Positions 1 through 64,000 of a stretch of DNA of 64,000 nucleotides are shown here, piece after piece. The DNA is taken from sequence record OR352946.1. One strand, given 5' to 3'. Positions within the stretch are counted from its first letter, which is position 1. Every line of letters begins with the position of its first letter. The notes below the pieces were generated by a model that saw only the letters and a program-made list of their open reading frames with translations, searched no databases and was not told where the DNA came from. The translations under genes were made by a program, and so were the position numbers. The stretch comes from Escherichia phage AV116.

Positions 1-266
1 GATTCCCAGTGGATAAAACGGCCAATGAATATATAATTCATTTAAGTGGCCGTCATTTCTCATCTAAATCAGAATTTGCATTTTTGCCTACAAAATCTAA
101 GACTGCCGAACTTTCTTATATGTATAGTTGTCCATACTTTAATTTGGATAACATCTATGCTGGAACTGTGACGATGTATTGGTATAAGGGGAGTAATATA
201 CTTGAGGAAGATCGCTTAGCGGCTATATGCAACCAAGCGATCCGAATACTAGGAAGGGCTAAATAA
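1..266 (+). CDS. t: holin T, C-terminal fragment (gene begins upstream of window)
   Basis: Frame open to window edge; C-terminus ...YMYSCPYFNLDNIYAGT...ILGRAK resembles T4-type holin T; convergent with asiA. Confidence 0.7.
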   Translation, partial: FPVDKTANEYIIHLSGRHFSSKSEFAFLPTKSKTAELSYMYSCPYFNLDNIYAGTVTMYWYKGSNILEEDRLAAICNQAIRILGRAK

Positions 267-539
267 TTAGTTGTTAGAATACATCGCTAAATGACGATAA
301 ATATTTTCAAAACCTTCATTGAATTCACTAATCAGTGTTTTCTTTTCTTCGGCAGTTAAATTTGTAATTAGTTTTCTGAACGAATTCTGATTTAGCTGCC
401 GACCATCTTTTTTAATTCCAATCTCATTCAAGAATCCGATGAAACTTGCTCGGTCTTCAACAATATCTTCCCTAGAGAATTTAATCAAAATAGAAGCAAT
501 AGTAATAATTTCACGTACGATTTCAATGTCTTTATTCAT
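267..539 (-). CDS. asiA: anti-sigma70 factor AsiA
   Basis: 90 aa from internal ATG (MNKDIEIVREIITIASILIKFSREDIV...); length and pattern of T4 AsiA; ORF-track start 584 is an in-frame upstream extension. Confidence 0.8.
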   Translation of the reverse strand: MNKDIEIVREIITIASILIKFSREDIVEDRASFIGFLNEIGIKKDGRQLNQNSFRKLITNLTAEEKKTLISEFNEGFENIYRHLAMYSNN

Positions 540-586
540 AACGTTTTTATTCATTCCACTTAATTGATAGGAGTATAGTACCATTA

Positions 587-802
587 TCAGTGTTGATTGT
601 AAACGGCTTTTTCTACGCTTTTAACGTAATTGGTATAGTCTTCCTGTTCGTACGAGTTTAAGGCTAAGAACAAAGCTAATAGTTCATTATAGACTAAAGC
701 CTCACGCTCACGTTCGGCTTCTACTACGTTCTGAAGATTATGGCTCATATTGTTCCTTATAACTATCAATGTAGTCCTGTATGTCAAAGAATGACATTTC
801 AT
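587..802 (-). CDS. small hypothetical ORF overlapping arn 3-prime end (doubtful)
   Basis: 71-codon ORF in another frame, overlaps arn-like CDS by about 65 nt. Confidence 0.15.
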   Translation of the reverse strand: MKCHSLTYRTTLIVIRNNMSHNLQNVVEAEREREALVYNELLALFLALNSYEQEDYTNYVKSVEKAVYNQH

Positions 803-1040
803 ATTCTAGGACATTAAGAGCCTGTTCTTCAGTGTAGTCAGAACCAAATACGATAGTGATTTCACCGGGTTTAGAATGACTGAAATCAACACTAAACTCA
901 ATTCGAGAACAGACTTCATCTTCCATATCTACGATAACACTACGACACACTTCTCGGTTAACCTGATAAAGCTCTGCAAGTTCTTCACATCGAATAACAA
1001 GTTCAGTGGCAGGATTTTCTTTGATTTTAGTAAGCATAGT
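738..1040 (-). CDS. arn: Arn-like anti-restriction protein (putative)
   Basis: About 100 aa from ATG at 1040 (MLTKIKENPATELVIRCEEL...); position between asiA and motA as in T4. Confidence 0.5.
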   Translation of the reverse strand, partial: TMLTKIKENPATELVIRCEELAELYQVNREVCRSVIVDMEDEVCSRIEFSVDFSHSKPGEITIVFGSDYTEEQALNVLEYEMSFFDIQDYIDSYKEQYEP

Positions 1041-1120
1041 CTTTACCCTTATGTTTTTGTTTGCGTTTAGATTGAAGTTCTGATTTCTTCTTGTCCTTAT
1101 GGACAGAAGCCTTATTGAAA

Positions 1121-1339
1121 TCATGTTTTGCTACAAGATTGTTCATAATGCTTTATAACCTCGTTTAAACATTTATCGGTAAAAGAAAACTTTTTAGCCA
1201 CAGAACATTCGATAATGTGCTCTTTCAAATCTTTAGAGTCGGTATATCCCATCTCAGTAATAAAGTGGCGAATTAAAGCTTTATTCTTATCATTAACAGA
1301 ATTAAAATAATCTGCTTTAGAATCAATTATTCTCATCAT
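1121..1339 (-). CDS. hypothetical early protein
   Basis: 72-aa ORF, co-directional, tightly packed. Confidence 0.45.
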   Translation of the reverse strand: MMRIIDSKADYFNSVNDKNKALIRHFITEMGYTDSKDLKEHIIECSVAKKFSFTDKCLNEVIKHYEQSCSKT

Positions 1340-1604
1340 CTAATTTCCTTAATTGATATTGCAACGAGCTAATAATTTCTTCGTTCATTTTAATATACAT
1401 GTCACGCAAGAAAGGTTTTAACCCATCACGAATAATTGCTAACGTATCACCTTTACATAAATTAACCAAATAAGGATGGTCTAAAGCGTCCCAACCAGGC
1501 TGATTAGCATACATACCATAGTTTTCTTCCATCATATGATTAAGACGTTTGATATCTTGGATACGTGATTCAATAGCATCTTTCTGGAGTTGTTTAATAT
1601 TCAT
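1323..1604 (-). CDS. hypothetical early protein
   Basis: 93-aa ORF, co-directional. Confidence 0.45.
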   Translation of the reverse strand: MNIKQLQKDAIESRIQDIKRLNHMMEENYGMYANQPGWDALDHPYLVNLCKGDTLAIIRDGLKPFLRDMYIKMNEEIISSLQYQLRKLDDENN

Positions 1605-2065
1605 TAATAAAGGTCCTCTGAATAAAGTTCTTTCTCACTTCCACCACGTTCAATACGTACCTGTCCAGCATACGTTGCAATAATCATTGCTTCTTCACGC
1701 GTCCAGTAATTAGAGTATTGGTCAATAAAGCCTTGGTCGTCACCACAAACTTGTTGCGAGACTAATTGAGGACCAACTATATCAAGTACTTCAGCCATAT
1801 CTTTAGAGTAATGACGAACTCCAGGAATAACTAGAGTTCCACCACTCTTCAATTTAAACCTATTAGCCGCACATACTATAACACGTTGAACTTTTTGGTC
1901 ATTATTCCAATAGCACGTTTGCCAACAGATTTCAGGAACTTCATTCATTATATCATCAGCAGAATAATTATAACCGTAGGACTGGAATTTTTCTGCTAGA
2001 CTTTCAGGAGTCTCACGAGACAAGGCCAAATCTAATAGCTCTAAACGTTCTTTAAATGATTTCAT
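1604..2065 (-). CDS. hypothetical early protein
   Basis: 153-aa ORF; 1-nt overlap with downstream ORF. Confidence 0.5.
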
Positions 2066-2391
2066 TTAAACCATTCCTTAATACGTTGCCAAATAGATTT
2101 TTGTGCTTGTTTATTTACACCAATCGAACGAATAATCGGTTGTGACTGCTGATATTCTTTATAATCTTCTTTATAGATTTCGTAAGCGGCATCAACAAAT
2201 GAACTGATCGCTGCCATGTAGTTTTTACGAAGGCCAAATGGAGCGTCATTATTTTCACGAATAACCGTATATTGGCCTGCTTTAATCTTTACAATTGTCC
2301 CTAAATAAGCCCCGTGGTACCAAATATCCCATCCTTCCTGAGTAGGTTCTGCACATTTACGAAGTTCGTTAATAATATTCAGCTTATTCAT
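2062..2391 (-). CDS. hypothetical early protein
   Basis: 109-aa ORF; ATGA overlap with upstream gene. Confidence 0.5.
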
Positions 2392-2401
2392 TATGTATTC
2401 C

Positions 2402-3034
2402 TCACAGTACGTTAGTTACAAGGGTAATGATTTCTTTGGACACATTAGGGAAGTCAATGTAAGTATATTTACCACCGATCTTAATCTTAACATCATTTTC
2501 AAGAGAAGTAAACAGCTTTGATTCAGTTTCTGACATGTTGTATGCAAAGATTCTAAGAGAACCATCTCGACGAATTTCGATCTGACGAATACCTAGAACT
2601 CGTTTTGCAAATCGAACTTCCAAGTTACTACGGTTTTCACCGATTTCTTTAACTTCAACTTTATCTTTAATATTTTCAAAAACAAAGTTTGCTAGTTCAT
2701 GCATTTCAGGAGTAACTCCACGTGCTTTTCTGGTGTTACGTTTCTGAAGAAGTTCTGGAGCATTTTCTTGAGCAAATAGGTCTGCAGCTTTTTGGATAAT
2801 ATCCATTGCTTCGCCTGTTGCTATAAGTCCATCACCAGATTTTTCGACTAAACCTTTCTTAATCAATACACCAATGTTAGAGTTAACAACCGATGCATTG
2901 TATTCTGCTTCCAGAGCTTCACGGACATTGGCAGCAGTGGTGAAGTTGTTCTTAATGATATAAACCATTATTGCAGCAGTTTTTTCATTCAGAGCGTTTT
3001 CAGAAGCTTTGATGATGTAAGTAACTTTAGACAT
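2402..3034 (-). CDS. motA: middle-transcription activator MotA
   Basis: 210 aa; MSKVTYIIKAS...NSNIGVLIKKGLVEKSGDGLI... matches T4 MotA pattern and length; adjacent to gene 52. Confidence 0.8.
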   Translation of the reverse strand: MSKVTYIIKASENALNEKTAAIMVYIIKNNFTTAANVREALEAEYNASVVNSNIGVLIKKGLVEKSGDGLIATGEAMDIIQKAADLFAQENAPELLQKRNTRKARGVTPEMHELANFVFENIKDKVEVKEIGENRSNLEVRFAKRVLGIRQIEIRRDGSLRIFAYNMSETESKLFTSLENDVKIKIGGKYTYIDFPNVSKEIITLVTNVL

Positions 3035-3073
3035 TTTATTTCTCCAATTTGGTTGTTTTGTTTTGATAGGTCT

Positions 3074-3102
3074 ATAATATCATGTTTGAAGCATATGTAA
3101 AC
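3074..3102 (-). promoter_or_regulatory. early sigma70-type promoter (GTTTAC-N17-TATTAT) upstream of motA
   Basis: Minus strand reads GTTTACatatgcttcaaacatgaTATTATagacctatca; leader carries GGAGAA RBS before motA ATG. Confidence 0.55.
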
Positions 3103-3123
3103 TGTTTTGTGAGAAAAATGCAC

Positions 3124-3144
3124 AAAAGGGAGCCGAAGCTCCCT
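3124..3144 (-). terminator. rho-independent terminator (GC-rich hairpin with UUCG loop then T-run) downstream of gene 52
   Basis: Plus aaaagggagcCGAAgctccct; on minus the hairpin is followed by TTTT. Confidence 0.5.
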
Positions 3145-3219
3145 AATCATGTTTGTCCAACCAATACAGCCAAATCACTAGTGCAGCTATTGCGCCGAGA
3201 AATCCTAAGGCTATGGCAC

Positions 3220-4545
3220 TCAAAGTGCCTCCAAGTCTTTAGTGTACTCTGTCACAACATCAGTAGACTTCCAATACTCATTTTCTTCTTTCTTAGCTTT
3301 AGCTTCTTCTGCTAGTTTACGTGCTTCATCGGAAGTGATATGGAAGATGTTAAGACCTACCAGTTTATCGACATGTTCTTTATACATTTCGATTTGTGCG
3401 AGCTCTTCAGTCAAAGCTTTACGAGTCTTGCCCTGAATCACAATTTCGCCGTTGATAACTTTTTTGATGAAGTGTGCCTTAGCAAAAGCCAGTTTAAATG
3501 CTTTTTCAGATTCAAGGATTTTGTTGTCAATACGTTTCTGAACGTAAGTCTTACGGACTTCAACAAAATCTTTGATTAAGTCCACTACGTTATCGTAGAC
3601 AGCTAATTTACCCTTTTCATTAATCACTGTGATGTTTTGTGAACGACGTTCGATGAGACTAAAATCTTTCATGATTTTTTCATGACGTAGCTCTTCATCA
3701 TCAGGAAGCGAGTACTCTTTACGGAACTTCACCTTAAACCCAAAGCCGTGTTCACCGCAATCATCTTCCCATGAGATTAGACCTTTGTCTTCCAACGGGT
3801 CAAGAACCTTACTCACATACGTTTCACGGTCGAATTTATATGGGATTTCAGTTATCTGCATTTGAGTGCGAGATGTGAACTTATATGTTCCGTGAATCTC
3901 ATAGCGCCCATCAACTTCATGTACTTCACCACGGAATTCCGGGAATTCAACTTTTGGCTTAGTGACATTTTTACCTTGAAGAGCTTGTAATACAGCCTTT
4001 TTGACTGATTTAAAACTATGAGGCAGAATATTTGTTGCGTAACCGGTTGCAATACCAGAGACGCCATTCAAAAGAACTGTCGGAATAATAGGAAGATAGA
4101 ATTTTGGTGGAATGTGTTCTTTATCTTCATGAGCTGGAGCATATTCAGTATCTTTATATACGTTATAGAAATTTTTACTTACACGAGCAAAAATATAACG
4201 AGATGCTGCAGCTTTTTGGACTGTTCTAGAACCAAAGTTGCCTTGGCCATCTAACAGTGGATAGTTGTTGTTCCATGTGTTAGCCATTAATGCACCTGCA
4301 TCTTGTGCAGAAGATTCACCATGGTGATAACCTAAATCTGCAACACCGCCTGCAATTGACGCAAGTTTATGAAATTTTTCTTTATTACCACGAGCCAAAT
4401 CTAACGCACGATGAACCACAAAACGTTGAACCGGCTTAAATCCATCAATCATGTTTGGGATTGCACGGTTTTCAACGGTGTACATAGCATATGCTAAGGC
4501 TTCGTTATCAATAATACTTTTTAGATTACGAGAATTCAATTGCAT
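3220..4545 (-). CDS. 52: DNA topoisomerase II medium subunit (gp52, GyrA-like)
   Basis: 441 aa; MQLNSRNLKSIIDNEALAYAMYTVENRAIPNMIDGFKPVQRFV... typical of T4 gp52. Confidence 0.9.
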   Translation of the reverse strand: MQLNSRNLKSIIDNEALAYAMYTVENRAIPNMIDGFKPVQRFVVHRALDLARGNKEKFHKLASIAGGVADLGYHHGESSAQDAGALMANTWNNNYPLLDGQGNFGSRTVQKAAASRYIFARVSKNFYNVYKDTEYAPAHEDKEHIPPKFYLPIIPTVLLNGVSGIATGYATNILPHSFKSVKKAVLQALQGKNVTKPKVEFPEFRGEVHEVDGRYEIHGTYKFTSRTQMQITEIPYKFDRETYVSKVLDPLEDKGLISWEDDCGEHGFGFKVKFRKEYSLPDDEELRHEKIMKDFSLIERRSQNITVINEKGKLAVYDNVVDLIKDFVEVRKTYVQKRIDNKILESEKAFKLAFAKAHFIKKVINGEIVIQGKTRKALTEELAQIEMYKEHVDKLVGLNIFHITSDEARKLAEEAKAKKEENEYWKSTDVVTEYTKDLEAL

Positions 4546-4549
4546 ATTT

Positions 4550-4690
4550 TCACCATATTAATGAACGAATAACCATTATAACATCTGAAATGAAAAGCAC
4601 TACTTTGATTAGTCCAAACATCACACCGTAGTACAGAACCGTAAGCAACAACAAGAGCCCTAAGGCTCCTGCTAAGATTTTCTTAATCAT
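4550..4690 (-). CDS. small hydrophobic protein (46 aa), not in ORF track
   Basis: ATG at 4690 overlapping upstream stop (TAATG); MIKKILAGALGLLLLLTVLYYGVMFGLIKVVLF...; fills 52-ndd gap where T4 has ac/stp. Confidence 0.35.
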   Translation of the reverse strand: MIKKILAGALGLLLLLTVLYYGVMFGLIKVVLFISDVIMVIRSLIW

Positions 4691-4836
4691 TACTCGCCTT
4701 TTAATACGTTAAGAAGAGCTAAGACCGCTAAGGTACCTTGTGATACGGCCTGTTGAAATACTGTTGTTTCGCCTGTAACTAAAGTGTTAACGAATAAAAA
4801 CGACCAACACAACAATGCAATAATCCATGCTACCAT
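4690..4836 (-). CDS. small hydrophobic protein (48 aa), not in ORF track
   Basis: ATG at 4836; MVAWIIALLCWSFLFVNTLVTGETTVFQQAVSQG...; translationally coupled to next ORF. Confidence 0.35.
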   Translation of the reverse strand: MVAWIIALLCWSFLFVNTLVTGETTVFQQAVSQGTLAVLALLNVLKGE

Positions 4837-4888
4837 TTTAATTACCTCAAAAATAAATTAAAGGCCCAACTTAATAGGCCTGTATAAA

Positions 4889-5335
4889 TTAGTAACTCTG
4901 CAGAATGAATTTGAAATTATCTGCCAGAAGACGGTTCATTTCAGTGAGTGTTTGATATTCTGATGTATGGTTGCGAGTGAATGCCAGAGCCAATTGTCCT
5001 TTACCATAACCAGTAGTCAGTGGTTTCATGTTCTTAGCTGCAACAAAGATTACATCATATTCAATATTGTTAGTGCCCATGGTACGGGCTAGTTGTGAAC
5101 GGCCTTGACGAATGTGAGAAAGAATTGCATCCAACCCTTGTTTAGAACGTTGACGTCCTACAAAGAATCGTGCTGCTACTTGTCGCCAATCAGATGAACC
5201 TTTAACAAAGAAGTAAAAACCTTCACGAGAACGAAACTCTTTAGAAACTTCAGAACCGTATTCACCATTACGAACTACTGCAACAACTTCACCGCCAACG
5301 GCCAGAAGGTCTTTACGAGTTAAATATTTGGACAT
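4889..5335 (-). CDS. ndd: nucleoid disruption protein Ndd
   Basis: 148 aa; ...[25 protein letters not shown]...[21 protein letters not shown]...LADNFKF matches T4 Ndd pattern. Confidence 0.65.
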
Positions 5336-5379
5336 GCTAATTTCCTCAATTGATTAATGTTTTTGTAATCCATGAGAGC

Positions 5380-5408
5380 ATTATACTCTGCTCTCAAGAG
5401 TTTGTACA
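5380..5408 (-). promoter_or_regulatory. early promoter upstream of ndd (copy 1 of exact 35-bp duplicate)
   Basis: Minus TGTACAaactcttgagagcagagTATAAT; identical 35 bp recur near 49717. Confidence 0.45.
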
Positions 5409-5411
5409 ATT

Positions 5412-5612
5412 TTATTCGGTTATATCAGAACGTTCAAAAAGCTCTTCAACAGTTAAACATTCAGTGTCATCTTCAATAAAGAATCGAGTCCAACACGTTG
5501 GGGCGATGCAGTTGTGAGTTTGTCCGGCTATAGAAGCTACACGAATAAGTTGCTGACCATTATTCAGGACAAATTTTTCACCAATTTCAACATCTTTAAA
5601 AAGCTTAGCCAT
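5412..5612 (-). CDS. hypothetical early protein
   Basis: 66-aa ORF with upstream promoter motif. Confidence 0.4.
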   Translation of the reverse strand: MAKLFKDVEIGEKFVLNNGQQLIRVASIAGQTHNCIAPTCWTRFFIEDDTECLTVEELFERSDITE

Positions 5613-5640
5613 TTTGTGTTCCTCATGTTTCAGTAGGACT

Positions 5641-5670
5641 ACTATACCATAATCCTACCGTGATGTAAAC
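5641..5670 (-). promoter_or_regulatory. early promoter (GTTTAC ... TATAGT)
   Basis: Plus gtaggactactataccataatcctaccgtgatgtaaac; -10 flanked by inverted repeat. Confidence 0.4.
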
Positions 5671-5862
5671 AATTAAATTACATTAAAATATGTTAAAGCC
5701 AACCATGTTCCAGTGAACGAACATGCAATGTAAAAACCAGTATCACAAATTGTTCTTAGTACAATAAGAAGTGCATTTTTCATAAGTACCTCAATGCAAT
5801 TGAAAATATTATACAAATCATAGGGATACTAAGCAACCATATTCCGATCCACATTTTAGAGC

Positions 5863-6126
5863 TCATATCTCAACTTCCGCGAGTTCCATATATCCTTTGT
5901 TGATAACCTCTTTAAGGTCTTTAGAAAGAATAACACCAAAATGGTCGTTCATATGTCCATTAACTAAACGAGTTATTTCGGCTTCAGATGACATATAAGG
6001 CACGTCTGAGTCCCAATGAGATAGTCCCAAATGGGTATAAATCATCCCTTCGTCATCTGCAGTGTTGTACATTGAAACAAATTCGCCTGTTACTTTATGT
6101 TTTGCGTAGAAAAATTTAAATTTCAT
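5863..6126 (-). CDS. hypothetical early protein
   Basis: 87-aa ORF with upstream promoter and RBS. Confidence 0.45.
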   Translation of the reverse strand: MKFKFFYAKHKVTGEFVSMYNTADDEGMIYTHLGLSHWDSDVPYMSSEAEITRLVNGHMNDHFGVILSKDLKEVINKGYMELAEVEI

Positions 6127-6152
6127 GATGTTATCCTCTTTTAGATAGGACT

Positions 6153-6182
6153 ACTATATCATAGTCCTACTTAGTTGTAAAC
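6153..6182 (-). promoter_or_regulatory. early promoter (GTTTAC-N18-TATAGT) inside 10-bp inverted repeat
   Basis: Plus gtaggactatgatatagtagtcctac...ttgtaaac. Confidence 0.45.
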
Positions 6183-6194
6183 ACTTTTATGAAA

Positions 6195-6876
6195 TTAAAG
6201 ATGAAGATACCACCCGTTGTAGTTGCTCTTGCGGACGATTTTCTTTAGGTCTTCATGGTCTCCCACGAACTTTATAGAATAAGAGAAGACGTCAGGTGAG
6301 GTTTCTTTGACATCTAATATAATAATGCAATCTGCGACTCGATGGTTCAAGAAGGGCCCTATATTGATTCCATTACCACCAGGATAATCACCACTGTATC
6401 CTGTGGTAACCGAAATCCATTTAGAATCTATCTGGTGCGTCTTGACTTCGACACGCAACCCGCAGTATTTAGGATGAGCTAACACGTCCCATGCATACGT
6501 GTACGGGTCTTCTACGTCTTCATTACCTTTATTAACATATCCGTCTAGCCAATTTGCTACTACATACTCTGCAAAGACTGCAACCTTACAACGTCGAACA
6601 ACGTCTTCTTTTATTTGACCTGGATCTTGTTTCAACGAGTACCGAGCAGTGTCAGCAATCTTCACCTTCATTTCACTAGTCAAAAACTCATTCGACAGGA
6701 TAAATGTCGGAAGATTCTTCAGCCTCAACAGCCCCAAGTTCGTCTTTACCATAGATACCTCTGATGTGTAGTTCGCCAAAATAAATGCGGTCACCTTCTT
6801 CAAGATATTCTGCATCTACAGGCGGAATTTCATTAACAACTTCGTCGCATTCTAACCAGCCGTAGTGTGCATCGCG
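6195..6876 (-). pseudogene. rIIB: rIIB-like remnant: no start codon, internal frameshift
   Basis: Protein-like open stretch without start (6691..6876, ...EYLEEGDRIYFGELHIRGIYGKDELGAVEAEE) continues after a frame change into the 206-codon ORF 6195..6815 (...DPYTYAWDVLAHPKY...); the part of that ORF before the shift has G-rich third positions. Confidence 0.35.
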
Positions 6877-7642
6877 TCATCATCCATGTTTGTTCTTTAA
6901 TAACACTTCCGATTGGATATACAATACCACCATAAACAGCCATGATATTACCACGTTCACCCCATGGAGCTTCCTTGGCCAAATATACATCGTCAAATTC
7001 TGGGAAGTATTTAATATCTTTAACACCACGAACTTCTGCAATATCACCTAGAGGACGCATAACATAAGCAATTTCGGATGCGAACTTTTCAAAATCTTCT
7101 GGGTTAACAGGCACAACTACTTCAACGCCGGTCCGGTCATCAGGACCCATCTTATCTACGAAGGTTGGCTTAATCTGTGGACCCGTGTCATCTTGGTAGA
7201 TTACGTAACCACGAACTTCACCGTTGTGATAAGACGTAAGGTTAAACGTATCGGTATATGCTAATGGAGCTTTAGAGCCGAGTCCGAATCCACCAATGAA
7301 ATCGTTACTCGATGTTTTAGTTGAAGCAAAATATGAGTTATAGATTCCTGGCTCTTCGTCATTACCTCGAATGGTGAAATCACTCATACCAGGACCAAAG
7401 TCTCGAACTACAAAACGTGGGTCTAAACGACCTGGAGCCTGAACAATAAACTTATCAGTGCAACCATTAAGAATTTGTCCATCGATACAGTTTGTGATTA
7501 ATTCACGTACACAAGCCAATTCTTTGTTTGTATAAAGGTCATTAGACAAAATCTTATAAACTTTGCTATTGCCTTGAATAGTAAATGCTGTGCTCTTACC
7601 GCCTGAACCAATAATCGTTTCTTTAGCCGTTTCGATAATCAT
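6833..7642 (-). CDS. rIIA: rIIA-like protein, truncated to the N-terminal GHKL-type ATPase domain
   Basis: 269 codons; Bergerat motifs [27 protein letters not shown]; sense ends about codon 261 (KEQTW) then non-coding-like tail; T4 rIIA is about 725 aa. Confidence 0.65.
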
Positions 7643-7654
7643 GTTTTTCTCTCA

Positions 7655-7855
7655 TCACAAGTTACGTTTAAAAATTTCTGCCACTTCGAGAAGTTCTTCT
7701 TTAGTAGCTGTGTCGGTTTGTATTTTATATCGAATTTCCTTAAAGCGTTCTTTAAAGGCTTCAGCTGATTCGATATCAAAAAATCTTTGGATAAGCCGGA
7801 ATTCCCGGAGCACTGCTTTATCAAAAAGTTCCAAGTCCACGTTATATGTTCTCAT
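7655..7855 (-). CDS. small protein (rIIA.1-like position)
   Basis: 66 aa from ATG at 7855 with GAAGAGAA RBS; ORF-track start 7885 reads through the inverted repeat. Confidence 0.4.
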   Translation of the reverse strand: MRTYNVDLELFDKAVLREFRLIQRFFDIESAEAFKERFKEIRYKIQTDTATKEELLEVAEIFKRNL

Positions 7856-7875
7856 AATATTCTCTTCAGTAGATT

Positions 7876-7936
7876 CCTGAGGCACTATTACTAAAGACCA
7901 TATAATCTATCATCTTATGTGTAATAGTGCCTCAGG
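7876..7936. repeat. perfect 16-bp inverted repeat with 29-nt loop
   Basis: cctgaggcactattac ... gtaatagtgcctcagg; intergenic between glycosyltransferase stop and small gene RBS; no T-run. Confidence 0.7.
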
Positions 7937-7947
7937 CGATTCAGGAT

Positions 7948-9048
7948 TTACGCTGTGAAGATTTTATCCCACATCGCAACAACTGCATCTCGATTATACT
8001 TCTTCCATACTGCTTCAGCACGTTTAACTCGAGCTTCGTATGTGTCAGTGAATTCTAATACAGCTTTTGTGTAAAGCGCAACTACTTCTTTCTTAGGAGT
8101 AGAGGAATCAATTTCTACACGCACAGTATCTGGGTCGTATTCGAATGTCGCATGAGGATAATCCTTAAAAACTAACTGGATTACAGGGACACCTTTAGAG
8201 ATGGCTTCAATAGAACTATTCTCTACCGTACCTGTGTCAGGACACGTATTAATAAGTGCTTTAGCTGTTTTAAGACGTTCCATGATTTCACTATGTGGAG
8301 CATCAATAATAACAGGATACTTAGCCGGTGGTGCCCATTTACTAGGACAGTATCCTGCACCATTTTCGCCTAGTGCTTTAATCGCTTCAAGAGCAACATC
8401 AGTGCGACGCATTTTAGTGTCATAACGTTGGGCACTAATAATCAAATCAGTTGCTGGGAGAACTTCTGGCTTTTCGGTCAAACAAATAACCGGGTAGTCA
8501 TCATGTTCAAATAATGGATTTTCACGCCAGTAATCATAATCAATGCTATCAGTAAGAGCTGAAGTCATATGGCAATATTTACGTTCAAATTCACGGAATG
8601 CTTTAGTAGGAGCATAGCTCTTACCACCGTATTTGTGGGTAAGAATAGTTTGTTTCCAAATTTCTACAATACCGCGAGATACAGGCTCAAATGGAGTTGC
8701 CATAAAATTTCTATGAACACTGGATAAACCGGCATCTTTAATTGCGTTAACAGTTAGTTTAGTCGGTTCCATAGTAACAACAAAATCGTATTCATGGATG
8801 CCGGCTAGTTCAACAATCTTACGAGCCATAGTATAACTCATACCTAGACTGAATTTAGTCAGATGACCAACAGGATGATGATTAACTTTCCAGTCACCAA
8901 ACGTGTCATTATCAAAGCCGATATAATCAATATCAGCACCGATGGACACAAGATATTTCAACACATTTAAATGTACTGCTTCAAGGCCACCTTGTACACG
9001 GTCAGGATTAAATGGGACTGCACGAGATGGGATAAACATAACTTTCAT
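7948..9048 (-). CDS. GT-B (GT4-like) glycosyltransferase
   Basis: 366 aa; N-terminus MKVMFIPSRAVPFNPDRVQGGLEAVHLNVLKYLVSIGADIDYIG typical of GT4 retaining glycosyltransferases. Confidence 0.55.
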   Translation of the reverse strand: MKVMFIPSRAVPFNPDRVQGGLEAVHLNVLKYLVSIGADIDYIGFDNDTFGDWKVNHHPVGHLTKFSLGMSYTMARKIVELAGIHEYDFVVTMEPTKLTVNAIKDAGLSSVHRNFMATPFEPVSRGIVEIWKQTILTHKYGGKSYAPTKAFREFERKYCHMTSALTDSIDYDYWRENPLFEHDDYPVICLTEKPEVLPATDLIISAQRYDTKMRRTDVALEAIKALGENGAGYCPSKWAPPAKYPVIIDAPHSEIMERLKTAKALINTCPDTGTVENSSIEAISKGVPVIQLVFKDYPHATFEYDPDTVRVEIDSSTPKKEVVALYTKAVLEFTDTYEARVKRAEAVWKKYNRDAVVAMWDKIFTA

Positions 9049-9074
9049 AATTAAGCCTTATTAAAATTAAAATG

Positions 9075-9092
9075 AAGCTCCCGAAGGAGCTT
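9075..9092 (-). terminator. hairpin terminator (UUCG loop) between HNH endonuclease and glycosyltransferase genes
   Basis: Plus aagctccCGAAggagctt; minus followed by cATTTTAATTTT. Confidence 0.4.
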
Positions 9093-9888
9093 AGGACATC
9101 CAACACATTTTATAACCTTTGCAGGTTCTGTTAGGATTATTTAATGCTTTCAATATATTAGAAGACCCTATATCTAAATACTCCCTTAATTCATAAAGAT
9201 AGTTAAAATCAATAGTTTCACCTGTTTTTACACTTGTGATTCTTATAGGCCTTCTTTCATATTTAGATTTATACAACTCTCTAGTCTTAGCTTTAGTTTC
9301 TTCTGACCTAGGAGTGTATGGTTTAAATCCTTTTGTTTTAAATGTTTCCATTCTTGATTTAGTTATTTTATCCTGGTGTTCTTTTGTTTTTACAGGTGCT
9401 TTTCGCCCATTCTCCCAAGATAACTTGTTGGCCTGTATTATTTTATCTATTGCTTCTTGCGTATGAGTTTTACCATAAAATGGATTTAATTCGCCTATAC
9501 GTTGTGAAGCAATATGTGACATTAATTCTCTTGTTGCTTTAGTATGTTTTTTACCTTTAAATGGATTGCCATTTTTAGCAATCCATTCTTTCATAAATCT
9601 AGAGTGCTCTTTAGAGAATTCTTGTTTAAGCCAATCATAATCTCTAGAATTTCTAGCTCCCATGTAAAAAGCTCTAATAGCCATAAGCATAGAACGGTTC
9701 TTATGAATTTTATAAAGCAATAAATGGGCGATAAAATGCTCTCTAGGGGTCATTTTAACTAGATTTGATTTAGCATTACTCCCACCCATAGATTTAGGCA
9801 AAATATGGTGAGTTTCAGTATAATTAGGAATAGTGCTGCGGTTTTTAGCCGCAGCGATAAGTTTATCATAAATTTTACGATAATTCAT
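9091..9888 (-). CDS. HNH homing endonuclease with NUMOD3 repeats (MobA-like)
   Basis: HHILPKSMGGSNAKSNLVKMTPREHFIAH HNH motif; NPFYGKTHT and NPFKGKKHT repeats; ATG at 9888 overlaps gene 39 stop (TAATG). Confidence 0.8.
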   Translation of the reverse strand: MNYRKIYDKLIAAAKNRSTIPNYTETHHILPKSMGGSNAKSNLVKMTPREHFIAHLLLYKIHKNRSMLMAIRAFYMGARNSRDYDWLKQEFSKEHSRFMKEWIAKNGNPFKGKKHTKATRELMSHIASQRIGELNPFYGKTHTQEAIDKIIQANKLSWENGRKAPVKTKEHQDKITKSRMETFKTKGFKPYTPRSEETKAKTRELYKSKYERRPIRITSVKTGETIDFNYLYELREYLDIGSSNILKALNNPNRTCKGYKMCWMS

Positions 9889-11711
9889 TATCCTAGCATC
9901 CAATCTTTACGGAGTTCAGGGTCGTTACCCATGAGCATTTCAAATAGTTCTTTCCAATTTTCAGGAAGTTTAACTACGTCGTACACAGGGTTTTGAATCA
10001 TTTCTTTATATTCATCCCGCTGAAGTGAGCCCAATCCCTTGATGTATCGAATACTATGCTTAGGCAGTGTATCTTTAACTTCTTCATACTCAGCTACAGT
10101 ATAAAACCATTTTTGAGTTTTGCCAATTTGTGCAATAATTACAGGCGTTTTAACAAAGCGAATACGTCCTTGTTCAAACAATTCAGGCCAATTACTAAAG
10201 AAAGCAAGCAAAGCCGGATAAATACTTCCAAGGCCGTCATGATCGGCATCGGTCATAATTGCAATATTACGGTAGTTCGTATTCTCTGCCTTTTCACCAA
10301 GAATAAGACCCGTGATAGCACAGATATCAAAGAGCTCTTTGTTCTTCATCATATCGGCATATGACATACCCCAGCTATTCATCACCTTACCACGTAATGG
10401 GAATCCGCCGTGTAGTTCACGGTCACGAACATCAATGAGATAACCAATTGCCGAATCACCTTCTGTTAAAAACAATGTCGTATCTGCATCTTTACCACAT
10501 TGGTTAGCTTTAATATGCTTATGAACCTTAGCTTTAGTTGCCTTTTTAGCTGCTTTAGTTTCTGCAGCCTTTTCTGCTGCCAATTTACGAGCTAATGCGG
10601 CTTCAATTATAGGCATTAAAACTGCGTCAGAATTCAAAATATTTTTTGCCAATTTTTTTGTATCTAATTTAATATGCGTCCGAATTTCGCCATAAGGACT
10701 TGTTAAACGCTCTTTGGTTTGGGAATCAAAACGAAGGTTCTTCATTCCACGAACGAACATTAAGAGAGTGAGACATTCCTTGATTCGCGCTTTAGTCACG
10801 TCGATTTTATATTTGCGTTTAATAGCCGGAATTAATTCTTCGCTAATGTCGTCCATCACACATTCAATGTGATGACCACCGTTTTTGGTATGGATGTTAT
10901 TCACATAAGTTAAATGACGGAAGCCATCTGGTGACCGTCCAATGGCAATAGAGCATCCGTCTTGTTCTTGAATGATGGTCTCTTCATCAAATTGTTTAGC
11001 AAACTTCTTAAAGTTACCTTGAATCTTTTTGCCATTAAATTTAAATTCAATACCAGGATAAACGACCGCCAATGTTTGGAGCCGGTCTATAGTAATATCT
11101 TGGTATATTTTTTCAAATTGATTCATTTCAAAATGTGAGAAATCAGGAATAAACTCGACCTTAGTACCGTTGTTTTTAGACGGCTTAGATTTCCAAGAAA
11201 TATTATCAGCGTTATTAGAACAATTAACGGTCAATTCATTTTTACCATCTGAAGTAGTGCCAACAAAAGAGACAGAAAAAATATTTGTTAATGAAGAACC
11301 GACACCGTTTTGTCCACCCGTAACACGTTCTTTGTCGTCACCAAAGTTGCCACCGGCTTTTGTACGTGTCCACGCCGCAACTGGTCCTGGAATTTCTTCT
11401 CCTTCAGGAGTAATAACTGTTTCTTGAGGAATACCTCGACCATTATCTTCAACAGTCACTTTATTAGAATTTAAATCAATACTAACGGAAATTTTATTAG
11501 CATATTTGAAATTGGTTCGAATAGCTTCGTCTACTGAGTTGTCAATAATTTCATCAATTAATTTGAGAACACCTGCAACATATTTAACCTTTTTAAATTC
11601 ACCGAATAGGAAACGTTCTTGTTCTTCATTGGCAACACTTCCAATATACATGCCAGGACGCTTCAAACAATGCTCTTTATCAGATAGCATTTCAATTTTA
11701 TTATCAATCAT
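9888..11711 (-). CDS. 39: DNA topoisomerase II large subunit (gp39, GyrB-like), unsplit
   Basis: About 607 aa from ATG 11711 (MIDNKIEMLSDKEHCLKRPGMYIGS...); one continuous ORF spanning ATPase and Toprim parts. Confidence 0.9.
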   Translation of the reverse strand: MIDNKIEMLSDKEHCLKRPGMYIGSVANEEQERFLFGEFKKVKYVAGVLKLIDEIIDNSVDEAIRTNFKYANKISVSIDLNSNKVTVEDNGRGIPQETVITPEGEEIPGPVAAWTRTKAGGNFGDDKERVTGGQNGVGSSLTNIFSVSFVGTTSDGKNELTVNCSNNADNISWKSKPSKNNGTKVEFIPDFSHFEMNQFEKIYQDITIDRLQTLAVVYPGIEFKFNGKKIQGNFKKFAKQFDEETIIQEQDGCSIAIGRSPDGFRHLTYVNNIHTKNGGHHIECVMDDISEELIPAIKRKYKIDVTKARIKECLTLLMFVRGMKNLRFDSQTKERLTSPYGEIRTHIKLDTKKLAKNILNSDAVLMPIIEAALARKLAAEKAAETKAAKKATKAKVHKHIKANQCGKDADTTLFLTEGDSAIGYLIDVRDRELHGGFPLRGKVMNSWGMSYADMMKNKELFDICAITGLILGEKAENTNYRNIAIMTDADHDGLGSIYPALLAFFSNWPELFEQGRIRFVKTPVIIAQIGKTQKWFYTVAEYEEVKDTLPKHSIRYIKGLGSLQRDEYKEMIQNPVYDVVKLPENWKELFEMLMGNDPELRKDWMLG

Positions 11712-12387
11712 TAGATTTTCTCTCAAATTGCATGACTATATTTTTGTATGAACCTTCCGGAAATCCACGTTTAATGCTTTCTTTAGCAAATTTCCCAACC
11801 TTTGGTTTATCCAATTCTAACCATAATTTATATAAAGCAGATTCATATTCCCATACAGGACTTTTACGATTTTTAAGCCCACACTTTATAAGCGCTTCCT
11901 TTGTATGTTTCTTATTATAAAATGGATTGTTTTTGCCACTCATTGCTTTAGAATGTTCCGGGCGCTTAATTCCATACATCGGATTAAGATCGCCTTTCTT
12001 GATAACGGATTGTAGTTCAATAGTTTCTTCAGAGTGATTGTGTCCATAAAATGGATTTAACTCTTTTGAAACATCCATACCAAAGCACCCATCGACTGTG
12101 GCATAAGACATGTTGAAAAATTTTTCAGATTTAACCACATTATGCAATTTCTGGTAATACAACTCACAAAACGTCGCTTCTTCCCGTGTATCAAATTCGC
12201 CAATAATACATGAATCAAATAAATGAGGATTATCTTTTATCTCTTTATCATAAATTTGTTTATATTTTTTCGACTTTACCGTACCATGATAGTGATTGTT
12301 TGTATGTTTATCAAGATAAGTAGACCCTATATAAAACGGTGGCAACTTATCGCCTGTGTATATTGTTAAGTATGTTATGTATTTCAT
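11704..12387 (-). CDS. GIY-YIG homing endonuclease with NUMOD3 repeats (Seg-like)
   Basis: KYITYLTIYTGDKLPPFYIGSTY; NPFYGHNHS, NPMYGIKRP, NPFYNKKHT repeats. Confidence 0.8.
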   Translation of the reverse strand: MKYITYLTIYTGDKLPPFYIGSTYLDKHTNNHYHGTVKSKKYKQIYDKEIKDNPHLFDSCIIGEFDTREEATFCELYYQKLHNVVKSEKFFNMSYATVDGCFGMDVSKELNPFYGHNHSEETIELQSVIKKGDLNPMYGIKRPEHSKAMSGKNNPFYNKKHTKEALIKCGLKNRKSPVWEYESALYKLWLELDKPKVGKFAKESIKRGFPEGSYKNIVMQFERKSND

Positions 12388-12415
12388 AAAGGTATTCTAT
12401 CATCCGAAATCTAAA

Positions 12416-12436
12416 GCAAAAAGGGCCGAAGCCCTT
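12416..12436 (-). terminator. rho-independent terminator (UUCG hairpin then T5) before the Seg-like gene
   Basis: Plus aaaaagggcCGAAgccctt; minus hairpin followed by TTTTT. Confidence 0.5.
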
Positions 12437-12857
12437 ATTTAAATTTAATTTTCTGAAGTGCATCAATTGCAGCCAAACGCCCTTGTTCACTTTTAACTGT
12501 AACGACCACATCGCCTGATACGATCACCGAACCATCAACAAATTCTATAGAGCCTTTTTTGAAATCGACAGCTGTATCTGGTTCCGGAACTTCTTCAAAG
12601 AATTTAAATTCTGCACCATAAAGCAGAATATCACCTTGCATACTAATGATTGTACGTCCAGGTCCATCGGTTTCAGCGGCAATAATCGAAACGCCGTAAC
12701 CAATCATCTCTTCCACAATAAAATCTTTGGACAATAAAGTAGTATGCAGATTAGTATTAAGACGTTTACCAGTCGTATTAAGAATTCTCAAGAAATTATC
12801 TTCCTGTCCTTTGATAATACGATATTTCTTACCAACTTCAAAACCTTTAAAAGCCAT
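12435..12857 (-). CDS. hypothetical early protein (position of T4 goF)
   Basis: 140-aa ORF; synteny only. Confidence 0.45.
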   Translation of the reverse strand: MAFKGFEVGKKYRIIKGQEDNFLRILNTTGKRLNTNLHTTLLSKDFIVEEMIGYGVSIIAAETDGPGRTIISMQGDILLYGAEFKFFEEVPEPDTAVDFKKGSIEFVDGSVIVSGDVVVTVKSEQGRLAAIDALQKIKFK

Positions 12858-12859
12858 AA

Positions 12860-13039
12860 TTAACCCTTCTTAAGTAAGTCGTAAAAACCACCGTTCACAT
12901 GTTTAGGAGCAGAAACCCGACGAGTAGACAGACGATGACATTCAGGGCAAACATCGGTTTCTCGTTCAGAAATTCTTTTAATTTTTTCATATTCATGACC
13001 ACAATCTTCAGATTGGCATTTATAGTCGTATAACGGCAT
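12860..13039 (-). CDS. zinc-ribbon protein (59 aa), not in ORF track
   Basis: [17 protein letters not shown]...CPECHRLSTRR; CxxC...CPxC; TAATG coupling on both sides. Confidence 0.5.
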   Translation of the reverse strand: MPLYDYKCQSEDCGHEYEKIKRISERETDVCPECHRLSTRRVSAPKHVNGGFYDLLKKG

Positions 13040-13470
13040 TATTGTTCCTTAAAGCGAGCTTTCAACATTTGATACAAAGACCATGCCTGGTCGTTATTTT
13101 CGATAGTAATCGTCATCACCGGAAATTCAGACAATTCGTCAAGTTCACCAGAATCTTGCTCTTCGGACTCTTGATATGGATTTCCAACTTCGTCAAAGAA
13201 CTCTGCTTCATTCGTGGAGAGCCAGATAAAGTTTTCATCAAGGATATCACCGCCTGTTGCGTATCCAACCGTGCCAGTAGATGTCACAATTTTAGTAGGA
13301 CGACCAAGATGGTCAACATCTAATACTTTAAATGGTTCCATGCCAAGACGTCGTGCATAAATCCCATTATCAGTGTGGTTTTTAATAAACTCTTCTTGGG
13401 CACGTTTATCTTTAAATTGGTACCATGAGTTAACGTGGAATTTATTAGCCATTAGTAAGTTTCCTTCCAA
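13039..13470 (-). CDS. hypothetical early protein
   Basis: 143-aa ORF. Confidence 0.45.
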
Positions 13471-13679
13471 TAAGTTGTACCGTTTTCAGTGATTTCACGG
13501 AAGATACCATAGATAGGCATTTCATCGCCGAGTTTTTCGTAAACGTAAACCACTTCGGTGTAGCATAAAAATTCGGTCCAGTTTTTCTGTACAACAACTA
13601 AATCAGGATTAAACAGAACATCTTCAAACTCATCGATGTTTGAATCAGTAGTTACGTTTTTAATGATTTGACGTTTCAT
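13452..13679 (-). CDS. hypothetical early protein
   Basis: 75 aa from ATG 13679 after AGGAGAA RBS; ORF-track start 13724 translates the promoter-leader. Confidence 0.45.
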
Positions 13680-13706
13680 AATATTCTCCTCTTGTTTTGA
13701 TAGGTC

Positions 13707-13735
13707 TATAGTATCATAGACCATAGTTGTTGTAC
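13707..13735 (-). promoter_or_regulatory. early promoter with stereotyped leader
   Basis: Plus ttgataggtctatagtatcatagacc...ttgtac; minus leader AGACCTATCAAAACAAGAGGAGAAtatATG. Confidence 0.45.
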
Positions 13736-13736
13736 A

Positions 13737-14261
13737 TCATTTTAGCAAAATAAAATCAACTTGTTCTGCCAATGAACGTCTAAACATTAATTGACAACTT
13801 CCGAGGATGAAATCAGGTGCTTCATAGACCGCGATGTAGTATCCTTTAGCTTTCAAGAGTTCAACATCCACCTGGTCATCAAACCATGCATAAACCGCAT
13901 CAACACTTTCAAATCCAAAATAGAACCCTTGAGCCCAATCTTCGTTCAATTCAAATGTGTGCTCAATTCTATAGTATCTTAAGATATTTTGTTCAAGGAG
14001 TTTGTCTTCATTTACTGTAGGACGATTAGGGACATTATAGTTGTCGCCGTGATGGTAGAAGTTACCTGAGAGTATTCCATGCTTATCAAGGAACTCCCAT
14101 GTTTCTTCAGAGTTGTCGGTGCCCGACCAACCGTATGGCGAGCGAGGTTCTTTATTCCAAGAGGTTTCCCAAATTCTGACGGCTTTACCATCTTCGATAG
14201 CAATTCCTGGTAATGATTCACGTTGAGTACAAAAACTACGTTCTACGCGATAAACTAACAT
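13737..14261 (-). CDS. hypothetical protein
   Basis: 174-aa ORF. Confidence 0.5.
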   Translation of the reverse strand: MLVYRVERSFCTQRESLPGIAIEDGKAVRIWETSWNKEPRSPYGWSGTDNSEETWEFLDKHGILSGNFYHHGDNYNVPNRPTVNEDKLLEQNILRYYRIEHTFELNEDWAQGFYFGFESVDAVYAWFDDQVDVELLKAKGYYIAVYEAPDFILGSCQLMFRRSLAEQVDFILLK

Positions 14262-14320
14262 ATTATTCTCCTCTGGTTGATATGGTTATAATATCAAAAC
14301 CAAAGGAGAAGTAAACAATT

Positions 14321-14740
14321 TTATGCGAAAGCAACTGGGCTATATTTTTTAATTTGGAATTCAGGAACTACCATGAACTGACCAGCGAAAACGATGTTAT
14401 AAAGCTTAATACCGTCTTCTACCCAACGGTCGCTAATAAATCCGGCGATTTGCTTAGTTTTCCACGGTGTTCCATCAGTTGCCGCAGCAATAGTGAATTC
14501 ATGGTCTTTTTCAACAGAAACTGATCTGCATAGTCCCCATTTGAACGCTTTTTCTTCCGGTTCAATGAATTGGCTTTTAACGTAACCAATGTTACCATCG
14601 GCGTCACGAACTTTAACTTCGTTACGTCCAAAAACCGGATCACTCACAGAAAGAACTTCAACCAACTTCCCGGCAACTTTAGAGCGAGAAGCAACAGATA
14701 CATATACGTAATCACCTGTAGAGAGATTTACAATATTCAT
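14321..14740 (-). CDS. hypothetical protein, tandem paralog A
   Basis: 139 aa; shares VASRSKVAGKLVEV, FKWGLC, GFISDRWVEDGIKLYNIVF with the adjacent ORF. Confidence 0.55.
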   Translation of the reverse strand: MNIVNLSTGDYVYVSVASRSKVAGKLVEVLSVSDPVFGRNEVKVRDADGNIGYVKSQFIEPEEKAFKWGLCRSVSVEKDHEFTIAAATDGTPWKTKQIAGFISDRWVEDGIKLYNIVFAGQFMVVPEFQIKKYSPVAFA

Positions 14741-14749
14741 AATAATTCC

Positions 14750-15214
14750 TTAAGCTTTACGAGGAGACACATAGCGAGTGATTTCAGATTCTTTAACAAC
14801 TCGGAAGTCACCTAAGAATACGATATTGTATAACTTTTCACCATCTTCAACCCATTGGTCACTAATGAAGCCACACATGGTATCAGTTGTGCTTGGATAA
14901 CCGTATTCGTCGATGTAATCAAATTCTTTATCGGTTATAAATTCAACGCCTTTGCAAAGGGCCCATTTGAACTGTGTAGTAGGCTCAACGATATCGCTTG
15001 AAGCAAAGTGGGCACTTACACGAGTTTCCAAGAATTTAGGACTTACATAGGCGAACTGAGTTTCAGTTTTTCCAGAACTAGGAATGATTCGAACTTTAAC
15101 TTCTTTAATACGGCCCATGCCATTAGTACGAAGTCCTACTACTTCAACCAGCTTTCCTGCAGCTTTAGAACGAGACGCTGTCGATACACGTTTAATTTCA
15201 CCAATATTAATCAT
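14750..15214 (-). CDS. hypothetical protein, tandem paralog B
   Basis: About 154 aa from ATG 15214; ORF-track start 15256 lies inside the promoter. Confidence 0.55.
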   Translation of the reverse strand: MINIGEIKRVSTASRSKAAGKLVEVVGLRTNGMGRIKEVKVRIIPSSGKTETQFAYVSPKFLETRVSAHFASSDIVEPTTQFKWALCKGVEFITDKEFDYIDEYGYPSTTDTMCGFISDQWVEDGEKLYNIVFLGDFRVVKESEITRYVSPRKA

Positions 15215-15244
15215 ATTTTTTCTCTCTTTGTTTAAGTTAAATTC

Positions 15245-15274
15245 ATTATACTCCAACCATCCTTGGTTGTAAAC
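15245..15274 (-). promoter_or_regulatory. early promoter (GTTTAC-N18-TATAAT), copy 1 of exact 27-bp duplicate
   Basis: Plus attatactccaaccatccttggttgtaaac; same 27 bp near 57814. Confidence 0.5.
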
Positions 15275-15279
15275 TGGTT

Positions 15280-15957
15280 TTATCGCTGTTTTACACTTAA
15301 CGGGTCAGGATTCTCAGGTACATCTTCAAGGCCAAGCGCATAACGCTGAGCATATTTTAACATCAAAATATCTTTAGCACAATCATGAATACTATCATGG
15401 GCAACGAATCCTTTTAGCGTACCCATCGGTAATGGACACATACTTAATCCTCGTGTCAACGAGTAAGCTTCGATTGCCGTACGAATATCGCGATGAGCCC
15501 AGAATTTAACCGGTTCTAATTTATCAGTATCAATATCTGGTTCAAGAACACCTTCATCACGATAGAGGTCACGAATCAAATCGACCAATATCGGGAAGTC
15601 AAAGCTCATACCACGGCACCACATCTGTGATTTCCGTTGGTCAACTTTATTAGCTCGGCAATAATCTAAAAAGATTTTAATGCCTTCAAGCGTAGTGACA
15701 TCGTCTTCAGACGGAGCCAAGTTTTTACGTGCTTCAGCTGATTGTTCTTTCCACCATTTCATAGTGGATTTAGCGAAAACTCGCTTCCCTTTCTGAGAAG
15801 CTAAATTAAATTTAATTCGCTTACCTCGTTGAACAAGTTCTTCAAACGATTCAACAACTTCAGGGTCTGAATTATATGCAATAACCGCAAGGTCAATAAC
15901 AGCCGCTTTTGATGTATTGCCGAATGTTTCAAAATCTATAATAACATCAGTGCTCAT
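15280..15957 (-). CDS. dexA: exonuclease A (DexA, DEDD 3-5 exonuclease)
   Basis: 225 aa; N-terminal VIIDFETFG Exo I motif; position next to dda. Confidence 0.7.
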   Translation of the reverse strand: MSTDVIIDFETFGNTSKAAVIDLAVIAYNSDPEVVESFEELVQRGKRIKFNLASQKGKRVFAKSTMKWWKEQSAEARKNLAPSEDDVTTLEGIKIFLDYCRANKVDQRKSQMWCRGMSFDFPILVDLIRDLYRDEGVLEPDIDTDKLEPVKFWAHRDIRTAIEAYSLTRGLSMCPLPMGTLKGFVAHDSIHDCAKDILMLKYAQRYALGLEDVPENPDPLSVKQR

Positions 15958-15966
15958 AATTTTCTC

Positions 15967-17280
15967 TCAAATAAAATGGACGTCAAAACGACCACGAGTT
16001 GTGCCGACATACAATAACTGTTTAGCTAGTTCTGAATCGGCATAATGGATACACGGTGTATAAACAAAGGCAGTGTCAACAGACATACCCTGGGCCTTAT
16101 GGAAGGTTGATACTGGTAGTGCCTTCACCTTAGTGAACATACGTTTAGCATCCCAGAATTCGCTCCATGGAGCTTTACCACCTTTATTCCAGAATTTGTA
16201 TGTTTCTGCGGTCTTAGCCAAAAACAAATTGAATTTATAAAGCTCTTCTTCAGAAGAAATAACCTTTATATCTTCGCGGATGTATTCTTCATCATCCCCA
16301 TATGTTTCTACTGTAAGATTCCAGTATCGTATCATATATTCGCCTGAAACACCACGTGCTTTAACGAATGTAGACGTTTCTACAGCATCTCGAATACGAA
16401 CGAATTGCCCATTATTGAAAAGCATTTCGGTCATATTTTTACCATCTAGCTTATATGTCTTAGTAAACGGCTCTTGTAGAACAATGACTTCGTCTTTAAT
16501 AAATGGTTTTTCTGTTTCAAGAAGTTTTCGGCGAATAATTGAATTTAACTTGTCCACCGACTTATTTGTGAATGCCATCATTCGATTTTCAAAAAGGTCT
16601 TCAGGAGTTTTAACGACATTAAAATAGTTCGTCATATACGATTTAAGGTCTGTATATCCATGAACACCATGTCCGTCAACTACTTTATCGTAAATCCATT
16701 TGCCATTACGAATATCAGTTGCAACATCAATAATTGGTGCATTGCTACGTTTAACTTCTGTAAGGTTGCATTGCACAAAGTCTTTGTGAGTGAAGAAAGG
16801 ACTTAGATACGCGGTTGATTCGCCTAGGTCTACCGGACGAATCTGGCATCGGTCGCCGATTCCAATTACTGTGCACCATTTAGGGATACTAGCTAACATT
16901 ATTTTAAACAGAGAACGGTCGCACATTGACGCTTCATCAAATAACAGTACACGACACAAGGCTAAGTCGGGAACCTTTTTCTGTTCAAACAATACGTTTT
17001 CTTCGTATGTAGTTGGGTTGATTTTAAGAATGCTATGAATAGTCGATGCTTCTTGACCGGCAAGTTTGCTTAGAACCTTTTTAGCGGCATGTGTTGGTGC
17101 TGCTAAAATAATACCTGATTCTCCAGAAGAAATAAGAGCTTCAACGATAAATCTAGTAAGGGTTGTTTTACCTGTACCGGCAGGCCCATTAATAGTTACG
17201 TGATGTTTCTTTTCTTTAATAGCTTTCATAACAACGTTGAAGGCGTTTTTCTGGCCTTCAGTCAAATCATCAAATGTCAT
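15967..17280 (-). CDS. dda: Dda DNA helicase (SF1B)
   Basis: 437 aa; MTFDDLTEGQKNAF...INGPAGTGKTT Walker A; strong resemblance to T4 Dda. Confidence 0.9.
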   Translation of the reverse strand: MTFDDLTEGQKNAFNVVMKAIKEKKHHVTINGPAGTGKTTLTRFIVEALISSGESGIILAAPTHAAKKVLSKLAGQEASTIHSILKINPTTYEENVLFEQKKVPDLALCRVLLFDEASMCDRSLFKIMLASIPKWCTVIGIGDRCQIRPVDLGESTAYLSPFFTHKDFVQCNLTEVKRSNAPIIDVATDIRNGKWIYDKVVDGHGVHGYTDLKSYMTNYFNVVKTPEDLFENRMMAFTNKSVDKLNSIIRRKLLETEKPFIKDEVIVLQEPFTKTYKLDGKNMTEMLFNNGQFVRIRDAVETSTFVKARGVSGEYMIRYWNLTVETYGDDEEYIREDIKVISSEEELYKFNLFLAKTAETYKFWNKGGKAPWSEFWDAKRMFTKVKALPVSTFHKAQGMSVDTAFVYTPCIHYADSELAKQLLYVGTTRGRFDVHFI

Positions 17281-17588
17281 CGTAAAGTCCCTGCAATTGG
17301 AATACTAACAATACGGCCTGTGTCCAGGATTCGTTGATACAATCTTTGTGTCTCCGCATCTAGTTTAACGTGTTTCATTTCAAGCTTATTAAACCAGAAC
17401 TTACGCGGAGTTTCGACCATTCTTAGAACTCCCATTTTTAAATCTGTTTTATACTGTGTTTTCAAAGTATCGAAAACTTTATCTGCAATATCCTTTCTAA
17501 AAAATACTGCAGGACGATGCTCATCAAGTGGAACCGGGACAGTAAATCCTTCCATATCTCGATAAACTATTGCATATACATAAACCAT
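17277..17588 (-). CDS. hypothetical protein (dda.1 position)
   Basis: 103-aa ORF, ATGA overlap with dda. Confidence 0.5.
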   Translation of the reverse strand: MVYVYAIVYRDMEGFTVPVPLDEHRPAVFFRKDIADKVFDTLKTQYKTDLKMGVLRMVETPRKFWFNKLEMKHVKLDAETQRLYQRILDTGRIVSIPIAGTLR

Positions 17589-17590
17589 AA

Positions 17591-18337
17591 TTAACCTTTA
17601 ATCAGTTGGAATAATGATGCGCTAAGTGGTAAGCCACGTTTCAATTTTAATTTACCAATGAAACCAATCTTTTCAAAACGTTGCAGACCTTGGATAACTT
17701 TATCATATGTATCGAAAAGCGATTCAGCGTCAGTTAATTTAGTTTTAGTTTTCCAGTCAGAGCCTTTAAGAAGAACGTTGAGTTTAGTAAGTTCATGGCC
17801 TTCTGCTTGATGTGAGCCATTAATGCGTGCTTTCAAAGCAACAATTCTAAGTTTAGACTCATTAGATAAAGGTTGATTTTTCATCATGTTCGCCATATGC
17901 TTAACACGGTTTTCACGTTTTGCTCGGATTTTTAAAATAGTACCATAAACCTTTTTAATTTGGGCCCATTTCTTCTCGTCGAGATTAAGTTTCTCTACTT
18001 TACGAGCAGAAGGATTAGCGATACGTCTTGCAATAGCATCACGTTTCTCAATAAGTTCTTCTAATGTTAAATCAGAACGAGCCGTGTTATATTTTTTCTT
18101 AACTGGGATAACATTACCTTTAATGTAGCCTATATCATTATTAAAACGTTCTAAGGATAATTTCTCACCTTCAACAGAGTTATTAAAAGATTCACCTGAG
18201 TAAGCGCAGACCTTTTGATCAAGAATGTTTTTAATGTAATTAAAGTCTAAGTTAAAATCCTTAGAGCGTCTCTTCGCAGAAGCTCTGGTGTGGTCAAGAC
18301 GACGATTGATTTTGTTAATTTTATTATTTGATAACAT
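17591..18337 (-). CDS. hypothetical basic protein (position of T4 srd)
   Basis: 248-aa Lys/Arg-rich ORF; synteny only. Confidence 0.4.
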   Translation of the reverse strand: MLSNNKINKINRRLDHTRASAKRRSKDFNLDFNYIKNILDQKVCAYSGESFNNSVEGEKLSLERFNNDIGYIKGNVIPVKKKYNTARSDLTLEELIEKRDAIARRIANPSARKVEKLNLDEKKWAQIKKVYGTILKIRAKRENRVKHMANMMKNQPLSNESKLRIVALKARINGSHQAEGHELTKLNVLLKGSDWKTKTKLTDAESLFDTYDKVIQGLQRFEKIGFIGKLKLKRGLPLSASLFQLIKG

Positions 18338-18385
18338 AATATTTTCCTCTGTCTTACGGACGTTAGGTCATTTAGCTGATAAGCT

Positions 18386-18414
18386 TATAATATCATGCCC
18401 TCAGGTAGTGTACA
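18386..18414 (-). promoter_or_regulatory. early promoter (TGTACA-N17-TATAAT)
   Basis: Plus aagcttataatatcatgccctcaggtagtgtacac. Confidence 0.4.
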
Positions 18415-18489
18415 CTCTTTTTTCATAAAATGCTTTAATTTTTTATGTGTTATAATGGTTCTGAGTTCCATCCGGTTATTCCAATTCAG

Positions 18490-19098
18490 TCAGTAACTGA
18501 CAATAGACAGATTCCAGATTGTATAACGTCCATCTTGAATAATAGAATCTACACGCAGTGTAGTCCCTATAGGGAGCATAAATTCACATTCGTCAGATAT
18601 AAGTCTAGCATTAGACCGTCTTGTCGCTTCAGGGAAAGCTCCATTGAACTCACAAGATGGCGCAGCCAGAATCATGTTAAGCATATGTTCACGGAAGTTG
18701 AAAGCAAATGGTGCATCTTTGATGCAGAACATATTAAATGTTCCGTAAAAATTATACGAAGCAAAGTTACGTGCTACACCGAACACTGGGCTGAAGCTCA
18801 TTACTCTGTCAAATTTAATAATACTACCAATGCCTTTATCATCGAGTGTGGCCATAGTTTTCTTAGAGATTCCACGATACATTGTCTCAGGAACAGAAGA
18901 CGACCAATTTCTACGAACAATTGCACTTAAATCTTGTTGGATGCTATCGGGCTTGTTTTCCATACACTGCCACAGTACACTTTGTTCAATGTCGCTGAAT
19001 TGCTCATCGATTTTGTACTGAAGCATATCTTGATAATCTGGGCATTGAGCACGACGAACCATTTCTTCAATTTCACACTCGTTATACGGCATAAACAT
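18490..19098 (-). CDS. modA: ADP-ribosyltransferase ModA-like
   Basis: 202 aa; paralog of the next ORF; length and order match T4 srd-modA-modB. Confidence 0.55.
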   Translation of the reverse strand: MFMPYNECEIEEMVRRAQCPDYQDMLQYKIDEQFSDIEQSVLWQCMENKPDSIQQDLSAIVRRNWSSSVPETMYRGISKKTMATLDDKGIGSIIKFDRVMSFSPVFGVARNFASYNFYGTFNMFCIKDAPFAFNFREHMLNMILAAPSCEFNGAFPEATRRSNARLISDECEFMLPIGTTLRVDSIIQDGRYTIWNLSIVSY

Positions 19099-19125
19099 TT
19101 AGGTTTCTCCTGTGGTTGATAAAGG

Positions 19126-19154
19126 TATAGTATCATCATCGGAAGAGTTTGTAC
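19126..19154 (-). promoter_or_regulatory. early promoter
   Basis: Plus ggtatagtatcatcatcggaagagtttgtac. Confidence 0.4.
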
Positions 19155-19155
19155 A

Positions 19156-19737
19156 CTAAAAATTCAACATTTTTAAATGAATGATTTTGTATAATCGAGA
19201 TAAAGGGTCATATTCTAAGTCTTCAATTTCCACAATCTCAAATCTAGAGATACCTGAGACCATATACTCTTGTTCAGATTCAATCATATCTAGGACGTCA
19301 ACACGCGTTTCTTCCATAACATGCTTAGGGTTCTTTCCGGCAAGTACAATGTTAACCATGTTTTGGTAGTAATCAAAAATGAATGGAGCATTCCTGAGAC
19401 TAAGAATAGTGTACGTCTGATATTCCCATCTCCCGGAGAATTGACGAGCTGTACTGAAATCAGTTGTGAACGATGTTACTCGTCCAGGAGACCAATGACA
19501 TCCAACAGAAAGAAGGGAAAGACGTTCTACTTCTTCTGGAGTTACACCACGGTAGAGTTCTACTGGTACTGTAGAAGTCATATGCTTACGAACAAGATGG
19601 TCTAATTCATAGTGGAAATCCGGGTCTTCCTTAGAATCGGTGCAAGCCCAGAGAATGTTTTGTTCTTGGCGGGTGAATTTGCTATCAATCAGATTTGTTA
19701 GGTATTCACGTTCTTGAAGTTCAGATTGACATGTCAT
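19156..19737 (-). CDS. modB: ADP-ribosyltransferase ModB-like
   Basis: 193 aa; paralogous to modA-like ORF. Confidence 0.55.
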   Translation of the reverse strand: MTCQSELQEREYLTNLIDSKFTRQEQNILWACTDSKEDPDFHYELDHLVRKHMTSTVPVELYRGVTPEEVERLSLLSVGCHWSPGRVTSFTTDFSTARQFSGRWEYQTYTILSLRNAPFIFDYYQNMVNIVLAGKNPKHVMEETRVDVLDMIESEQEYMVSGISRFEIVEIEDLEYDPLSRLYKIIHLKMLNF

Positions 19738-19764
19738 GATAGACCTCCATTTAAAGATAAGCCT

Positions 19765-19793
19765 ATCATAACACGAGAGGAGGGAATGTAAAC
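19765..19793 (-). promoter_or_regulatory. early promoter (GTTTAC-N17-TATGAT)
   Basis: Plus atcataacacgagaggagggaatgtaaac. Confidence 0.35.
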
Positions 19794-19953
19794 TACTTTT
19801 TAAGCTTTCCTGCTAAAGGTCCATCAGGACCAGGTTGTTCTAACATGAATAACGATGCTTTAAAAAGCAATGTCAACCCTTTCACCATTCGATACCATGT
19901 CTCAAAGTCTTTTTCCTTGATTTCTAGTAAGAATTTCTCTTTCAATTTCTCTT

Positions 19954-20142
19954 TCATTTCCAAGGACTCCATGGTGGAGGGTCGTCATAATAAGAGGCAA
20001 GGTCTTTCAGGGCTTCAACAGGTAAACTAAAGCCGTGTCGTTGTATAATACTATCTAGTTCATCAACAAGTTCACTACGATGCACTTTAGGAGCCTCAAC
20101 TTCAGGCTCGTCAAACATACTCATAAGGTCCATATTATTCAC
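19954..20142 (-). CDS. hypothetical small acidic protein
   Basis: 62-aa ORF. Confidence 0.35.
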   Translation of the reverse strand: MNNMDLMSMFDEPEVEAPKVHRSELVDELDSIIQRHGFSLPVEALKDLASYYDDPPPWSPWK

Positions 20143-20599
20143 CTAAATAAAAACTAGGCTGCTCGGAGAATGTTTCTAGCGCTACACCTTTTGTCTTAAA
20201 AAATTTCCAAATAGCTCGTTGCAAATGGATTAAATCTGCTAATGATGTAATAAAGTATTTTTTGGCAAAATACTTATGGTCTCGCTTTTCAAACAAGTCT
20301 AAACGCTTTTCAGGATTCACATAAACTGCATTTTCCGTAGATTCATAACCTAAGTCCTTTATGCCTTCTTCAAGACTAAACGGAGAATTTTTAGAACGAG
20401 TAATAGCTCCAACTCGCTCTACACGAATTTTGTAACCTTTAGGAATCTGCAATTTGCAGAATTCTTCTATGATATATTGCGGATTATTTAGACTTTTGTT
20501 AATGAGAATAGCTATTTCTAGTGGAGTCTTATCTTCCACTGGTATATGTTTAAATGACTTGGCTTCAAGCAAATACATTTTAAATAACATAGCATCCAT
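20135..20599 (-). CDS. hypothetical protein (mrh region)
   Basis: 154-aa ORF. Confidence 0.5.
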   Translation of the reverse strand: MDAMLFKMYLLEAKSFKHIPVEDKTPLEIAILINKSLNNPQYIIEEFCKLQIPKGYKIRVERVGAITRSKNSPFSLEEGIKDLGYESTENAVYVNPEKRLDLFEKRDHKYFAKKYFITSLADLIHLQRAIWKFFKTKGVALETFSEQPSFYLGE

Positions 20600-20805
20600 T
20601 ATAATTTCCTCGATGGTTCACCCATATAAAGTTTTACAATATGTTCGCCTTCATCTTCGACGAGCTTTTCTTCATGTTTCTGGAATTCTTTAGCCATATT
20701 CTCTTCAAGAACATCCAGCCAATCTTCTGGACCGACACCATCGTCCCAGCTTTTAAACCATTTAACTATCTTGTTCATTCGCAGCTCCCTGAGCTTGAAC
20801 CACAA
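20599..20805 (-). CDS. hypothetical protein
   Basis: 68-aa ORF, 1-nt overlap with downstream ORF. Confidence 0.4.
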   Translation of the reverse strand: MWFKLRELRMNKIVKWFKSWDDGVGPEDWLDVLEENMAKEFQKHEEKLVEDEGEHIVKLYMGEPSRKL

Positions 20806-21011
20806 TCAGAATAACTTGACCCAGAATCACCAGGCCAAGACGATACGTATGAATGATTATAATCGGAAGAGCTTGAAGCAGACTTAGGACGAATAACTTC
20901 TTCCATCATGCCGTCACCAATGTATTCCCAACTTTTTTCGTGTGTATCAGGAATAGGCATCATACCTTCGCCTGGTTTAACAGCAAACAACTTCTTCAGC
21001 ATCGTAAGCAT
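20775..21011 (-). CDS. hypothetical protein with Ser/Gly-rich C-terminus (start uncertain)
   Basis: ORF-track ORF 20775..21086 overlaps the upstream gene; start probably at an internal Met. Confidence 0.3.
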   Translation of the reverse strand: MLTMLKKLFAVKPGEGMMPIPDTHEKSWEYIGDGMMEEVIRPKSASSSSDYNHSYVSSWPGDSGSSYSDCGSSSGSCE

Positions 21012-21204
21012 TAATTGTTCCTCGAACAAAACGAACACCACCGTCATCCCAACGGATTTCGACATTAAATTTGACGTCTTCACCATCCATCATGAATGAG
21101 TGTACGACTACATCATCGTAATATCCAAGACCGTATTTCAACGAAACTTCTTGAGCAATCAAAGCACCTAATGTGTTATTAGGTTTAATCCAACGATTTA
21201 ACAT
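20977..21204 (-). CDS. hypothetical protein
   Basis: 75 aa from ATG 21204 preceded by AGAGGAGAA RBS. Confidence 0.5.
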   Translation of the reverse strand: MLNRWIKPNNTLGALIAQEVSLKYGLGYYDDVVVHSFMMDGEDVKFNVEIRWDDGGVRFVRGTINAYDAEEVVCC

Positions 21205-21232
21205 ATTGTTCTCCTCTTGAGTAAGTAAGAAT

Positions 21233-21262
21233 ATCTTAACACAGTTTTTAGTGGTTGTAAAC
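21233..21262 (-). promoter_or_regulatory. early promoter (GTTTAC -35) just downstream of soc terminator
   Basis: Plus ...atcttaacacagtttttagtggttgtaaac. Confidence 0.35.
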
Positions 21263-21271
21263 TGTAGAAAC

Positions 21272-21297
21272 AAAAAAAGGAATCCCGAAGGATTCCT
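21272..21297 (-). terminator. rho-independent terminator after soc (UUCG hairpin then T7)
   Basis: Plus aaaaaaaggaatccCGAAggattcctt; minus hairpin then TTTTTTT. Confidence 0.6.
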
Positions 21298-21305
21298 TAA
21301 ATTAT

Positions 21306-21542
21306 TTAACCACTTACTGATGTAGGGGTAAACATTGCAGCGTTCTTAGTTTTCCAAGTTGCTGCATCAGAAACGACATCAGAATAAGCTGCCTTTTCTG
21401 ACGGAAAGATTTGGTAATGAGAATCTGCAATCCGATGTTCGTTTGAATAAATCTCAAACGGTACAGAAACTTCCATACCTTTGACTTCTTTGCCTTCACC
21501 AGCCGGACGTGTAAAGGTTTTGATATTAACGTAACCACCCAT
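21306..21542 (-). CDS. soc: small outer capsid protein Soc
   Basis: 78 aa; GYVNIKTF...SHYQIFPSEKAAYS... resembles T4 Soc; preceded by TATAAATA late promoter. Confidence 0.65.
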   Translation of the reverse strand: MGGYVNIKTFTRPAGEGKEVKGMEVSVPFEIYSNEHRIADSHYQIFPSEKAAYSDVVSDAATWKTKNAAMFTPTSVSG

Positions 21543-21573
21543 AATTAACTCCTTTGTTGTTTAATTACAGGTG

Positions 21574-21581
21574 TATTTATA
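21574..21581 (-). promoter_or_regulatory. T4-type late promoter TATAAATA upstream of soc
   Basis: Exact TATAAATA on minus strand about 30 nt upstream of soc ATG. Confidence 0.5.
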
Positions 21582-21587
21582 ACTTAA

Positions 21588-22109
21588 TCAGTAACCATTA
21601 TCCTGACGTTCAAAGTTGTGTTGGTTTTTCAAGTAGTAAAGTTTAAAGATTTCTTCAGCGGAAAGACCCAAACCTTGGAACATATTCAGAACAAAGTGGA
21701 GAATATCAATCATCTCGAATTTAATTTCAAGCTGGTCTTCAGGAGACAGTTCATCGATACGACGATTACGATATTCAGCATGTTGTGCTTTCCATGGCTT
21801 CCACACAGAGCTGGCAGCTTTTTCACCGTTGGACATACCACCGAGTGAAGTCAGCAGTTCACGGAATTCATCATCAATATAATCTTTCTGATTACGCAGC
21901 CAATCAACAACATCACCGGCAGTAGCCAATTCATCAGGATGTTTGTTATGTTCAGGCTTGTCATTTGCCAGACGAACCTGTAAAGATTTCTGCATATCAA
22001 GCATTACCTGCAGTGGGTCTTTATCTTCGTGAATCAGAGCATTAAAATAAGCTTCTTCTGCTTTATCAACACCAGAAATAAGTTGTGAACATTCGTTAAA
22101 GTGTGCCAT
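21588..22109 (-). CDS. 56: dCTPase / dCTP pyrophosphatase (gp56)
   Basis: About 173 aa from ATG 22109 (MAHFNECSQLISGVD...DPLQVMLDMQ...IDDEFRELLTSLG...EIFKLYYLKN); ORF-track start is a TTG extension. Confidence 0.75.
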   Translation of the reverse strand: MAHFNECSQLISGVDKAEEAYFNALIHEDKDPLQVMLDMQKSLQVRLANDKPEHNKHPDELATAGDVVDWLRNQKDYIDDEFRELLTSLGGMSNGEKAASSVWKPWKAQHAEYRNRRIDELSPEDQLEIKFEMIDILHFVLNMFQGLGLSAEEIFKLYYLKNQHNFERQDNGY

Positions 22110-22198
22110 TATTTTTCCTTTCAATTCAGTATAAGAGAGTTAATTCTAACATTAATTTTATAAAGCGTAATAAATAATAAGGTAACTAAGGAGATATT

Positions 22199-22396
22199 AT
22201 GTTTAAACTTCCATCGTTAATCAACGCTATTAAAGGCAATAAAAAGAAAACTGCTATCGCTGCAATAGTTGTAGGTGGCATTATTTCATGGAACTTCGGG
22301 ATTGCACCATTGTTAGTTGCCAATGGTATTATAGTTCCTTCTGTTCCATTGGATACTGTAGTTGATTTGGCCTTTGCTATTATAGGGCTTGTTTAA
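22199..22396 (+). CDS. small membrane protein (plus strand)
   Basis: 65 aa; strong RBS ctaaggagatattATG; hydrophobic; convergent with gene 61, stop codons overlap. Confidence 0.4.
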   Translation: MFKLPSLINAIKGNKKKTAIAAIVVGGIISWNFGIAPLLVANGIIVPSVPLDTVVDLAFAIIGLV

Positions 22397-23415
22397 ATCT
22401 TCGAATAACGAGATAATCTCATTTTAGCATGCAACCCACTTGAAATATTCTGTTTCATATATTCTAAAATTTCTTGTGGTGTTGCATTTTCTTTCATTAC
22501 CATATCATTCACATCCTTTGAACTCCATGGAGCTCGGTCCCAGAACATGACACGTTCGCCTGCATCAACTAATCGCTTCATGCGAGCTATAGTATCCGGA
22601 TGCCTAGGTTCATTATCCATTACCCATACCCGACGTTCTTTAAATGGTACCACATCTAAATCTATCGAGCCGCCTGTAATAGCGATTGCATTGGGTATGA
22701 ATAAACTATCAATAGGGCCTTCCATTACCCAGACGTCCCCTTCCTTAACACGTTCAACACCATAAATTTTTGTTGCAGACTCAAACGCTTTAATAGTGAT
22801 ATATTTCTGAGGAGCATCTTTACGAAGTGCACGTCCTTGGAATGACTCGGCCTTCCCATCTTTATTAAAAATAGGAATAACTAAACGTGGTTCGGGAATC
22901 TCTTTCTTATACGTACCAGGTTGAATCTTGTTGACCAATTTGGGCCATTCTAATGTGAACCATAATCTGTTCCATGATTCTTTAGGAATACACCGAGACT
23001 TAACATATTTCACAATAGGATGCTCTTCAGGCAACTTGTCTAGACGAGAACAAGACGGCAAAGAATTTATAGTCTTTTTCTCCGGTTCTGGTTTATGTTC
23101 AGGAACCTTTTCAATCTTTGGTTCCATTCTAGCTTTTTCTTTACGAACTTCCATTAGATATTCGCGATAAAGCTCTTCATCATACTCTTTTAAGTATCCG
23201 GAAATTGTATTATGGTATTGACAGTTATAGCAATGTACATTACCAGGAGTACCGCCATAATACCAACCGCGAGCTTTCATTGCATCTGTCTGAGAGTCGC
23301 CACAAACTGGACATCGAAATGTTAATTTAAATGTGCTTGAATTATTGATTTGTCTAAAACGAGGTAGGTGAGAAAACGCACGATAAGCAAATTCATTATC
23401 TATCCATTCAGCCAT
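22393..23415 (-). CDS. 61: DNA primase (gp61)
   Basis: 340 aa; zinc ribbon CPVCGD...CYNC plus Toprim region; T4 gp61-like. Confidence 0.85.
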   Translation of the reverse strand: MAEWIDNEFAYRAFSHLPRFRQINNSSTFKLTFRCPVCGDSQTDAMKARGWYYGGTPGNVHCYNCQYHNTISGYLKEYDEELYREYLMEVRKEKARMEPKIEKVPEHKPEPEKKTINSLPSCSRLDKLPEEHPIVKYVKSRCIPKESWNRLWFTLEWPKLVNKIQPGTYKKEIPEPRLVIPIFNKDGKAESFQGRALRKDAPQKYITIKAFESATKIYGVERVKEGDVWVMEGPIDSLFIPNAIAITGGSIDLDVVPFKERRVWVMDNEPRHPDTIARMKRLVDAGERVMFWDRAPWSSKDVNDMVMKENATPQEILEYMKQNISSGLHAKMRLSRYSKI

Positions 23416-23454
23416 AGTATTCTCCAGAGGCCTTAAATTAATAAGGCCATCTTA

Positions 23455-23949
23455 TCACAACTTATTAATATTTACTTTAATTCGCTTTCTTTTCTTGGAA
23501 GGAATTTGTTCTGGACCTTTATTTACGACTGCACCTGTAGTAGTTCCTGATGCAATAGCTTGAGGGCTGCCACCTGAATCACCAGCAACCATATCCTCAA
23601 ATAAAGGGAGTTCTTTAAATATTTCTTTCTGTTGTTCTTCAGTAATGTTATAGCGTGAAGCTACAGCACTCCAAGCAGACATCATTGAGGCCATTCCATT
23701 AAGACCCGGAACAGTGCTCATCATTCGCTTCATTGAACGAACTGAAGCATGAAAAGGTGTATAAGCCGCTTTCTCTTCAGGAGTAGAAGGACGTTTAAGA
23801 ACACTTCCACGTTCATCGATGATTTTGGCTTCGTATGCTTTCCATTCGGTAAAAGGTTTTTGCATTAGTCGAATAAACTTATATGCATAAACAGAATCTA
23901 TTGCAGTGTTAATAATACCCATAGGTACCTCCTGAGTATATTTAATCAA
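23455..23949 (-). CDS. hypothetical protein (61.1 position)
   Basis: 164-aa ORF. Confidence 0.5.
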   Translation of the reverse strand: MIKYTQEVPMGIINTAIDSVYAYKFIRLMQKPFTEWKAYEAKIIDERGSVLKRPSTPEEKAAYTPFHASVRSMKRMMSTVPGLNGMASMMSAWSAVASRYNITEEQQKEIFKELPLFEDMVAGDSGGSPQAIASGTTTGAVVNKGPEQIPSKKRKRIKVNINKL

Positions 23950-24139
23950 TTACAAAGATTGCTTTGTCACCATTTATATCTGTGACTTCATATGTAGTGC
24001 CTTCATACTGTGGAATATTCCAAATTACACCGTCATTAGCTTTTACGCTAATATGGCATTGGTGTTTTGAAACAACTTCATAATCTTCAAAACTTGTAAA
24101 AACACTAATTTTAGAACCAGTGCAAATTGCAGTAGTCAT
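23942..24139 (-). CDS. hypothetical protein (61.2 position)
   Basis: 65-aa ORF. Confidence 0.4.
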   Translation of the reverse strand: MTTAICTGSKISVFTSFEDYEVVSKHQCHISVKANDGVIWNIPQYEGTTYEVTDINGDKAIFVID

Positions 24140-24140
24140 T

Positions 24141-24800
24141 TTAACCTCGATTCATAAATGCATTAAATATTTGGTCATCAACAGAAATTTCTAATTCGAC
24201 TTCAATTGCTTCAGCCTTTTCTTCAGGTGGTAATTCGTATCCACACACTACAATTTTTTCATCGATATCAAAATATACAGAAGCAATACGATTAATGTTA
24301 TTTTCAGTTAAGTCTAAATCAACATCAACATCTTTTTGATCTACACTTAAAGGATAACTAATACGGGTTATTTTATTATCTTTAACAAAGAGTCCGCCAA
24401 CGTACTCTGTACTACGTTTGAAGTTTACACGTTTCCGAATTGAAAGATATGATACATCTTTACCGTGAGCTCGGCTCATAGGACATAATGAATAGCTAGA
24501 ATAAGAGATGTCAAATCCTACACCTTCAATATGAGCCAACGTGTCATGATTAAACCAATTATAATCATATGCCAAATCCATTATATTGTAATATGTGAAA
24601 GGCACAGGATTAACATCATATGTTGTACCTTTAAAATCTGCCCAGGCAACGATTTCGTTATCTTTAACAATTACAAAAATTACACCAATATGGTATCCGT
24701 TATTATTTTCATTCGGCGTTATATTATAACATTGTGCATTAGGAAATTTACCATATTTAAATGGCGCATTTTTGTGCATATAATAAATCATATTATTCAC
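24141..24800 (-). CDS. hypothetical Asn/Tyr-rich protein
   Basis: 219-aa ORF in markedly AT-rich DNA. Confidence 0.45.
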   Translation of the reverse strand: MNNMIYYMHKNAPFKYGKFPNAQCYNITPNENNNGYHIGVIFVIVKDNEIVAWADFKGTTYDVNPVPFTYYNIMDLAYDYNWFNHDTLAHIEGVGFDISYSSYSLCPMSRAHGKDVSYLSIRKRVNFKRSTEYVGGLFVKDNKITRISYPLSVDQKDVDVDLDLTENNINRIASVYFDIDEKIVVCGYELPPEEKAEAIEVELEISVDDQIFNAFMNRG

Positions 24801-25086
24801 CTGTGATTTCGGTTACGATATCTTTGTTATCGAAATTAGGGTCACAATACAAAACATAGTTGTACTGCATGATACCGCCAGACTTAAGTTGTTCAACAAC
24901 TTTATTAACCATATTAGGACGGTCTCGTTTAGTGATGTTCATGATATCAGAGAAGATTTGTTGTTCAACATCTTCTTGATTTGCAGTCATTGACCACTCA
25001 CAGAGGTCTTTATCATAACCTGCCGTAACTGGAGCCGGTGCACATGATACTGCAAGTAAGATTGCTGCCAATGATAACTTTTTCAT
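24793..25086 (-). CDS. sp: secreted/lipoprotein, Spackle-like (putative)
   Basis: 97 aa; signal peptide with LAVSC lipobox-like cleavage site; size and position as T4 sp (61.3). Confidence 0.45.
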   Translation of the reverse strand: MKKLSLAAILLAVSCAPAPVTAGYDKDLCEWSMTANQEDVEQQIFSDIMNITKRDRPNMVNKVVEQLKSGGIMQYNYVLYCDPNFDNKDIVTEITGE

Positions 25087-25116
25087 TTTAACTCCTTAGT
25101 TGATTTGATAGGACTA

Positions 25117-25145
25117 CTATACTATAGTCCATCTATAATGTAAAC
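25117..25145 (-). promoter_or_regulatory. early promoter
   Basis: Plus ttgataggactactatactatagtcc...gtaaac. Confidence 0.4.
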
Positions 25146-25149
25146 AAGT

Positions 25150-25398
25150 TTATTCTTTTTCGCGAATAATAATTACTTGTTGAGGCTGCTGAGCAGATTT
25201 CTTTTCGGCAACGATAGACCAAATTAAAGTTCCAATCCAACCAATCATCGTCCAGTTAAAGAGTAAAGATACAAAGAAGATTGCTGTTGTGCTTTTTGTG
25301 CCACGAATAAGTGCTATTACCCAAGGCAACATGTAAATGATGATTGAACCAATACCTGCGATTAAAACTGCTACTGAACTAGCTACGAATAATTCCAT
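25150..25398 (-). CDS. two-TM membrane protein, superinfection-immunity (Imm)-like
   Basis: 82 aa; LPWVIALIRGTKSTTAIFFVSLLFNWTMIGWIGTLIWS resembles Imm-family signature. Confidence 0.4.
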   Translation of the reverse strand: MELFVASSVAVLIAGIGSIIIYMLPWVIALIRGTKSTTAIFFVSLLFNWTMIGWIGTLIWSIVAEKKSAQQPQQVIIIREKE

Positions 25399-25425
25399 GT
25401 TAATTTCCTCTTGATTTGTTATGTT

Positions 25426-25456
25426 TATAGTATCTTGTTTTAACTTTGGTGTAAAC
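25426..25456 (-). promoter_or_regulatory. early promoter
   Basis: Plus gtttatagtatcttgttttaactttggtgtaaac. Confidence 0.35.
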
Positions 25457-25459
25457 CAA

Positions 25460-25828
25460 TTAATTAAATTTGTTTAAACGTTCAATACACTGGACGTAGT
25501 TATTCGCGATTTGTTTCTGGGTAGGCTCTTTACCAGTTGTTTCAACATAGCGAATGAATGCGATTTCAGTAGCCTGTAAACAATGCTCTTTAACACGTTG
25601 TTCTTTTGACATAGCTACAGTATCAGAATCACGATAACGTTGAGCATGAGCATCAGCTTGAATCATTCGATTACCTACAGTAACCGGGTCTTCCACTTCA
25701 ACTTTAGGTTGGTCGTACTGTTTAACATTCGGATTGTAAATCAGTTGGCCGACGTTATTAGGGATAAAGCCATGAGCACCACATCCGGTTAATCCAAATA
25801 CCATTGCTAAAGCGATTAATTTTTTCAT
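25460..25828 (-). CDS. putative lipoprotein
   Basis: 122 aa; MKKLIALAMVFGLTGC signal peptide with lipobox. Confidence 0.5.
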   Translation of the reverse strand: MKKLIALAMVFGLTGCGAHGFIPNNVGQLIYNPNVKQYDQPKVEVEDPVTVGNRMIQADAHAQRYRDSDTVAMSKEQRVKEHCLQATEIAFIRYVETTGKEPTQKQIANNYVQCIERLNKFN

Positions 25829-25899
25829 TTCAATTTCCTCTGTAGTTGATAGAAAGATAGTAACACAGTATGTGGGGCTTGTAAACAGTTATTTTAAAA

Positions 25900-26088
25900 T
25901 TATCGAAAATCTGCTTCGAAAACTTTCTCATCATTAACAAATGCTTTAACTAATGCGTTGTTCACTTCAGCAAGTTGTACCGCAACCCACTCGATTTCTT
26001 CACGATCACCTGATAACATGATATCTTTAGTGAACATCTCGCCGCTTTTAAACCAACCGATAAAAGTAACTTTAGTTAATTTGCTCAT
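25900..26088 (-). CDS. dmd: Dmd-like antitoxin (inhibitor of RnlA/LsoA-type toxins), putative
   Basis: 62 aa from ATG 26088 (ATGA coupling); ...VTFIGWFKSGEMFTKDIML...LAEVNNALVKAFVNDEKVFEADF resembles T4 Dmd as recalled. Confidence 0.4.
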   Translation of the reverse strand: MSKLTKVTFIGWFKSGEMFTKDIMLSGDREEIEWVAVQLAEVNNALVKAFVNDEKVFEADFR

Positions 26089-26402
26089 ATTTCCTCGCAA
26101 AATGCCCATTCAGCGTGATAAACTGTAGCACCTTTAGTGTCATTCATTTGAACTACATCTACCGGAGAAATTACTCGATAGAGACGTGGTTCACCTCCAT
26201 AAGAGCGTGCTGCTCGTCCTGCATAAATCTTTGCTAAACCGATATCTTCAGTAAAGAATACACGATCCAAGTTTTTCTTACGTCCAGTTTCAGACAGAAC
26301 TCCTGTTTCTTCAGGAGGACAAAGCATGTTTTCGATGTTAGCTGAACTACTTGAACCGTGATAAAAAATCTTAAATTCTGCTTTACAATCGATGGTTTTC
26401 AT
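26085..26402 (-). CDS. hypothetical protein
   Basis: 105-aa ORF. Confidence 0.45.
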   Translation of the reverse strand: MKTIDCKAEFKIFYHGSSSSANIENMLCPPEETGVLSETGRKKNLDRVFFTEDIGLAKIYAGRAARSYGGEPRLYRVISPVDVVQMNDTKGATVYHAEWAFCEEI

Positions 26403-26427
26403 TTTGTTCTCCAGTAGTTGATAGGTC

Positions 26428-26457
26428 TATAATAACACAACTACTGGAGAAGTAAAC
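26428..26457 (-). promoter_or_regulatory. early promoter (GTTTAC-N18-TATAAT)
   Basis: Plus ttgataggtctataataacacaactactggagaagtaaac. Confidence 0.45.
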
Positions 26458-26832
26458 TTAAAAACGTAATTTAGATATATCTGCGTTGATTTCGTTTTGG
26501 TTTGCGTCGTATGCAATTAAACGAACCGCTTTAGATGGGTCATTCAATGCATAGAAATGATGGAACATTGCTCGAACGATATCACCATTTACGAGTTCTA
26601 CCTGGATAGGAGAACCTTTTTCGAGTTGGAAATGTTCATAAGCTTTGATGGTTCGTAGATAATCAAGTTTTTGATTTCCGGCTCCAACTATTTGTACGAT
26701 ACGTTTGCCCATGTTTTCCATACGAGATACAATAGTTTTAGGAGCAAGAATAACGTAGGTTGCCAGCGGAGAAACTACTTCAACAGTTGTGTTTTCGGTG
26801 ATTGCAGTAAAAATTGCTTGAGACATATTCAT
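26458..26832 (-). CDS. hypothetical protein
   Basis: 124-aa ORF. Confidence 0.5.
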   Translation of the reverse strand: MNMSQAIFTAITENTTVEVVSPLATYVILAPKTIVSRMENMGKRIVQIVGAGNQKLDYLRTIKAYEHFQLEKGSPIQVELVNGDIVRAMFHHFYALNDPSKAVRLIAYDANQNEINADISKLRF

Positions 26833-26898
26833 AATGTTTTCCTCTTGGTTGGTGTAAGTACATCATATCATGCCTAGAGGAAGATGTAAACCCCGAAA

Positions 26899-26914
26899 GG
26901 AGACCGAAGTCTCC
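26899..26914. other. GC-rich UUCG-loop hairpin downstream of gene 41 (T-run on plus side)
   Basis: ggagacCGAAgtctcc followed by ttttt on plus strand. Confidence 0.4.
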
Positions 26915-26920
26915 TTTTTA

Positions 26921-28363
26921 TTAAAATTTTAACTCGTTGGCTAAGCTATCTAGGTCAGCACGTGTTGCTTTGGCTTTACCTACGCGTTCCGTACGATTCA
27001 CCTCTGCCTGACGCATCTGAGCACCTGCGTTTTCATTTACTGTGTTAGGTGTGTTCATGCCTTCTTGCTCAATCTCAACCCATTTCTGATTGCCTTTACG
27101 TACACCCATCAGGAATTTATTCCACTTATTCTTATCACCATATCGTGATTTGATTTGTTTGATAAGTTGTTGTTCAGCTTGTGCAAGTTCTTCGGTTTCA
27201 ATTACGGCCAACATGAAATCTGCCGTTGCTGGTAAACCTGCTGATTCTGCAATATCACTCATGTTCATGTCTGAAGCATCCCATGCTGCACGTCCTACTT
27301 GAGCTGCAGTCCATAGAACTGTTTCAGATTCTACTGCTAATGCACGAAGTTCTTCTGCGATAGCTTTAACTAATGTGTAGCTATTTTCAGTGTAAACTCT
27401 GATACGACAAGACCCACAAATACCTAAGTAATCAACCATGATTACAGATGGCACAAAGTTCTTCTTGAGTTTCAATTCATTAAGCAATGCACGGAATGTA
27501 TTAGCATTAGCTCCGCCAGTAGGATACTGTTTAACTACTAAACGTCCTAATGTGGATTTTGAACGCCATTTTTCCATCTTGGCTTTATATTCAGCATAAG
27601 ATACGTTACCATCATCAATATCATCGAGCGATACGTCAAGCATGTTTGCATCTATACGCTTAGCACAAACTTCTTCAGCCATTTCCATAGAAATATAAAG
27701 AACATTATGACCTGTTTGAAGATAATCTGCAGCAAGTGAACAAAGGCCTAAAGATTTACCAACGTTAACACCGGCCATTAAAACATTCAGTGTACCGGTT
27801 TCAGCACCACCTTTAGTGATTTTATTCAAAATGTTTAATTTGAACGGGACCTTACGTGCTTTGTTCAGATAAGAAAGCCAGCGTGCTTCATAGTCTTCCA
27901 TCCAGTCATGTCCAACATAACTATCGAACGAAATTGAAAGTGCTTGACGCATAATATCAGGAATAGCTCCTACGTCAGGCATTTTCTTGTTACGTTGTTC
28001 TGGAGGTAGTTCAGCATTAGACTGAATCTCAATGATTTTGGACGTAGCATTATACATCGCTTTTTGCTGGACATATTTCTCAGTTTCTTTAACCAACCAT
28101 TCATGGTCTTCAGGAATATCAGCCAATTTTTCAATTAGGTCTGAAGTTCCTTTATATTCGGCTTCAGTTAAAGAACTGTTATCTAAAGCCACCTTTAATG
28201 CATTGATAGATGGCATTGCATTATATTCATTAACGTGGCTCTTTATAATTTTAAAGACGTTTTTTGCCGGTCCACGCTCAAAATACTCAGAATCCATATA
28301 AGGCCATACCTTAGAAAAATAAGCCTGGTCGTATACTAGATGAGACAAAATAATTTCTACCAC
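26921..28363 (-). CDS. 41: replicative DNA helicase (gp41, DnaB-like)
   Basis: 480 aa; Walker A LMAGVNVGKS; T4 gp41-like throughout. Confidence 0.9.
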   Translation of the reverse strand: MVEIILSHLVYDQAYFSKVWPYMDSEYFERGPAKNVFKIIKSHVNEYNAMPSINALKVALDNSSLTEAEYKGTSDLIEKLADIPEDHEWLVKETEKYVQQKAMYNATSKIIEIQSNAELPPEQRNKKMPDVGAIPDIMRQALSISFDSYVGHDWMEDYEARWLSYLNKARKVPFKLNILNKITKGGAETGTLNVLMAGVNVGKSLGLCSLAADYLQTGHNVLYISMEMAEEVCAKRIDANMLDVSLDDIDDGNVSYAEYKAKMEKWRSKSTLGRLVVKQYPTGGANANTFRALLNELKLKKNFVPSVIMVDYLGICGSCRIRVYTENSYTLVKAIAEELRALAVESETVLWTAAQVGRAAWDASDMNMSDIAESAGLPATADFMLAVIETEELAQAEQQLIKQIKSRYGDKNKWNKFLMGVRKGNQKWVEIEQEGMNTPNTVNENAGAQMRQAEVNRTERVGKAKATRADLDSLANELKF

Positions 28364-28372
28364 GATAACTCC

Positions 28373-28735
28373 TTAAAAGAATTTAAATTTTTTCTTGGTT
28401 CGTTCATTAAAAGCTTGTTGTACTTGCATTGTAACACATTTTTCAACATGTGGTGCAAGTTCTGCTTTTCTGTCCTGGTCAAGAACTGCAAAGTCCATTA
28501 CGATTTTACCATCAACCCAGTCTAGTTTTGTAATATAGACTATATGATGGGAACCGTCTTCAAGTGTAATCAGAATCTCTTGAATGACATTTTCCATTGC
28601 TGAACGGATAATTTTAAGAGATTCATTAAACACTCGTTCTTTGCGAATGTCCTCCCCTTCCGAAGAAGGGGATTCATCAACGATTTCTAGATTTAAATCA
28701 TCGAGATTATTCATCGAAATCTTCCATTTCGTCAA
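28373..28735 (-). CDS. 40: gp40-like protein (head vertex assembly chaperone position)
   Basis: 120-aa ORF between 41 and uvsX as in T4. Confidence 0.5.
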   Translation of the reverse strand: MTKWKISMNNLDDLNLEIVDESPSSEGEDIRKERVFNESLKIIRSAMENVIQEILITLEDGSHHIVYITKLDWVDGKIVMDFAVLDQDRKAELAPHVEKCVTMQVQQAFNERTKKKFKFF

Positions 28736-29879
28736 GGTCGTTTTCTATATCTGCTGCAGACGGAGCATCAGAAGTTTTAACCGGAACTTTAGTTGTTGCT
28801 TTGCAATTAATAAGGTCGTTAACAGCGTCATCAACTTCTTTAATAGAAGAGATAGCACCTAGTTTATATTTAGTTTCAATTGCATCTCGGAAAGGTTTGT
28901 GTTTAAACAAAGGTCCCCAGAATTCTACACAATCAGTAGCTTTAGCACGCCATGATTTTTCTTCACGAATCATTTCACCTGTTTCTTCGTCAAGGAATTC
29001 ACGAGCATACCAACCGGCTTTAGGCTTAACTACAAAACCAATTTCAGTTGCCATTTCTAACAAGCCACTGAATGGGTCAATACCGCCATCAAAATTAACC
29101 GTGATCGGGAAAGTAGATTTCTCTTTAACTGTACGAGATTTTTCCGCTTTCAACGTGAAGTCATAACCGGTCAATTCTGTACCTTCTTTAACCTGACGTT
29201 TAGAGATAAAAAATACCGTGTTGGCAGAATAAAGAATACCTGTACCACCGCCCATAATCTCTTTAGGATACAATCCGCCGATTTCCATTGCTGTATGGTT
29301 AATTGCAACACATGGAATATCTTTAATAGTCAGATAAGGAGTCACAATGCGGAACAGAGATTTAAGTGCCTTAGCACGAGACATATCACCTACAACTTTC
29401 TCGTTCAACGCATCTTCGGTTTCTTTCTTAGATGCAGTATTACCGATTGAATCGATAAAGATAATAACTTTATCACCGCGTTCAATAGCGTCAAGCTGAT
29501 TAGTCATATCAACTTTAAGTTGTTCGACAGATTGAATCGGAGTATGAACTACACGGTCTAAATCAACACCCATTGAACGAAAATAAGATTCTGAAGCACC
29601 GAATTCTGAGTCATAAAACAAACAGATTGCATCTTTATATTTCTTCATATACGCTGCAACCATAGTTAGTCCAAACAACGTTTTAAAGTGTTTAGAAGGA
29701 GCAGCAAAAATAGTTAAGCCTGATTGCAATCCTGCATTCAGAGCACCACCTAATGCAATATTCAACATCGGAATACGAGTAGGGACTTCATCACGATTAT
29801 TAAACAGCTTAGACTTAGTCAAGTCTGCAGTCATTTTAGAAGTAGAAGCTTTAATCAGACGAGATTTTAAATCAGACAT
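28707..29879 (-). CDS. uvsX: UvsX recombinase (RecA-like)
   Basis: 390 aa; RecA core with acidic C-terminus; T4 UvsX-like. Confidence 0.9.
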   Translation of the reverse strand: MSDLKSRLIKASTSKMTADLTKSKLFNNRDEVPTRIPMLNIALGGALNAGLQSGLTIFAAPSKHFKTLFGLTMVAAYMKKYKDAICLFYDSEFGASESYFRSMGVDLDRVVHTPIQSVEQLKVDMTNQLDAIERGDKVIIFIDSIGNTASKKETEDALNEKVVGDMSRAKALKSLFRIVTPYLTIKDIPCVAINHTAMEIGGLYPKEIMGGGTGILYSANTVFFISKRQVKEGTELTGYDFTLKAEKSRTVKEKSTFPITVNFDGGIDPFSGLLEMATEIGFVVKPKAGWYAREFLDEETGEMIREEKSWRAKATDCVEFWGPLFKHKPFRDAIETKYKLGAISSIKEVDDAVNDLINCKATTKVPVKTSDAPSAADIENDLDEMEDFDE

Positions 29880-29932
29880 TGTATTTTTCCATAGGCATCA
29901 TTATATTTTACTCATGTTTAAAAGATAAGATG

Positions 29933-29960
29933 ATTATATACTAAGGGTTATACAGCATTT
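29933..29960 (-). promoter_or_regulatory. candidate MotA-dependent middle promoter upstream of uvsX
   Basis: Minus aaATGCTGTA-N12-TATAAT (MotA-box-like at -30). Confidence 0.25.
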
Positions 29961-29977
29961 AAAACTTTAAATGGCTC

Positions 29978-30526
29978 TTAACGAGCCCATTTGATAATTT
30001 CTGTAATCAAATAATTACGTTCGCTTGCATTAAATCCTATAACTTTGTTAGCACCATCATGATTAAGTAATTGATACGTTTGGATTTTGTTATGAATTGC
30101 AAACTCTTCAAAATGTGAAATGACTGTATTAAAACCGAATGAAGACAAAGTAATAAGGTCGTCTTCAAAACTTTCAGTCATTTCGTTACGTGTTAAAATA
30201 ATTGTGAACACATCATGGTTTTGGCAAAGACGAACATAATCCTGTTCATAAACGTCAAGAACCGAGTCCGCATCTTGTCGAATACGTCCATAAACCCAGT
30301 TACTAATATATCCACGGTCTAATAGATAAATCTTAGTAGGGTCTAAATAATTCAACATTGTTTCGAAACAGCCAACTTCATTTCGAGACTTAACATCGAA
30401 ACGTCCATCAACCGTTCGTTTAGGGAAATCAATCTTTACATATCTTTCACTAATTTCCATTATGTCATTAATGAAAGTTGTTTTACCAGCATTATCTGGG
30501 CCATCTACTAAAATAATTTTAGCCAT
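29978..30526 (-). CDS. P-loop kinase-like protein
   Basis: 182 aa; Walker A ILVDGPDNAGKTT, Walker B IYLLDRG. Confidence 0.5.
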   Translation of the reverse strand: MAKIILVDGPDNAGKTTFINDIMEISERYVKIDFPKRTVDGRFDVKSRNEVGCFETMLNYLDPTKIYLLDRGYISNWVYGRIRQDADSVLDVYEQDYVRLCQNHDVFTIILTRNEMTESFEDDLITLSSFGFNTVISHFEEFAIHNKIQTYQLLNHDGANKVIGFNASERNYLITEIIKWAR

Positions 30527-30527
30527 T

Positions 30528-31427
30528 TTATTCCTCGATTACGACATCTTCGTATTTAGGTATATTATACGGTGAAGAAATTAAAGCGTTAAAGTAGATG
30601 AACTCACCAAGACCTGGATGGAATACTTCTTCAGGATTTTCGAAATATTGAATCTTCGGACGTCCTTTAAGAATTTGATAGTACTCAGTTTTAGTTGGTT
30701 TAAAAATTCGAATCAACGCTTCTTCAGGATACTTATTTCTGTCGAAGCTATTATTTGGATCGGTTATATAAAGCGGTTGGCCTAATTGAATTGCACATTC
30801 AACCACTTGTTCAAAACGATAGCACGGGTCACTAATTCGAAATGGATGAAAAATACCATCTAGATGAATAGGAGCCAAATCACCTACAAGACGCTGCATG
30901 ATGGAAGGACGTATAACTTTCTGCGTTACGATAATCTTATTACCATCTGCACCTGCGTTAACCAGCACTTCTTTTTGACGTTCATTCAACACAGTAGTTT
31001 GAAGTGAACGATTAACCGACAACATATCAGTTTTTAAGAATTCGTCAATATAAAAACGTGGTTTATTAGGGTCTGCAGTGATATTGAAATTGAATTCTAC
31101 ATCAAAAGCGCCGTCATATCCAGTGATATCTGTGATTAGAAAATCACAATCATAATAAGCAATTAATGAATCAACCACAAATTCATTTTCAGACCAGAAA
31201 TATTTACGAGTGTTATACGCGTTATCTTTATACCATAATGGAACAAACTTAAATTCTGGAAAAAGACGTTCGCATTCTTTAATATCAGATGCATTACGTG
31301 GATATGTAATCACATCACCCGGATTAGCACGGTGCAAATGAAGTTGGAAGTTGCCATCCTTAAGGATAGCATACTGTCCAGTTTCATAAGACCGCATACT
31401 CAAGATAGGTACGCGGAAAATAGCCAT
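30528..31427 (-). CDS. hypothetical protein at the beta-glucosyltransferase locus (candidate DNA sugar transferase)
   Basis: 299-aa ORF between uvsX and gene 42 where T4 carries beta-gt; no recognisable GT motif. Confidence 0.4.
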   Translation of the reverse strand: MAIFRVPILSMRSYETGQYAILKDGNFQLHLHRANPGDVITYPRNASDIKECERLFPEFKFVPLWYKDNAYNTRKYFWSENEFVVDSLIAYYDCDFLITDITGYDGAFDVEFNFNITADPNKPRFYIDEFLKTDMLSVNRSLQTTVLNERQKEVLVNAGADGNKIIVTQKVIRPSIMQRLVGDLAPIHLDGIFHPFRISDPCYRFEQVVECAIQLGQPLYITDPNNSFDRNKYPEEALIRIFKPTKTEYYQILKGRPKIQYFENPEEVFHPGLGEFIYFNALISSPYNIPKYEDVVIEE

Positions 31428-32143
31428 TAGTCAAGGAATCCTTTAACATAATCAAAATCACGTTCAAACACATGGGCACTTACCATGGTATGAGTATAAT
31501 CACCAACTTCTACACCACATTCGTTAGCGATATAATGAAGTAATTTTCCTTGGAGATAAAAATCCAACTGCATAACAACAGCACAGTTCTGGGAACGCAT
31601 ATGACAGTGGGTATAAAGCTTACCGTCACGAATATAATAGGTCACTGAGTCAGTACATGGATATTCAAGCGTTTCGTCTGAATCAAGCAAAGCCTGATCA
31701 GAACTTTCTAGAATTTGGAACACAACTCTTCGGGAGTTAGGCTTCTCTTTAAGTTCTTTTAGAAGAGCTGGTAATTGAGCCGCAATGCGAGGACCATAGA
31801 AAGTGTTGAAGTTCGCCGGCAAAACATCTGATTTTGGTTTAGAAATAAATTTAGCGACATTAGGATATGCCTTAAACGCTTCTTCTGCATTGGTACCACC
31901 AGAAATCATAAACTTCCAGAAGTCTTCGGCATATTCATAAGAGATGCGGTTAATACGTGGGTCGGTCATTTTGAATGATGATGGAGTGTCAACAACTACT
32001 GTCATAGACCCAATTTCATTACAACGTCCAATACGAGAATCAGTTACGAATTCCGGGTTTTCTAAAATTTCACGATTGACTGCTTTAAATGCGGTTTGAA
32101 AATCTGCGGCTTTGATATATTTCATTGTGTTATGTTTTCCCAT
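31427..32143 (-). CDS. 42: dCMP hydroxymethylase (gp42, thymidylate-synthase fold)
   Basis: 238 aa; ...RRVVFQILESSDQ...YPCTDSVTYYIRDGKLYTHCHMRSQN... TS-like active-site region. Confidence 0.6.
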   Translation of the reverse strand: MGKHNTMKYIKAADFQTAFKAVNREILENPEFVTDSRIGRCNEIGSMTVVVDTPSSFKMTDPRINRISYEYAEDFWKFMISGGTNAEEAFKAYPNVAKFISKPKSDVLPANFNTFYGPRIAAQLPALLKELKEKPNSRRVVFQILESSDQALLDSDETLEYPCTDSVTYYIRDGKLYTHCHMRSQNCAVVMQLDFYLQGKLLHYIANECGVEVGDYTHTMVSAHVFERDFDYVKGFLD

Positions 32144-32162
32144 GTTTACCTCAATACAATTT

Positions 32163-32188
32163 ATTATATACTCAATTCGTAAAGCTTA
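32163..32188 (-). promoter_or_regulatory. candidate MotA-dependent middle promoter upstream of gene 42
   Basis: Minus AAGCTTTA-N11-TATAAT. Confidence 0.25.
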
Positions 32189-32325
32189 TTTGAATTTCTT
32201 GACAATGTTGATATAACGTAAAGCTTCAGCATCGATACTTCCAAGAACACTATGAAGAAATGCGTCAGCGTAGTATTCCAATTGAACAGGTTTCTTTAAT
32301 CACTTTAGCCGCTTTAGTTTTAAAC

Positions 32326-32345
32326 AGGCCCATCAGGGCCTTTTT
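32326..32345. other. hairpin with plus-side T-run (terminator-like, orientation ambiguous)
   Basis: aggcccATCAgggcct then tttt on plus strand. Confidence 0.3.
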
Positions 32346-32422
32346 AAGAATTTGTTCGTTAGTGTTCAGTTTAATAGTCAAAATCTCTTCGTTAAGTTTA
32401 TAATTAAAAGTTTTTCTAGAAA

Positions 32423-33592
32423 TCATTCCGGGTACCTCAAAGCGTCATCAGAGTTAGTTATATCAATAATAGATATAGAGTTTTCTGCTAACCCGTTTTT
32501 AGATAATTGACGTTTATAATATCTTTCACAATATGTACACGTCGTCCCGCAGATTTCATTAGCACAATCGAAATCTGGATGTCTGAACCACCTTTTTTCT
32601 AAAAAGCCATCTAACAAAGAGGTTTCAATATTTACTGTATGTGAAAACTCAGTTTCGTTTTCAAGAGTGAAAATGGTCTCTAAAGGCTTCCACAGTTCTA
32701 ACAAATTACCTTCAAACTTTTCAGAAGCGTATGCTTCAAGAACTTTCAAAATGTAGTCTGTGCTACCTGTACGTCCTGAAACTTTGAATTGAGTGATACC
32801 AATATCATTATAAAGTTTCAAATCTTGAGGACGAACAAAACGAGTTCTCAACCAGTTAAATGGGTCTGTATCACGAGCTTTAATACAGTGCTGCATAGGA
32901 TATCCGTTTAAGGATTTAGCATCATCAGCGGTAACATCAGTACTATGGAAAATATAGCAAGAGTCACGATAGCTACAATGTGTTGTATACCCTTTACCAG
33001 CATTAGAACAGAACTCATTTACAAGAACTTCAAATATTATATTGTTCTTATTGCAAAACTCTGCTGCACGCTTCAGGAAAGAAACTGAACGGTTCTTATG
33101 AATTCCGCAGCAGACCTTTTTGATATTATACTGGTCATGCAAGTATTTGATTTGAGTTACAGCATCGACATGTAGAATTGTTGAAACTTCAATCTCAATG
33201 TCTTTATTGACTTCACGAACAATTTCCATAACAACAGGGTTAGCGATAGTAATACGCCATACGCCTATTGACCAAAGATACTGAACATAATCCTGAATAG
33301 CTTTCTTCTTCCACTCAACTAGTTCTCTTTTTGAACCAGGATTTATCGTGTTGAGTGTATAGTTAAAGCAAATACCTAATTCGTTACAACGTTTAACGTA
33401 GTCTTCTAACATCTTTTTGTCAACGTCAGGAAGCCTAAAATCAGGTCTGGCTGCTACAAAAGCCATTTCTCTTGTAGAGCCATATACTTCGTTTATCAAG
33501 CTATTAGGATAGGTTTTATTGAGCTCTACGATTTTATCAAGAAGAGCTAAATCAAAATTCGTTCCGATTTTAAAAGTATTCATTTTTTGCAT
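32423..33592 (-). CDS. Cys-rich protein of unknown function (weak peptidase-U32/TIM-barrel-like pattern)
   Basis: 389 aa; NEFCSNAGKGYTTHCSYRDSC and C-terminal CANEICGTTCTYC clusters; part of sugar cassette. Confidence 0.4.
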   Translation of the reverse strand: MQKMNTFKIGTNFDLALLDKIVELNKTYPNSLINEVYGSTREMAFVAARPDFRLPDVDKKMLEDYVKRCNELGICFNYTLNTINPGSKRELVEWKKKAIQDYVQYLWSIGVWRITIANPVVMEIVREVNKDIEIEVSTILHVDAVTQIKYLHDQYNIKKVCCGIHKNRSVSFLKRAAEFCNKNNIIFEVLVNEFCSNAGKGYTTHCSYRDSCYIFHSTDVTADDAKSLNGYPMQHCIKARDTDPFNWLRTRFVRPQDLKLYNDIGITQFKVSGRTGSTDYILKVLEAYASEKFEGNLLELWKPLETIFTLENETEFSHTVNIETSLLDGFLEKRWFRHPDFDCANEICGTTCTYCERYYKRQLSKNGLAENSISIIDITNSDDALRYPE

Positions 33593-33638
33593 CTCGCGTT
33601 AATTGATGCGATGGTTTTTGCAGGTCTTACTTAAATTA

Positions 33639-34040
33639 TTATAGATTCGGTTTATACGATTTAAATGTTTCGAATTCGCCTTTATTCATAAGAGCTTTGA
33701 ATTCGTCAGGACGCATAGCTTTGTCGTCGATAATCCAATCATATACTGGTTTATGTGTTAGCAAATTATGGTACTTCAAGCCAATGTTTGCCAAGTTCTG
33801 AATCAGACTTGGGAGAATGTCAATTGCTATACGTCCAGGACCTACTGACTTCATACCGCGAGCAGTGTAAAGCGTTATGGTATGCCCTGCATCATACAGG
33901 GCATTAATGGCAGACACCATTTCGACGTCTGGTTTGAAGTTCACGTAATCACGATTGTTATTCCACTCTGTTATACAATCATCGACATCAAAACAAAGAT
34001 TAAGCATGTTTTCTACACGGTGCATTAGATTCGTTCCCAT
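33639..34040 (-). CDS. HAD-superfamily phosphatase (small)
   Basis: 133 aa; motif I FDVDDC, motif II TLYTARG, motif IV DWIIDDK. Confidence 0.55.
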   Translation of the reverse strand: MGTNLMHRVENMLNLCFDVDDCITEWNNNRDYVNFKPDVEMVSAINALYDAGHTITLYTARGMKSVGPGRIAIDILPSLIQNLANIGLKYHNLLTHKPVYDWIIDDKAMRPDEFKALMNKGEFETFKSYKPNL

Positions 34041-35710
34041 TGATGAGTGATATCGCCACCGATTGGACGATAGGAAACACCAGTTTCTTTATCAGTTAGT
34101 ACCCATTTACCAGGATTTTTTGTAATCAGAGTAGCCGTTACAGGTTCTGCTACGTCATAACTAATAGAGCCGTCCTGAAGTACACGGCCCATGTTACGTA
34201 ATTGCTTAGTCAGAAGTTCCATACCTTTATAATATGCGGCTACCGCTTTAAGTGGATTATTCTTGAAATAACCACCTAATGCAATCCAGATAATTGCCAC
34301 AGCCAAATGATGATATTCATTAAACGAACTCAGCTTTCCATATTTGTAAACTAATGGATTGATGTTAATAGTCACATTACAAGTTGTTTCATCAATAGTA
34401 AACTGTCCCCAGGTCGGATTAGCATTGAATTCATCATAACCTGAAACAGCATAAAGCACTTTAGCTTCATCATACAATTTTGGCCCGTAAATCTTGGTTT
34501 CACCAAAATATCCACGAGGGTCGATAAATTTGACTTCGCCGTTATCAGTAATCATAGTATTACTGAAGTTCGGGTCACCATGAATAACAGAGTACTGTCC
34601 CTGAGAACGGTTATGATAACGAATAAGGTGTTCTAAAGCTTGTTTCAGCATTGGCTTCAGACGTCCAATCTTAGTGTAGTTCACATGTGTGATTTTACCA
34701 AATGAATCAATCAATGGTTGAATGCTTTCACAACGATCAATAACTTTCGTATAGAATTCTTTAGTGAAATCACGACGAACAGTTTCAGGACTTACAAAAT
34801 AAGTGTCTGTGCTGAATTTCAGTGCATCTAAAATTGCATCAACAATTTGTGGACGAGCAAGACTTGATTTGGATTTAATATATTCAAATGCCGGCTTACC
34901 TTTAATGCGTTCCATTTCAAAGTTATTTTCATTAACAGAAACTAACTGAGGAACTGAATCTGATTTCACTTTCAAATACCACGAAATCTCATCTTTCTGA
35001 AGAGCTCGACCTTGTTCAGTTAATGCGAATTTAGTTACAGTTTCTTCACCAATTTCAACTGCATTAAAACTACGATTAAGTTCACGAACTTCATGAGCCT
35101 TTTCAAGTTTAGGCATATCACCAAGGTCGATGATATTCATAAGCTCTGATTTATTGAATGCGCCGCTGTAAAGGAATTCTACGAAATCACGTCCTTTGCA
35201 GTATTCATGAATTTCCTCATCGGTAGAACCCATGTAGAATTCCCAGTCTTTGAACTGATAAATTCCTACAACATTACCACCTGTTGAACCTACGTTAGTG
35301 ATATTTTCACCGTCGAAATTATACCGACATTCATCACCCTTAACATAGATTGCGTTAACATTCCAAGACCATGAACCAAAATCAGGAATAATATCACACC
35401 AGTTAACAATTACATTATGGCCATCTAAATCTTTGTGTAATTTAGCAAGAGCATAAGCAGAACCATACGCTTCATCAACTGTACGAATAGTCACATTGAA
35501 CCCTTCTTGCTCACAATAAGCTCGAACAGTTTCAGCAAATTTTGAATGAACTACTACGATAATTTCATCTGCGCCAAGGTCAGAATAAATTGTATACAAA
35601 TTGCTCAGAATAGTGTCTTGTTTATAGTTAACAAGCACCTTAGGAATATGATGCGTTATTGGATACAAACGAGTTGCCAGTCCAGCACCAAGAATAACAG
35701 CTTTTTTCAT
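34025..35710 (-). CDS. bifunctional sugar-1-phosphate nucleotidyltransferase / APH-type kinase
   Basis: 561 aa; N-terminal MKKAVILGAGLATRLYPIT (G-x-G-x-x-T-R-L NTase motif); C-terminal HGDPNFSN Brenner motif of aminoglycoside/choline kinase family. Confidence 0.65.
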   Translation of the reverse strand: MKKAVILGAGLATRLYPITHHIPKVLVNYKQDTILSNLYTIYSDLGADEIIVVVHSKFAETVRAYCEQEGFNVTIRTVDEAYGSAYALAKLHKDLDGHNVIVNWCDIIPDFGSWSWNVNAIYVKGDECRYNFDGENITNVGSTGGNVVGIYQFKDWEFYMGSTDEEIHEYCKGRDFVEFLYSGAFNKSELMNIIDLGDMPKLEKAHEVRELNRSFNAVEIGEETVTKFALTEQGRALQKDEISWYLKVKSDSVPQLVSVNENNFEMERIKGKPAFEYIKSKSSLARPQIVDAILDALKFSTDTYFVSPETVRRDFTKEFYTKVIDRCESIQPLIDSFGKITHVNYTKIGRLKPMLKQALEHLIRYHNRSQGQYSVIHGDPNFSNTMITDNGEVKFIDPRGYFGETKIYGPKLYDEAKVLYAVSGYDEFNANPTWGQFTIDETTCNVTININPLVYKYGKLSSFNEYHHLAVAIIWIALGGYFKNNPLKAVAAYYKGMELLTKQLRNMGRVLQDGSISYDVAEPVTATLITKNPGKWVLTDKETGVSYRPIGGDITHQWERI

Positions 35711-35745
35711 GTTGAAGTCCTCATTGGTAAGTAGGAGTATTGTAC

Positions 35746-35895
35746 ACTATTCTAGTTAAAGCATTCATACTTTGCTTGTAGTCCAATCATAATCCATCCA
35801 ATCACAAGTGTTGGAATCATTACCGGAGCCGTTAAGCTCCAGTAGATAGTCATGACAAGCATCAATAGTAAAAGTCCTATTGTTATTGCTTTCAT
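35746..35895 (-). CDS. small membrane protein (49 aa), not in ORF track
   Basis: ATG 35895 overlaps upstream stop (ATGA); MKAITIGLLLLMLVMTIYWSLTAPVMIPTLVIGWIMIG... Confidence 0.35.
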
Positions 35896-36527
35896 TGTTC
35901 GCCTCGTAACATGGCACCTAGTGCACCGCCTGGATGGAACTTAAGGAAATCATTAGAGGTAAATCCACGTTCAGACGAAAGGTTGATAGCAAACGTATCG
36001 ATAAGCGCTAACAACAATGTAGTGGACATAGTCGGAGCTAAAGAGTTCTCGTCAACTTCTACCGCGATACCGGTACAGAACGTATAATCAAAAAGAGCTT
36101 CGTATTCTTGTGGAATGTCAGGGTTACAATGTAACAGAATCTGTTTAACCTGAGGACGAATCATACGAAGATGTTTAGCAACACCTATCATTTCTTCAGT
36201 CTTACCAGAACGACTGATGTGAACTAATACATCATTAGGTGCAATAAATCCTGCGTCACCATGAGAATAATGCCCAGTGTTCAAGTACATACTTGGGATA
36301 CCGAGTGAAGCAAAAGTCTCGGAAGCTTTAGTTGCGATATTAGCGTTCTTACCAACACCTGTAATAATTACCCGGCTTTCATAATTACTAAGTCCAGGGC
36401 GTCGAAGAGTTTCTAGAATAGCGTTATAACGAGCAGGGTTTTGACTAATTACTTTAGCCATAGTGGCAAGAGATGAAGCTTGTTTTACGATTGCGTCAAT
36501 AGCGATAGTGATTGGTGTAGTTTTCAT
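35892..36527 (-). CDS. SIS-domain sugar-phosphate isomerase, KdsD/GutQ-type (D-arabinose-5-phosphate isomerase-like), no CBS domains
   Basis: 211 aa; GVGKNANIATKASETFASLGIPS, HGDAG, ISRSGKT, LAPTMSTT, FHPGGALG align with API SIS domain. Confidence 0.7.
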   Translation of the reverse strand: MKTTPITIAIDAIVKQASSLATMAKVISQNPARYNAILETLRRPGLSNYESRVIITGVGKNANIATKASETFASLGIPSMYLNTGHYSHGDAGFIAPNDVLVHISRSGKTEEMIGVAKHLRMIRPQVKQILLHCNPDIPQEYEALFDYTFCTGIAVEVDENSLAPTMSTTLLLALIDTFAINLSSERGFTSNDFLKFHPGGALGAMLRGEQ

Positions 36528-36567
36528 ATTTCTCTCATTTAATTAGTTGGCCGTCCTTGGCATTATA

Positions 36568-39279
36568 TCAAAAATCAAACATATCGAACAGAGATGCTTT
36601 CTTCTCGTAATCGAGTTTAGCTGCTGATGTGAATCCTTCAAGTGGTTTAATAAATGTCTTCTCAAGGAGAACAGTGTAGTCCATCCAATGAAGTACATCG
36701 TCTTTAATTAAATCTGTGATTTCAGTACCAGAAGGCCATGCGATACATTTATCACCGAATGGGTTTCCTTCACGTAAAGGCAGAACATATACTTTTTCAC
36801 CTTCTACAACTTGCGGTGCATCGATATTACCTTTGATAGCCCGGTTATACGTCAGAATTCCACGAATATGGAACGGGCATTTAGGACCAGGGAATCCACC
36901 GACATCATATTTAGCAATGTTATTCGCAGAAGATACCGACGCGATGCTAATATAATTCAATTGACGGAATTCTTTTTCAAACTCTTTAAAATATTCTTGT
37001 AATGATTCTTCACCTTCTTGAAGCATACGACGAATACATTCTTTAAGAGCTTTCTGTACTGCTTTAGGGGTCGAAGATTTCTGAGTCTCTAGACCCATGA
37101 TTTTGAGTTTAGGCTCAGCGTAACGAGTGCCTTCCATATCCCACACGTTTAATGCATAACGTTTCTTACCAGTCCAGAATCCACCAATACCTTTAGAACC
37201 GAGCGGAGGACCAGCGATAGCTTCTCGGTCCATGAACATTAAGTGTTGTTTATTGTTCATGTATTCACACATTTCACGGAAACCTCTATCAATAGCTGGT
37301 TCCATACGTTCACGTGCAAACTTATCTAAGAAGTCTACCCAATGGTTGGTATCACGGAATTTAGATTCACCAACCTTATCGATAATTTTATCAGCAGATA
37401 CGTAAATAGAGTCTGTATCACCATAAAGAACGAAAGCTTCACCTTCTGTACCACAAACTTCATTCAGATATTCATTAACTTTACGTTCAATCCACTGTAA
37501 AGCCATTTGCCCGAATGTTGTGATTGCAGTAGCATTACGCAAATCATAATAACGGAACCAAACGTTGCCAAGTGCACCATAAAGTGAGTTGATAAGCAAT
37601 TTACGGTTAATTTGTGCAGTCATACCTGCAACTTCAGTACGTTGAGCTCTAAACAACATTTCATTAAGAGATTTAGCAGACAACTTTTTAATCTTTTCTT
37701 TAATCTCATCACTGAAGTCGAAACGATAATCAACATCTAATGGTTCGTCAATAGAAAGATTAGGATTATGCAATGCCTCTTTAATTATTTCACCATTACG
37801 TTGAGCTGCAAGCATGTAACCTTTATGTTCTTTACGTTGATTAAAGACCTTAGTGATTTCAGTTGGAACTACACCATCACGGTCTTTATAATACATCATG
37901 CCGTTAGGAGAACAACTGTACACATCTGAAGGACGTTCAGCGATTGCGTTAATATAATCATGTAATGGAGCTACTTTAAACGTTCCTGCTATTGTTTCTG
38001 GGCTAATATTCACTTGGCGAATGATGCTTGGATACAGAGATGTAAGGTCGAAACTCATTACATATTTGTATCGATTTGGAATAGGTTCCTTAACAAAAGC
38101 GCCGGGATAAGGTTGAACCGGGTGAGAACGACCTTGTGGAATCACCTTGTTCTGCTCTTTAAGGCTATTAAAAATAATAGCATCCCATGTTTTAATTGGG
38201 CTAAACACAGATTGAATCTGTATCTTAGCATAATAACCCATGTCCAAGCTCAAGTTGATGAACTGACGCTTAGCATCAATTTGCAATACACGATACACGT
38301 CGATAATGTTATAAGAAATATATCGTTGGTGATTGCTTTCACGAAGCTTAGAAATAGGGCCGTCATATTTCAGTTTACCAACGTTCAATTCAAATTCTGA
38401 AATGTAATCCAGAGAATACGACGGTTGATTGGTAAAAGAGAATTTTTTGTAAAGGTCAATGTAATCAAGAACAGAGATACCGAACAATGTAATGATTTCA
38501 CGAGAACCATACATGTTTTCGATAACTTTAACACGAGTTTTACGATGTGGCGATAAACGTTTCGCAGTAGATTCGCCAAAAATATTCTTGATTCGGTTAT
38601 ACACATATGGAATATCAAATGACTCAACGTTCCATCCGGTTAAAATGACAGGAGTTTTCTGTTGCCAGAAATTGAGATATTCCATCAATAATTCTTTTTC
38701 GTTATCGAACGGCATATAAATGATTTTATCGATAATTTCAGATGGAACTTCATCACCACCTTGTTCTTGAAGCTTAGCAGCGATTTCAATAGACCATTCT
38801 TCTACATTACCATACGGAGAATTCAATAGATCAAATACGTAGAACCTGTCGTCAATTGAGTCATAATGGGTGATAGCATCAATAGGATGCTTTGCTTGTG
38901 CCGGCTCAGGGAACCCGTCCGGAGATGTTACTTCGATGTCGAAGTTAGCCACACGAATTTTTGTATGGTCGTATTTGATTTCATAGTTATAAGTGTCAGA
39001 CAAATACGCCAATTTGAAATCGTCCATGCCAAGTGCTTCAAGTCCGATATCTTCCATGCGTTTAATCCATTGGGAGGCATCACGCATATTAGCGAACAAC
39101 TTACGAGTACACGGCTTACCGTAGATATCGAAATATTTCGTAGCCTGACTTTCTGGACAATGAGCAAACAGTGATGGTTTATATTCTACTTCACGAGTAC
39201 GTTCACGGCCATTAGAATCGATGTAACGTTCAAAAATTGAATCACCAATCTGTTCAACCGTTAAGTAAAATTCTTTCAT
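36568..39279 (-). CDS. 43: DNA polymerase (gp43, family B)
   Basis: 903 aa; YGDTDSIYV motif C, exonuclease motifs; T4 gp43-like. Confidence 0.95.
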   Translation of the reverse strand: MKEFYLTVEQIGDSIFERYIDSNGRERTREVEYKPSLFAHCPESQATKYFDIYGKPCTRKLFANMRDASQWIKRMEDIGLEALGMDDFKLAYLSDTYNYEIKYDHTKIRVANFDIEVTSPDGFPEPAQAKHPIDAITHYDSIDDRFYVFDLLNSPYGNVEEWSIEIAAKLQEQGGDEVPSEIIDKIIYMPFDNEKELLMEYLNFWQQKTPVILTGWNVESFDIPYVYNRIKNIFGESTAKRLSPHRKTRVKVIENMYGSREIITLFGISVLDYIDLYKKFSFTNQPSYSLDYISEFELNVGKLKYDGPISKLRESNHQRYISYNIIDVYRVLQIDAKRQFINLSLDMGYYAKIQIQSVFSPIKTWDAIIFNSLKEQNKVIPQGRSHPVQPYPGAFVKEPIPNRYKYVMSFDLTSLYPSIIRQVNISPETIAGTFKVAPLHDYINAIAERPSDVYSCSPNGMMYYKDRDGVVPTEITKVFNQRKEHKGYMLAAQRNGEIIKEALHNPNLSIDEPLDVDYRFDFSDEIKEKIKKLSAKSLNEMLFRAQRTEVAGMTAQINRKLLINSLYGALGNVWFRYYDLRNATAITTFGQMALQWIERKVNEYLNEVCGTEGEAFVLYGDTDSIYVSADKIIDKVGESKFRDTNHWVDFLDKFARERMEPAIDRGFREMCEYMNNKQHLMFMDREAIAGPPLGSKGIGGFWTGKKRYALNVWDMEGTRYAEPKLKIMGLETQKSSTPKAVQKALKECIRRMLQEGEESLQEYFKEFEKEFRQLNYISIASVSSANNIAKYDVGGFPGPKCPFHIRGILTYNRAIKGNIDAPQVVEGEKVYVLPLREGNPFGDKCIAWPSGTEITDLIKDDVLHWMDYTVLLEKTFIKPLEGFTSAAKLDYEKKASLFDMFDF

Positions 39280-39337
39280 TTAATTTCCTTTAGACGAGTT
39301 ATTGTCTTTTGTTTGTTGATGAACTTATTATACTCCA

Positions 39338-39357
39338 AATGGGACCGAAGTCCCATT
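39338..39357 (-). other. UUCG-loop hairpin between regA and gene 43
   Basis: Plus aatgggacCGAAgtcccatt, adjacent to TATAAT element. Confidence 0.35.
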
Positions 39358-39360
39358 GCT

Positions 39361-39729
39361 TTAATTACCAATTGTATATTTTGCTTTCAAAGTCCAGTCA
39401 TCTTTCTGTTTAAAAGAGATAACACGGAAGTTATTAGTCAGGCCAAACAGATCTTCACGAGCAGAGTCTTCAATAACAATCAAGCCCCAGTCTTCAAGCA
39501 ACTGAGCAATCGAATCACGTCGTTGGTAGTCTTCACCATCAATATCAACCTGACGTCCGTCCATACGCAGCATTTCTTTAAAGTGGACGATGTAGTATTT
39601 ACCTTGCTTTTGGAGGATATGACAAGACTGATAAAGAACTTTATCCTTGTTATTAGCGATGCCCATACGGGTCAGAGTCTCTTTGACTTTCAGAAAATCT
39701 TCGGGGTTCTTCAATTTAATTTCGATCAT
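39361..39729 (-). CDS. regA: translational repressor RegA
   Basis: 122 aa from ATG 39729; ...KPEDFLKVKETLTRMGIANNKDKVLYQSCHILQK...RVISFKQ matches T4 RegA. Confidence 0.85.
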   Translation of the reverse strand: MIEIKLKNPEDFLKVKETLTRMGIANNKDKVLYQSCHILQKQGKYYIVHFKEMLRMDGRQVDIDGEDYQRRDSIAQLLEDWGLIVIEDSAREDLFGLTNNFRVISFKQKDDWTLKAKYTIGN

Positions 39730-39731
39730 TT

Positions 39732-40295
39732 TTACCATTCCAATGCTAATTTTTTAAATTGTTTTTGTTCTTTCACATTTTTTGTAACTTCTTTGAGAAA
39801 CTCATCAGTGACCATGGCCTTCAGTTCTTTAAGGACTATTGGCAACTTGTTATTTTTTTCAAGGAGCCGCTTATACTCGGTAGCATCATTCATGTTGATT
39901 GTGTAATGTTTCATCAACAGTTTGATAACTAGTAACTCTGAAGTGTCTTCAACTAGTTTAGCCCATTTAGAGAATCGACGACCACGCGGAATTGCAGCCA
40001 TCATATAGTTGAAGTGCGCTTCATCACTTAATTCAGAACCGACTAAGTTCATCATGTAAACAGCTGGCATACATTCCGGGAACTGGGATAATGAGTTCTC
40101 AACCATAAATTTTGAGTAGTCGACCTGAGCAATTGACGTAGATTTCTTTTCATTAATAGCATTAATGATTTTAAAGAATTCATTCTCAGGTTTTTCTTTA
40201 AACATGTCAGCACATTTTTGAATCGCATCAGCGTCGTTAGACTTCCATGCAATTTGGTGCTCGTTAAGTTGGACGTCATCATCAAATAAGTTCAT
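39732..40295 (-). CDS. 62: clamp loader small subunit (gp62)
   Basis: 187 aa between regA and gene 44. Confidence 0.7.
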
Positions 40296-40296
40296 A

Positions 40297-41259
40297 TTAT
40301 TTCCAAGTCAGTTCGCAGGTCAGTTGAAGAAGCATATACATAACATGTAATTCAATATTACTTGCTAATCCATGAAACTTATTGTTTTCGCCTGCAATTT
40401 CATAAAGCGAAATAATACTTTTACCAGGTGCAACTTGGTCATAACATTCTGAAACTAATTTATCGATGAACCATGAATAATCTGCGGCATATTTTGGAGC
40501 TAATGCACGAAGTTGTTTGATATCTTTATTTTTCATTGCTTCTATGACATCATCTACCGTGCCACGGTCATTAGTTACGATAGACAAAATACCCGCATCA
40601 AGAACACCTTTAGACGAGTACTGGTCTAATTGACCAATTGTACGACGAAAGTCCGGGAAGTTCTTTTTAACCAGAGCTGCAACAACTTTCATATCAGCGA
40701 TTTCGATATTTTCGTTCTTACAGATTTCAACCATACGATGAATCATTTTCTTCATCATCGAGATTTTATCTTCTTCGGTTGGACGTCCGAATTCGATAAC
40801 TCGACAACGACTACGTAACGGTTCGATAATTCCATCGATGTTGTTAGCAGTAATAATAATAGAACAGTTACTAGAGAATTCTTCCATAAACGTACGAAGG
40901 TGACGTTGTGATTCGGCGAGGCCACTACGGTCAAATTCATCGATAACGATAACTTTCGGCTTGCCTTCCATTGAGACTGAACGAGCGAATGCAGTTAATG
41001 GACCACGCACAAAATCAATCTTACAATCAGAACCGTTGACGAACATCATTTCGGCATTAATATCATTACATAATGCTTTTGCTACGGTTGTTTTACCTGT
41101 ACCAGGAGAAGGAGAGTGTAAAATAATATGAGGAAGTTTTCCTTTAGATACTAAAGACTTGAATGTTTCATGGTCATACGCAGGCAGAATACATTCGTCA
41201 ATGGAAGAAGGACGATATTTCTGTTCTAGAATGTGTTCTTTGGAATTGATAGTAATCAT
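40297..41259 (-). CDS. 44: clamp loader large subunit (gp44, AAA+)
   Basis: 320 aa; Walker [11 protein letters not shown]. Confidence 0.9.
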
Positions 41260-41334
41260 GTAATTTTCCTCATTATCATTAAACTGGAGGATTTCTCCTC
41301 CATAATCGTATCACAATAAACGTAAAGCTTTGAC

Positions 41335-42021
41335 TTAGAAGTCGTGAGTAGAATCGGCTTCCATCGCAATAACATAACTTACTTGAGAGCTTTCAAACTT
41401 GGCTGCAACTTTATCACCAGCTCCCCACAACATTACTTTATAGTTACCTGGCTGGATTTTCATATTAGCCATATTGATTACGAAGTTAAAGTTGTTAGAA
41501 CCATCATAATCGGTAAGAGTCAAAGAATACTTAGGACGAGTTAGTCCTGAATCTTCAACTTTATTATAGCCATTGATAACAATTTTACCATCTTTATTTG
41601 TAATAGCAATTGTATCAATCTGAAGACCACGTGAAACTCGAAGCAATTGTTGAAGGTCTTCAGCTTTAATTTCAGTAATCACAGAAGCTACTGGGAATTG
41701 AATTGGCTTATTAGGAAAAACAATTGTGCTCTTGTCAGCGGCAGGCCAATAAACTGTGGAACGTGTATCTGCAATTTTAATATTGCCATCAGTGTGCATT
41801 GAAATTTCAGCATCATCAGACACTAGACTCAAAATGCTTAAGAAGCTATTCAAATCATAAAGTGCTACGTCAAAATCAATTTCATCAGAGATATTTGCTT
41901 CCGCATAAGTGGTGCCATTAACTGCACGAGTCATAATAAATTTACCTTGACTCAGCAGAATGCCAGAGTTAATAGAAGCGAAGTTTTTCAGAATATTTAC
42001 GGTTTCACGGCTAAGTTTCAT
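41335..42021 (-). CDS. 45: sliding clamp (gp45)
   Basis: 228 aa; MKLSRETVNILKNFASINSGI...ADSTHDF matches T4 gp45. Confidence 0.9.
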   Translation of the reverse strand: MKLSRETVNILKNFASINSGILLSQGKFIMTRAVNGTTYAEANISDEIDFDVALYDLNSFLSILSLVSDDAEISMHTDGNIKIADTRSTVYWPAADKSTIVFPNKPIQFPVASVITEIKAEDLQQLLRVSRGLQIDTIAITNKDGKIVINGYNKVEDSGLTRPKYSLTLTDYDGSNNFNFVINMANMKIQPGNYKVMLWGAGDKVAAKFESSQVSYVIAMEADSTHDF

Positions 42022-42917
42022 TTAGGTTTCCTATTAGCATAATAATTTGTCCAAGTCCGGATAGCACCTTGGTATGATTCATCATTAAAACCATGCTGAA
42101 TTGCATGTTTTCTAAATGTAATATAACTTGGTTTTCCTAAAGCAATCCACAATTCCTTTAATTTTTGTTCATGAAATATCCATGTACCTCTAGCTTTAGA
42201 TTTTCTGAATTTATCCTTAAATTCTTTGGTTGCATTTCTTTTCGAAGCTGCGATAGAGGCCTTTGCTCTATTTTCAGGTTTAGACCAATACAATGTTTTA
42301 GATATTTTTATTTTATCTTTAACATTAGGAGAATTCATTATATCTTTAAATTTTAAAGCAAAATCTCTATCGTTAAACATTTTTTTAGAACGAATAGAAA
42401 CTTTCTCTCTTCGTTCTTTGGTCCAATATGTTTTTTGAAATTCTCTAATTGCGTTTAAATGATTCTCCGACAATTTGCAATTTTTTCTAACACCGACGTA
42501 ATCTTCGTTTATTTCGTTTTTAGAAAGTTTTACTATTTTGCCTGTTTTTAAATTTTTATACGGTGCATATCCTTTAGCTGATATTCTAGACTTCTCGTTA
42601 GCATAAGCCTTATTAAAATATTTTTCATTTGAAACGGCTTTAACATTGAGTTGGAATAGTCTTTCTATTCTTCTAGGGTCTAATGTGGTTTCGCCTAAAA
42701 TTTTTACAGAATATTCGCCTTGGTCTATTAATCTGTTATATAAAGGAGAATACGAGGAATTAACACTACCGGTATATATTTTACCGGTAGAATCTTCAAT
42801 AATATCCTTTCCATTAAAATGACACGAAACTTTAGAACCTATATAATAACACGGGTATTCATTTTTAATCTCACGATTATAAAAGGTTATAAGATATATT
42901 AAATTCATAATTATCAA
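42018..42917 (-). CDS. GIY-YIG homing endonuclease (Seg-like)
   Basis: LIYLITFYNREIKNEYPCYYIGSKV; basic C-terminal DNA-binding region; AT-rich. Confidence 0.65.
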   Translation of the reverse strand: MIIMNLIYLITFYNREIKNEYPCYYIGSKVSCHFNGKDIIEDSTGKIYTGSVNSSYSPLYNRLIDQGEYSVKILGETTLDPRRIERLFQLNVKAVSNEKYFNKAYANEKSRISAKGYAPYKNLKTGKIVKLSKNEINEDYVGVRKNCKLSENHLNAIREFQKTYWTKERREKVSIRSKKMFNDRDFALKFKDIMNSPNVKDKIKISKTLYWSKPENRAKASIAASKRNATKEFKDKFRKSKARGTWIFHEQKLKELWIALGKPSYITFRKHAIQHGFNDESYQGAIRTWTNYYANRKPK

Positions 42918-43330
42918 GCAACAACCATCTGCTTTTTAATAGCTTCAGGCAGTGATTCAATATATTCTGGAATTTTAGAAGCAACAATTTCGCCAGCTGC
43001 AATTAGTTGTTCGTCGGCATCAACACAGTAAAAATCTTCAAGGCGTTCAGAACCGTCTTTATCAAGAACGATTTTAGCACCTGCTTCGATAGAATCTTTA
43101 TAGTGCTTACGCATCAAATGAATCCACATATCAGACACATCGTTATCAATAAAACCATAAATCATAAAACGAGTTTCTTGTGGCAAAGATTGGAGTTTTT
43201 TAGCACTTGCGTCATCACAATGCAGGACCCATGCTTTACGAACACGATTATGGTTATGTGGGTTAGCGTCAGTACGGATAGAAGTAACTTTCAGATCAGC
43301 AGCAGTGAAACCTTTAGCAGTAGTAAACAT
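42914..43330 (-). CDS. rpbA: RpbA-like protein (RNA polymerase binding protein position)
   Basis: 138-aa ORF between 45 and 46; synteny only. Confidence 0.4.
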   Translation of the reverse strand: MFTTAKGFTAADLKVTSIRTDANPHNHNRVRKAWVLHCDDASAKKLQSLPQETRFMIYGFIDNDVSDMWIHLMRKHYKDSIEAGAKIVLDKDGSERLEDFYCVDADEQLIAAGEIVASKIPEYIESLPEAIKKQMVVA

Positions 43331-43342
43331 ATTATTTCTCTC

Positions 43343-43543
43343 TTATTCGTAGAAGTCGGTAACTGTCCATGCGGAATTGCGATTAGACATTATTTTATTA
43401 TACTCATCTTTAAAAGCAGATTTGAGCATTTGTTCAGTAACAATATGTTCTTCACCTGAAAACGTATTGGTCAAAACATATTTTTTAATTTCAGGGACAA
43501 CGAGAAGATGTTGTCCAGTTGAATACTCCATGTTGTTCTCCAT
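43343..43543 (-). CDS. hypothetical protein (45.2 position)
   Basis: 66-aa ORF. Confidence 0.4.
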   Translation of the reverse strand: MENNMEYSTGQHLLVVPEIKKYVLTNTFSGEEHIVTEQMLKSAFKDEYNKIMSNRNSAWTVTDFYE

Positions 43544-43585
43544 TTAACACGATGTGGTCATTATAACCACATCGTGTTAAAGCGT

Positions 43586-45274
43586 TTATGAAACAGTCAT
43601 TACCGTAAATCGTCCAACTTTGCTCATTTGAAGATGTTGTCCATAAGCTTGTGGGTCATGGTCTCTGTGACTAATTATAAACACGTTTGCATCGGTTAGA
43701 GAGTTAAGAATTGTTGAAATAGCTTTAATACCTTCAGAATCAGTCGCGGAATCCATGACTTCGTCCATAATTAATGTATTGATTCTAACACCAGAGACCT
43801 TTTCAGCAATATCTCGCCATGTAAACAACAACGCGATATCGATACGTGCTTTTTCACCTTGACTAAATGAAGCATAACTGAACTCTTCACGACCACGTGA
43901 TTTTATAGATTCATTGAATTCTTCGTCAATAGAAAACACGTAATCAGCTTCCATGATTTTAAGATAATGGTTAATCTGCTTGTTGAACAGAGGCACATAT
44001 TTTTTAATGATAGCACCTTTAATACCAGAATCTTTTAACATATCTGTGATAATACCACGATGGTATTTTTCAAGAACGATATCCGATTTTGTTTTAATGA
44101 TTTTATCAAGTTCTTTTTGAAGCAAAGCTATCTCATCGGCATGGTCGATAAATTCCGCTGAGGCTTGTTCTATTGCAGCTTTAACTTTCTTAGCTTTATC
44201 AATAGTGGCAATCATTGCTTGTTTCTTGGTACGAATATCAGATGCAAGGTCCTGTTTAGTCTTAACATTAGCTCTATATTCGTCCACTAGGACACTCAGA
44301 TTATCTCTGTGGCAGGTAAGTTGCTCGAATGAGTGATTACATTCATGAAGCTTATCGGTAATCTTAGAGACAATAGGATCACCCTGGTGCAACTGTGATG
44401 CGCAAGTAGGACATGTACCGCCATCATGATACATCTTAATAACTTTGTTGTATGAGTCAATTTTAGATTTAATCAAGAATGCTTCTTGTCCTATCTTGTT
44501 GAATGCCTCAGTAGGGTCTTCATCAAGAACGATATTAAGTAGTCGCTCATTAGCTTCTTCGATTTCTGCTTTTAATGAACGAGCTTCTTTAGCTAGGTCG
44601 TCATACATATTCTGTAGACGCGCTACATTATCACCAGATAATTTCTTTTGACGTTCGATATTCTCGTTATAAATCTTAATTTGTTGGATAACACCATCTT
44701 TCTTGGCATCGAGAACTTGTCCCTGGGAATTAAGTTCTCGAACTTGAGACTTATTGATTTTATCCATTTCAGCGAGTGTGCCGACTTCTAAAAGGTCTTC
44801 GACAAGTTTTCTACGAGCAGGGGTGCTAAGAGCCATGAAAGGGGTATACCCTGCCGTCCCAAGCACAACGATCTGTTTAAAAGACGCGTATGACATTCCG
44901 ATGCTACGTTCAAATTCTTCTTGGAAGTCACGACTGCTGGCAGATTCATCAAGACGAACACCGTCAACGGAGATTTCGAAAATATTGGGCTTTTGGCCAC
45001 GTTTAATGAAGTATTTTTTATCATCGAATTCCATCCAAAGCTCAACTAAGAGCTCTTTCTTGTTCGTGCTATTAATGATTTGTCCTTTCTTAACATCACG
45101 AAATGGTTTACCGAAAAGTCCGAAAGTAATGGCTTCTAACATCGTAGATTTACCACCGCCATTTTTACCAGTGATTAATGTCTTTTGAACTTTATCTAAT
45201 TGGATATCAATAGGATTCCCACCTACCGACATGATGTTTTGATAACGAACACGATTTAATTTAAATGATTTCAT
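43586..45274 (-). CDS. 46: recombination endonuclease subunit gp46 (Rad50/SbcC-like)
   Basis: 562 aa; Walker A GKNGGGKST, zinc hook CPTC, coiled coil. Confidence 0.9.
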   Translation of the reverse strand: MKSFKLNRVRYQNIMSVGGNPIDIQLDKVQKTLITGKNGGGKSTMLEAITFGLFGKPFRDVKKGQIINSTNKKELLVELWMEFDDKKYFIKRGQKPNIFEISVDGVRLDESASSRDFQEEFERSIGMSYASFKQIVVLGTAGYTPFMALSTPARRKLVEDLLEVGTLAEMDKINKSQVRELNSQGQVLDAKKDGVIQQIKIYNENIERQKKLSGDNVARLQNMYDDLAKEARSLKAEIEEANERLLNIVLDEDPTEAFNKIGQEAFLIKSKIDSYNKVIKMYHDGGTCPTCASQLHQGDPIVSKITDKLHECNHSFEQLTCHRDNLSVLVDEYRANVKTKQDLASDIRTKKQAMIATIDKAKKVKAAIEQASAEFIDHADEIALLQKELDKIIKTKSDIVLEKYHRGIITDMLKDSGIKGAIIKKYVPLFNKQINHYLKIMEADYVFSIDEEFNESIKSRGREEFSYASFSQGEKARIDIALLFTWRDIAEKVSGVRINTLIMDEVMDSATDSEGIKAISTILNSLTDANVFIISHRDHDPQAYGQHLQMSKVGRFTVMTVS

Positions 45275-45525
45275 ATGTATTCTCTTCGAATGAAGTCCTC
45301 TACATATTTTAACATGTCATCCCTATCAGCAAAATATTCATCTAGTTCTGCATACATAACAACACCTGGTGCATACTCACAGGTAACATACATTGTTCCA
45401 AAGAAACGAGGAGTTGATTCCTCGTAATTCTCAGTCCATTCAACGATACCAATATAACCGTCACCAATACTAAATTCATGACGATGGATTTCATAATCAG
45501 TCTTCGTCATTATACGCATCCTCAA
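45271..45525 (-). CDS. hypothetical protein (46.1 position)
   Basis: 84-aa ORF. Confidence 0.45.
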   Translation of the reverse strand: MRMRIMTKTDYEIHRHEFSIGDGYIGIVEWTENYEESTPRFFGTMYVTCEYAPGVVMYAELDEYFADRDDMLKYVEDFIRREYI

Positions 45526-45754
45526 TACACGCTTCAGCCATTTTAAGAATAGAGCCAGGAGTATCGTTGTCCATTATATTAAAGCTAAATTCAATAGCCC
45601 AGTCGGTGCAGACATGAACTGCTTTAACTTCATTGCCTTCAACGCGTAATGGCTCAATCCAATACTTGATAGTGTTCTCGAATCCATCGTCATCTTTAAC
45701 GTCCATTTCAACTTCAAGCCTGAGTCCAGCATTGTTAAATTCATCTAAAGTCAT
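45497..45754 (-). CDS. hypothetical protein (46.2 position)
   Basis: 85-aa ORF. Confidence 0.45.
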   Translation of the reverse strand: MTLDEFNNAGLRLEVEMDVKDDDGFENTIKYWIEPLRVEGNEVKAVHVCTDWAIEFSFNIMDNDTPGSILKMAEACIEDAYNDED

Positions 45755-46773
45755 TGTGTTGCCTCAATATAAAGTTCGTTGGAATATTTGACCAGCGCTT
45801 CTCTGTCTTCATCTGAGATATCTGGAATCGCGTCAATATATTCTTTAATGATATCTTGAAGTGATTTAATCTCGATTTCCTGGTCGTCATCAGATTCAAC
45901 ACTGTTATCAACTTTAGAAACCATACGAAGAGAGTGAACTACTTTTTCAAGTTCAGATTCAAACTTAGTCAACTCTGAATCAATTTCTGATACTATAACA
46001 CGTACGGCTAGATTAGTATAATCAGAATAATTGATTTTGCCTTTAAATGGATAAGTGATTCGTCGATGCCATGTTGTTTCATTAGGAATAAATTCCATAC
46101 GTTCAACATCAGTGTCAAATACCCAGAATCCGCGCGGGTCGTTCTCATCACCTGCAGTAAGGGTCCATGGTGTCCCAATATATTTGACGTTAGCAGCTTC
46201 AGAGATTGTGTGGAAGTGGCCGGACCAGACTTGTTTATAGGTCTTTAAGAAATCAGGTTCAAGCCCATGAGACTTCATTCCTTTATAGAAATAGAAGCCA
46301 TTTAATTCCCAGTGCCCAACACAATACGCTGCAGAAGAAGTCTTGATGTGCTCTAAGATTTCACCTGTATTTTCTTCACACATCCATGGAATCAAATCAA
46401 TCAAGCACCCATCAAAATCTACTGTAGTTGGCTTATCATAAATTATTACGTTTTTACGATGGCTCAATAATTCTTGAACAGTGTTAGGATATAAGGTTGT
46501 TTTATAAAAGAGATCATGATTCCCAAGTATTGTATGGACTGTTATACCAGCGGCTTCCACCAAATCAAACATTTCACGCGTGAATTCCATACAACGTTGT
46601 GTGGTGTGGGCTCTGACATCAAATGTATCACCATATTGAATCCATGTTGTTATTCCATTTGCGACGGAATAGTCGATCATTTGTCTGAAACCGTCACGTT
46701 GTATAGCTTGAATCCAATCGTCGTCTTTTTTGACGCCTAGATGCAAATCGCCTATATTAAGTATTTTCATCAC
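45751..46773 (-). CDS. 47: recombination endonuclease subunit gp47 (Mre11/SbcD-like)
   Basis: 340 aa; phosphoesterase motifs GDLHLG, GNHD. Confidence 0.9.
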   Translation of the reverse strand: MMKILNIGDLHLGVKKDDDWIQAIQRDGFRQMIDYSVANGITTWIQYGDTFDVRAHTTQRCMEFTREMFDLVEAAGITVHTILGNHDLFYKTTLYPNTVQELLSHRKNVIIYDKPTTVDFDGCLIDLIPWMCEENTGEILEHIKTSSAAYCVGHWELNGFYFYKGMKSHGLEPDFLKTYKQVWSGHFHTISEAANVKYIGTPWTLTAGDENDPRGFWVFDTDVERMEFIPNETTWHRRITYPFKGKINYSDYTNLAVRVIVSEIDSELTKFESELEKVVHSLRMVSKVDNSVESDDDQEIEIKSLQDIIKEYIDAIPDISDEDREALVKYSNELYIEATQ

Positions 46774-47573
46774 ATACCTTTAAATTTGGAGTAAATTATA
46801 TTGTGGTACGATATATCAGGAAACCCTTTATCGACCGCAATTTTTCTAAACTTATTAGGACTTATTTTACCACACTCCATCCATAATGCAAACAACTCGT
46901 CAAAATGCTCATATGCTGGACCTCGACGAGCTTTTGACACAGCAGCACTTATGCGAGCCTTTTTCTCAGAATCAAGGTTTTTAAGAGAATTACTTATTTT
47001 ATTTTTTTGCTCTTCTGAATTGAAGGTGCCTTTTTCCCAGCCTAAAGGTTGGCTTCCTTCATGGAACATTTTTCTTGAAGTTCCATTGGTATACCATATT
47101 TTACCTTTATTGTGCCCTGATGCTTTATATTTTGGTGAGCGTCCTTTTATAAATCCTTCAGGTATAGTAGGAGCAAATGTTTGTTCAAGGGTTTCTGGGT
47201 TATACGAATGTATGTTATTTTTGGCGTTATGAGACCCATATAATGGGTGATTTTTACCAGAAACATCACGCCCAAAGAAACCAGTTGGTGATGCCAAAGA
47301 CATATTCATATACAAAGGATTTTTATGAGCTTGAACTCTAATTTGATAGTCCTTTTCCACCTTTAAAGCTTCTTCTCGTGTTGGATGTTCGCTCAAAATA
47401 CAAGAATCAAACAACGTAGGATTTTCTAAAAGTTCTTTGTTATAAATTTTACGATAGGCTTTAGATAGAATAGTACCATGATACCCGTTTAAATGTTTTT
47501 CTAAGCTAGTCGAACCTATGTAAAAAGGTGGTAGCTTATCTCCAGAATAAATTGTCAAATAGACTATAAACAT
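46770..47573 (-). CDS. GIY-YIG homing endonuclease with NUMOD3 repeats (Seg-like)
   Basis: 267 aa from ATG 47573 (MFIVYLTIYSGDKLPPFYIGSTS...); paralog of 11704..12387. Confidence 0.8.
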   Translation of the reverse strand: MFIVYLTIYSGDKLPPFYIGSTSLEKHLNGYHGTILSKAYRKIYNKELLENPTLFDSCILSEHPTREEALKVEKDYQIRVQAHKNPLYMNMSLASPTGFFGRDVSGKNHPLYGSHNAKNNIHSYNPETLEQTFAPTIPEGFIKGRSPKYKASGHNKGKIWYTNGTSRKMFHEGSQPLGWEKGTFNSEEQKNKISNSLKNLDSEKKARISAAVSKARRGPAYEHFDELFALWMECGKISPNKFRKIAVDKGFPDISYHNIIYSKFKGM

Positions 47574-47597
47574 ATATTTCTCCTTTGATTTAAGGAG

Positions 47598-47627
47598 ATT
47601 ATAACACGCCTTTAATGAAGCGTAAAC
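47598..47627 (-). promoter_or_regulatory. early promoter (GTTTAC-N18-TATAAT) for the Seg-like gene
   Basis: Minus GTTTACgcttcattaaaggcgtgtTATAAT then AAGGAGAA RBS. Confidence 0.5.
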
Positions 47628-47655
47628 AAAAAAAGGAAGCACTAGGCTTCCTTTT
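47628..47655 (-). terminator. rho-independent terminator (hairpin then T8)
   Basis: Plus aaaaaaaggaagcACTAGgcttcctttt. Confidence 0.6.
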
Positions 47656-47718
47656 GATATCGCCTAAGGCTTATAGGTCCTTAGAAATCTGGATGTTCAT
47701 CTTCAACAAAGCTAGTAT

Positions 47719-47934
47719 TCATCGCTGCCACCATTTTTTAAGTTGATGTGAATCTACCCATACCTTCGCTACAGGCTCAATATTAAAAATACCATCGGAC
47801 GTACGTCCAATCATTTTGTATTCGGTTTCAGATTGCTTGATACAAATATCACCATAAGAGCGAAGTCTAAAAGCGGCTCCTACTAGAAGCCGTTTAAACT
47901 TTGTTTGAACTAGCGCCATTAATGATGTCCTCAA
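47719..47934 (-). CDS. hypothetical protein
   Basis: 71-aa ORF; start uncertain. Confidence 0.35.
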   Translation of the reverse strand: MRTSLMALVQTKFKRLLVGAAFRLRSYGDICIKQSETEYKMIGRTSDGIFNIEPVAKVWVDSHQLKKWWQR

Positions 47935-48217
47935 TAGCCTGACGAGTAGTAACCCACTGGATTTTAATTAACTTGTCATTATATGGTTGTCTTAGAATAT
48001 CCCGAGATTTCTTAATAGCATATTCGTAAGCTTCGAAGTTGTTTTGAATTGCTGCTTCTTGAGCATGAGCATAAAGACGGTTTAGTTCAAAACGATTCTT
48101 TTTAAGAATCTTTTCGGATTTTTTACGTGCTTCAGCTTCATTTTTCTTTTGGATTTCTTGTAGCATTTTAGCTACTGCATCTTCTGCTTCTTTATTTTCA
48201 ATAATCTCGGTAGTCAT
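47894..48217 (-). CDS. hypothetical protein
   Basis: 107-aa ORF. Confidence 0.45.
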   Translation of the reverse strand: MTTEIIENKEAEDAVAKMLQEIQKKNEAEARKKSEKILKKNRFELNRLYAHAQEAAIQNNFEAYEYAIKKSRDILRQPYNDKLIKIQWVTTRQAIEDIINGASSNKV

Positions 48218-48218
48218 A

Positions 48219-48428
48219 TTATCTCATTAAATTAAAATAAAAACGTCCGTCCTCTTCAATACAGAACTCATACTCAACCGGAGTCCCATTTATCGAAAAT
48301 AACACGTCATGTGGGTTCAAAGGGTCGATGTCAAAATTAATTTTAAATTCACGACCCAACAGTTTTACCAAATAAGGGATTGCTTCGTCAAAAGGTTCTT
48401 CTAAGTAGTTAGAGATGTCAATTGTCAT
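48219..48428 (-). CDS. hypothetical protein
   Basis: About 69 aa from internal ATG; short overlap with gene 55 end. Confidence 0.4.
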
Positions 48429-48975
48429 CCTCATATAAAAAATCCAAACTAGGCGAATCGCTAACAACTTCCTTCTTTTCAGCCCCAGGAGCTTTATAAG
48501 CGGATTCTTCATAATGCGTCATTTTATCGTAGATGTCTTGAATAAACGTTTCATCTACCAACGCTACCATATCATCGTCATGACTGTCGTAGACATTATG
48601 AACGAAGTAACTATATTTCTTTGCAACTTCCTTACGTTCTTTTTTGATACGTTGGACAAAAGCATTAAAACAAGCTCGAGTTATGTATGCATGTGGGTTA
48701 TTGTACTTAGTTTCGTCGAAATTATGAAGTCCCTTAATAGAGGCTTCAATCCCATCTGCAATCATCTCCTGCTTCCAAGACTGGGTATATCCTGAAAAGT
48801 TGAAACGTTTGGACAGGCCTTCGGCGATAAGCATAATTGCTAAACCGATGGTATCATTCTGACGAATAATTTTGTTTGGGTCTTTATTATTTAAGAGCTC
48901 CTTTTTCCACTCGATTATAGCGGCGAGAAGCTCTTTATTATTCACATAGTTATTTTTAGGTTTTTGTTCAGTCAT
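48418..48975 (-). CDS. 55: late-transcription sigma factor gp55
   Basis: 185 aa from ATG 48975 ([24 protein letters not shown]...[12 protein letters not shown]); T4 gp55 pattern. Confidence 0.85.
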
Positions 48976-49130
48976 AAGTACCTCTTGGCTCAATTCATAG
49001 GTCTATTATATCATAATATTTAGAGACCTATCTTAAAGCACGAGATACTATAAAAGATACATAACTTTTATAAAGTTGTCGACTTAAAATTCACCAATCT
49101 TTTCTTCAGTTATACTGATTCGAGTTAATT

Positions 49131-49358
49131 TCATTCTAGTTCCTTTGCTGCTTCAAGAGCAGCATCCAGCGAATCAAATTGGTCAACGAAATCAATATTT
49201 AACGCATCGTCAACCGTAGCATATAACCACCATTGTTTGAATTCGTATTCAAGAATAAATCCAGGACCTTCAATCTGAGGAAGACCTAGGCTATTTGTAC
49301 CAACTTCGTAACCAGCTAGACGCAGGTCATTAATCAAAGTTTCTGTTAATACGCTCAT
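49131..49358 (-). CDS. hypothetical acidic protein
   Basis: 75-aa ORF. Confidence 0.45.
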   Translation of the reverse strand: MSVLTETLINDLRLAGYEVGTNSLGLPQIEGPGFILEYEFKQWWLYATVDDALNIDFVDQFDSLDAALEAAKELE

Positions 49359-49687
49359 TTTACCGCCTTAACAATTTTCAGGTCAACGAATTTTTTCTTA
49401 CGTTGATTTTTCATACGACGGATAGTCTTTTCAGAGATTTCATGTTTCTGATAAGCTTTAGATTCGACACCAAATGCAGCAACGTCAAATTCAGAAAGAA
49501 TGTATTGCACTAGAATTTCACGAATAGAGTTACGTCCAATTTTCTGCTCATGTTTTTGCATGATTTCATAGAGACGATATTCCCAGGCGTCAAGAACTTG
49601 AGGAGTAACAATATTGCCGGATTCCAGAAGAGCAACAACTTTATCGAAAGCGAAAGAATTAACTACGTTTTTGATTTTAGTAGACAT
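49355..49687 (-). CDS. hypothetical protein
   Basis: 110 aa from ATG 49687; ORF-track start lies in promoter. Confidence 0.45.
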   Translation of the reverse strand: MSTKIKNVVNSFAFDKVVALLESGNIVTPQVLDAWEYRLYEIMQKHEQKIGRNSIREILVQYILSEFDVAAFGVESKAYQKHEISEKTIRRMKNQRKKKFVDLKIVKAVK

Positions 49688-49724
49688 ATTATTTTCCTCG
49701 GTTATTTTATTATCCAATGAGAGC

Positions 49725-49753
49725 ATTATACTCTGCTCTCAAGAGTTTGTAAA
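49725..49753 (-). promoter_or_regulatory. early promoter (copy 2 of exact 35-bp duplicate)
   Basis: Same 35 bp as near 5372. Confidence 0.45.
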
Positions 49754-49756
49754 TCG

Positions 49757-49957
49757 TTATCCGAACTTTTTAGCGCCTTTCCAGCCTTCGTACATAACTG
49801 CACAAGTCAGTAGCACAGCGTGTTGGCATTCTTTGTATTTGTAAATCCAGAACCAGCGTAAAAAGTCTTCATCCTCAACACCGTTGAGTTTCATGTTGGC
49901 GAAGAATTCAGCTCGTTCTTCGCGAAGTTTTTGAGATAACATAGATTCAGGATTCAT
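49757..49957 (-). CDS. hypothetical protein
   Basis: Small ORF, start trimmed to internal ATG. Confidence 0.35.
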   Translation of the reverse strand: MNPESMLSQKLREERAEFFANMKLNGVEDEDFLRWFWIYKYKECQHAVLLTCAVMYEGWKGAKKFG

Positions 49958-50088
49958 TTTGTGTTCCACGCCCCGTTTTCATCGATGAACTTAATCCAGT
50001 CATTTACAGACCATTTAGTTGTATCACCCTTTGGATTAACATTTAAAGTATATAATCCCTGCTTAAAAAGCATTCGTTTGATATTCAT
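49954..50088 (-). CDS. hypothetical small protein
   Basis: 44 aa from ATG 50088 preceded by GAGGAAA RBS. Confidence 0.3.
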   Translation of the reverse strand: MNIKRMLFKQGLYTLNVNPKGDTTKWSVNDWIKFIDENGAWNTK

Positions 50089-50095
50089 AATTTCC

Positions 50096-50389
50096 TCAAC
50101 TGTAACGATAACATTCGTTAGCTTTACGTTTGGCTTCAGTATGAGAAGTATTATAATCATACTCTTCTTTACTGTAAACATCTTTTTTCAACTTACGAAC
50201 TTCTTTGCGGAGTTGTCGATTCATTTCGTTCTTGACTTCAGAATCAACGCCTTTCATACGTTTCCATTTATCTGAGCGGAAGATGTTTTCAACCATGTCT
50301 TTGTGGCTAACACCGTCAGGAGCTTTACGTTTACCAAAATAGTCGTAATCACGAACTTTCAAATCTTTACGACGATACGTTTTACCCAT
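50096..50389 (-). CDS. hypothetical basic protein
   Basis: About 97 aa. Confidence 0.4.
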   Translation of the reverse strand: MGKTYRRKDLKVRDYDYFGKRKAPDGVSHKDMVENIFRSDKWKRMKGVDSEVKNEMNRQLRKEVRKLKKDVYSKEEYDYNTSHTEAKRKANECYRYS

Positions 50390-50396
50390 AAGTACC

Positions 50397-50645
50397 TCAG
50401 AGGTTGATTGATACAATGCGTTTGATAAAATTCACTTCACTTACTGAAAGGTCTTTAAGACCGATTGATTCTAAACGCTGAATAAAAGTCAACATTGGGA
50501 TATAGTCCCATTGTGTTTTAGTCGTTTGATAAGTACGGACGCCATTAGCAATTTCAACATGCAAATCGGAAATGGTAATGAATACCGGTCGCTCGTCATT
50601 AACTTTAAGGGTTAGAACAACTTTCTTTGAATCTAAACTAATCAC
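50397..50645 (-). CDS. hypothetical protein
   Basis: 82-aa ORF. Confidence 0.45.
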   Translation of the reverse strand: MISLDSKKVVLTLKVNDERPVFITISDLHVEIANGVRTYQTTKTQWDYIPMLTFIQRLESIGLKDLSVSEVNFIKRIVSINL

Positions 50646-50944
50646 GGCTTAATTTCCTTCGCAATTGAACAGAAGATACCACGGTCACAAAGCATTTCAC
50701 CAATTTCTGGATATTTGATTGAACGGTACCAAACATCCAGGCTTGAAACTCTGGTTATCCGTACTGCATTACCGTTGACAGAATAGTACTGGTCAACCTT
50801 AATTTCTTTATCTTCAATTGTCATTTTATTTTCCTCTATAGTAGATGGTTTAATCTTAACACATCTATCGAGGATGTAAACTGTTTTATGAAAATATTTT
50901 TGATTTGAGAGGGGCACAAGGAGATAGTGAAGTGAAGATTCCAA
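50642..50944 (-). CDS. hypothetical protein
   Basis: 100-aa ORF. Confidence 0.45.
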   Translation of the reverse strand: MESSLHYLLVPLSNQKYFHKTVYILDRCVKIKPSTIEENKMTIEDKEIKVDQYYSVNGNAVRITRVSSLDVWYRSIKYPEIGEMLCDRGIFCSIAKEIKP

Positions 50945-50989
50945 TGGATTATATTAGAAATGAGATAAAGAAGACCAGGCGGCACCTGG

Positions 50990-51298
50990 TCAATCTTCTA
51001 TGATATCAGAGTCGTATCCTAATGAAATCAAGGACTTTTTAAACTCTGCAATATTCTTTTGTTTCTTATCATTTAAAAATATGACAGGATAACGAATATT
51101 AAGTGAAGTGAATCCTGCACGTTTAGCAAGAGATACGATTAAAGGACGGTCATATTCAATCTTACCATTATTAGTGAGGACTTTATAAAATGTATAAGGA
51201 GCATTGAGCTCCTTTAAAAGTTTTGTAACAGTATAACATCCTGGACAACGTCCAACTTCTTCAGGGATGCCATAAATTTCAATCTTGTTGTGTTCCAC
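50990..51298 (-). CDS. nrdH: glutaredoxin-like protein NrdH
   Basis: 102 aa; CPGC redox motif. Confidence 0.7.
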   Translation of the reverse strand: MEHNKIEIYGIPEEVGRCPGCYTVTKLLKELNAPYTFYKVLTNNGKIEYDRPLIVSLAKRAGFTSLNIRYPVIFLNDKKQKNIAEFKKSLISLGYDSDIIED

Positions 51299-51300
51299 AA

Positions 51301-51513
51301 TTATTCCTTGCCAAGAACAGAATTCAGTTTATTAGTAATTTTGTCCAAACGTTCATTGAATTCGCTGGAGGATAAACCCTTTTCCGGAGAAATTAAACTA
51401 ATCACGAAAAATACACCAGTAAAAGGAATAAGAAAAATAGCTCCAACTGCCATAAACAAAAAGAACGTTACAGTTGTAAGAAAATCAGCTAAACCTTTAC
51501 GAAATTTGTACAT
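51301..51513 (-). CDS. small membrane protein
   Basis: 70 aa, one or two TM segments. Confidence 0.45.
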   Translation of the reverse strand: MYKFRKGLADFLTTVTFFLFMAVGAIFLIPFTGVFFVISLISPEKGLSSSEFNERLDKITNKLNSVLGKE

Positions 51514-51623
51514 ATTTACCCTTAATTAACTAAGAATTGATAATCATTAAACTATATTGCGAATAAAATTCTGGACCAAAACGAAAAATCATATCATTTA
51601 TAGTATCCATAATGTAATTCAAT

Positions 51624-52094
51624 TTAATCATGTTTCCACACCCCATCGGTATTTGACCAAAGTCGCTGATTATCTGATCCTCGCCACAGTTTTTTGGTCG
51701 GAAGATTTTTCTCATACTTCCCATCAATAATAACATCAACATATTTAAGCATTTCTAGTTGTTTAATATCTTCAAACTTATATCCTGTCCACAACCAAAT
51801 GCTTTTATTGGGATAAAGATTTTTTACTGTTTGAACAATGCAATGAATAACATCTCGGTTATCAGGATAGAGAGGGTCACCTCCGGTTATAGTTAATCCT
51901 TCTATATAATCATTATTCAAACATTCAATTAATTGTTCTAGTGTTTCACCAGTGAATGGAATACCATTTCTAGCATTCCATGTTGATTTATTATAACACC
52001 CTTCGCATTTATGCAAACAACCTGTAACGAAAAGAACGACCCTACAACCAGGGCCATTCACAAAATCGCAAGGATAAAATCTATCATAATTCAT
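51624..52094 (-). CDS. nrdG: anaerobic ribonucleotide reductase activating protein NrdG (radical SAM)
   Basis: 156 aa; CLHKCEGC cluster motif. Confidence 0.85.
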   Translation of the reverse strand: MNYDRFYPCDFVNGPGCRVVLFVTGCLHKCEGCYNKSTWNARNGIPFTGETLEQLIECLNNDYIEGLTITGGDPLYPDNRDVIHCIVQTVKNLYPNKSIWLWTGYKFEDIKQLEMLKYVDVIIDGKYEKNLPTKKLWRGSDNQRLWSNTDGVWKHD

Positions 52095-53908
52095 TGGTGT
52101 TTAACCCTATGCATGATTTCTTTATTTTTACCGAGATTAAATCCGCGTTCGTTCGGATTTCCCAAATAGCCGCATGTTCTTCTTATGGTGTTCATCTTTT
52201 TAGGATCAGTTTCTCCGCAAACTGAACAAACAAATCCATTTTCGGTAGGAGTCATTTCATGAGTACTTCCACATGTAAAACATTTATCTACTGGCATATT
52301 AACACCAAAATAATCTAAATGTTGTGCAGCATAATCCCAGACAGCCTCAAGTCCTTTTAAGTTATTTTTCATATCAGGAAGTTCAACATAAGAAATGTGA
52401 CCACCTGTCGCAATGAAATGATACGGCGCTTCACGAGAAATCTTTTCAAACGGAGTAGTATTTTCTTCTACTGAAACGTGGAAACTGTTAGTGTACCAGC
52501 CTTTATCGGTAACATCTTTTACACTTCCATATTTTTCTGTATCAAGTTTACAGAAGCGATAACAAAGGTTTTCAGCAGGAGTAGAATACAAACTAAAAGC
52601 AAAACCAGTTCTTTCAGTCCACTGTTTAAGATGAGCATTCATTTTAGTTAAAATTTCTTGTCCAATATCACGACCGACAAGAATATTCAATTCATGAATA
52701 CCGATGTATCCTAAAGACACTGAACTTCTACCGTTTTTAAATAGCTCAATTATATCGTCATCAGGTTTAAGACGAACCCCGAATGCACCTTCTTGGTAAA
52801 GAATAGGAGCAACAGTCGCTTTAACTCCTTTTAAGGAACTAATTCTACACATCAAAGCTTCAAAACACAGGTCCATTCGTTCATTGAATAATTCAACAAA
52901 TTTCTGTTCATTGAACTGTGTTCCAATATAAGAATCTAATGCGATACGAGGAAGATTCAGTGTTACAACGCCGAGATTATTACGACCGTCAAGAATTTCA
53001 TTTCCAGTTGAATCTTTCCATACGCTCAAGAAACTACGGCAACCCATCGGAGAAACTGGAACTGAAGAACCGGTAATAGCTTTATTATTCTTAACTGAAA
53101 TAATGTCAGGATACATTCTTTTGCTTGCACATTCTAACGCAAGTTGTTTAATATCATAGTTTGGATCATCTTTATAAAGATTAACACCTTCTTCAAAAAA
53201 CATAACAAGCTTAGGGAAAATAGGAGTTATTCCATCACGTCCAAGGCCTTTAATGCGGTTTTTAAGAATTGCCTTCTGAATCATTCGTTCAGTCCAGTCA
53301 GTTCCCGTACCAAATGTAATTGTCACAAAAGGCGTTTGTCCGTTTGAACTAAAGAGAGTGTTTACTTCATATTCATAAGCTTGGAATGCATCGTATACGT
53401 CTTTTTCTGTTTTAGATTGAGCATAATTCAGAATGTCTGGTATTTGCCATTTTTCTGCATCTTCAACATGTTTAGCGTATGTGCGTTTAACATAAGGAGA
53501 AAGAACTTTATCGACATTCGCAAATGTAGTTCCGCCATACTGGTGTGAAGCAACTTGTGCAGTAATTTGTGCCATAATTGCAGTAGCAACGCCAATAGAT
53601 TTAGGCGTTTCAATTTGAGCATTGCCTAATTTAAATCCATTCTCAAGCATTCCTTTTAAATCTACTAAACAGCAATTAGTAAAAGGCAATGATATACTAT
53701 AATCTAAATCGTGAAAATGAATTAATCCGACATTATGAGCATTTACAATATGGCTCGGAAGAATACTACAAGCGATATGTTTAGAAACAATACCGGCCAT
53801 TAAATCTCTTTTTGTTGGAAAGACACGAGAATCTTTGTTGGCATTTTCGGTATTTAATTCTTTATCTTTATTTGAAATAAAATTTAAAACATCTTTCTCT
53901 AAAGACAT
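52091..53908 (-). CDS. nrdD: anaerobic ribonucleoside-triphosphate reductase NrdD (class III), intron-less
   Basis: 605 aa; glycyl-radical motif RTCGYLG; C-terminal zinc site. Confidence 0.95.
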   Translation of the reverse strand: MSLEKDVLNFISNKDKELNTENANKDSRVFPTKRDLMAGIVSKHIACSILPSHIVNAHNVGLIHFHDLDYSISLPFTNCCLVDLKGMLENGFKLGNAQIETPKSIGVATAIMAQITAQVASHQYGGTTFANVDKVLSPYVKRTYAKHVEDAEKWQIPDILNYAQSKTEKDVYDAFQAYEYEVNTLFSSNGQTPFVTITFGTGTDWTERMIQKAILKNRIKGLGRDGITPIFPKLVMFFEEGVNLYKDDPNYDIKQLALECASKRMYPDIISVKNNKAITGSSVPVSPMGCRSFLSVWKDSTGNEILDGRNNLGVVTLNLPRIALDSYIGTQFNEQKFVELFNERMDLCFEALMCRISSLKGVKATVAPILYQEGAFGVRLKPDDDIIELFKNGRSSVSLGYIGIHELNILVGRDIGQEILTKMNAHLKQWTERTGFAFSLYSTPAENLCYRFCKLDTEKYGSVKDVTDKGWYTNSFHVSVEENTTPFEKISREAPYHFIATGGHISYVELPDMKNNLKGLEAVWDYAAQHLDYFGVNMPVDKCFTCGSTHEMTPTENGFVCSVCGETDPKKMNTIRRTCGYLGNPNERGFNLGKNKEIMHRVKHQ

Positions 53909-54720
53909 AATTCTAATTTATCCTTTTGAAATTCTTCGTCTAAATATGGGTTCCAACCCATTTTAAACCTTTTGATGAAATTATCAATTCTAAATTTCGG
54001 TAAATTTAACTCCGCAAAAATAGATGATTTACTTTTAAAATCTGGACCTAAATAATCATATAAAATTTCTGCGTATTTTAACCATAATATATAAGTACCA
54101 GATTTAATTGCGTTCGGAGTTTTCCAAGGTTTTACACCATACATCGGATTTCCACTTCCTTTATGCCTGATAGAAGATGAAATTCCAATTTTAATTTTAG
54201 CTTCCTTTGTATGCGAAAATCCACGATGCGGATTTTCTTTCCAGTATTTTTTAGCAGCTTCTGATATTTTCTTTCTGGCTAAATTAGTATGATGCTTTCC
54301 ATAAAATCCATGATTTTTGCCTTTATTACGATTTCTTTTAATCATGGTTATTGATTGCTTTTCTCTAGTTTCTTTAGAAGGAGAAATACCATATGTCGTA
54401 AATTTGCCATCAGCATATGCTAAATTAAAATACTCTTTATTCCATACATCTTTTTCTATATTCTTTTGAAATTCAGCTTCAATGCTAGTTATTTGTTCAT
54501 CTCCGACTAATTGAAAATATAATATTTCAACTTTCGGCGTTTCTTTCAATAAGGCTTTTTGAAATTCGGAAGATGACGAAGACGAATAATAAAATTTACC
54601 ATTTTTATCAATAATATTCGTTCCATCAAAAGTGCAATTGGTTTTACTTCCAATGTAATAATATGGTGGGGTTTTAGCATTAATTCTATTAATAAATGAT
54701 AGTTTATATACTACATTCAT
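53899..54720 (-). CDS. GIY-YIG homing endonuclease (free-standing)
   Basis: VVYKLSFINRINAKTPPYYYIGSKT; NPMYGVKP NUMOD-like repeat. Confidence 0.75.
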   Translation of the reverse strand: MNVVYKLSFINRINAKTPPYYYIGSKTNCTFDGTNIIDKNGKFYYSSSSSSEFQKALLKETPKVEILYFQLVGDEQITSIEAEFQKNIEKDVWNKEYFNLAYADGKFTTYGISPSKETREKQSITMIKRNRNKGKNHGFYGKHHTNLARKKISEAAKKYWKENPHRGFSHTKEAKIKIGISSSIRHKGSGNPMYGVKPWKTPNAIKSGTYILWLKYAEILYDYLGPDFKSKSSIFAELNLPKFRIDNFIKRFKMGWNPYLDEEFQKDKLELCL

Positions 54721-55190
54721 TTTAAACTCTTTCTAAGCTGCTTTTTGAATGAAGCTATTAATTGTGTTTTAGTATCAGATTCAGTATATTCAAATCCTCT
54801 TTGAAGCATCTCAGCCATCATTTCCTCTTTACCTAGTCTTGAGAACTCTTTAGTTTTGTCTGGAACAAAATTAGGATGGATATTATTATCAGAATAATCT
54901 TGTTTCAAATAAGCAAGAAGAGCTTCAAGCCATTCTAAGTAGTCAACGTTTTGACCTTTCAAACCGGAACGGTTGAACTTATGCTTCATTTGACCTTCTG
55001 CTGCGTTGCACAGATTACAGAGTAATCCACGAACTCTACCGGCTTTTGGCCCGTTTAATTCATGGTCGTGGTCAAGATGGTTACCTTGAACATCAGGGTC
55101 TAATTCACGGTGGCAAATAGGACACTTACCGTTCTGTGCATCATAAAATTTTTGTTTTTCTTCTTTATATTTTGCGCCTGATAATAACAT
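54717..55190 (-). CDS. 49: endonuclease VII (gp49, Holliday junction resolvase)
   Basis: 157 aa; CPICHRELD...HLDHDHELNGPKAGRVRGLLCNLCN matches T4 endo VII. Confidence 0.9.
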   Translation of the reverse strand: MLLSGAKYKEEKQKFYDAQNGKCPICHRELDPDVQGNHLDHDHELNGPKAGRVRGLLCNLCNAAEGQMKHKFNRSGLKGQNVDYLEWLEALLAYLKQDYSDNNIHPNFVPDKTKEFSRLGKEEMMAEMLQRGFEYTESDTKTQLIASFKKQLRKSLK

Positions 55191-55229
55191 GATAAACCCT
55201 TACCTTAAATAGATAAGGGTATTTATAAT

Positions 55230-55427
55230 TTAGTAAACGTTATAAAAGTTACGATGAGAACGTTTAGCTTTGCGAAGCTGACGTTTAGTTGGTCGAACCG
55301 TAAATGGTCGTCCGGAGAAAAAATTCGGATCGGTTTTAATAAGCAAATACCAATCATGCTTGCCATTTTTTAATAAACGGTACAATAATTTAACTTGCAT
55401 AATAATCTCTTCCCATTTCCAAATCAA
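55230..55427 (-). CDS. hypothetical basic protein
   Basis: 65-aa ORF. Confidence 0.35.
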   Translation of the reverse strand: MIWKWEEIIMQVKLLYRLLKNGKHDWYLLIKTDPNFFSGRPFTVRPTKRQLRKAKRSHRNFYNVY

Positions 55428-55528
55428 TCATATCGTTTACTGTAGGTTCATCATAACACGTTTCTTCGTCGTTGTAAACTGTTTCGACGTCTGGCTCGAC
55501 AGTTTCCCATCGAGCCGAATACCATGGT

Positions 55529-55864
55529 TTAACCCCGGAGTTTATTGAGCTCTTCATAATCAATCCAGGATTCTAGCCCTGACGGCAGGTCACATTCAAT
55601 GTTCCACAGAAGCTCTTCAATGGCTTGCAGGCGATTATATTCTTCAACGGTAATGGTAACCATTGGTTTTGGCTTTTTAACCATCATGTCATTCATCAGA
55701 ACGTACAGGTCTTCACAAACAGCCGGGTCGTCCCATGTCCATACTTCAGCATCTCGAACCAATGAAGTCGGAATCGAATTTAAAACTTCAAGCTTAGTAG
55801 GAGCATCAGGGCCGAGAAGAGTTGCTACAAATTTATATGCTTTGGCGAAATCAATATCGTTCAT
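55529..55864 (-). CDS. hypothetical acidic protein
   Basis: 111-aa ORF. Confidence 0.45.
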   Translation of the reverse strand: MNDIDFAKAYKFVATLLGPDAPTKLEVLNSIPTSLVRDAEVWTWDDPAVCEDLYVLMNDMMVKKPKPMVTITVEEYNRLQAIEELLWNIECDLPSGLESWIDYEELNKLRG

Positions 55865-56124
55865 TTAAAATATTCTCGCAGTTGGTCAAATCCACCAATG
55901 TGACTTCCGTCAGGAGCAAACACTTGAGGCATAGTCAATCCAACTTGTGATTCGCGTCCAAGCTTAACAAGAAGCTCAGTAATTTTCTCATCGTCGAACA
56001 CACCTTTTTCTGGCATAACATTAATGAATTCGAACGGCTGTTTCTTAACAGTCAGCAATCGTTTCGCATTATCACAATAAATGCATTTATGAATAGTAGA
56101 GTCATACCCGTACACTTTAAACAT
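55861..56124 (-). CDS. nrdC: thioredoxin/glutaredoxin NrdC
   Basis: 87 aa from ATG 56124; CIYC active site. Confidence 0.75.
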   Translation of the reverse strand: MFKVYGYDSTIHKCIYCDNAKRLLTVKKQPFEFINVMPEKGVFDDEKITELLVKLGRESQVGLTMPQVFAPDGSHIGGFDQLREYFK

Positions 56125-56530
56125 TATTTTTCCTTTCATCGATTAAATATGCAACGCCAAATACAATACATGTAATAAAACCTGTGATACAGATAGAAAC
56201 CAACAACACCGTACCAAAGAACCAAATCAAGTTATCTTTAGTAGTTTGTTTGATATCCATCTCACGAATTTCTATAGCTATCGTATCACCTTTATTCAGA
56301 AGCGTATAAAACGAAGGTGATACATGCCTGTCAAAAACTCGTCCTTGCTCATCTTTATAGACTGCAATAAATTCTAATTTAGAATATTTTCCTGTAGATT
56401 GACCTGAAATTAATTCCACTACCTCCACAGGAATTACTTTAGTTTCCATGTAAGTATTCTGGCTGTTCCAAATGAATGGAATGATGGCAAAAACTAAAGC
56501 TGCGATAAAACAACGAAGGCTATATCTCAT
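56117..56530 (-). CDS. membrane protein
   Basis: 137 aa; N-terminal and C-terminal TM helices. Confidence 0.5.
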   Translation of the reverse strand: MRYSLRCFIAALVFAIIPFIWNSQNTYMETKVIPVEVVELISGQSTGKYSKLEFIAVYKDEQGRVFDRHVSPSFYTLLNKGDTIAIEIREMDIKQTTKDNLIWFFGTVLLVSICITGFITCIVFGVAYLIDERKNNV

Positions 56531-56835
56531 TATAATGTTCTCTCAAATTTGTGGAAGCATTTACGGCATTTCAATTTCAAGTTATCGGTGGTCCAGTTAA
56601 CCAGTTGGACTTGGATAGTTCCACATTCCGGGCATGGATGTTTTGCTGCCGATTTGGCAGCATTTTCACGTCGTTCAACCATTTTCATGATTTCGTTCCA
56701 TGCCGGAGGAACGAACTCTTCTTCACCGTGGATTTTATCTTGCTGAACAAATTCAATATTTGAACTATCGTCAATAAACTTAACCAAGCGGTGATTAGTG
56801 TTCATATCAATATCCTCTAAAAGACGTAGTTTCAT
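56530..56835 (-). CDS. zinc-ribbon protein
   Basis: 101 aa; CPECG...CRKC. Confidence 0.5.
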   Translation of the reverse strand: MKLRLLEDIDMNTNHRLVKFIDDSSNIEFVQQDKIHGEEEFVPPAWNEIMKMVERRENAAKSAAKHPCPECGTIQVQLVNWTTDNLKLKCRKCFHKFERTL

Positions 56836-57785
56836 TATAAAACCTCAATGGCATTTCGTAAACCATCCGCTTTCGCATTCAGAGCTTTTAACGATTTAGT
56901 TTGTTCTGCAATCTGGGCTTCGACTTCTTTAAGACGAGATTTGAGATATTCGCGTTCTTCTCTTAAGTTATCAACTTTTTCTGCTTTAGGTTCTTTAATA
57001 GTCTTAAGTTTATACCCGTTAGGGGACTTCAGCTTAATTCGGGTACGAGAACTGTATAACATTGAACCGTTATCTTCGGATTCGTCGAACGTTTCAACAA
57101 CATCCATAGTCTCTAACAATGTAATAAGTTTATAAGACAACGAACGAACGGTTTTGTTATGCTTATTAATTTCTTCGGCTTTCATGGTACCGAGATTACG
57201 TGAGTAGTAATAAGGAACCTGGATATCAATTGACAATGATGCGTTACCATTACCAGTTGGTTTGAATACTGCAGTAACCCAATCTTTAACATGAACTTTA
57301 TTTGTACGACCATCACCGCCTGTGAATAATTTACGAGAATGTTTAAAAAGCATATTCACTTGGTTATTGAATTCACAAGCAAATTTATCAGCAAATTTAG
57401 TTTCAGGAATGGTAGATAACCAATCAGCTAAATGAGTCTTTTTAACATCGTTAATAATAGTAAATTCAACCAAATCGGTTTTAGATGTCACAGATTTAAT
57501 AAAGCTCGGCTTCATAAAGTTTTTAATGTTATCGCGAGCTACAGTAGAAGATAATAAACGAGAACGTTTGAACCATTGAAGCAGTGTCCCTAATGATTGA
57601 GAATACGCATTCTGAGTATCTTTACAGATATGATTTTCTTGGCCTGTGTATGTACCAAAATCGCGAAGAATACCACTTACTACATCTCGGTGTGGAACAT
57701 CAAATCCTAGTGCACCAGAAGCGCGCTGAGCATGAATGTTAGCGATAAGACCGGCAAAGTATTCAATGTAATGTGAACGTGTCAT
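56835..57785 (-). CDS. hypothetical protein with C-terminal coiled coil
   Basis: 316-aa ORF. Confidence 0.55.
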   Translation of the reverse strand: MTRSHYIEYFAGLIANIHAQRASGALGFDVPHRDVVSGILRDFGTYTGQENHICKDTQNAYSQSLGTLLQWFKRSRLLSSTVARDNIKNFMKPSFIKSVTSKTDLVEFTIINDVKKTHLADWLSTIPETKFADKFACEFNNQVNMLFKHSRKLFTGGDGRTNKVHVKDWVTAVFKPTGNGNASLSIDIQVPYYYSRNLGTMKAEEINKHNKTVRSLSYKLITLLETMDVVETFDESEDNGSMLYSSRTRIKLKSPNGYKLKTIKEPKAEKVDNLREEREYLKSRLKEVEAQIAEQTKSLKALNAKADGLRNAIEVL

Positions 57786-57813
57786 AATATTTTCCTCTCG
57801 TTAAGATAGAAAG

Positions 57814-57845
57814 ATTATACTCCAACCATCCTTGGTTGTACATCA
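57814..57845 (-). promoter_or_regulatory. early promoter (copy 2 of exact 27-bp duplicate)
   Basis: Plus attatactccaaccatccttggttgtac. Confidence 0.45.
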
Positions 57846-58838
57846 TTCCTTAAGAAGTTTTACTACCTGAATAAGATTAGCTCGTTCTGTTTTATTTTTA
57901 CCGTTTAAGCCTGCTAATCGTGAGATTTCATCGTCAGTCTGTTGAATAGTTACATTAAGTTCGTTAATCAAAGCTTCAAAGTATTTGATTTGCTCAGCAT
58001 GTTTTGATTCAAATTTCTGAACCGGATTAACGTATTGATTCAGTTCATCAATAAGGTCTTTAAGAGCATCTTCTTGGTTGATATCATATTCAACTTCTTT
58101 TATTTCTTCAACAAGCTCGTCTTTATATCTAACGTCTTTTAGTCCTAGTGCTGGTCCTGAAATCTCTTCTTTAAGAGTACAAACATATCCAATACGGTAT
58201 CCAATGCCGTCTCGCTTGATATCAACTTCGTCGATAAATCCACAATGTTTAAGACCAGAGCCGATTAGGTTAAAATATCCTTGACGTCTTCCTTCAAACG
58301 TTACACGAACTACTAAGACGGTTTTGCCACCGACCTTTTGAAGCTCACATTTATAAAAGTCAGTTGAACCTGAATAACGTGGATGAGTTTTAAAGTTCAT
58401 CTGACGATCTAGACCCATTTGTAAGCGTGCTGATACGGCCAGAAAACGTGTTTGGTTCTCGTTAAGATGAGCAACAATCCATTTCAAAGGCATTTTACCC
58501 TGTTCACGACCGAACAAATCAGTACGTCCTAAATTACGCAGGATATTGTTAGAGTTAATCATCGACAGAACGTTAAGTTTATTCAGCGCGCTGAAGATTC
58601 CATCGGCCATTGATTTTCCGTAACCTTTACACGCTTTAATAAGCGCTCGCGGTAGATTAGTATAGATTTCAGATGGCATATGAAAATCAAATTTACTAGT
58701 CAGTAATTGATGAACTTGGATAGCAATTTGCTCATAATTAAGTGCTCTGCGATCGTTATGGTCTTTAAACCACACTTTAATCTGTGAAGCACATAAACCG
58801 TTAATTTCATGTTTTACCGCATCAGATGTAATGCTCAT
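57843..58838 (-). CDS. hypothetical protein with C-terminal coiled coil
   Basis: 331-aa ORF. Confidence 0.55.
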   Translation of the reverse strand: MSITSDAVKHEINGLCASQIKVWFKDHNDRRALNYEQIAIQVHQLLTSKFDFHMPSEIYTNLPRALIKACKGYGKSMADGIFSALNKLNVLSMINSNNILRNLGRTDLFGREQGKMPLKWIVAHLNENQTRFLAVSARLQMGLDRQMNFKTHPRYSGSTDFYKCELQKVGGKTVLVVRVTFEGRRQGYFNLIGSGLKHCGFIDEVDIKRDGIGYRIGYVCTLKEEISGPALGLKDVRYKDELVEEIKEVEYDINQEDALKDLIDELNQYVNPVQKFESKHAEQIKYFEALINELNVTIQQTDDEISRLAGLNGKNKTERANLIQVVKLLKE

Positions 58839-58900
58839 AACTATTTCCTCAGATTGAATTGGAACTCAAAACCATTATAACCCGTCCTTGGGTAAAGCGT

Positions 58901-59428
58901 TTATGCGTGAACCGTCTTTAAACGTTCTTCAAATTTCCGAAGAGTACTAATACGTTCTGCTTTCTGTTTTGTATAGTTTGCAATACGTTCTGAAGTGAGA
59001 GCGTATCGTTCGTTTACTGTTTCTTTCATGAAGTCAGGGATTTCACGAGAAGCTTTAATTTCATCAAACTTATCGAGTACTGCCTGGTCTTCAGCAATTA
59101 AATTTTCGTACATCTCGATATCTTTCTTGATGAAGTCGATATCTTCCTGGGTTACTTTGGATAAACGAGATGCTTTATCCTTTTTGTACTGCTCGTTAGT
59201 TTCACGAGACCAGAATAATGTACGTTTTTTGTTAGTGTTTTTGTAGACTTCCACAATTCCAACTGAATCGATGATAACAATCCAATTCCAGCGAGATTTG
59301 AAAATCTGACCTCCGTCCACGGTAATCTCGTTACCATAAGCAATGTCATTAAAGAACTTGCTTTGTGCTTCAGATTTAAATTTACCGTCGTTATAATTTA
59401 CCAGGTTGAAAATATCTTTAGCGTTCAT
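58901..59428 (-). CDS. hypothetical protein
   Basis: 175-aa ORF. Confidence 0.5.
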   Translation of the reverse strand: MNAKDIFNLVNYNDGKFKSEAQSKFFNDIAYGNEITVDGGQIFKSRWNWIVIIDSVGIVEVYKNTNKKRTLFWSRETNEQYKKDKASRLSKVTQEDIDFIKKDIEMYENLIAEDQAVLDKFDEIKASREIPDFMKETVNERYALTSERIANYTKQKAERISTLRKFEERLKTVHA

Positions 59429-59454
59429 GTTTTACCTCCAGTAGTTGATAGGTC

Positions 59455-59484
59455 TATAATAACATAACCATAGACCTTGTAAAC
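59455..59484 (-). promoter_or_regulatory. early promoter (GTTTAC-N18-TATAAT)
   Basis: Plus gataggtctataataacataaccatagaccttgtaaac. Confidence 0.5.
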
Positions 59485-59486
59485 AA

Positions 59487-59774
59487 CTAAAAGAAACTTT
59501 TTTCGGTATTTTTTCCACTGAACCAAACCGACTTCGGGATTTTTTGTAATTTTTCAGATTTAAGTTTCTCTTCCTGCTCTTTCTTATATACACCCTTGTC
59601 GTACTGGAGCATCTCTATGGCATTCTTTTGCAAACAATCTAAGGTAATTAAGGCTTTAGTTTTTCCTTTCAAGGAAGAGTCCTGGCGAACCTCCTCGCTA
59701 TATTGCATCGTAGAACTAACCATACGATGAGCATAGAGTTCGACTGCTGCTTTAATTTTTTGCATAAAATCCAT
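59487..59774 (-). CDS. hypothetical protein
   Basis: 95-aa ORF. Confidence 0.45.
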   Translation of the reverse strand: MDFMQKIKAAVELYAHRMVSSTMQYSEEVRQDSSLKGKTKALITLDCLQKNAIEMLQYDKGVYKKEQEEKLKSEKLQKIPKSVWFSGKNTEKSFF

Positions 59775-59912
59775 AACATATCCTCTTTGATTTGTACATC
59801 ATTATTTTTAAATATTTCTATGCCCTCAGTAGGTTCCTGGTGTCCTTCTTTGAGGTAAGCCATATGATTATTCATCTTTATGGCTTTTGTTACCTCAGAA
59901 CTTCCTATAAGC

Positions 59913-60905
59913 TTATTTCAGTAAAGTTACTTCGGAGATTTCTTCCCAACCATCTTTATCAGTTGAAATAAAATCTGCTACATAAAGAGCCGTACGTAAT
60001 GATACATTGCGAAGACGAGATACGTTAGCCTTCATCCAGGACAATGCTTTATACGTTTCTGCATCCGTCAGACCACGTTTCTGCATCATGTCAGTAGATA
60101 ATATTACATCTTCAACTCGAACCATAATCTCTTCATTAGAGTGTACTCCAAGGTCGAGATACACTGAACGAGATACTAAAGCTTGAAGGTGTGGAGCAAG
60201 TTTCGAACCGCGTTCTAACTCTTTATCGATATCAACGTTTGTAATGAAAACGATAGTACCTTCAAACTCAAATTCTTTATCAATACCCTTATCATCGAGA
60301 TAAGATGACGCAGTGCTCCAACAAACTTTGCGTTTATCTCCGGTATCTAATGCTGCTTTAAGAAGATTCAAGATGTCCATATCTGAGAATACGTCAACGT
60401 CGTCGATTAAGAGAACGCTGTCTGCATCACGGTTGAGCCAAAGTTGTTCGTAAAGGCCAATACCAGAGATTTTACCATTAATACTTTTGTATTTGATGAA
60501 ACCATTATCATTAGCATTATTAAGTGCTTTATCCAGAGAATACGTCTTACCAATACCTGCTGCACCTGAAATAATGAGTGAACGAATTTTGCCATCAATA
60601 ATGCCATTCGTCATCATGTTCATTACTTTAAAGCGTTTGTTGATACGAGTTTTCATATCTTCAGTGCTTTCAGCAACTGCAACTGGTGATGTCTCAACTC
60701 CTTCCATTACGATGTCTGATTTGAAGACCCATACTCCACGTTCAGAACCATCAATCATAACGAAAATTTTACCATCACCTAAGTGGGAACATTCAGGATT
60801 AAGCTTTGCCGGGAACCAGGTCTTTGTGGCAACATAAGAACCAGAGATTTCGTTATTACGATAGATACCTTTTTTGATTTGAACGTTGAACATTTTATTC
60901 TCCAA
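59913..60905 (-). CDS. P-loop ATPase (AAA-like)
   Basis: 330 aa; Walker A ISGAAGIGKTY, Walker B LLIDDVD. Confidence 0.6.
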   Translation of the reverse strand: MENKMFNVQIKKGIYRNNEISGSYVATKTWFPAKLNPECSHLGDGKIFVMIDGSERGVWVFKSDIVMEGVETSPVAVAESTEDMKTRINKRFKVMNMMTNGIIDGKIRSLIISGAAGIGKTYSLDKALNNANDNGFIKYKSINGKISGIGLYEQLWLNRDADSVLLIDDVDVFSDMDILNLLKAALDTGDKRKVCWSTASSYLDDKGIDKEFEFEGTIVFITNVDIDKELERGSKLAPHLQALVSRSVYLDLGVHSNEEIMVRVEDVILSTDMMQKRGLTDAETYKALSWMKANVSRLRNVSLRTALYVADFISTDKDGWEEISEVTLLK

Positions 60906-60932
60906 ATTTACTCATTTCGTTTCGATAGGTCT

Positions 60933-60961
60933 ATAATAACATGTTTAAAGCAAAAGTAAAC
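60933..60961 (-). promoter_or_regulatory. early promoter (GTTTAC-N17-TATAAT)
   Basis: Plus gataggtctataataacatgtttaaagcaaaagtaaac. Confidence 0.5.
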
Positions 60962-60963
60962 AA

Positions 60964-61182
60964 TTATTTGCGACGAGTTTTTTTGGTAAGAGGTTGAAAG
61001 AACACTGCTTTACCAGCAGGAGTCAAAGTGACTCGTAATGCATTACCGATTCCCAAGGATGCTTTAACCAGACCTTTAGATTTCAGTTCACCGAATGCTT
61101 GACGTTGGTCTGCATCACGAGTGTTAACCATAAGACCTTTATCACCAGCTTCACGAATCATTTCTAACATTTTGGTTTTCAT
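60964..61182 (-). CDS. hypothetical protein
   Basis: About 73 aa from ATG 61182; ORF-track start translates promoter-leader. Confidence 0.45.
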   Translation of the reverse strand: MKTKMLEMIREAGDKGLMVNTRDADQRQAFGELKSKGLVKASLGIGNALRVTLTPAGKAVFFQPLTKKTRRK

Positions 61183-61209
61183 TTTGTTCTCCTCTTGTTT
61201 TGATAGGTC

Positions 61210-61238
61210 TATAATAACATATCCTAAAAGCATGTACA
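61210..61238 (-). promoter_or_regulatory. early promoter (TGTACA-N17-TATAAT)
   Basis: Plus gataggtctataataacatatcctaaaagcatgtacac. Confidence 0.45.
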
Positions 61239-61277
61239 CTACTTTTTAAAAATATTTGACCCCCTAAAGGGCCCGAA

Positions 61278-61293
61278 GGCCCTTATCATTTAT
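61278..61293 (-). other. GC-rich UUCG-loop hairpin downstream of nucleotidyltransferase gene
   Basis: Plus agggccCGAAggccct. Confidence 0.35.
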
Positions 61294-62275
61294 AGTATGA
61301 ATTGTGGTTTTCTAAGTAGACTTGCTCAAGAAAGTCATCCCAGAAACTCATATCTACTTTTTGTTGCATACCGTTCTTAGCGGCTTGTTCCGATGCTTGT
61401 TCAACTTGGTCAACGATATCTTCTAGGAATTCTTGTACAGTTTTAAACGTATGTTTACCAAGCTTAACATCGAGAATAAATGGAGCATCCTGAAGTGGGT
61501 AAACCAGGTCGCCGGTTTTGTAAATTTCCAATAATTGAAGTCCACCACGACATGCATGACTCAATGCTTTCCAATCAATACCTTCATTGGCTTCAGCCTT
61601 ACGAGCACGTTCACCATAGTTCTCTTCCAGTTTAACCAGGATGGCATTGAACTCTTTGTTAGTTAACGTATCTTGGAATTTACGGTCCAACAGACTATAA
61701 AATGTTTGCTTACCTGTTTTCTCGTTTTCGGTTTCAACCCATGAAGCAAATTCACCTACAGGCAGAACATTCTTCATATGTGATAAACGAATTACTGCAC
61801 CATTATCAAAGTATTGTCCCCATTCATTAGAACGTTTAAGGGCTTGACGAAGAACAGCCAGTCGAGAACCCTTGACACCGTATTTAGAAGCTTGCTTACG
61901 GACATACCCTAAATAAGATTTCATGTTAGTAGTATAGAAACGAGACCTGTTATCTTGAATATACTTCCATACATCAGGCAAATCAGATTTAACTACTAGA
62001 CTTTGTGGAGTGTGAAGCATATCTAATGCGACGGTTTCACCATCCGCAGCTAGTTTAAAGAAATATTTGAGACTGTACAACTCATGGTCCACGTCGTCTT
62101 TTGTGTTCTTAGAAGATGTGTTATTCGTGTTCTTGCTCATGTGTTCTTTAACGTTACCGGTCAAAATATCACGAGCATGAGGGACATAAATTTCTTTAAA
62201 ATCGATGTCAGATTCAGGAGTAGACGTTCCATAAAGGTGGCTGCCAAAGTAGCCTTTCATAATTGTTTTCATCAT
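61286..62275 (-). CDS. Pol-beta-superfamily nucleotidyltransferase
   Basis: 329 aa; N-terminal GSHLYGTSTPESDIDF fits G-S-x(9-13)-D-x-D. Confidence 0.5.
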   Translation of the reverse strand: MMKTIMKGYFGSHLYGTSTPESDIDFKEIYVPHARDILTGNVKEHMSKNTNNTSSKNTKDDVDHELYSLKYFFKLAADGETVALDMLHTPQSLVVKSDLPDVWKYIQDNRSRFYTTNMKSYLGYVRKQASKYGVKGSRLAVLRQALKRSNEWGQYFDNGAVIRLSHMKNVLPVGEFASWVETENEKTGKQTFYSLLDRKFQDTLTNKEFNAILVKLEENYGERARKAEANEGIDWKALSHACRGGLQLLEIYKTGDLVYPLQDAPFILDVKLGKHTFKTVQEFLEDIVDQVEQASEQAAKNGMQQKVDMSFWDDFLEQVYLENHNSYYK

Positions 62276-62745
62276 TTAGCCTTATATTCAAGAGTAGGAC
62301 AGACTTTTTCTTTACGAGCTTTAAGGTATTCGCCTATTAATGATTTCTTACGTTCAATAGGCTCAAGTCCATTTTTAATTCGTTCTTGGTTTTGTGCAAT
62401 GAGCTCAATTTCTTTATAATATTTTCTGTCGTTATATTTGTCTAACAACCAAGACGGACCAATTACCAACCCGGTAGCAATAAAAGCCATGACTGCCACC
62501 ATTAAAATGCCTACACCAATTGAAGCTGGAACTAATGTCCATAGACTGCTAAAAACAAAGAATTTAGTTAAAATTTCCTGGCCAATGATTGTGACTGCTG
62601 CTAAAATAGCAAATCCAATAATTGAAACGGCCAATACCGGGATTAACGTTTTCCAAAAATAAGCACACAACGTTTTCGGCCGATTCCATGTACTATTGAA
62701 CGCGGCATAAATTTTAAAATGCCAAGAGTTTTCATTGATAATCAT
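62272..62745 (-). CDS. multi-pass membrane protein
   Basis: 157 aa; at least three TM segments; ATGA coupling to the nucleotidyltransferase gene. Confidence 0.5.
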   Translation of the reverse strand: MIINENSWHFKIYAAFNSTWNRPKTLCAYFWKTLIPVLAVSIIGFAILAAVTIIGQEILTKFFVFSSLWTLVPASIGVGILMVAVMAFIATGLVIGPSWLLDKYNDRKYYKEIELIAQNQERIKNGLEPIERKKSLIGEYLKARKEKVCPTLEYKAK

Positions 62746-62754
62746 AATAATTCC

Positions 62755-63285
62755 TTATTTCAAAGTCGGGATAATGGAATCAAGATAAGCTTTAAGAGCA
62801 ACTGCTTCATCTTTGTCTAATGTAATGATATGTTGACGAAGGTCATCAATTTGACGAATAACTACGACATCACCGTCTTCATAAGAAGGATTAACGCCTA
62901 GGACTGTTGTATAGTCAGGGCGGTCCTGATTTGTAATAAAAGCATTACGGCATTTAGCCCATTGAAGTTTGGCCTTTTTGGCTGTTTCAGATTCAATGAA
63001 TTCTTTCACCTTAGCGACAAATGTTTTCCAATTATTAATAGAAAAACATTCATCTTCGGTTTCGATATTAACCCCACTATAAAGTCCGTGATAAAAACGA
63101 ACTTGAAGGTCTTCATCAATGTTAATTACAGATGCATGACCAGGTGGATTGAGTTTCAAAATCTTGTCTAGTTCCATAGGAAGAATAGTAACAACATCAT
63201 CTTCTTGCGTCAGAACATACGCATAACCACGTTTTTCGATACATAAATCGCCAAACAACTCGGTTGTTTCAATTACAGTTTTCAT
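62755..63285 (-). CDS. hypothetical protein
   Basis: 176 aa from ATG 63285. Confidence 0.5.
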   Translation of the reverse strand: MKTVIETTELFGDLCIEKRGYAYVLTQEDDVVTILPMELDKILKLNPPGHASVINIDEDLQVRFYHGLYSGVNIETEDECFSINNWKTFVAKVKEFIESETAKKAKLQWAKCRNAFITNQDRPDYTTVLGVNPSYEDGDVVVIRQIDDLRQHIITLDKDEAVALKAYLDSIIPTLK

Positions 63286-63286
63286 A

Positions 63287-63466
63287 TTATTCACCAATTA
63301 AAGTTTCAACAAAATTCACCAAAGCATCCTGGCAAGCATCAACCTGATTTTCATAAAAGTCTCCGTTATCATTTACCGCGTGATAAGCTACAACATTCAA
63401 ATCTGAATCGGCTTCACGTAGGTCACGGATAAGGTCCATCAATTTATTAGCTTGTTCACGGGTCAT
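63287..63466 (-). CDS. hypothetical acidic protein (59 aa), not in ORF track
   Basis: MTREQANKLMDLIRDLREADSDLNVVAYH...; ATGA coupling upstream. Confidence 0.35.
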   Translation of the reverse strand: MTREQANKLMDLIRDLREADSDLNVVAYHAVNDNGDFYENQVDACQDALVNFVETLIGE

Positions 63467-63573
63467 TTTACCATACTCGTTTCAATAAGATTCACTATGC
63501 CGTTTACCATGTTATAAGTAAACATCGGATAATTGTATTGTATCACAACGTATACGATAAGCAAAAGTTTCAT
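63463..63573 (-). CDS. small hydrophobic protein (36 aa), not in ORF track
   Basis: MKLLLIVYVVIQYNYPMF...; GGAGAA RBS; downstream of promoter at 63603. Confidence 0.25.
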   Translation of the reverse strand: MKLLLIVYVVIQYNYPMFTYNMVNGIVNLIETSMVK

Positions 63574-63602
63574 TTTGTTCTCCATTTGTTTTGATAGGAC
63601 TA

Positions 63603-63631
63603 CTATAACATAGTCCTATCAAGATGTAAAC
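63603..63631 (-). promoter_or_regulatory. early promoter inside 10-bp inverted repeat
   Basis: Plus gataggactactataacatagtcctatcaagatgtaaac. Confidence 0.45.
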
Positions 63632-63864
63632 TACCGATTATGTTTTAAATGTTGATAAAGTTCTTCAACTTGTTTAGGGTCCAAAACAATTAGGTCATTT
63701 TCTTGGCGAAGATAAATCCATCCCTTATCTCCAGGACCATTTTTACAAAACATCACCACCATATCATCATCTTCAGCGCTTTCAGGTAAAAGTTCAAGTA
63801 CACCGTCTTCAGATTTTCCAGTATAATCGTAAAGCATAATATCCTCACATAATCTCGTTAACAT
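63631..63864 (-). CDS. hypothetical acidic protein
   Basis: 77-aa ORF. Confidence 0.45.
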   Translation of the reverse strand: MLTRLCEDIMLYDYTGKSEDGVLELLPESAEDDDMVVMFCKNGPGDKGWIYLRQENDLIVLDPKQVEELYQHLKHNR

Positions 63865-63994
63865 ACATTTGCAATTCGGTGTGGGCGTCAGCCATCTTTT
63901 TCATAGCTCTGTTAATGTCGATGTCTCCATCTTCGCAACCATGAGCATTTTCCCAATCAGATACCGCATTAGCGTACTCTTCAATCAAAAACAT
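63848..63994 (-). CDS. small hypothetical ORF at window edge
   Basis: 48 aa from ATG 63994. Confidence 0.2.
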
Positions 63995-64000
63995 TAACTT

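Follow-up and report, generated by a model that had tools for sequence, protein, structure and literature searches.

The rII region of Escherichia phage AV116 very probably carries the scar of one ~2.5-kb deletion, which lies at positions 6195..7642 of the 64,000-nucleotide stretch of its genome analysed here (the window) and which is predicted to leave this Mosigvirus phage rII-null. The deletion removed rIIA from codon 260 onward, rIIB entirely and codons 1-34 of a DUF7418 gene, and it spared denB. AV116 (OR352946, 167,816 bp) comes from pig waste in Denmark (PMC10844046). Megablast identifies the window as Mosigvirus (RB69-like T-even) DNA, with Escherichia phage AV109 as the nearest genome (99.0% identity over 24 kb). 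AV109 and the window are 99% identical and collinear across the full 64 kb except for a 2,524-bp gap, and all other indels between them measure at most 9 nt. Differences between the two are distributed as a mosaic, with blocks of 0-2 alternating with blocks of 40-54 per 2 kb; the interval from 6 to 14 kb holds only 9 differences, so the deletion looks recent and appears to have arisen on an AV109-like segment. Every gene between 3 and 12 kb of the window lies on the minus strand, and the T-even set of gp52 and gp39 (topoisomerase subunits), Ndd, Ac and rIIA.1 is recognizable there. The rIIA.1-like gene (7655..7885, minus strand; Pfam PF24210 T4_RIIA1, E=6e-30) is intact and sits directly upstream of rIIA, as it is annotated in all relatives. 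Intact relatives (APCEc01, AV109, AV115, AV118, NicPhage, ChristianSchoenbein and mobillu) share the order rIIA.1, rIIA (737 aa), rIIB (308–315 aa), a 95-aa hypothetical gene, denB and an 87-aa gene. All eight intact relatives inspected have an rIIA of 737 aa; the annotation also lists rIIB, the 95-aa gene and denB in the six relatives with annotated loci long enough to include them, and the WFL6982 locus covers only rIIA among these four genes.

A clean microhomology scar marks the junction, in the form of a single copy of the 9-bp direct repeat GCGATGCAC at 6867..6875 (minus strand) that was located by alignment to AV109 and APCEc01. The window aligns with APCEc01 as two blocks, 9100..6867 and 6875..4800, which overlap by exactly 9 nt. 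In intact genomes GCGATGCAC occurs once in rIIA (codons 256–258) and once in the DUF7418 gene (codons 34–36), at positions 7126 and 9650 of the AV109 locus (L003) and 7126 and 9672 of the APCEc01 locus (L002). The window and a second phage, FL18, hold one copy each, as opposed to the two copies of intact AV109 and APCEc01. The missing DNA equals the repeat spacing exactly, with 2,524 bp lost in comparison with AV109 and 2,546 bp in comparison with APCEc01; two intact copies, one remaining copy, and loss of the other copy together with the intervening DNA form the pattern of a deletion between short direct repeats. Both lengths are 3n+2 and hence out of frame, so that rIIA reads 10 out-of-frame codons and then a stop. 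An out-of-frame deletion with a junction near 6876..6887 had been proposed from the sequence-only reading; the frame shift holds against both AV109 and APCEc01 and the junction is real, with its actual place within about 10 nt of that estimate.

Truncation of rIIA to its N-terminal part, followed by a short tail, had also been recognized from the letters alone and is borne out by comparison with profiles and relatives. The ORF at 6833..7642 (minus strand) has 269 codons plus a stop. Its first 256 amino acids match positions 1-257 of the 725 in the RIIA profile phrog_612 (E=7e-116), which is only 35% of the profile, and the product is not a full-length RIIA; in a tblastn search with AV109 rIIA only residues 1-265 were matched in the window, at 97% identity. 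Bases 7642..6867 derive from rIIA and comprise 258 codons and 2 nt, with Thr259 preserved by coincidence. About 259 native residues are thus followed by a 10-residue out-of-frame tail encoded by 6865..6836, and the ORF ends with TAA at 6835..6833. The product is identical to the deposited AV116 protein WPK35523.1, which is annotated as “rIIA lysis inhibitor”; given the out-of-frame tail, this exact match in effect ties the window to AV116. GHKL-type motifs are readable in the fragment, including ExxxNxxD (ELITNCID), DxGxG (DFGPGM) and GxxGxG (GGFGLGSK), and residues 17-55, which lie over the N-box, give weak matches to Hsp90-family (endoplasmin) N-domains with E of about 0.006. Pfam and NCBIfam gave no family for the truncated rIIA, for DenB or for intact rIIA and rIIB, and the assignments were obtained from PHROGs.

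Loss of rIIB is complete within the window. AV109 RIIB searched against all six frames of the 64 kb returned no match at E<=1 (tblastn), and with rIIA absent from about residue 260 onward and rIIB absent altogether, the rII-minus genotype suggested by the sequence-only reading stands. The same reading had described a 62-codon stretch without a start codon at 6691..6876 as an rIIB-like remnant. Such a stretch exists; it is not rIIB-like and represents the C-terminal two thirds of a DUF7418 gene (phrog_2237). Pfam, PHROG and tblastn agree on this start-less remnant, which consists of residues 35-95 and a stop at 6688..6873 (minus strand). It matches Pfam DUF7418 (PF24193, E=1.5e-20) at positions 37-99 of 101 only, and it matches positions 36-105 of the 106 in phrog_2237, of which the intact AV109 homologue covers 1-105. 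It is 98% identical by tblastn to residues 35-95 of the 95-aa gene that sits between rIIB and denB in intact relatives. The start codon and the first 34 codons, including the Cys/His-rich stretch HHKCKSVYC, are gone. T4 DenB.1 (64 aa) was considered as an identity for the remnant and rejected, the best local alignment having a score of 21 over 18 residues, which is noise; the 95-aa gene and T4 denB.1 occupy the same genomic slot, and their equivalence is positional only.

The gene that follows, denB (DNA endonuclease IV), is intact at 6195..6752 on the minus strand and encodes 185 aa (phrog_1360, E=2e-81). The product is identical to AV109 DenB at 185/185 positions and to T4 DenB at 134/185 in an alignment that runs gapless from Met1 (6752), with 17 of the first 27 residues identical. 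By homology it is assigned as DNA endonuclease IV, with a predicted single-strand endonuclease activity specific for dC-containing DNA. The start codon ATG occupies 6752..6750 and is preceded, 5 nt upstream, by a GAGG Shine-Dalgarno sequence at 6761..6758, which places the ribosome-binding site 115 nt clear of the junction. The DUF7418 gene is read in another frame, and its final 62 nt and stop are overlapped by denB. This overlap is natural, being present in intact genomes as well. The 206-codon ORF at 6195..6815 consists of denB and 21 spurious upstream codons. It had been taken for a frameshifted remnant and is instead a conserved DenB that aligns end to end with its T4 counterpart. A second frameshift, postulated near a T5 run at about 6700, has likewise to be given up, because both the 206-codon open frame and the T5-run sequence are found unchanged in every intact relative examined (AV109, AV118, AV115 and APCEc01). 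Promoter and terminator scans for a polar effect on denB gave results at or below shuffle expectation. The intact ORF and its Shine-Dalgarno sequence suggest that denB continues to be expressed. As a separate observation on annotation, many Mosigvirus records give DenB as 27 residues too short.

The flanks of the deletion are adjacent in only one of 159 matching Mosigvirus phage records, that of FL18 (PP400780), which was isolated on MG1655 from piglet faeces (PMC12032242); they lie apart in 158/159. The FL18 junction is identical to that of the window, which raises the question of whether the two phages inherited one deletion or acquired it twice. Flanks were compared over 2 kb on either side of the junction (2009 positions each). 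Against intact AV109 the window differs at 8/2009 positions on the left and 26/2009 on the right, and the nearest differences are 482 nt away on the left and 34 nt on the right. Against FL18 it differs at 111/2009 and 81/2009 positions, with the nearest differences at 12 nt on the left and 21 nt on the right. The FL18 variant −12 C is shared with intact WFL6982, its variants +41, +44, +47 and +74 are shared with intact OZ035759 and ChristianSchoenbein, and no variant is unique to the two deletion carriers. These comparisons favour independent recurrence of the junction in AV116 and FL18, which appears more parsimonious than descent because each allele lies on its own haplotype with intact counterparts right up to the repeat.

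A single origin in a Danish pig-associated Mosigvirus population, followed by recombination that moved the allele into other backgrounds, is the most durable of the competing explanations, and we regard it as unlikely. AV116 and FL18 both derive from Danish pig material studied by the same research group (PMC12032242, PMC10844046), T-even genomes are highly mosaic, as the blockwise differences between the window and AV109 illustrate, and chance re-use of one among 58 candidate repeat pairs is itself improbable. Yet the tract shared around the junction extends over at most 11+9+20 nt and is equally present in intact phages, the flanks of the window and FL18 match different intact haplotypes with no SNP that sets the two carriers apart, and common descent would call for crossovers on both sides of the junction, no farther from it than about 12 and 21 nt.

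Recurrence at this position is not accounted for by the strength of the repeat. The intact 3.5-kb span contains 58 exact direct-repeat pairs of at least 9 bp, compared with about 29 in shuffled sequences, and among them are one 12-mer and five 11-mers. Of the 58, the GCGATGCAC pair has the highest GC content, and its core ranks fourth among 12 exact cores compared by nearest-neighbour stability, yet by extended local homology the pair comes no higher than 45th of 579; repeat strength was rejected as a cause of recurrence on account of the longer repeats in the locus and this 45th place. The perfect pair is also polymorphic. Both copies are readable in eight intact relatives, of which 4/8 have two exact copies and 4/8 have a mismatch in one copy, which counts against a conserved “contingency” element. 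NicPhage and ChristianSchoenbein are examples of phages with an imperfect copy. That GCGATGCAC is a deletion hotspot which repeatedly inactivates rII in those Mosigvirus lineages that have two perfect copies, with rII-null variants maintained in pig-gut populations by their escape from RIIB-sensing defences (such as CARD/gasdermin systems) at the cost of Rex-type sensitivity, seems doubtful to us.

The deletion may have arisen in nature or during laboratory propagation, and the sequenced AV116 may represent a mixed population or a variant derived during propagation. The junction 29-mer GATGATGACGCGATGCACACTACGGCTGG has 0 matches in IMG/VR and 0 in JGI metagenome contigs, so these collections give no sign that the allele is common in nature. 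An assembly or consensus artefact, in which the real rII locus is intact and 2.5 kb was collapsed or skipped during assembly, had been left as an alternative when the sequence was first read and is very improbable. ENA contigs P0008 and P0010 break exactly at another rII junction and hint at mixed populations in such samples. However, an artefact is made unlikely by a 9-bp repeat that is too short to collapse an assembly, being far below assembler k-mer sizes, and by the same junction in FL18, which was independently isolated and sequenced and is locally 5% divergent; apart from the gap, collinearity of both flanks with AV109 is perfect, and the truncated product is the deposited AV116 protein.

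There is scarcely any prospect that a short rIIA beside DenB is the normal, conserved gene order in some sub-lineage of Mosigvirus. The locus is organized identically in FL18, where both ORFs appear as ordinary genes in the annotation. Against this, the flanks are apart in all the remaining records, the nearest relative AV109 is intact, rIIA has its full 737 aa in every intact relative inspected, and the rIIA ORF ends in out-of-frame junk with a remnant lacking a start codon downstream. Conservation of a short rIIA together with the downstream protein had been named as the observation that would overturn a deletion; DenB is indeed intact and conserved, whereas the short rIIA occurs in just 1/159 records. 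Equally implausible is a locus with two lesions, in which a truncated rIIA is fused to a start-less, frameshifted rIIB remnant and a further frameshift lies near 6700: two reading frames do succeed one another past the junction, but the window has no rIIB similarity, the remnant is DUF7418, and the change of frame is the natural DUF7418/denB overlap before a full-length DenB.

A single deletion between short repeats fits well with what is known of T4. The two GCGATGCAC copies would have misaligned, with loss of the intervening DNA and retention of one copy. Possible routes are replication slippage, copy-choice, and annealing between the repeats in the course of T4-type recombination or break repair. 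Deletions in T4 arise by recombination at microhomologies of 6-10 bp (PMC9391042). The AV116 allele resembles the classical T4 rII deletions (Benzer's set, with whole-locus deletions and r1589 as examples), which are spontaneous and viable and inactivate the non-essential rII genes, and it resembles those T4 rII deletions that have been sequenced, in which the endpoints lie within a short direct repeat and a single copy is left. Older studies (Pribnow et al. 1981; Singer and Westlye 1988) reportedly dealt with T4 rII deletions between short direct repeats. Unlike the classical mutants, the AV116 allele was found in a Mosigvirus field isolate and was not selected in the laboratory, it spans rIIA from codon 259 through rIIB into DUF7418, and its junction is present in two divergent isolates. 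It differs from T4 r1589, an in-frame rIIA-rIIB fusion in which rIIB function is preserved, in that its junction is 3n+2 and rIIB is absent. T4 rIIB-denB-ndd deletions such as NB5060 are used in dC-DNA T4 strains and remove denB; the AV116 deletion likewise extends from rII into adjoining non-essential genes, but denB is fully intact. A closer parallel in scale is the T4 deletion 'evo 3' from toxIN evolution (Srikant, Guegler and Laub, eLife 2022), which is kilobase-sized, is flanked by microhomology and removed both rIIA and rIIB. That deletion was read as headful-packaging compensation for an amplified dmd-tifA region. Compensation for DNA gained elsewhere was considered for AV116 and rejected for the 64-kb window, in which comparison with AV109 reveals no gain. 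The complete genomes measure 167,816 bp (AV116) and 168,548 bp (AV109) although AV116 has lost 2,524 bp, so that about 1.8 kb may have been gained outside the window.

Deletion at rII extends beyond the AV116 junction. The 90% cluster of the truncated protein in Logan and ENA assemblies holds other Mosigvirus rII alleles with different junctions. Allele P0004 is an in-frame rIIA(1–294)::rIIB(196–308) fusion on contigs of up to 157 kb, with an architecture that resembles T4 r1589; judged from AV109 DNA, it is predicted to have lost 1,926 bp by deletion at a GTTGCA microhomology of 6 bp. In allele P0007, rIIA(1–166) is joined out of frame to rIIB, with the junction again deduced from AV109 DNA, and further products in the cluster carry other tails. 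The Mosigvirus rII locus is generally deletion-prone.

The phenotype of AV116 can be predicted by analogy with rII mutants of T4 and T6. The T4 deletion 'evo 3', which spans rII, abolished growth on a lambda lysogen (PMC9391042), and a T4 rIIAB mutant was sensitive to RexAB, unlike wild-type T-evens that included Mosigvirus isolates (PMC8594841). In T6, rIIB-null mutants escape a CARD/gasdermin defence that is triggered by RIIB and become sensitive to RexAB (Wein et al., bioRxiv 2023, 10.1101/2023.05.28.542683). These escapers share with AV116 the loss of RIIB in a T-even phage; their lesions are frameshift or nonsense point mutations confined to rIIB, whereas AV116 has lost the whole of rIIB and two thirds of rIIA. 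They also point to a specific advantage by which selection could favour loss of rII outside the laboratory. Because T4 and T6 rII mutants behave in this way, AV116 is predicted to fail on hosts with RexAB-type exclusion and to be invisible to RIIB-triggered defences, and its lysis timing may be altered on some hosts. If GCGATGCAC were a deletion hotspot after all and escape of this kind maintained its rII-null variants, they would represent a natural, recurrent trade-off polymorphism at rII and not laboratory noise.

AV116 carries a new and previously unremarked natural rII-null allele, which was produced by a classical mechanism that has been known for decades; rII is mentioned in neither the paper that describes AV116 (PMC10844046) nor that on FL18 (PMC12032242). 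The only unexpected point is that two lineages appear to have used the same modest 9-bp repeat pair. The AV116 and FL18 records call a fragment of 269-270 aa “rIIA lysis inhibitor”, and this annotation is corrected here. The phage collection that includes AV116 has been put forward for biocontrol of ESBL E. coli, and FL18 has served in studies of host range and receptors. If it goes unnoticed, an rII-null genotype could influence how either phage plates on lysogens, when it lyses its host and which defences act on it, so host-range data for AV116 and FL18 should be interpreted accordingly. The rII locus is a textbook phage locus and, to our knowledge, nearly all T-even relatives keep it, which makes field isolates without it useful natural knock-outs for extending the study of rII beyond T4 and lambda-Rex.

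The truncated rIIA product carries no hint of its lesion in public records. In AV116 (window 6833..7642, minus strand; WPK35523.1) and in FL18, where it lies at 4359..5171 of the locus L001 (XAO15106.1), the 269/270-aa protein is named simply 'rIIA lysis inhibitor', and rII is not mentioned in either phage's source paper. The label rIIA is also carried by rIIA.1 in several records.

denB encodes 185 aa from a start at window position 6752 on the minus strand; many Mosigvirus records give a DenB of only 158 aa, starting at 6671, and so lose 27 residues of the N-terminus, a stretch conserved between this protein and T4 DenB. From its full start, denB overlaps the last 62 nt and the stop codon of the upstream gene in a different frame (window 6688..6752), and both reading frames are kept in intact relatives. 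This upstream gene, which encodes a 95-aa DUF7418 protein, lies at 9550..9837 in L003, the AV109 rII locus, and persists in AV116 as a remnant at window 6688..6873. It occupies the slot of T4 denB.1, to which its sequence is unrelated. Its deleted N-terminus contained a Cys/His-rich stretch, HHKCKSVYC...H...C, which suggests that the intact product is a putative small metal-binding protein. Just downstream of denB and ahead of an 87-aa gene lies the region's best sigma-70-like promoter match (window 6153..6181, minus strand; TTTACA-17-TATAGT with an upstream TG, 10/12), which is overlapped by a hairpin with an 8-bp stem and is also present in AV109.

Divergence between the window (1..64000) and AV109 (OR352939, 64914..131416) is strongly mosaic, with tracts of 0-2 differences per 2 kb (e.g., window 6-14 kb) alternating with tracts in which the same length holds 40-54. 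The two sequences also differ by small in-frame indels near 15236-15250 and by an indel of 9 nt at 20884, and identity falls to 93% over the window's final 600 nt. A 270-aa ORF (window 9091..9903, minus strand) between the gp39 topoisomerase gene and a 366-aa gene bears the annotation homing endonuclease in both AV109 and AV115; it is missing at that position in FL18 and APCEc01, and broken into two ORFs in AV118.

Logan and ENA assemblies hold further Mosigvirus rII disruption alleles, whose products (P0004, P0007-P0012) cluster with that of window 6833..7642. In P0007, rIIA(1-166) is fused to rIIB out of frame. P0004, a 407-aa protein whose source contigs reach 157,639 nt in length, joins rIIA(1-294) to rIIB(196-308) in frame, and its junction is the exact break point of P0008 and P0010, each on a separate contig. 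For P0004 the predicted lesion is the loss of 1,926 bp at GTTGCA, a microhomology of 6 bp, with positions inferred on L003 at 7240/9167; it would resemble the classical in-frame rIIA-rIIB fusion deletion T4 r1589.

Follow-up and report, generated by a model that had tools for sequence, protein, structure and literature searches.

Two putative free-standing homing endonuclease genes flank an unsplit topoisomerase gene 39 in RB69-like coliphages

In phage T4, the MobA cassette splits the gene for the topoisomerase II large subunit, adds C- and N-terminal extensions and needs a 50-nt bypass. A locus in which the same gene is whole, yet has an endonuclease-like ORF overlapping each of its ends, raises the question of what these ORFs are and whether they belong to the invasion seen in T4. 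The window analysed here, a stretch of 64,000 nt, is 100% identical to Escherichia phages AV109 and AV114, members of the genus Mosigvirus (RB69-like coliphages). The topoisomerase gene and both flanking genes lie on its minus strand (Table 1). Sequence comparison makes it very probable that the gene-39 unit has been invaded by two homing endonuclease genes, Seg-like at the 5' end and Mob-like at the 3' end, whose nuclease activity and cleavage sites we infer. Both appear to be ordinary free-standing homing endonuclease genes, a real and well-documented case of a known phenomenon that calls for no new mechanism.

Table 1. Features of the gene-39 locus, in window coordinates
Feature	Coordinates	Strand	Basis
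Unsplit topoisomerase II large subunit gene (T4 39+60 equivalent), 607 aa	9888..11711	-	ORF list, Pfam, T4 alignment, PHROG
Putative Seg-like free-standing homing endonuclease gene, 227 aa	11704..12387	-	NUMOD3, AF2, Foldseek, Pfam of homologues, patchy presence, dN/dS
Putative Mob-like free-standing HNH homing endonuclease gene, 265 aa	9091..9888	-	Invariant residues, Pfam of homologues, Foldseek, MobA identity
Foreign 5' topoisomerase tract (nt 1 to ~1110), co-inherited with the Seg-like gene	10599..11711	-	98% vs HX01, 71% vs Seg-less
HNH-linked variant 3' topoisomerase tract (nt ~1686-1824), including replacement C-terminus DWMLG*	9888..10026	-	Identity to HNH+ phages
Original topoisomerase 3' end, displaced: TTGGATGTCCTAA = W M S stop, which now closes the HNH ORF	9091..9103	-	HX01 comparison
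UUCG-tetraloop hairpin and U-run; predicted terminator of upstream 140-aa gene, just before the seg-39-HNH promoter	12421..12436	-	Terminator scan, RNA fold
UUCG-tetraloop hairpin, predicted native topoisomerase terminator, now 3' of the HNH gene	9075..9092	-	Scan, fold, HNH-less phages
T4 middle-promoter-like site (MotA box TGCTTTA, 12 nt, TAGAAT), predicted native gene-39 promoter, now driving the Seg-like gene	12394..12418	-	Pattern search, conservation
Second middle-promoter-like motif (TGCTTTA-N13-TAGAAT) inside the Seg coding region, ~100 nt 5' of the topoisomerase ATG	11814..11839	-	Pattern search

The preliminary description had read the topoisomerase gene as unsplit, and this was borne out. 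A single ORF, running from the ATG at 11711 to the stop at 9890-9888, encodes a 607-aa protein colinear with T4 gp39 plus gp60. By BLASTP, residues 1-475 match gp39 1-473 at 76% identity and residues 474-605 match gp60 27-158 at 83% identity. The alignment with T4 genes 39 and 60, proposed as a check, is unbroken across the T4 take-off site (between DADHDG and LGSIY), with neither gap nor stop; this colinearity rules out a hidden bypass or split. The protein matches phrog_543 at 4e-283 and carries the Pfam domains HATPase_c, DNA_gyraseB, Toprim and TOPRIM_C, so that the GHKL ATPase, transducer and Toprim domains of an unsplit T-even large subunit are all present. At nt ~1399-1419 of the topoisomerase gene, the published window for the T4 MobA and bypass insertion, the gene contains no insertion, gap or C- or N-terminal extension of the MobA-bypass type. 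Across 7800-13200, no structured RNA or intron was detected (no Rfam match at E≤1).

The gene described earlier as GIY-YIG does overlap the 5' end of gene 39: its TGA lies inside ATGATTGA, giving an 8-nt overlap with the topoisomerase ATG. In its product, the catalytic domain (aa 1-~100) is a divergent GIY-YIG one, the C-terminal domain is helical, and there are three NUMOD3 motifs. Pfam finds only NUMOD3 in the window protein; no Pfam or NCBIfam GIY-YIG threshold is reached, and TIGR01453, at 2.9e-5, falls below its cut-off. The GIY-YIG label is therefore unreadable from Pfam and required structure prediction and a fold search. The AF2 model has a pLDDT of 91 overall and 97 over the N-domain, whose topology is beta-beta-alpha-alpha-beta-alpha. 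Foldseek returned the I-TevI catalytic domain as its top three matches (probability 0.85-0.99, TM 0.59-0.63), then UvrC GIY-YIG, with modest E-values in the nuclease fold searches (0.04 and 0.01). The model thus predicts the GIY-YIG catalytic fold expected of a Seg-type enzyme. Among Seg homologues, 16 of 46 match Pfam GIY-YIG (PF01541) at E≤0.1, and in the family alignment Y19-I20-G21 and E75 are invariant and N92 nearly so (compare E75 and N90 of I-TevI); the canonical GIY-YIG catalytic Arg was not found in this family. A phmmer search of the PDB with the ORF itself found nothing, and the sole PDB match of the family profile was the I-TevI DNA-binding domain. The label 'HNH endonuclease' that PHROG 10820 gives to the N-domain is contradicted by the fold search.

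The second flanking ORF overlaps the topoisomerase stop as had been described, beginning at the ATG of TAATG (9888) and ending at 9091. It comprises an HNH domain (aa 1-~70) and NUMOD3 repeats. On its own, the window protein matches only HNH_4 in Pfam (E 0.0075); 30 of its 44 homologues match Pfam HNH (PF01844), and E25, H27, H28, N42, H51 and H55 are invariant across all 44. The top Foldseek match is I-HmuI (probability 1.0). The HNH domain is 61% identical to T4 MobA over 71 aa, while no relationship extends to the C-terminal two-thirds of either protein. The HNH beta-beta-alpha-metal motif, the homology to Mob proteins and a free-standing, patchy distribution are those of a Mob-type gene.

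What marks these genes as mobile is their distribution among close relatives. Four occupancy states exist, all among Mosigviruses that otherwise share ~98% identity across the locus: both genes are present in AV109, AV114, AV115 and AV118; Seg only in HX01, JM10 and G2285; HNH only in phi25-307, p000v, AV111 and others; and neither in about 130 records. Sharp tract boundaries within gene 39 coincide with the presence of the endonuclease genes. This polymorphism and the co-conversion-like linked tracts support the earlier reading of the flanking ORFs as homing endonuclease genes in an invaded locus. AV118 has frameshifts in both endonuclease genes; these lie in T-runs, at the equivalents of window positions 9546 and 12265, and may be sequencing errors, and frameshifts are what is expected of decaying selfish genes.

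The tract linked to the Seg-like gene is long. The 5' part of gene 39 is 98% identical to the Seg-positive HX01 and only 71% to Seg-less Mosigviruses, and 3' of nt ~1113 Seg-positive and Seg-less Mosigviruses are all 97-100% identical. The tract is equally diverged from other Mosigviruses and from other genera. No donor was found; the best isolates are Dhakaviruses at 77% nucleotide identity, and the best metagenomic protein is 78% identical. Seg orthologues at 65-71% identity occupy the same 5' position in three other genera, where the annotated overlap with the topoisomerase start is 8 nt in TG1 and EcWhh-1 and 14 nt in Nispero. The family appears to be under purifying selection, with dN/dS of ~0.1-0.2 between genera, values that are approximate because dS is saturated for most pairs. 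These observations suggest that the GIY-YIG/NUMOD3 gene entered downstream of the gene-39 middle promoter and ahead of the start of gene 39, bringing ~1.1 kb of foreign gene-39 sequence, and that its 3' end would supply a new ribosome-binding region, and probably also the embedded middle promoter, for gene 39.

The HNH gene always adjoins the topoisomerase gene. It is 98.9-100% identical in 27 phage records from two genera, compared with about 134 records that have a contiguous HNH-less junction. In most Mosigviruses this uninvaded junction reads EWMS-stop, as is common to T4-type phages, and in HNH-less HX01 the topoisomerase gene ends ...GAATGGATGTCCTAA directly 5' of the same UUCG hairpin. 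In the window, the 3' tract of the topoisomerase gene (9888..10026) is 100% identical to HNH-positive phages and 85% to the uninvaded HX01 allele, and TTGGATG in the displaced gene end repeats a copy at 9903-9897, 800 nt upstream. The HNH/NUMOD3 gene would thus have inserted within the last four gene-39 codons, bringing the replacement C-terminus DWMLG-stop; its ORF would start at the TAATG overlap and read out via the displaced WMS-stop codons into the native terminator hairpin. Homologues at 45% identity hold the same 3' position in metagenomic T4-like contigs. Transfer between genera is visible in six Tequatroviruses that received the HNH gene together with a Mosigvirus gene fragment. In Tequatrovirus fPS-90, the HNH gene brought along ~410 nt of gene 39 of the Mosigvirus type, the terminator of that genus and the initial 47 nt of a gene found only in Mosigviruses, and the microhomology AAT(C/G)CTGACC marks where they meet the old end of gene 39; the gene fragment beside the HNH gene identifies the segment as an import. 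OLB35, conversely, appears to have lost the HNH gene secondarily.

The preliminary description placed a UUCG-hairpin terminator before each endonuclease gene. This is correct for the GIY-YIG gene only; the other hairpin comes after the HNH stop codon, so that the three-gene block has one hairpin at each end. The upstream hairpin (12436-12421) is AAGGGC-UUCG-GCCCUU followed by UUUUG, folds at -10.1 kcal/mol and is identical in Seg-less Mosigviruses. The downstream hairpin (9092-9075) is AAGCUCC-UUCG-GGAGCUU followed by CAUUUUAAUU, folds at -10.5 kcal/mol (z -2.5), is present in HNH-less phages and was also carried into Tequatroviruses; its U-run after 9075 is interrupted (CAUUUUAAUUUU). Both were among the 13 sites of a terminator scan that expected 3.4 in the region, and as GC-rich hairpins with a U-run both are predicted intrinsic (rho-independent) terminators. 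The middle-promoter pattern occurs at 14 sites in the window against 1.9 expected. Phages without the Seg-like gene also have the site that precedes it here, and the fPS-90 record annotates the syntenic position as 'predicted middle promoter'. The motif embedded in the Seg coding region is kept in the HX01, TG1 and Nispero orthologues, and with one mismatch in EcWhh-1, despite saturated synonymous sites; its conservation makes it a likely replacement promoter for gene 39. A sigma-70 promoter scan was uninformative because it gave 19 sites against 20 expected.

Taken as a unit, the minus-strand block 12436-9075 would be the gene-39 transcription unit of Mosigvirus AV109, colonised by two unrelated, promoter-less, free-standing homing endonuclease genes. 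In a mixed infection, each enzyme would cut or nick an endonuclease-free topoisomerase allele near its own insertion site, and recombinational repair from the carrier genome would copy the endonuclease gene and, by co-conversion, the gene-39 sequence beside it. The variant gene-39 sequence of the carrier would itself be resistant, and the topoisomerase gene would stay intact with no recoding needed. The linked tracts could in principle also stem from ordinary recombination of diverged phages in which the endonuclease genes were passengers.

Does this locus represent a different stage of the invasion that gave T4 its split 39/mobA/60 arrangement with bypassing, as had been proposed? The 61% identity of the HNH domain to MobA lies inside the 53-70% range at which MobA clades differ (supplement, 10.1101/2022.08.31.505936), both elements target the same gene, and the left crossover of the fPS-90 import (nt 1408-1413) falls inside the published MobA window. 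Yet the insertion sites differ: the HNH gene follows gene 39 nt 1821, inside the last four codons, and the Seg-like gene precedes the start codon, whereas MobA entered at nt ~1400. The locus has neither extensions nor a coding gap, the HNH protein and MobA share nothing beyond the nuclease domain, and the Seg element is wholly unrelated to MobA. Tequatrovirus CJY920, moreover, combines an intact MobA and the 50-nt gene-60 gap with the same HNH gene at the gene 60 3' end, which makes the elements independent and additive. That the locus shows the T4 invasion earlier or later in its course is thus decidedly unlikely, and that part of the preliminary description does not stand. A narrower relationship, in which the 3' element is a sister of MobA, a MobA-clade nuclease on a NUMOD3-type DNA-binding module that perhaps cuts at or near nt ~1400, is unlikely; the breakpoints of fPS-90 and of SP21535 (~nt 1400) coincide with the MobA insertion window and hint in its direction. 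If true, one cleavage site would be exploited in two alternative ways, by an element at the gene end and by the MobA-bypass cassette in mid-gene, and the gene-end element would be a concrete candidate ancestor, with the gene-60 bypass cassette arising from it by transposition into its own target.

Two further readings concern the nature of the genes themselves. Vertically inherited residents, such as accessory factors of a topoisomerase operon, could become patchy by repeated deletion. The Seg orthologues would fit this, being found in four genera at the same position, overlapping the topoisomerase start in all and under purifying selection, as would the apparent HNH loss in OLB35. This is nevertheless highly improbable: the HNH gene is ~99-100% identical where neighbouring gene-39 sequence is only ~70% identical, it sits beside a Mosigvirus-only gene fragment in fPS-90, most Mosigviruses keep the simple EWMS-stop junction of T4-type phages, and the Seg-linked 5' tract is as far from other Mosigviruses as from other genera. 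That both are true homing endonuclease genes of which at least one copy here is an inactive relic, no longer homing, is unlikely. Decay is common once a homing endonuclease gene is fixed, the canonical Arg is missing from the Seg-like family, which also evades the Pfam model, and AV118 is frameshifted in both genes; both window ORFs, however, are intact with all family-invariant residues, the HNH gene has spread very recently (at least 98.9% identity in two genera), and the dN/dS of the Seg family is low.

The favoured reading, two independent homing endonuclease genes, has close parallels. The T4 seg/mob cassette layout in PMC2988022 matches that of the window; there, Mob HNH genes are transcribed from host-gene promoters, and downstream-gene promoters embedded in an endonuclease ORF are described for T4. 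Like the SegF/SegG system of 'intronless homing', the Seg-like gene is free-standing, neighbours a conserved gene, is inherited with a long stretch of flanking sequence and encodes NUMOD3 motifs; in its predicted catalytic-domain fold it resembles I-TevI. It differs from both in a divergent catalytic domain that lacks a Pfam GIY-YIG match, has a shorter 'GIY'-to-'YIG' spacing and shows no canonical Arg; its site upstream of gene 39 is empty in T4. Like MobE, which lies between nrdA and nrdB, and other free-standing HNH endonucleases of the Mob group, the HNH gene is appended to the 3' end of a conserved gene of DNA metabolism, whose stop overlaps its start. It differs from them and from I-HmuI, which its fold matches by Foldseek, in target gene and C-terminal region. 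The cassette of MobA and the HNH element have in common their target gene, the lack of a promoter and the overlap with the end of the upstream ORF; unlike MobA, the HNH element replaces final residues only, needs no recoding and has an unrelated, NUMOD3 DNA-binding part. The HNH gene is not one already named in 10.1101/2022.08.31.505936, which places MobZ, MobY1 and MobZA elsewhere (baseplate, uvsW, dCTPase), and the phiC120 and AV-phage genome papers mention merely 'a homing endonuclease with NUMOD3' or nothing.

The T-even catalogue would thereby gain two uncharacterised free-standing homing endonucleases, and the topoisomerase large-subunit gene appears to be targeted repeatedly, at no fewer than three distinct sites: the 5' end, nt ~1400 and the 3' end. 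Sequenced relatives of the phage make up a natural series: alleles that are uninvaded or invaded, what looks like secondary loss, copies with frameshifts, and a transfer between genera in which a gene fragment hitchhiked. These phages offer ready substrates and partners for crosses with which cleavage sites and co-conversion could be mapped. The analysis also corrects database labels, the Seg-like family being entered as 'HNH endonuclease' or 'hypothetical protein' in several records.

The topoisomerase large-subunit gene (gene 39) at this locus is unsplit, as the preliminary description held. Residues 1-475 of its 607-aa product match T4 gp39 1-473 at 76% identity and residues 474-605 match T4 gp60 27-158 at 83% identity, with the protein uninterrupted across DADHDG-LGSIY, the site of the 50-nt coding gap in T4. 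Domain searches pick up each of its GHKL ATPase, transducer, and Toprim domains, and an Rfam search of the region returned no structured RNA. The coordinates and overlaps previously assigned to the three ORFs are correct. The topoisomerase ATG lies in ATGATTGA and therefore overlaps the stop of the upstream 227-aa ORF by 8 nt. A UUCG hairpin had been placed before each endonuclease gene; this holds for the upstream gene only. The two hairpins flank the three-gene block on both sides.

Features of the topoisomerase locus and Seg-like paralogues in the window
Feature	Position	Strand	Remark
140-aa gene	ends at 12435	-	first in transcription order
UUCG hairpin, then U-run	12436-12421	-	
T4 middle-promoter-like site TGCTTTA-N12-TAGAAT	12418-12394	-	
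227-aa ORF (Seg-like)	12387-11704	-	
Second middle-promoter motif	11839-11814	-	within Seg ORF
607-aa topoisomerase ORF	11711-9888	-	
265-aa ORF (HNH)	9888-9091	-	start in TAATG
Second UUCG hairpin	9092-9075	-	overlaps stop codon of 265-aa ORF
366-aa gene	9048-7948	-	then rIIA.1, rIIA
Seg-like paralogue	46770-47642	-	38% identity to gene-39-linked ORF; sole annotation 'hypothetical protein'
Seg-like paralogue	53899-54720	-	28% identity to gene-39-linked ORF

The Escherichia phages AV109 and AV114 are 100% identical to window 8900-12600, and AV115 and AV118 are 99.6-99.8% identical. AV109 and AV114 belong to Mosigvirus, the RB69-like T-even phages. Both endonuclease genes are in a public, annotated genome. 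Its GenBank labels for the three ORFs are 'hypothetical protein', 'DNA topoisomerase large subunit', and 'homing endonuclease', and they receive no discussion in the AV-phage paper.

The upstream protein is accepted here as a divergent GIY-YIG endonuclease, an assignment made at the level of the predicted fold. Pfam finds three NUMOD3 motifs in it and nothing else, and PDB sequence searches with the protein or its family match the I-TevI DNA-binding domain alone. The AlphaFold model (pLDDT 91) has an N-domain of beta-beta-alpha-alpha-beta-alpha topology, and among PDB structures it most resembles the catalytic domain of I-TevI (prob 0.99, TM 0.63), with the UvrC GIY-YIG domain next. Across 46 Seg-like homologues, 16 of which match Pfam GIY-YIG weakly, Y10, G12, Y19-I20 (the 'YIG' motif), Y33, S39, and E75 are invariant and N92 nearly so, and the canonical GIY-YIG Arg was not identified. 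RefSeq NC_018855 (HX01; D299_gp190) and PHROG 10820 label this family 'HNH endonuclease', which appears wrong given the modeled fold. The window has two further Seg-like paralogues: one immediately precedes gene 47 (recombination endonuclease) and overlaps it, and the other is flanked by gene 49 (endonuclease VII) and nrdD.

The downstream ORF encodes a T4 Mob-type HNH endonuclease. Residues E25, H27, H28, N42, H51, and H55 are invariant among 44 homologues, 30 of which match Pfam HNH, and I-HmuI is the best PDB match to the model of the protein. Its first 71 residues share 61% identity with MobA (the intact copy from phage CJY920), and the remainder, with its NUMOD3 repeats, is unrelated to MobA. 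The two genes are new members of a well-known class, the free-standing homing endonucleases of T-even phages; we infer their likely nuclease activity, cut sites, and homing from comparative evidence.

All four occupancy states are present among Mosigviruses otherwise ~98% identical over the locus: both genes in AV109, AV114, AV115, and AV118; Seg only in HX01, JM10, and G2285; HNH only in phi25-307, p000v, AV111, and others; and neither gene in about 130 records. In AV118, 1-nt indels (window equivalents 12265 and 9546) break both endonuclease ORFs. These reflect either real pseudogenization or homopolymer sequencing error, the latter being possible because both fall in T6 runs.

In HNH-less HX01, the topoisomerase gene ends ...CGTAAAGAATGGATGTCCTAA (R-K-E-W-M-S-stop) with the hairpin directly after, whereas in the window it ends ...GATTGGATGCTAGGATAA (D-W-M-L-G-stop) and is followed by the HNH ORF, whose own end is ...TGTTGGATGTCCTAA. 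These ends place the HNH element, which covers 800 nt between two TTGGATG copies, within the final codons of the topoisomerase gene. It gives that gene a new C-terminus, and its own reading frame runs out through the displaced old end. OLB35 (2687-2725) and CCU7 are HNH-less, yet carry the DWMLG-stop end, ~16 extra nt, and a displaced AGATGTCCTAA remnant; this allele, rare relative to the simple uninvaded junction, is best read as a secondary loss, the probable scar of a former HNH gene. The 3' tract (nt ~1686 of gene 39 to its end) is common to HNH+ phages and OLB35 and shows 85% identity with HX01. At the 5' end, a tract (nt 1 to ~1110) common to Seg+ phages is 98% identical among them and only 71% identical to Seg-less Mosigviruses, a distance like that of a separate genus. 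A conserved stretch starts at nt ~1113, and from there on identity among all Mosigviruses is 97-100%. The start of the topoisomerase protein also follows the presence of Seg: it reads MIDNKIE... in Seg+ phages and MIKNEIK... in Seg-less ones. AV109 combines both tracts.

The native Shine-Dalgarno of gene 39, GAGGAG, is replaced in the window, and its predicted native middle promoter now precedes the Seg gene. Four genera keep the second middle-promoter motif, even with their synonymous sites saturated. The T4 seg/mob cassettes are promoter-less and contain embedded promoters for the downstream gene (Edgell et al., PMC2988022), like the motif within the Seg ORF. The layout of Seg and gene 39 probably fits this T4 pattern.

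More distant relatives of both genes occupy the same sites. Tegunavirus, Dhakavirus, and Jiaodavirus carry Seg orthologues, at 65-71% identity, immediately 5' of the topoisomerase gene. Their annotated ORFs overlap its start by 14 nt in Nispero and by 8 nt in both TG1 and EcWhh-1, and pN of ~0.21 against pS of 0.66-0.8 across the genera indicates purifying selection. Immediately 3' of the gene, HNH homologues at 45% identity occur in T4-like metagenome contigs. In one of these (Logan SRR21291448; 1144-1851, 3664-4491), the homologue overlaps the topoisomerase 3' end by 16 nt and a 235-aa Endonuclease_7-domain ORF lies directly upstream, thus a third endonuclease type at the 5' site.

The HNH protein itself is 98.9-100% identical in 27 records (~21 distinct phages), adjoining the topoisomerase gene in all, and six of these phages are Tequatroviruses. 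In one, Yersinia phage fPS-90, gene 39 is RB3-like (~98%) to nt ~1408 and Mosigvirus-like (98-100%) to its end. Beyond the HNH gene, the sequence continues with the Mosigvirus terminator and then with 47 nt from the start of the 366-aa gene, which only Mosigviruses have; transfer therefore ran from Mosigvirus to Tequatrovirus. A microhomology, AAT(C/G)CTGACC, joins this segment to the old end of the resident Tequatrovirus gene 39 (TTCGTAAAGAATGGATGAGCCAGTAG). The 47 nt continue in-frame with the last 26 nt of the original topoisomerase gene as a chimeric 24-codon ORF (2482-2556; MKVMFIPSRAVPFNPDLRKEWMSQ, then stop), a footprint of the cross-genus transfer. The arrangement is as expected from break repair with one-sided homology.

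The preliminary observation is therefore real apart from the hairpin detail, and its reading as mobile-element invasion is right in kind, given the four occupancy states and gene-linked tracts. The proposal that the locus is a different stage of the T4 invasion is wrong. The published MobA element has its insertion mid-gene, at nt 1399-1419, where it divides the gene in two and brings in the bypass; the window has no such feature. CJY920 (PQ349265.1, an unannotated Tequatrovirus; 800-4459) has two HNH elements within one topoisomerase locus: its gene 39 has a C-terminal extension of the MobA type, its MobA (272 aa) is intact, and its gene 60 has the same 50-nt coding gap as in T4 (1942-1994) and is joined at its end, by TAATG, to the 265-aa HNH gene seen in the window. 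The elements therefore arose independently of each other and are not steps in a single invasion. A deeper link keeps a small probability through the closeness of the HNH domain to MobA and the breakpoints near nt 1400 in fPS-90 and Shigella phage SP21535. The latter is a Tequatrovirus that lacks both MobA and the HNH gene; it is RB3-like to nt ~1400 and then a patchwork of 50-100-nt Mosigvirus-identical and RB3-identical blocks. Its breakpoint coincides with the MobA insertion window, suggesting that nt ~1400 may be a recombination hotspot.

The 366-aa gene separates rIIA.1 from the topoisomerase block. Its product falls in PHROG 8302, a family of unknown function, and gave no match in a Pfam search. 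T4-type phages lack it at this position. RefSeq HX01 names it 'DNA alpha-glucosyltransferase'. The DNA of RB69-like phages is arabinosylated, and the gene may be a candidate transferase.

Follow-up and report, generated by a model that had tools for sequence, protein, structure and literature searches.

Between its helicase gene (41) and its primase gene (61), Escherichia phage AV116 has a hyperplastic interval that houses four small genes, sp, imm, imm.1 and dmd. It raises the question whether these genes form a single defence and counter-defence module targeting the cell envelope, as a preliminary description had proposed, or are separate genes that lie next to each other. We analysed a stretch of 64,000 nucleotides from sequence record OR352946.1 (hereafter the window), which comes from an RB69-like T-even phage and is ~99% identical to Escherichia phage AV109. 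All four are real open reading frames (ORFs) on the minus strand, lying where the preliminary description had placed them, and each is preceded by a GAGG/AAGGAG Shine-Dalgarno sequence. They are independently useful early accessory genes placed side by side, in a wider interval that is pieced together from independent accessory genes, including adfA, a mini-ADP-ribosyltransferase (mini-ART) gene and uncharacterised ORFs. It is highly probable that the four are orthologues of known T-even genes, expressed independently of each other, with activities taken from T4 and RB69 and a role for Imm.1 taken from synteny.

Profile searches returned the family similarity that the preliminary description had expected, and not the lack of it that had been named as refuting. 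In Pfam, Sp matched the Spackle family PF25676 (E = 1.1e-42, 145 bits against a gathering cut-off of 27, profile positions 1-96 of 96), Imm matched PF14373 (E = 1.5e-15, 57.2 bits, cut-off 27.9), Dmd matched PF17587 (E = 2.7e-19, 69.7 bits, cut-off 27) and Imm.1 matched PF17578/DUF5481 (E = 3.6e-9, 37.4 bits, cut-off 27). The corresponding PHROG families were phrog_1586 for Sp, phrog_1039 for Imm (E = 1e-30), phrog_2102 for Dmd (E = 3.5e-32) and phrog_1754 for Imm.1 (E = 8.8e-29). NCBIfam gave no match for any of the small proteins, and Rfam gave no RNA family across the whole window. The orthology, the export and lipidation signals, the conservation of experimentally tested residues and the promoter layout are direct observations, while the biochemical activities of Sp, Imm and Dmd are proposed by analogy with the work on T4 and RB69. 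Their target specificity (gp5, gp29, RnlA/LsoA alleles) may differ from that in T4, because the proteins diverge by 34-46% from the T4 proteins used for biochemistry.

The cluster is ordinary and already known, since the RB69 reference genome already uses the names imm, imm.1, sp and dmd, and the genes are annotated in related phages. In RB69 (NC_004928) dmd, imm.1, imm and sp correspond to RB69p039, p037, p036 and p035, with the same order, strand and spacing as in the window, and ORF040c/041c lie upstream in both. A 6.1-kb query running from primase to helicase (window positions 22300-28400) found ~150 GenBank phages at least 95% identical over at least 80%. Homology-based annotation thus adds little beyond what exists for RB69 and these ~150 phages, and the additions made here are modest: a loss of tifA, an invariant pairing of imm.1 with imm, and a predicted ADP-ribosyltransferase (ART) fold in an ORF coupled to dmd.

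The sp gene (24793..25086, minus strand) encodes a protein of 97 amino acids that is predicted to inhibit, in the periplasm, the gp5 tail lysozyme of a superinfecting phage. It is 66% identical to T4 Sp in an ungapped alignment of two 97-residue proteins, 34% of the residues being different, and matches the Spackle structures PDB 6X6O/6XC1 at E = 1.4e-39. T4 Spackle (sp/61.3; PDB 6X6O, 6XC1, 7CN6) is reported to be soluble in the periplasm, with maturation at Gly23 and a Cys29-Cys81 disulfide (PMC7677548). The window protein has a hydrophobic N-terminus at residues 4-24, which constitutes a signal sequence, and cysteines at 15, 29 and 81; it thus shares the signal peptide, the Gly23 site and the Cys29-Cys81 pair with the T4 protein. 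The preliminary description had seen here a protein of Spackle size with a signal peptide and a lipobox. The signal sequence and the relationship to Spackle hold, whereas the lipobox is only a loose one (...AVSC15, at Cys15), and we rejected the reading of Sp as a lipoprotein in view of the maturation at Gly23 reported for T4 (PMC7677548). By analogy, the signal peptide would direct export of the window Sp, followed by maturation at Gly23 and formation of a Cys29-Cys81 disulfide, and the protein would act as a gp5 lysozyme inhibitor: it would bind the tail-spike lysozyme domain of gp5 of a second incoming phage, so that the tail tube could not cross the peptidoglycan. The phage's own gp5 is encoded outside the window.

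As in T4, sp lies upstream of 61.2, here the gene for anti-DarT factor A (adfA, 24141..24800, minus strand; PF23813, E = 3.7e-119; 65% identical to T4 61.2). The adfA start overlaps the sp stop, so the two genes are presumably co-transcribed.

The imm gene (25150..25398, minus strand) encodes a predicted inner-membrane superinfection immunity protein of 82 amino acids. The two transmembrane segments and the Imm-like signature ascribed to it earlier were borne out, with two long hydrophobic stretches (1-34 and 40-59), no cysteine, and 65% identity to T4 Imm (P08986) from end to end, the C-terminal IIIREKE tail included. T4 Imm, which binds the tape-measure protein gp29, has the same length and hydrophobic profile. 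Mutational data indicate that R33 and W50 of T4 Imm are needed for exclusion (bioRxiv 10.64898/2026.03.06.709160), and both are kept in the window protein, as R32 and W49. We propose by analogy that Imm resides in the inner membrane and would bind gp29 of the incoming phage, thereby acting as a tape-measure-binding blocker of DNA entry. Together, Sp and Imm should exclude related T-even phages, which is of use for predicting phage-host relations.

PF14373 is a broad family with members in prophages and siphophages as well, and T4 imm sits at a different position, between genes 43 and 42 rather than between dmd and sp. The 82-residue protein might hence be a paralogous membrane protein of the Imm_superinfect family with another job, the true imm being elsewhere in the genome. 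This is extremely unlikely: tblastn found exactly one imm place per phage record, the identity to T4 Imm is on a par with that of Sp, AdfA and UvsX, and in the window the interval between genes 43 and 42 is occupied by SIS, nucleotidyltransferase and U32-type genes, without an imm. A further imm at any other place in the window was rejected.

The dmd gene (25900..26088, minus strand) encodes 62 amino acids, and its product is predicted to inhibit the HEPN RNase toxins RnlA/LsoA by antitoxin mimicry. The resemblance to Dmd noticed earlier proved to be close: the protein is identical at 60 of 62 residues to PDB 5I8J (E = 1e-36), also matches PDB 5HY3 chain B ('Antitoxin Dmd'), these being T4 Dmd/RB69 Dmd entries, and is 54% identical to T4 Dmd. 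The homology with the T4 protein and with 5I8J begins at the methionine of the 62-residue form, which is preceded by the Shine-Dalgarno sequence GAGGAAAT; a 69-residue ORF ending at 26109 is a mechanical upstream extension and was rejected. Dmd has no export signal and would stay in the cytoplasm, where, by analogy with its T4 and RB69 counterparts, it would inhibit RnlA/LsoA by binding these RNase toxins in place of the labile host antitoxins RnlB/LsoB. Resistance to RnlAB/LsoAB should be the outcome, with AdfA providing resistance to DarTG.

The ATG of dmd overlaps the stop of a 105-codon ORF upstream (26085..26402, minus strand) in the form ATGA, and dmd is predicted from this arrangement to be translationally coupled to that ORF. 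In T4, in contrast, dmd is served by an early promoter of its own and precedes tifA, the product of 61.4 being TifA (PMC9391042), whereas in the window dmd follows an ORF with a predicted ART fold and tifA is missing. The tifA gene lies directly downstream of dmd in T2, T4, T6 and RB69, and the sibling phage moha also has it. RB69 carries this 213-bp gene 61.4/tifA between dmd and imm.1; aligned pairwise with RB69, the window has a clean gap of ~206 bp, with nearly identical flanks at the junction (25890..25902, minus strand). The near-identity to RB69 extends, promoter included, from the end of ORF040c across dmd as far as the imm.1 start. The only DUF7279 (TifA) ORF in the window is at 55230-55400, and the alignment indicates that tifA has been lost from this locus. 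This loss may make the phage more sensitive than RB69 to ToxIN.

The 41-61 interval of T4 has already been termed an anti-TA island, with the order dmd-tifA-adfA (Srikant et al. 2022, PMC9391042). The window resembles it in having dmd and adfA between genes 41 and 61, and differs from it by lacking tifA and by containing imm.1-imm (as in RB69), the mini-ART and further uncharacterised ORFs.

The expression of the four genes was approached by a search for the T4-early-like promoter motif GTTTAC-N16-18-TAnnnT. It matched the coding strand 23 times and the other strand once, with ~1.1 expected per strand, corresponding to a ~20-fold enrichment on the coding strand. Of these 23 sites, five lie between 26891 and 25116, all on the minus strand. 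Early-promoter-like sites were found for sp (25116..25145, GTTTAC-17/18-TATAGT), for imm (25427..25456, GTTTAC..TACTAT) and for imm.1 (25857..25886, GTTTAC..TACTAT, TG-extended and conserved in RB69). A fourth (26429..26457) precedes the 105-codon ORF and, by inference, would also serve dmd, since no minus-strand motif occurs between it and the dmd start. The fifth (26891-26862) belongs to an ORF of 124 codons (26458..26832, minus strand; phrog_10668, E = 3e-86) that is homologous to RB69ORF041c. An early promoter of its own, attributed in the preliminary description to each of the four genes, is thus present for sp, imm and imm.1 and absent for dmd, the nearest upstream site being that at 26457-26429. 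The repeats of the region consist only of shared promoter/leader sequence and one inverted repeat that spans the promoter of the 105-codon ORF.

Contiguity of the four genes, their early type and common strand, together with the neighbouring positions, in RB69-type phages, of the three genes for envelope proteins (imm.1, imm and sp), would agree with a single co-functional unit targeting the envelope, inherited and acting as a whole. This strong form of the proposal in the preliminary description did not hold, and we consider it very unlikely. Dmd is a predicted cytoplasmic anti-RNase without export signal, three separate promoters are present, and the middle of the cluster may or may not contain tifA. 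Moreover, in T4 imm.1-imm lies ~6 kb away, between genes 43 and 42, whereas sp and dmd remain in the 41-61 interval, so that the set of four is separable; in Gaprivervirus, Dhakavirus and Moonvirus imm also lies beside gene 43. Comparative gene order therefore largely refutes the single module and agrees with separate accessory genes.

The gene that the preliminary description had reported as a second lipoprotein, imm.1 (25460..25828, minus strand), lies 61 bp upstream of imm and encodes 122 amino acids. Its prediction as a lipoprotein was confirmed by a signal peptide with a canonical lipobox (L-T-G-C16), and comparison of the sequences identifies the protein as the orthologue of T4/RB69 Imm.1; the gene at the same position in RB69 is annotated imm.1. 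Identity to T4 Imm.1 is 32% (E = 1e-18), and the two proteins have in common the lipobox, a YNPNVK motif, the C-terminal cysteine pair (Cys83/Cys114 in the window) and a place immediately upstream of imm. T4 Imm.1 possesses in addition a first cysteine pair (NCSSK...KCY), which the window type lacks, and the lipobox cysteine is missing in some members of the family. Imm.1 would be exported and lipidated at Cys16 and probably sorted to the outer membrane, because there is no Asp at position +2.

For Imm.1, HMMER run exhaustively over 1.84 billion representatives detected no more than six proteins, all of phage type, and a word-indexed protein search gave only 3-6 clusters. The AF2 model is poor (pLDDT 59), with confidence confined to a C-terminal helical hairpin; a Foldseek comparison of this model with the PDB gave nothing below E = 3.9, and phmmer and profile searches of the PDB gave no matches. 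A literature search on DUF5481, PF17578 and imm.1 found no relevant papers, and imm.1 is unmentioned in the 2026 preprint on Imm cited above.

Loci gathered by Imm homology, that is, sampled from the Imm side, showed an Imm.1-type lipoprotein gene directly beside imm in all 23 T4-like loci, in any gene order or genome position. In this IMG/VR sample the neighbour was HMM-detectable as Imm.1 in 21 of the 23 and was a lipoprotein of the same architecture in the other two. None of the 57 Imm loci that were not T4-like had an adjacent lipobox ORF. Side by side on one strand, imm.1 and imm recur in T4, RB69, Gaprivervirus, Dhakavirus, Moonvirus and a Klebsiella phage, with varying order and position. 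Since the adjacency occurs in all 23 T4-like loci and in none of the 57 others, it suggests a possible partnership of imm.1 and imm.

Judged from synteny, Imm.1 could assist Imm-type exclusion during the periplasmic leg of injection. It might even be a third, unrecognised component of T-even superinfection exclusion, an outer-membrane/periplasmic lipoprotein that works together with Imm. In that case the tail tip or tape-measure protein of the incoming phage might be captured or mis-routed by Imm.1 in the periplasm, or alternatively Imm.1 might position or stabilise Imm at injection sites. Such a role as a third component would explain why imm.1 has stayed beside imm through inversion and relocation in all T4-like lineages sampled despite evolving much faster than Imm; we regard it as rather unlikely. 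Imm alone, supplied from a plasmid, is sufficient for immunity according to the older T4 literature, which counts against a role of Imm.1. The assays on Imm alone in the 2026 preprint (bioRxiv 10.64898/2026.03.06.709160) point in the same direction, and linkage in a virus genome can reflect shared history instead of shared function.

Imm.1 might be unconnected with superinfection immunity, an independent periplasmic or outer-membrane effector hitch-hiking beside imm, for example in receptor masking (like T5 Llp), in modulating lysis inhibition or in countering an envelope-based host defence. We take this to be possible, if short of probable. Imm.1 evolves much faster than most compared neighbours (32% identity to T4, versus 62-86% for these and 54% for Dmd), a pattern typical of proteins whose partner, for instance a receptor, is variable and has to be followed. 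In the window its gene has a separate promoter, and some of its homologues are not lipidated. Such independence is harder to reconcile with the finding that, across all 23 sampled T4-like loci, imm.1 has stayed next to imm through an inversion of gene order and a move between two genome sites. It also accords poorly with T4, where imm lies only ~8-11 bp behind imm.1, a spacing that suggests co-translation, whereas imm has its own promoter in the window. The imm.1-imm pairing and the highly conserved mini-ART coupled to dmd are both testable leads in a well-studied model system.

The product of the 105-codon ORF upstream of dmd had no sequence match in Pfam, NCBIfam or the PDB, and its ADP-ribosyltransferase fold is predicted by fold comparison. 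H15-G16, F49, Y60 and E103, some of which may correspond to the H-Y-E/D triad that catalyses NAD-dependent transfer in ARTs, are invariant in 32 homologues. One terminator-like match lies inside this ORF and is probably due to chance.

Over the 6.1 kb around sp, imm, imm.1 and dmd, identity is 99.2% to Escherichia phage AV109 and 98.5% to Shigella phage JK45; some 150 phages in GenBank match this query over 80% or more of its length at 95-99% identity. The identities to T4 (86% for gp41, 74% for gp61, 68% for UvsX and 62% for gp43) point to a T-even relative at an RB69-like distance, and the local gene order is that of the RB69 reference genome. The taxonomy line of JK45 (locus L001, NC_054940) reads Tequatrovirus; its locus order and sequence are of the RB69 (Mosigvirus) type, and the gp43 of the window shares only 62% identity with T4 gp43.

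Listed from 5' to 3' on their common minus strand, the genes of the 41-61 region are the 41 helicase (26921-28363), a 124-aa ORF of unknown function (26458-26832), a 105-aa ORF (26085-26402), dmd (25900-26088), imm.1 (25460-25828), imm (25150-25398), sp (24793-25086), adfA/61.2 (24141-24800), a 65-aa ORF (23942-24139), a 164-aa ORF (23455-23949) and the 61 primase (22393-23415). The cluster lies between primase and helicase, as the preliminary description had it, and each of its four genes is preceded by a good Shine-Dalgarno sequence. Its end had been set at 26109, which corresponds to a mechanically longer ORF; dmd starts at 26088, giving 62 aa. T4 gp61.1 (54 aa) aligns to the C-terminus of the 164-aa ORF (23476-23619, 69% identity) and not to the 65-aa ORF; the 164-aa protein appears to be an extended or fused version, and RB69 has two separate ORFs in this region.

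Protein features were assessed by simple hydropathy and pattern analysis, and the tentative identities proposed earlier were borne out by profile searches. The 97-aa product of sp, described as a signal-peptide/lipobox protein of Spackle size, has a signal-like N-terminus and a loose lipobox (AVSC15). It matches PF25676 (E = 1.1e-42), phrog_1586 and the PDB structures 6X6O, 6XC0, 6XC1 and 7CN6, and is 66% identical to T4 Sp, ungapped over all 97 residues. Mature T4 Sp comprises Gly23-Glu97, contains a Cys29-Cys81 disulfide and inhibits the gp5 lysozyme stoichiometrically (PMC7677548); Gly23, Cys29 and Cys81 are all kept here. The 82-aa protein, read as a two-TM protein with an Imm-like signature, indeed contains two long hydrophobic stretches, matches PF14373 (E = 1.5e-15) and phrog_1039 (E = 1e-30), and is 65% identical to T4 Imm over a stretch that takes in the C-terminal VIIIREKE. 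According to a 2026 preprint (bioRxiv 10.64898/2026.03.06.709160), T4 Imm binds gp29, the tape-measure protein, and its exclusion is weakened by R33A and W50A; the equivalents of both residues are conserved. In siphophage- or prophage-like IMG/VR contigs (loci L029, 2941-5829, and L060, 2896-5939) a tape-measure gene lies directly downstream of an Imm_superinfect-family gene, which fits the report of Imm targeting this protein. The suspected Dmd matches PF17587 (E = 2.7e-19) and phrog_2102 (E = 3.5e-32); it is 54% identical to T4 Dmd and identical at 60 of 62 residues to PDB 5I8J, which the RB69 DNA alignment identifies as the RB69 protein.

The second lipoprotein, of 122 aa, has a signal-like N-terminus and the expected lipobox in canonical form (LTGC16). 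Its match to PF17578/DUF5481 (37 bits, cut-off 27) and phrog_1754 (8.8e-29), its 32% identity to T4 Imm.1 (E = 1e-18) and the annotation of imm.1 at the same position in RB69 identify it, by sequence, as Imm.1. The observation is therefore real and the gene identifications were correct; since all four have well-studied T4/RB69 orthologues and carry the matching annotations in public genomes, the finding was already known. What novelty remains lies in the pairing of Imm.1 with Imm, the loss of tifA and the small ADP-ribosyltransferase-fold ORF upstream of dmd, all three being leads and not results.

A phrog_1754 lipoprotein gene lies directly beside imm, on the same strand, in every phage compared. 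The pair is found between genes 43 and 42 in T4 (43 > imm.1 > imm > 42) and in the order dmd > (tifA) > imm.1 > imm > sp in RB69 and the window; imm.1 is upstream of imm in Moonvirus Merlin and Klebsiella phage Roth76, and downstream in Gaprivervirus P896 and Dhakavirus AnYang. Among 80 Imm-encoding loci sampled from IMG/VR (23 T4-like, 57 non-T4-like), an Imm.1 gene is detected by HMM in 21, at a distance of 8-150 bp from imm (upstream in 12, downstream in 9). In the other two T4-like loci a 148-aa LTGC lipoprotein overlaps the imm start, and a lipobox ORF beside imm is absent from all 57 non-T4-like loci. From synteny only, we infer that Imm.1 may be a functional partner of Imm. Imm.1 is diverging far more rapidly than Imm (identity to T4, 32% versus 65%) and retains a C-terminal Cys pair. 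E. coli lipoproteins without Asp at +2 are sorted to the outer membrane; this residue is absent from all lipidated Imm.1 members examined, which predicts outer-membrane localisation. Two metagenomic homologues, P0002 and P0005, have a signal peptide and no lipid-accepting Cys (...LAGFSAHA...), so that not every family member is lipid-anchored. The family is very small and confined to phages (6 representatives in 1.84 billion proteins); PDB sequence and fold searches found no structural relatives, and a literature search on Imm.1/DUF5481 found no publications.

In T4, 61.4 occupies the slot between dmd and sp. The 43-42 interval of the window (32423-36527, minus strand) contains SIS-domain, nucleotidyltransferase and peptidase-U32-like genes, as in JK45 and RB69; these presumably resemble the RB69 arabinosyl-hmC modification genes, and the interval is probably an arabinosyl-hmC DNA modification cluster. 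Identity between the gene 42 homologue and its T4 counterpart is only 25%. The 82-aa gene might have been an Imm paralogue, but tblastn found a single imm and a single imm.1 in each phage record, with agreeing identity classes (Imm, 153 records at least 95% identical and 502 at 60-80%; Imm.1, 154 at least 95% identical and 502 below 60%), so that it is the imm of this lineage.

On the minus (coding) strand of the whole window there are 23 copies of the T4-early-type motif GTTTAC-N16-18-TAnnnT, with one on the plus strand and about 1.1 per strand expected under a first-order Markov model; the motif maps the early promoters cleanly. Several copies have an extended TAGGACTATG...TATAGT spacer in common. 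Five lie within 1.8 kb (26891 to 25116), before the 124-aa ORF, the 105-aa ORF, imm.1, imm and sp. The statement that every gene of the cluster has an early promoter of its own thus holds for sp, imm and imm.1 and fails for dmd, before which the motif scan found no copy. As the dmd ATG also overlaps the stop of the 105-aa ORF (ATGA), dmd is most probably the second cistron of a unit shared with this ORF. A 19-nt inverted repeat (26402-26456, 89% complementarity, spacer of 17 nt) extends over both the -35 region and the ribosome-binding site of the 105-aa ORF, whose promoter/leader is 76% similar to that of imm.1 (25835-25867).

For this 105-aa ORF (phrog_2110), Pfam and PDB sequence searches gave no match; its protein has a confident ADP-ribosyltransferase fold, with Tpt1, Arr and AcrF11 as best matches. 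It is present at 60-90% identity in 609 records of T4-like phages of Escherichia, Klebsiella, Acinetobacter and Aeromonas, a few of which label it a putative ADP-ribosyl transferase; T4 lacks it at the corresponding locus. H15-G16, F49, Y60 and E103 are invariant among 32 homologues. The protein is a candidate counter-defence enzyme or RNA-modifying factor.

An anti-TA island in this interval was proposed by Srikant et al.; in T4, 61.4 is TifA, which inhibits the toxin ToxN, and 61.2 is the anti-DarT factor AdfA (PMC9391042). The 219-aa AdfA of the window (24141-24800, minus strand; PF23813, E = 3.7e-119) lies directly downstream of sp and overlaps its stop, so that the counter-defence content of the interval reaches beyond the four genes. 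These had been viewed as together forming an envelope-targeted defence and counter-defence module, a reading we do not retain: that imm.1-imm takes separable positions in different genera, that promoters are individual and that tifA is polymorphic in presence all point to independent accessory genes accumulated here, and not to one machine. In the alignment with RB69, a clean gap of about 206 bp removes 61.4/tifA directly after the dmd stop (window ~25890-25902; RB69 locus L089, 5751-5963, between dmd and imm.1), with nearly identical flanks and an intact imm.1 promoter. RB69-type TifA (at least 95% identity) was found in 69 phage records, versus about 154 with window-type imm.1/imm, which indicates that the tifA-less form is common and the gene polymorphic in presence. 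A distant DUF7279 (TifA-family) ORF of 56 aa (55230-55400, minus strand) lies a short way upstream of gene 49 (endonuclease VII) and is preceded by an early-promoter motif of its own (55479-55450); as T4 TifA also matches DUF7279 in Pfam, this ORF is a possible TifA paralogue.
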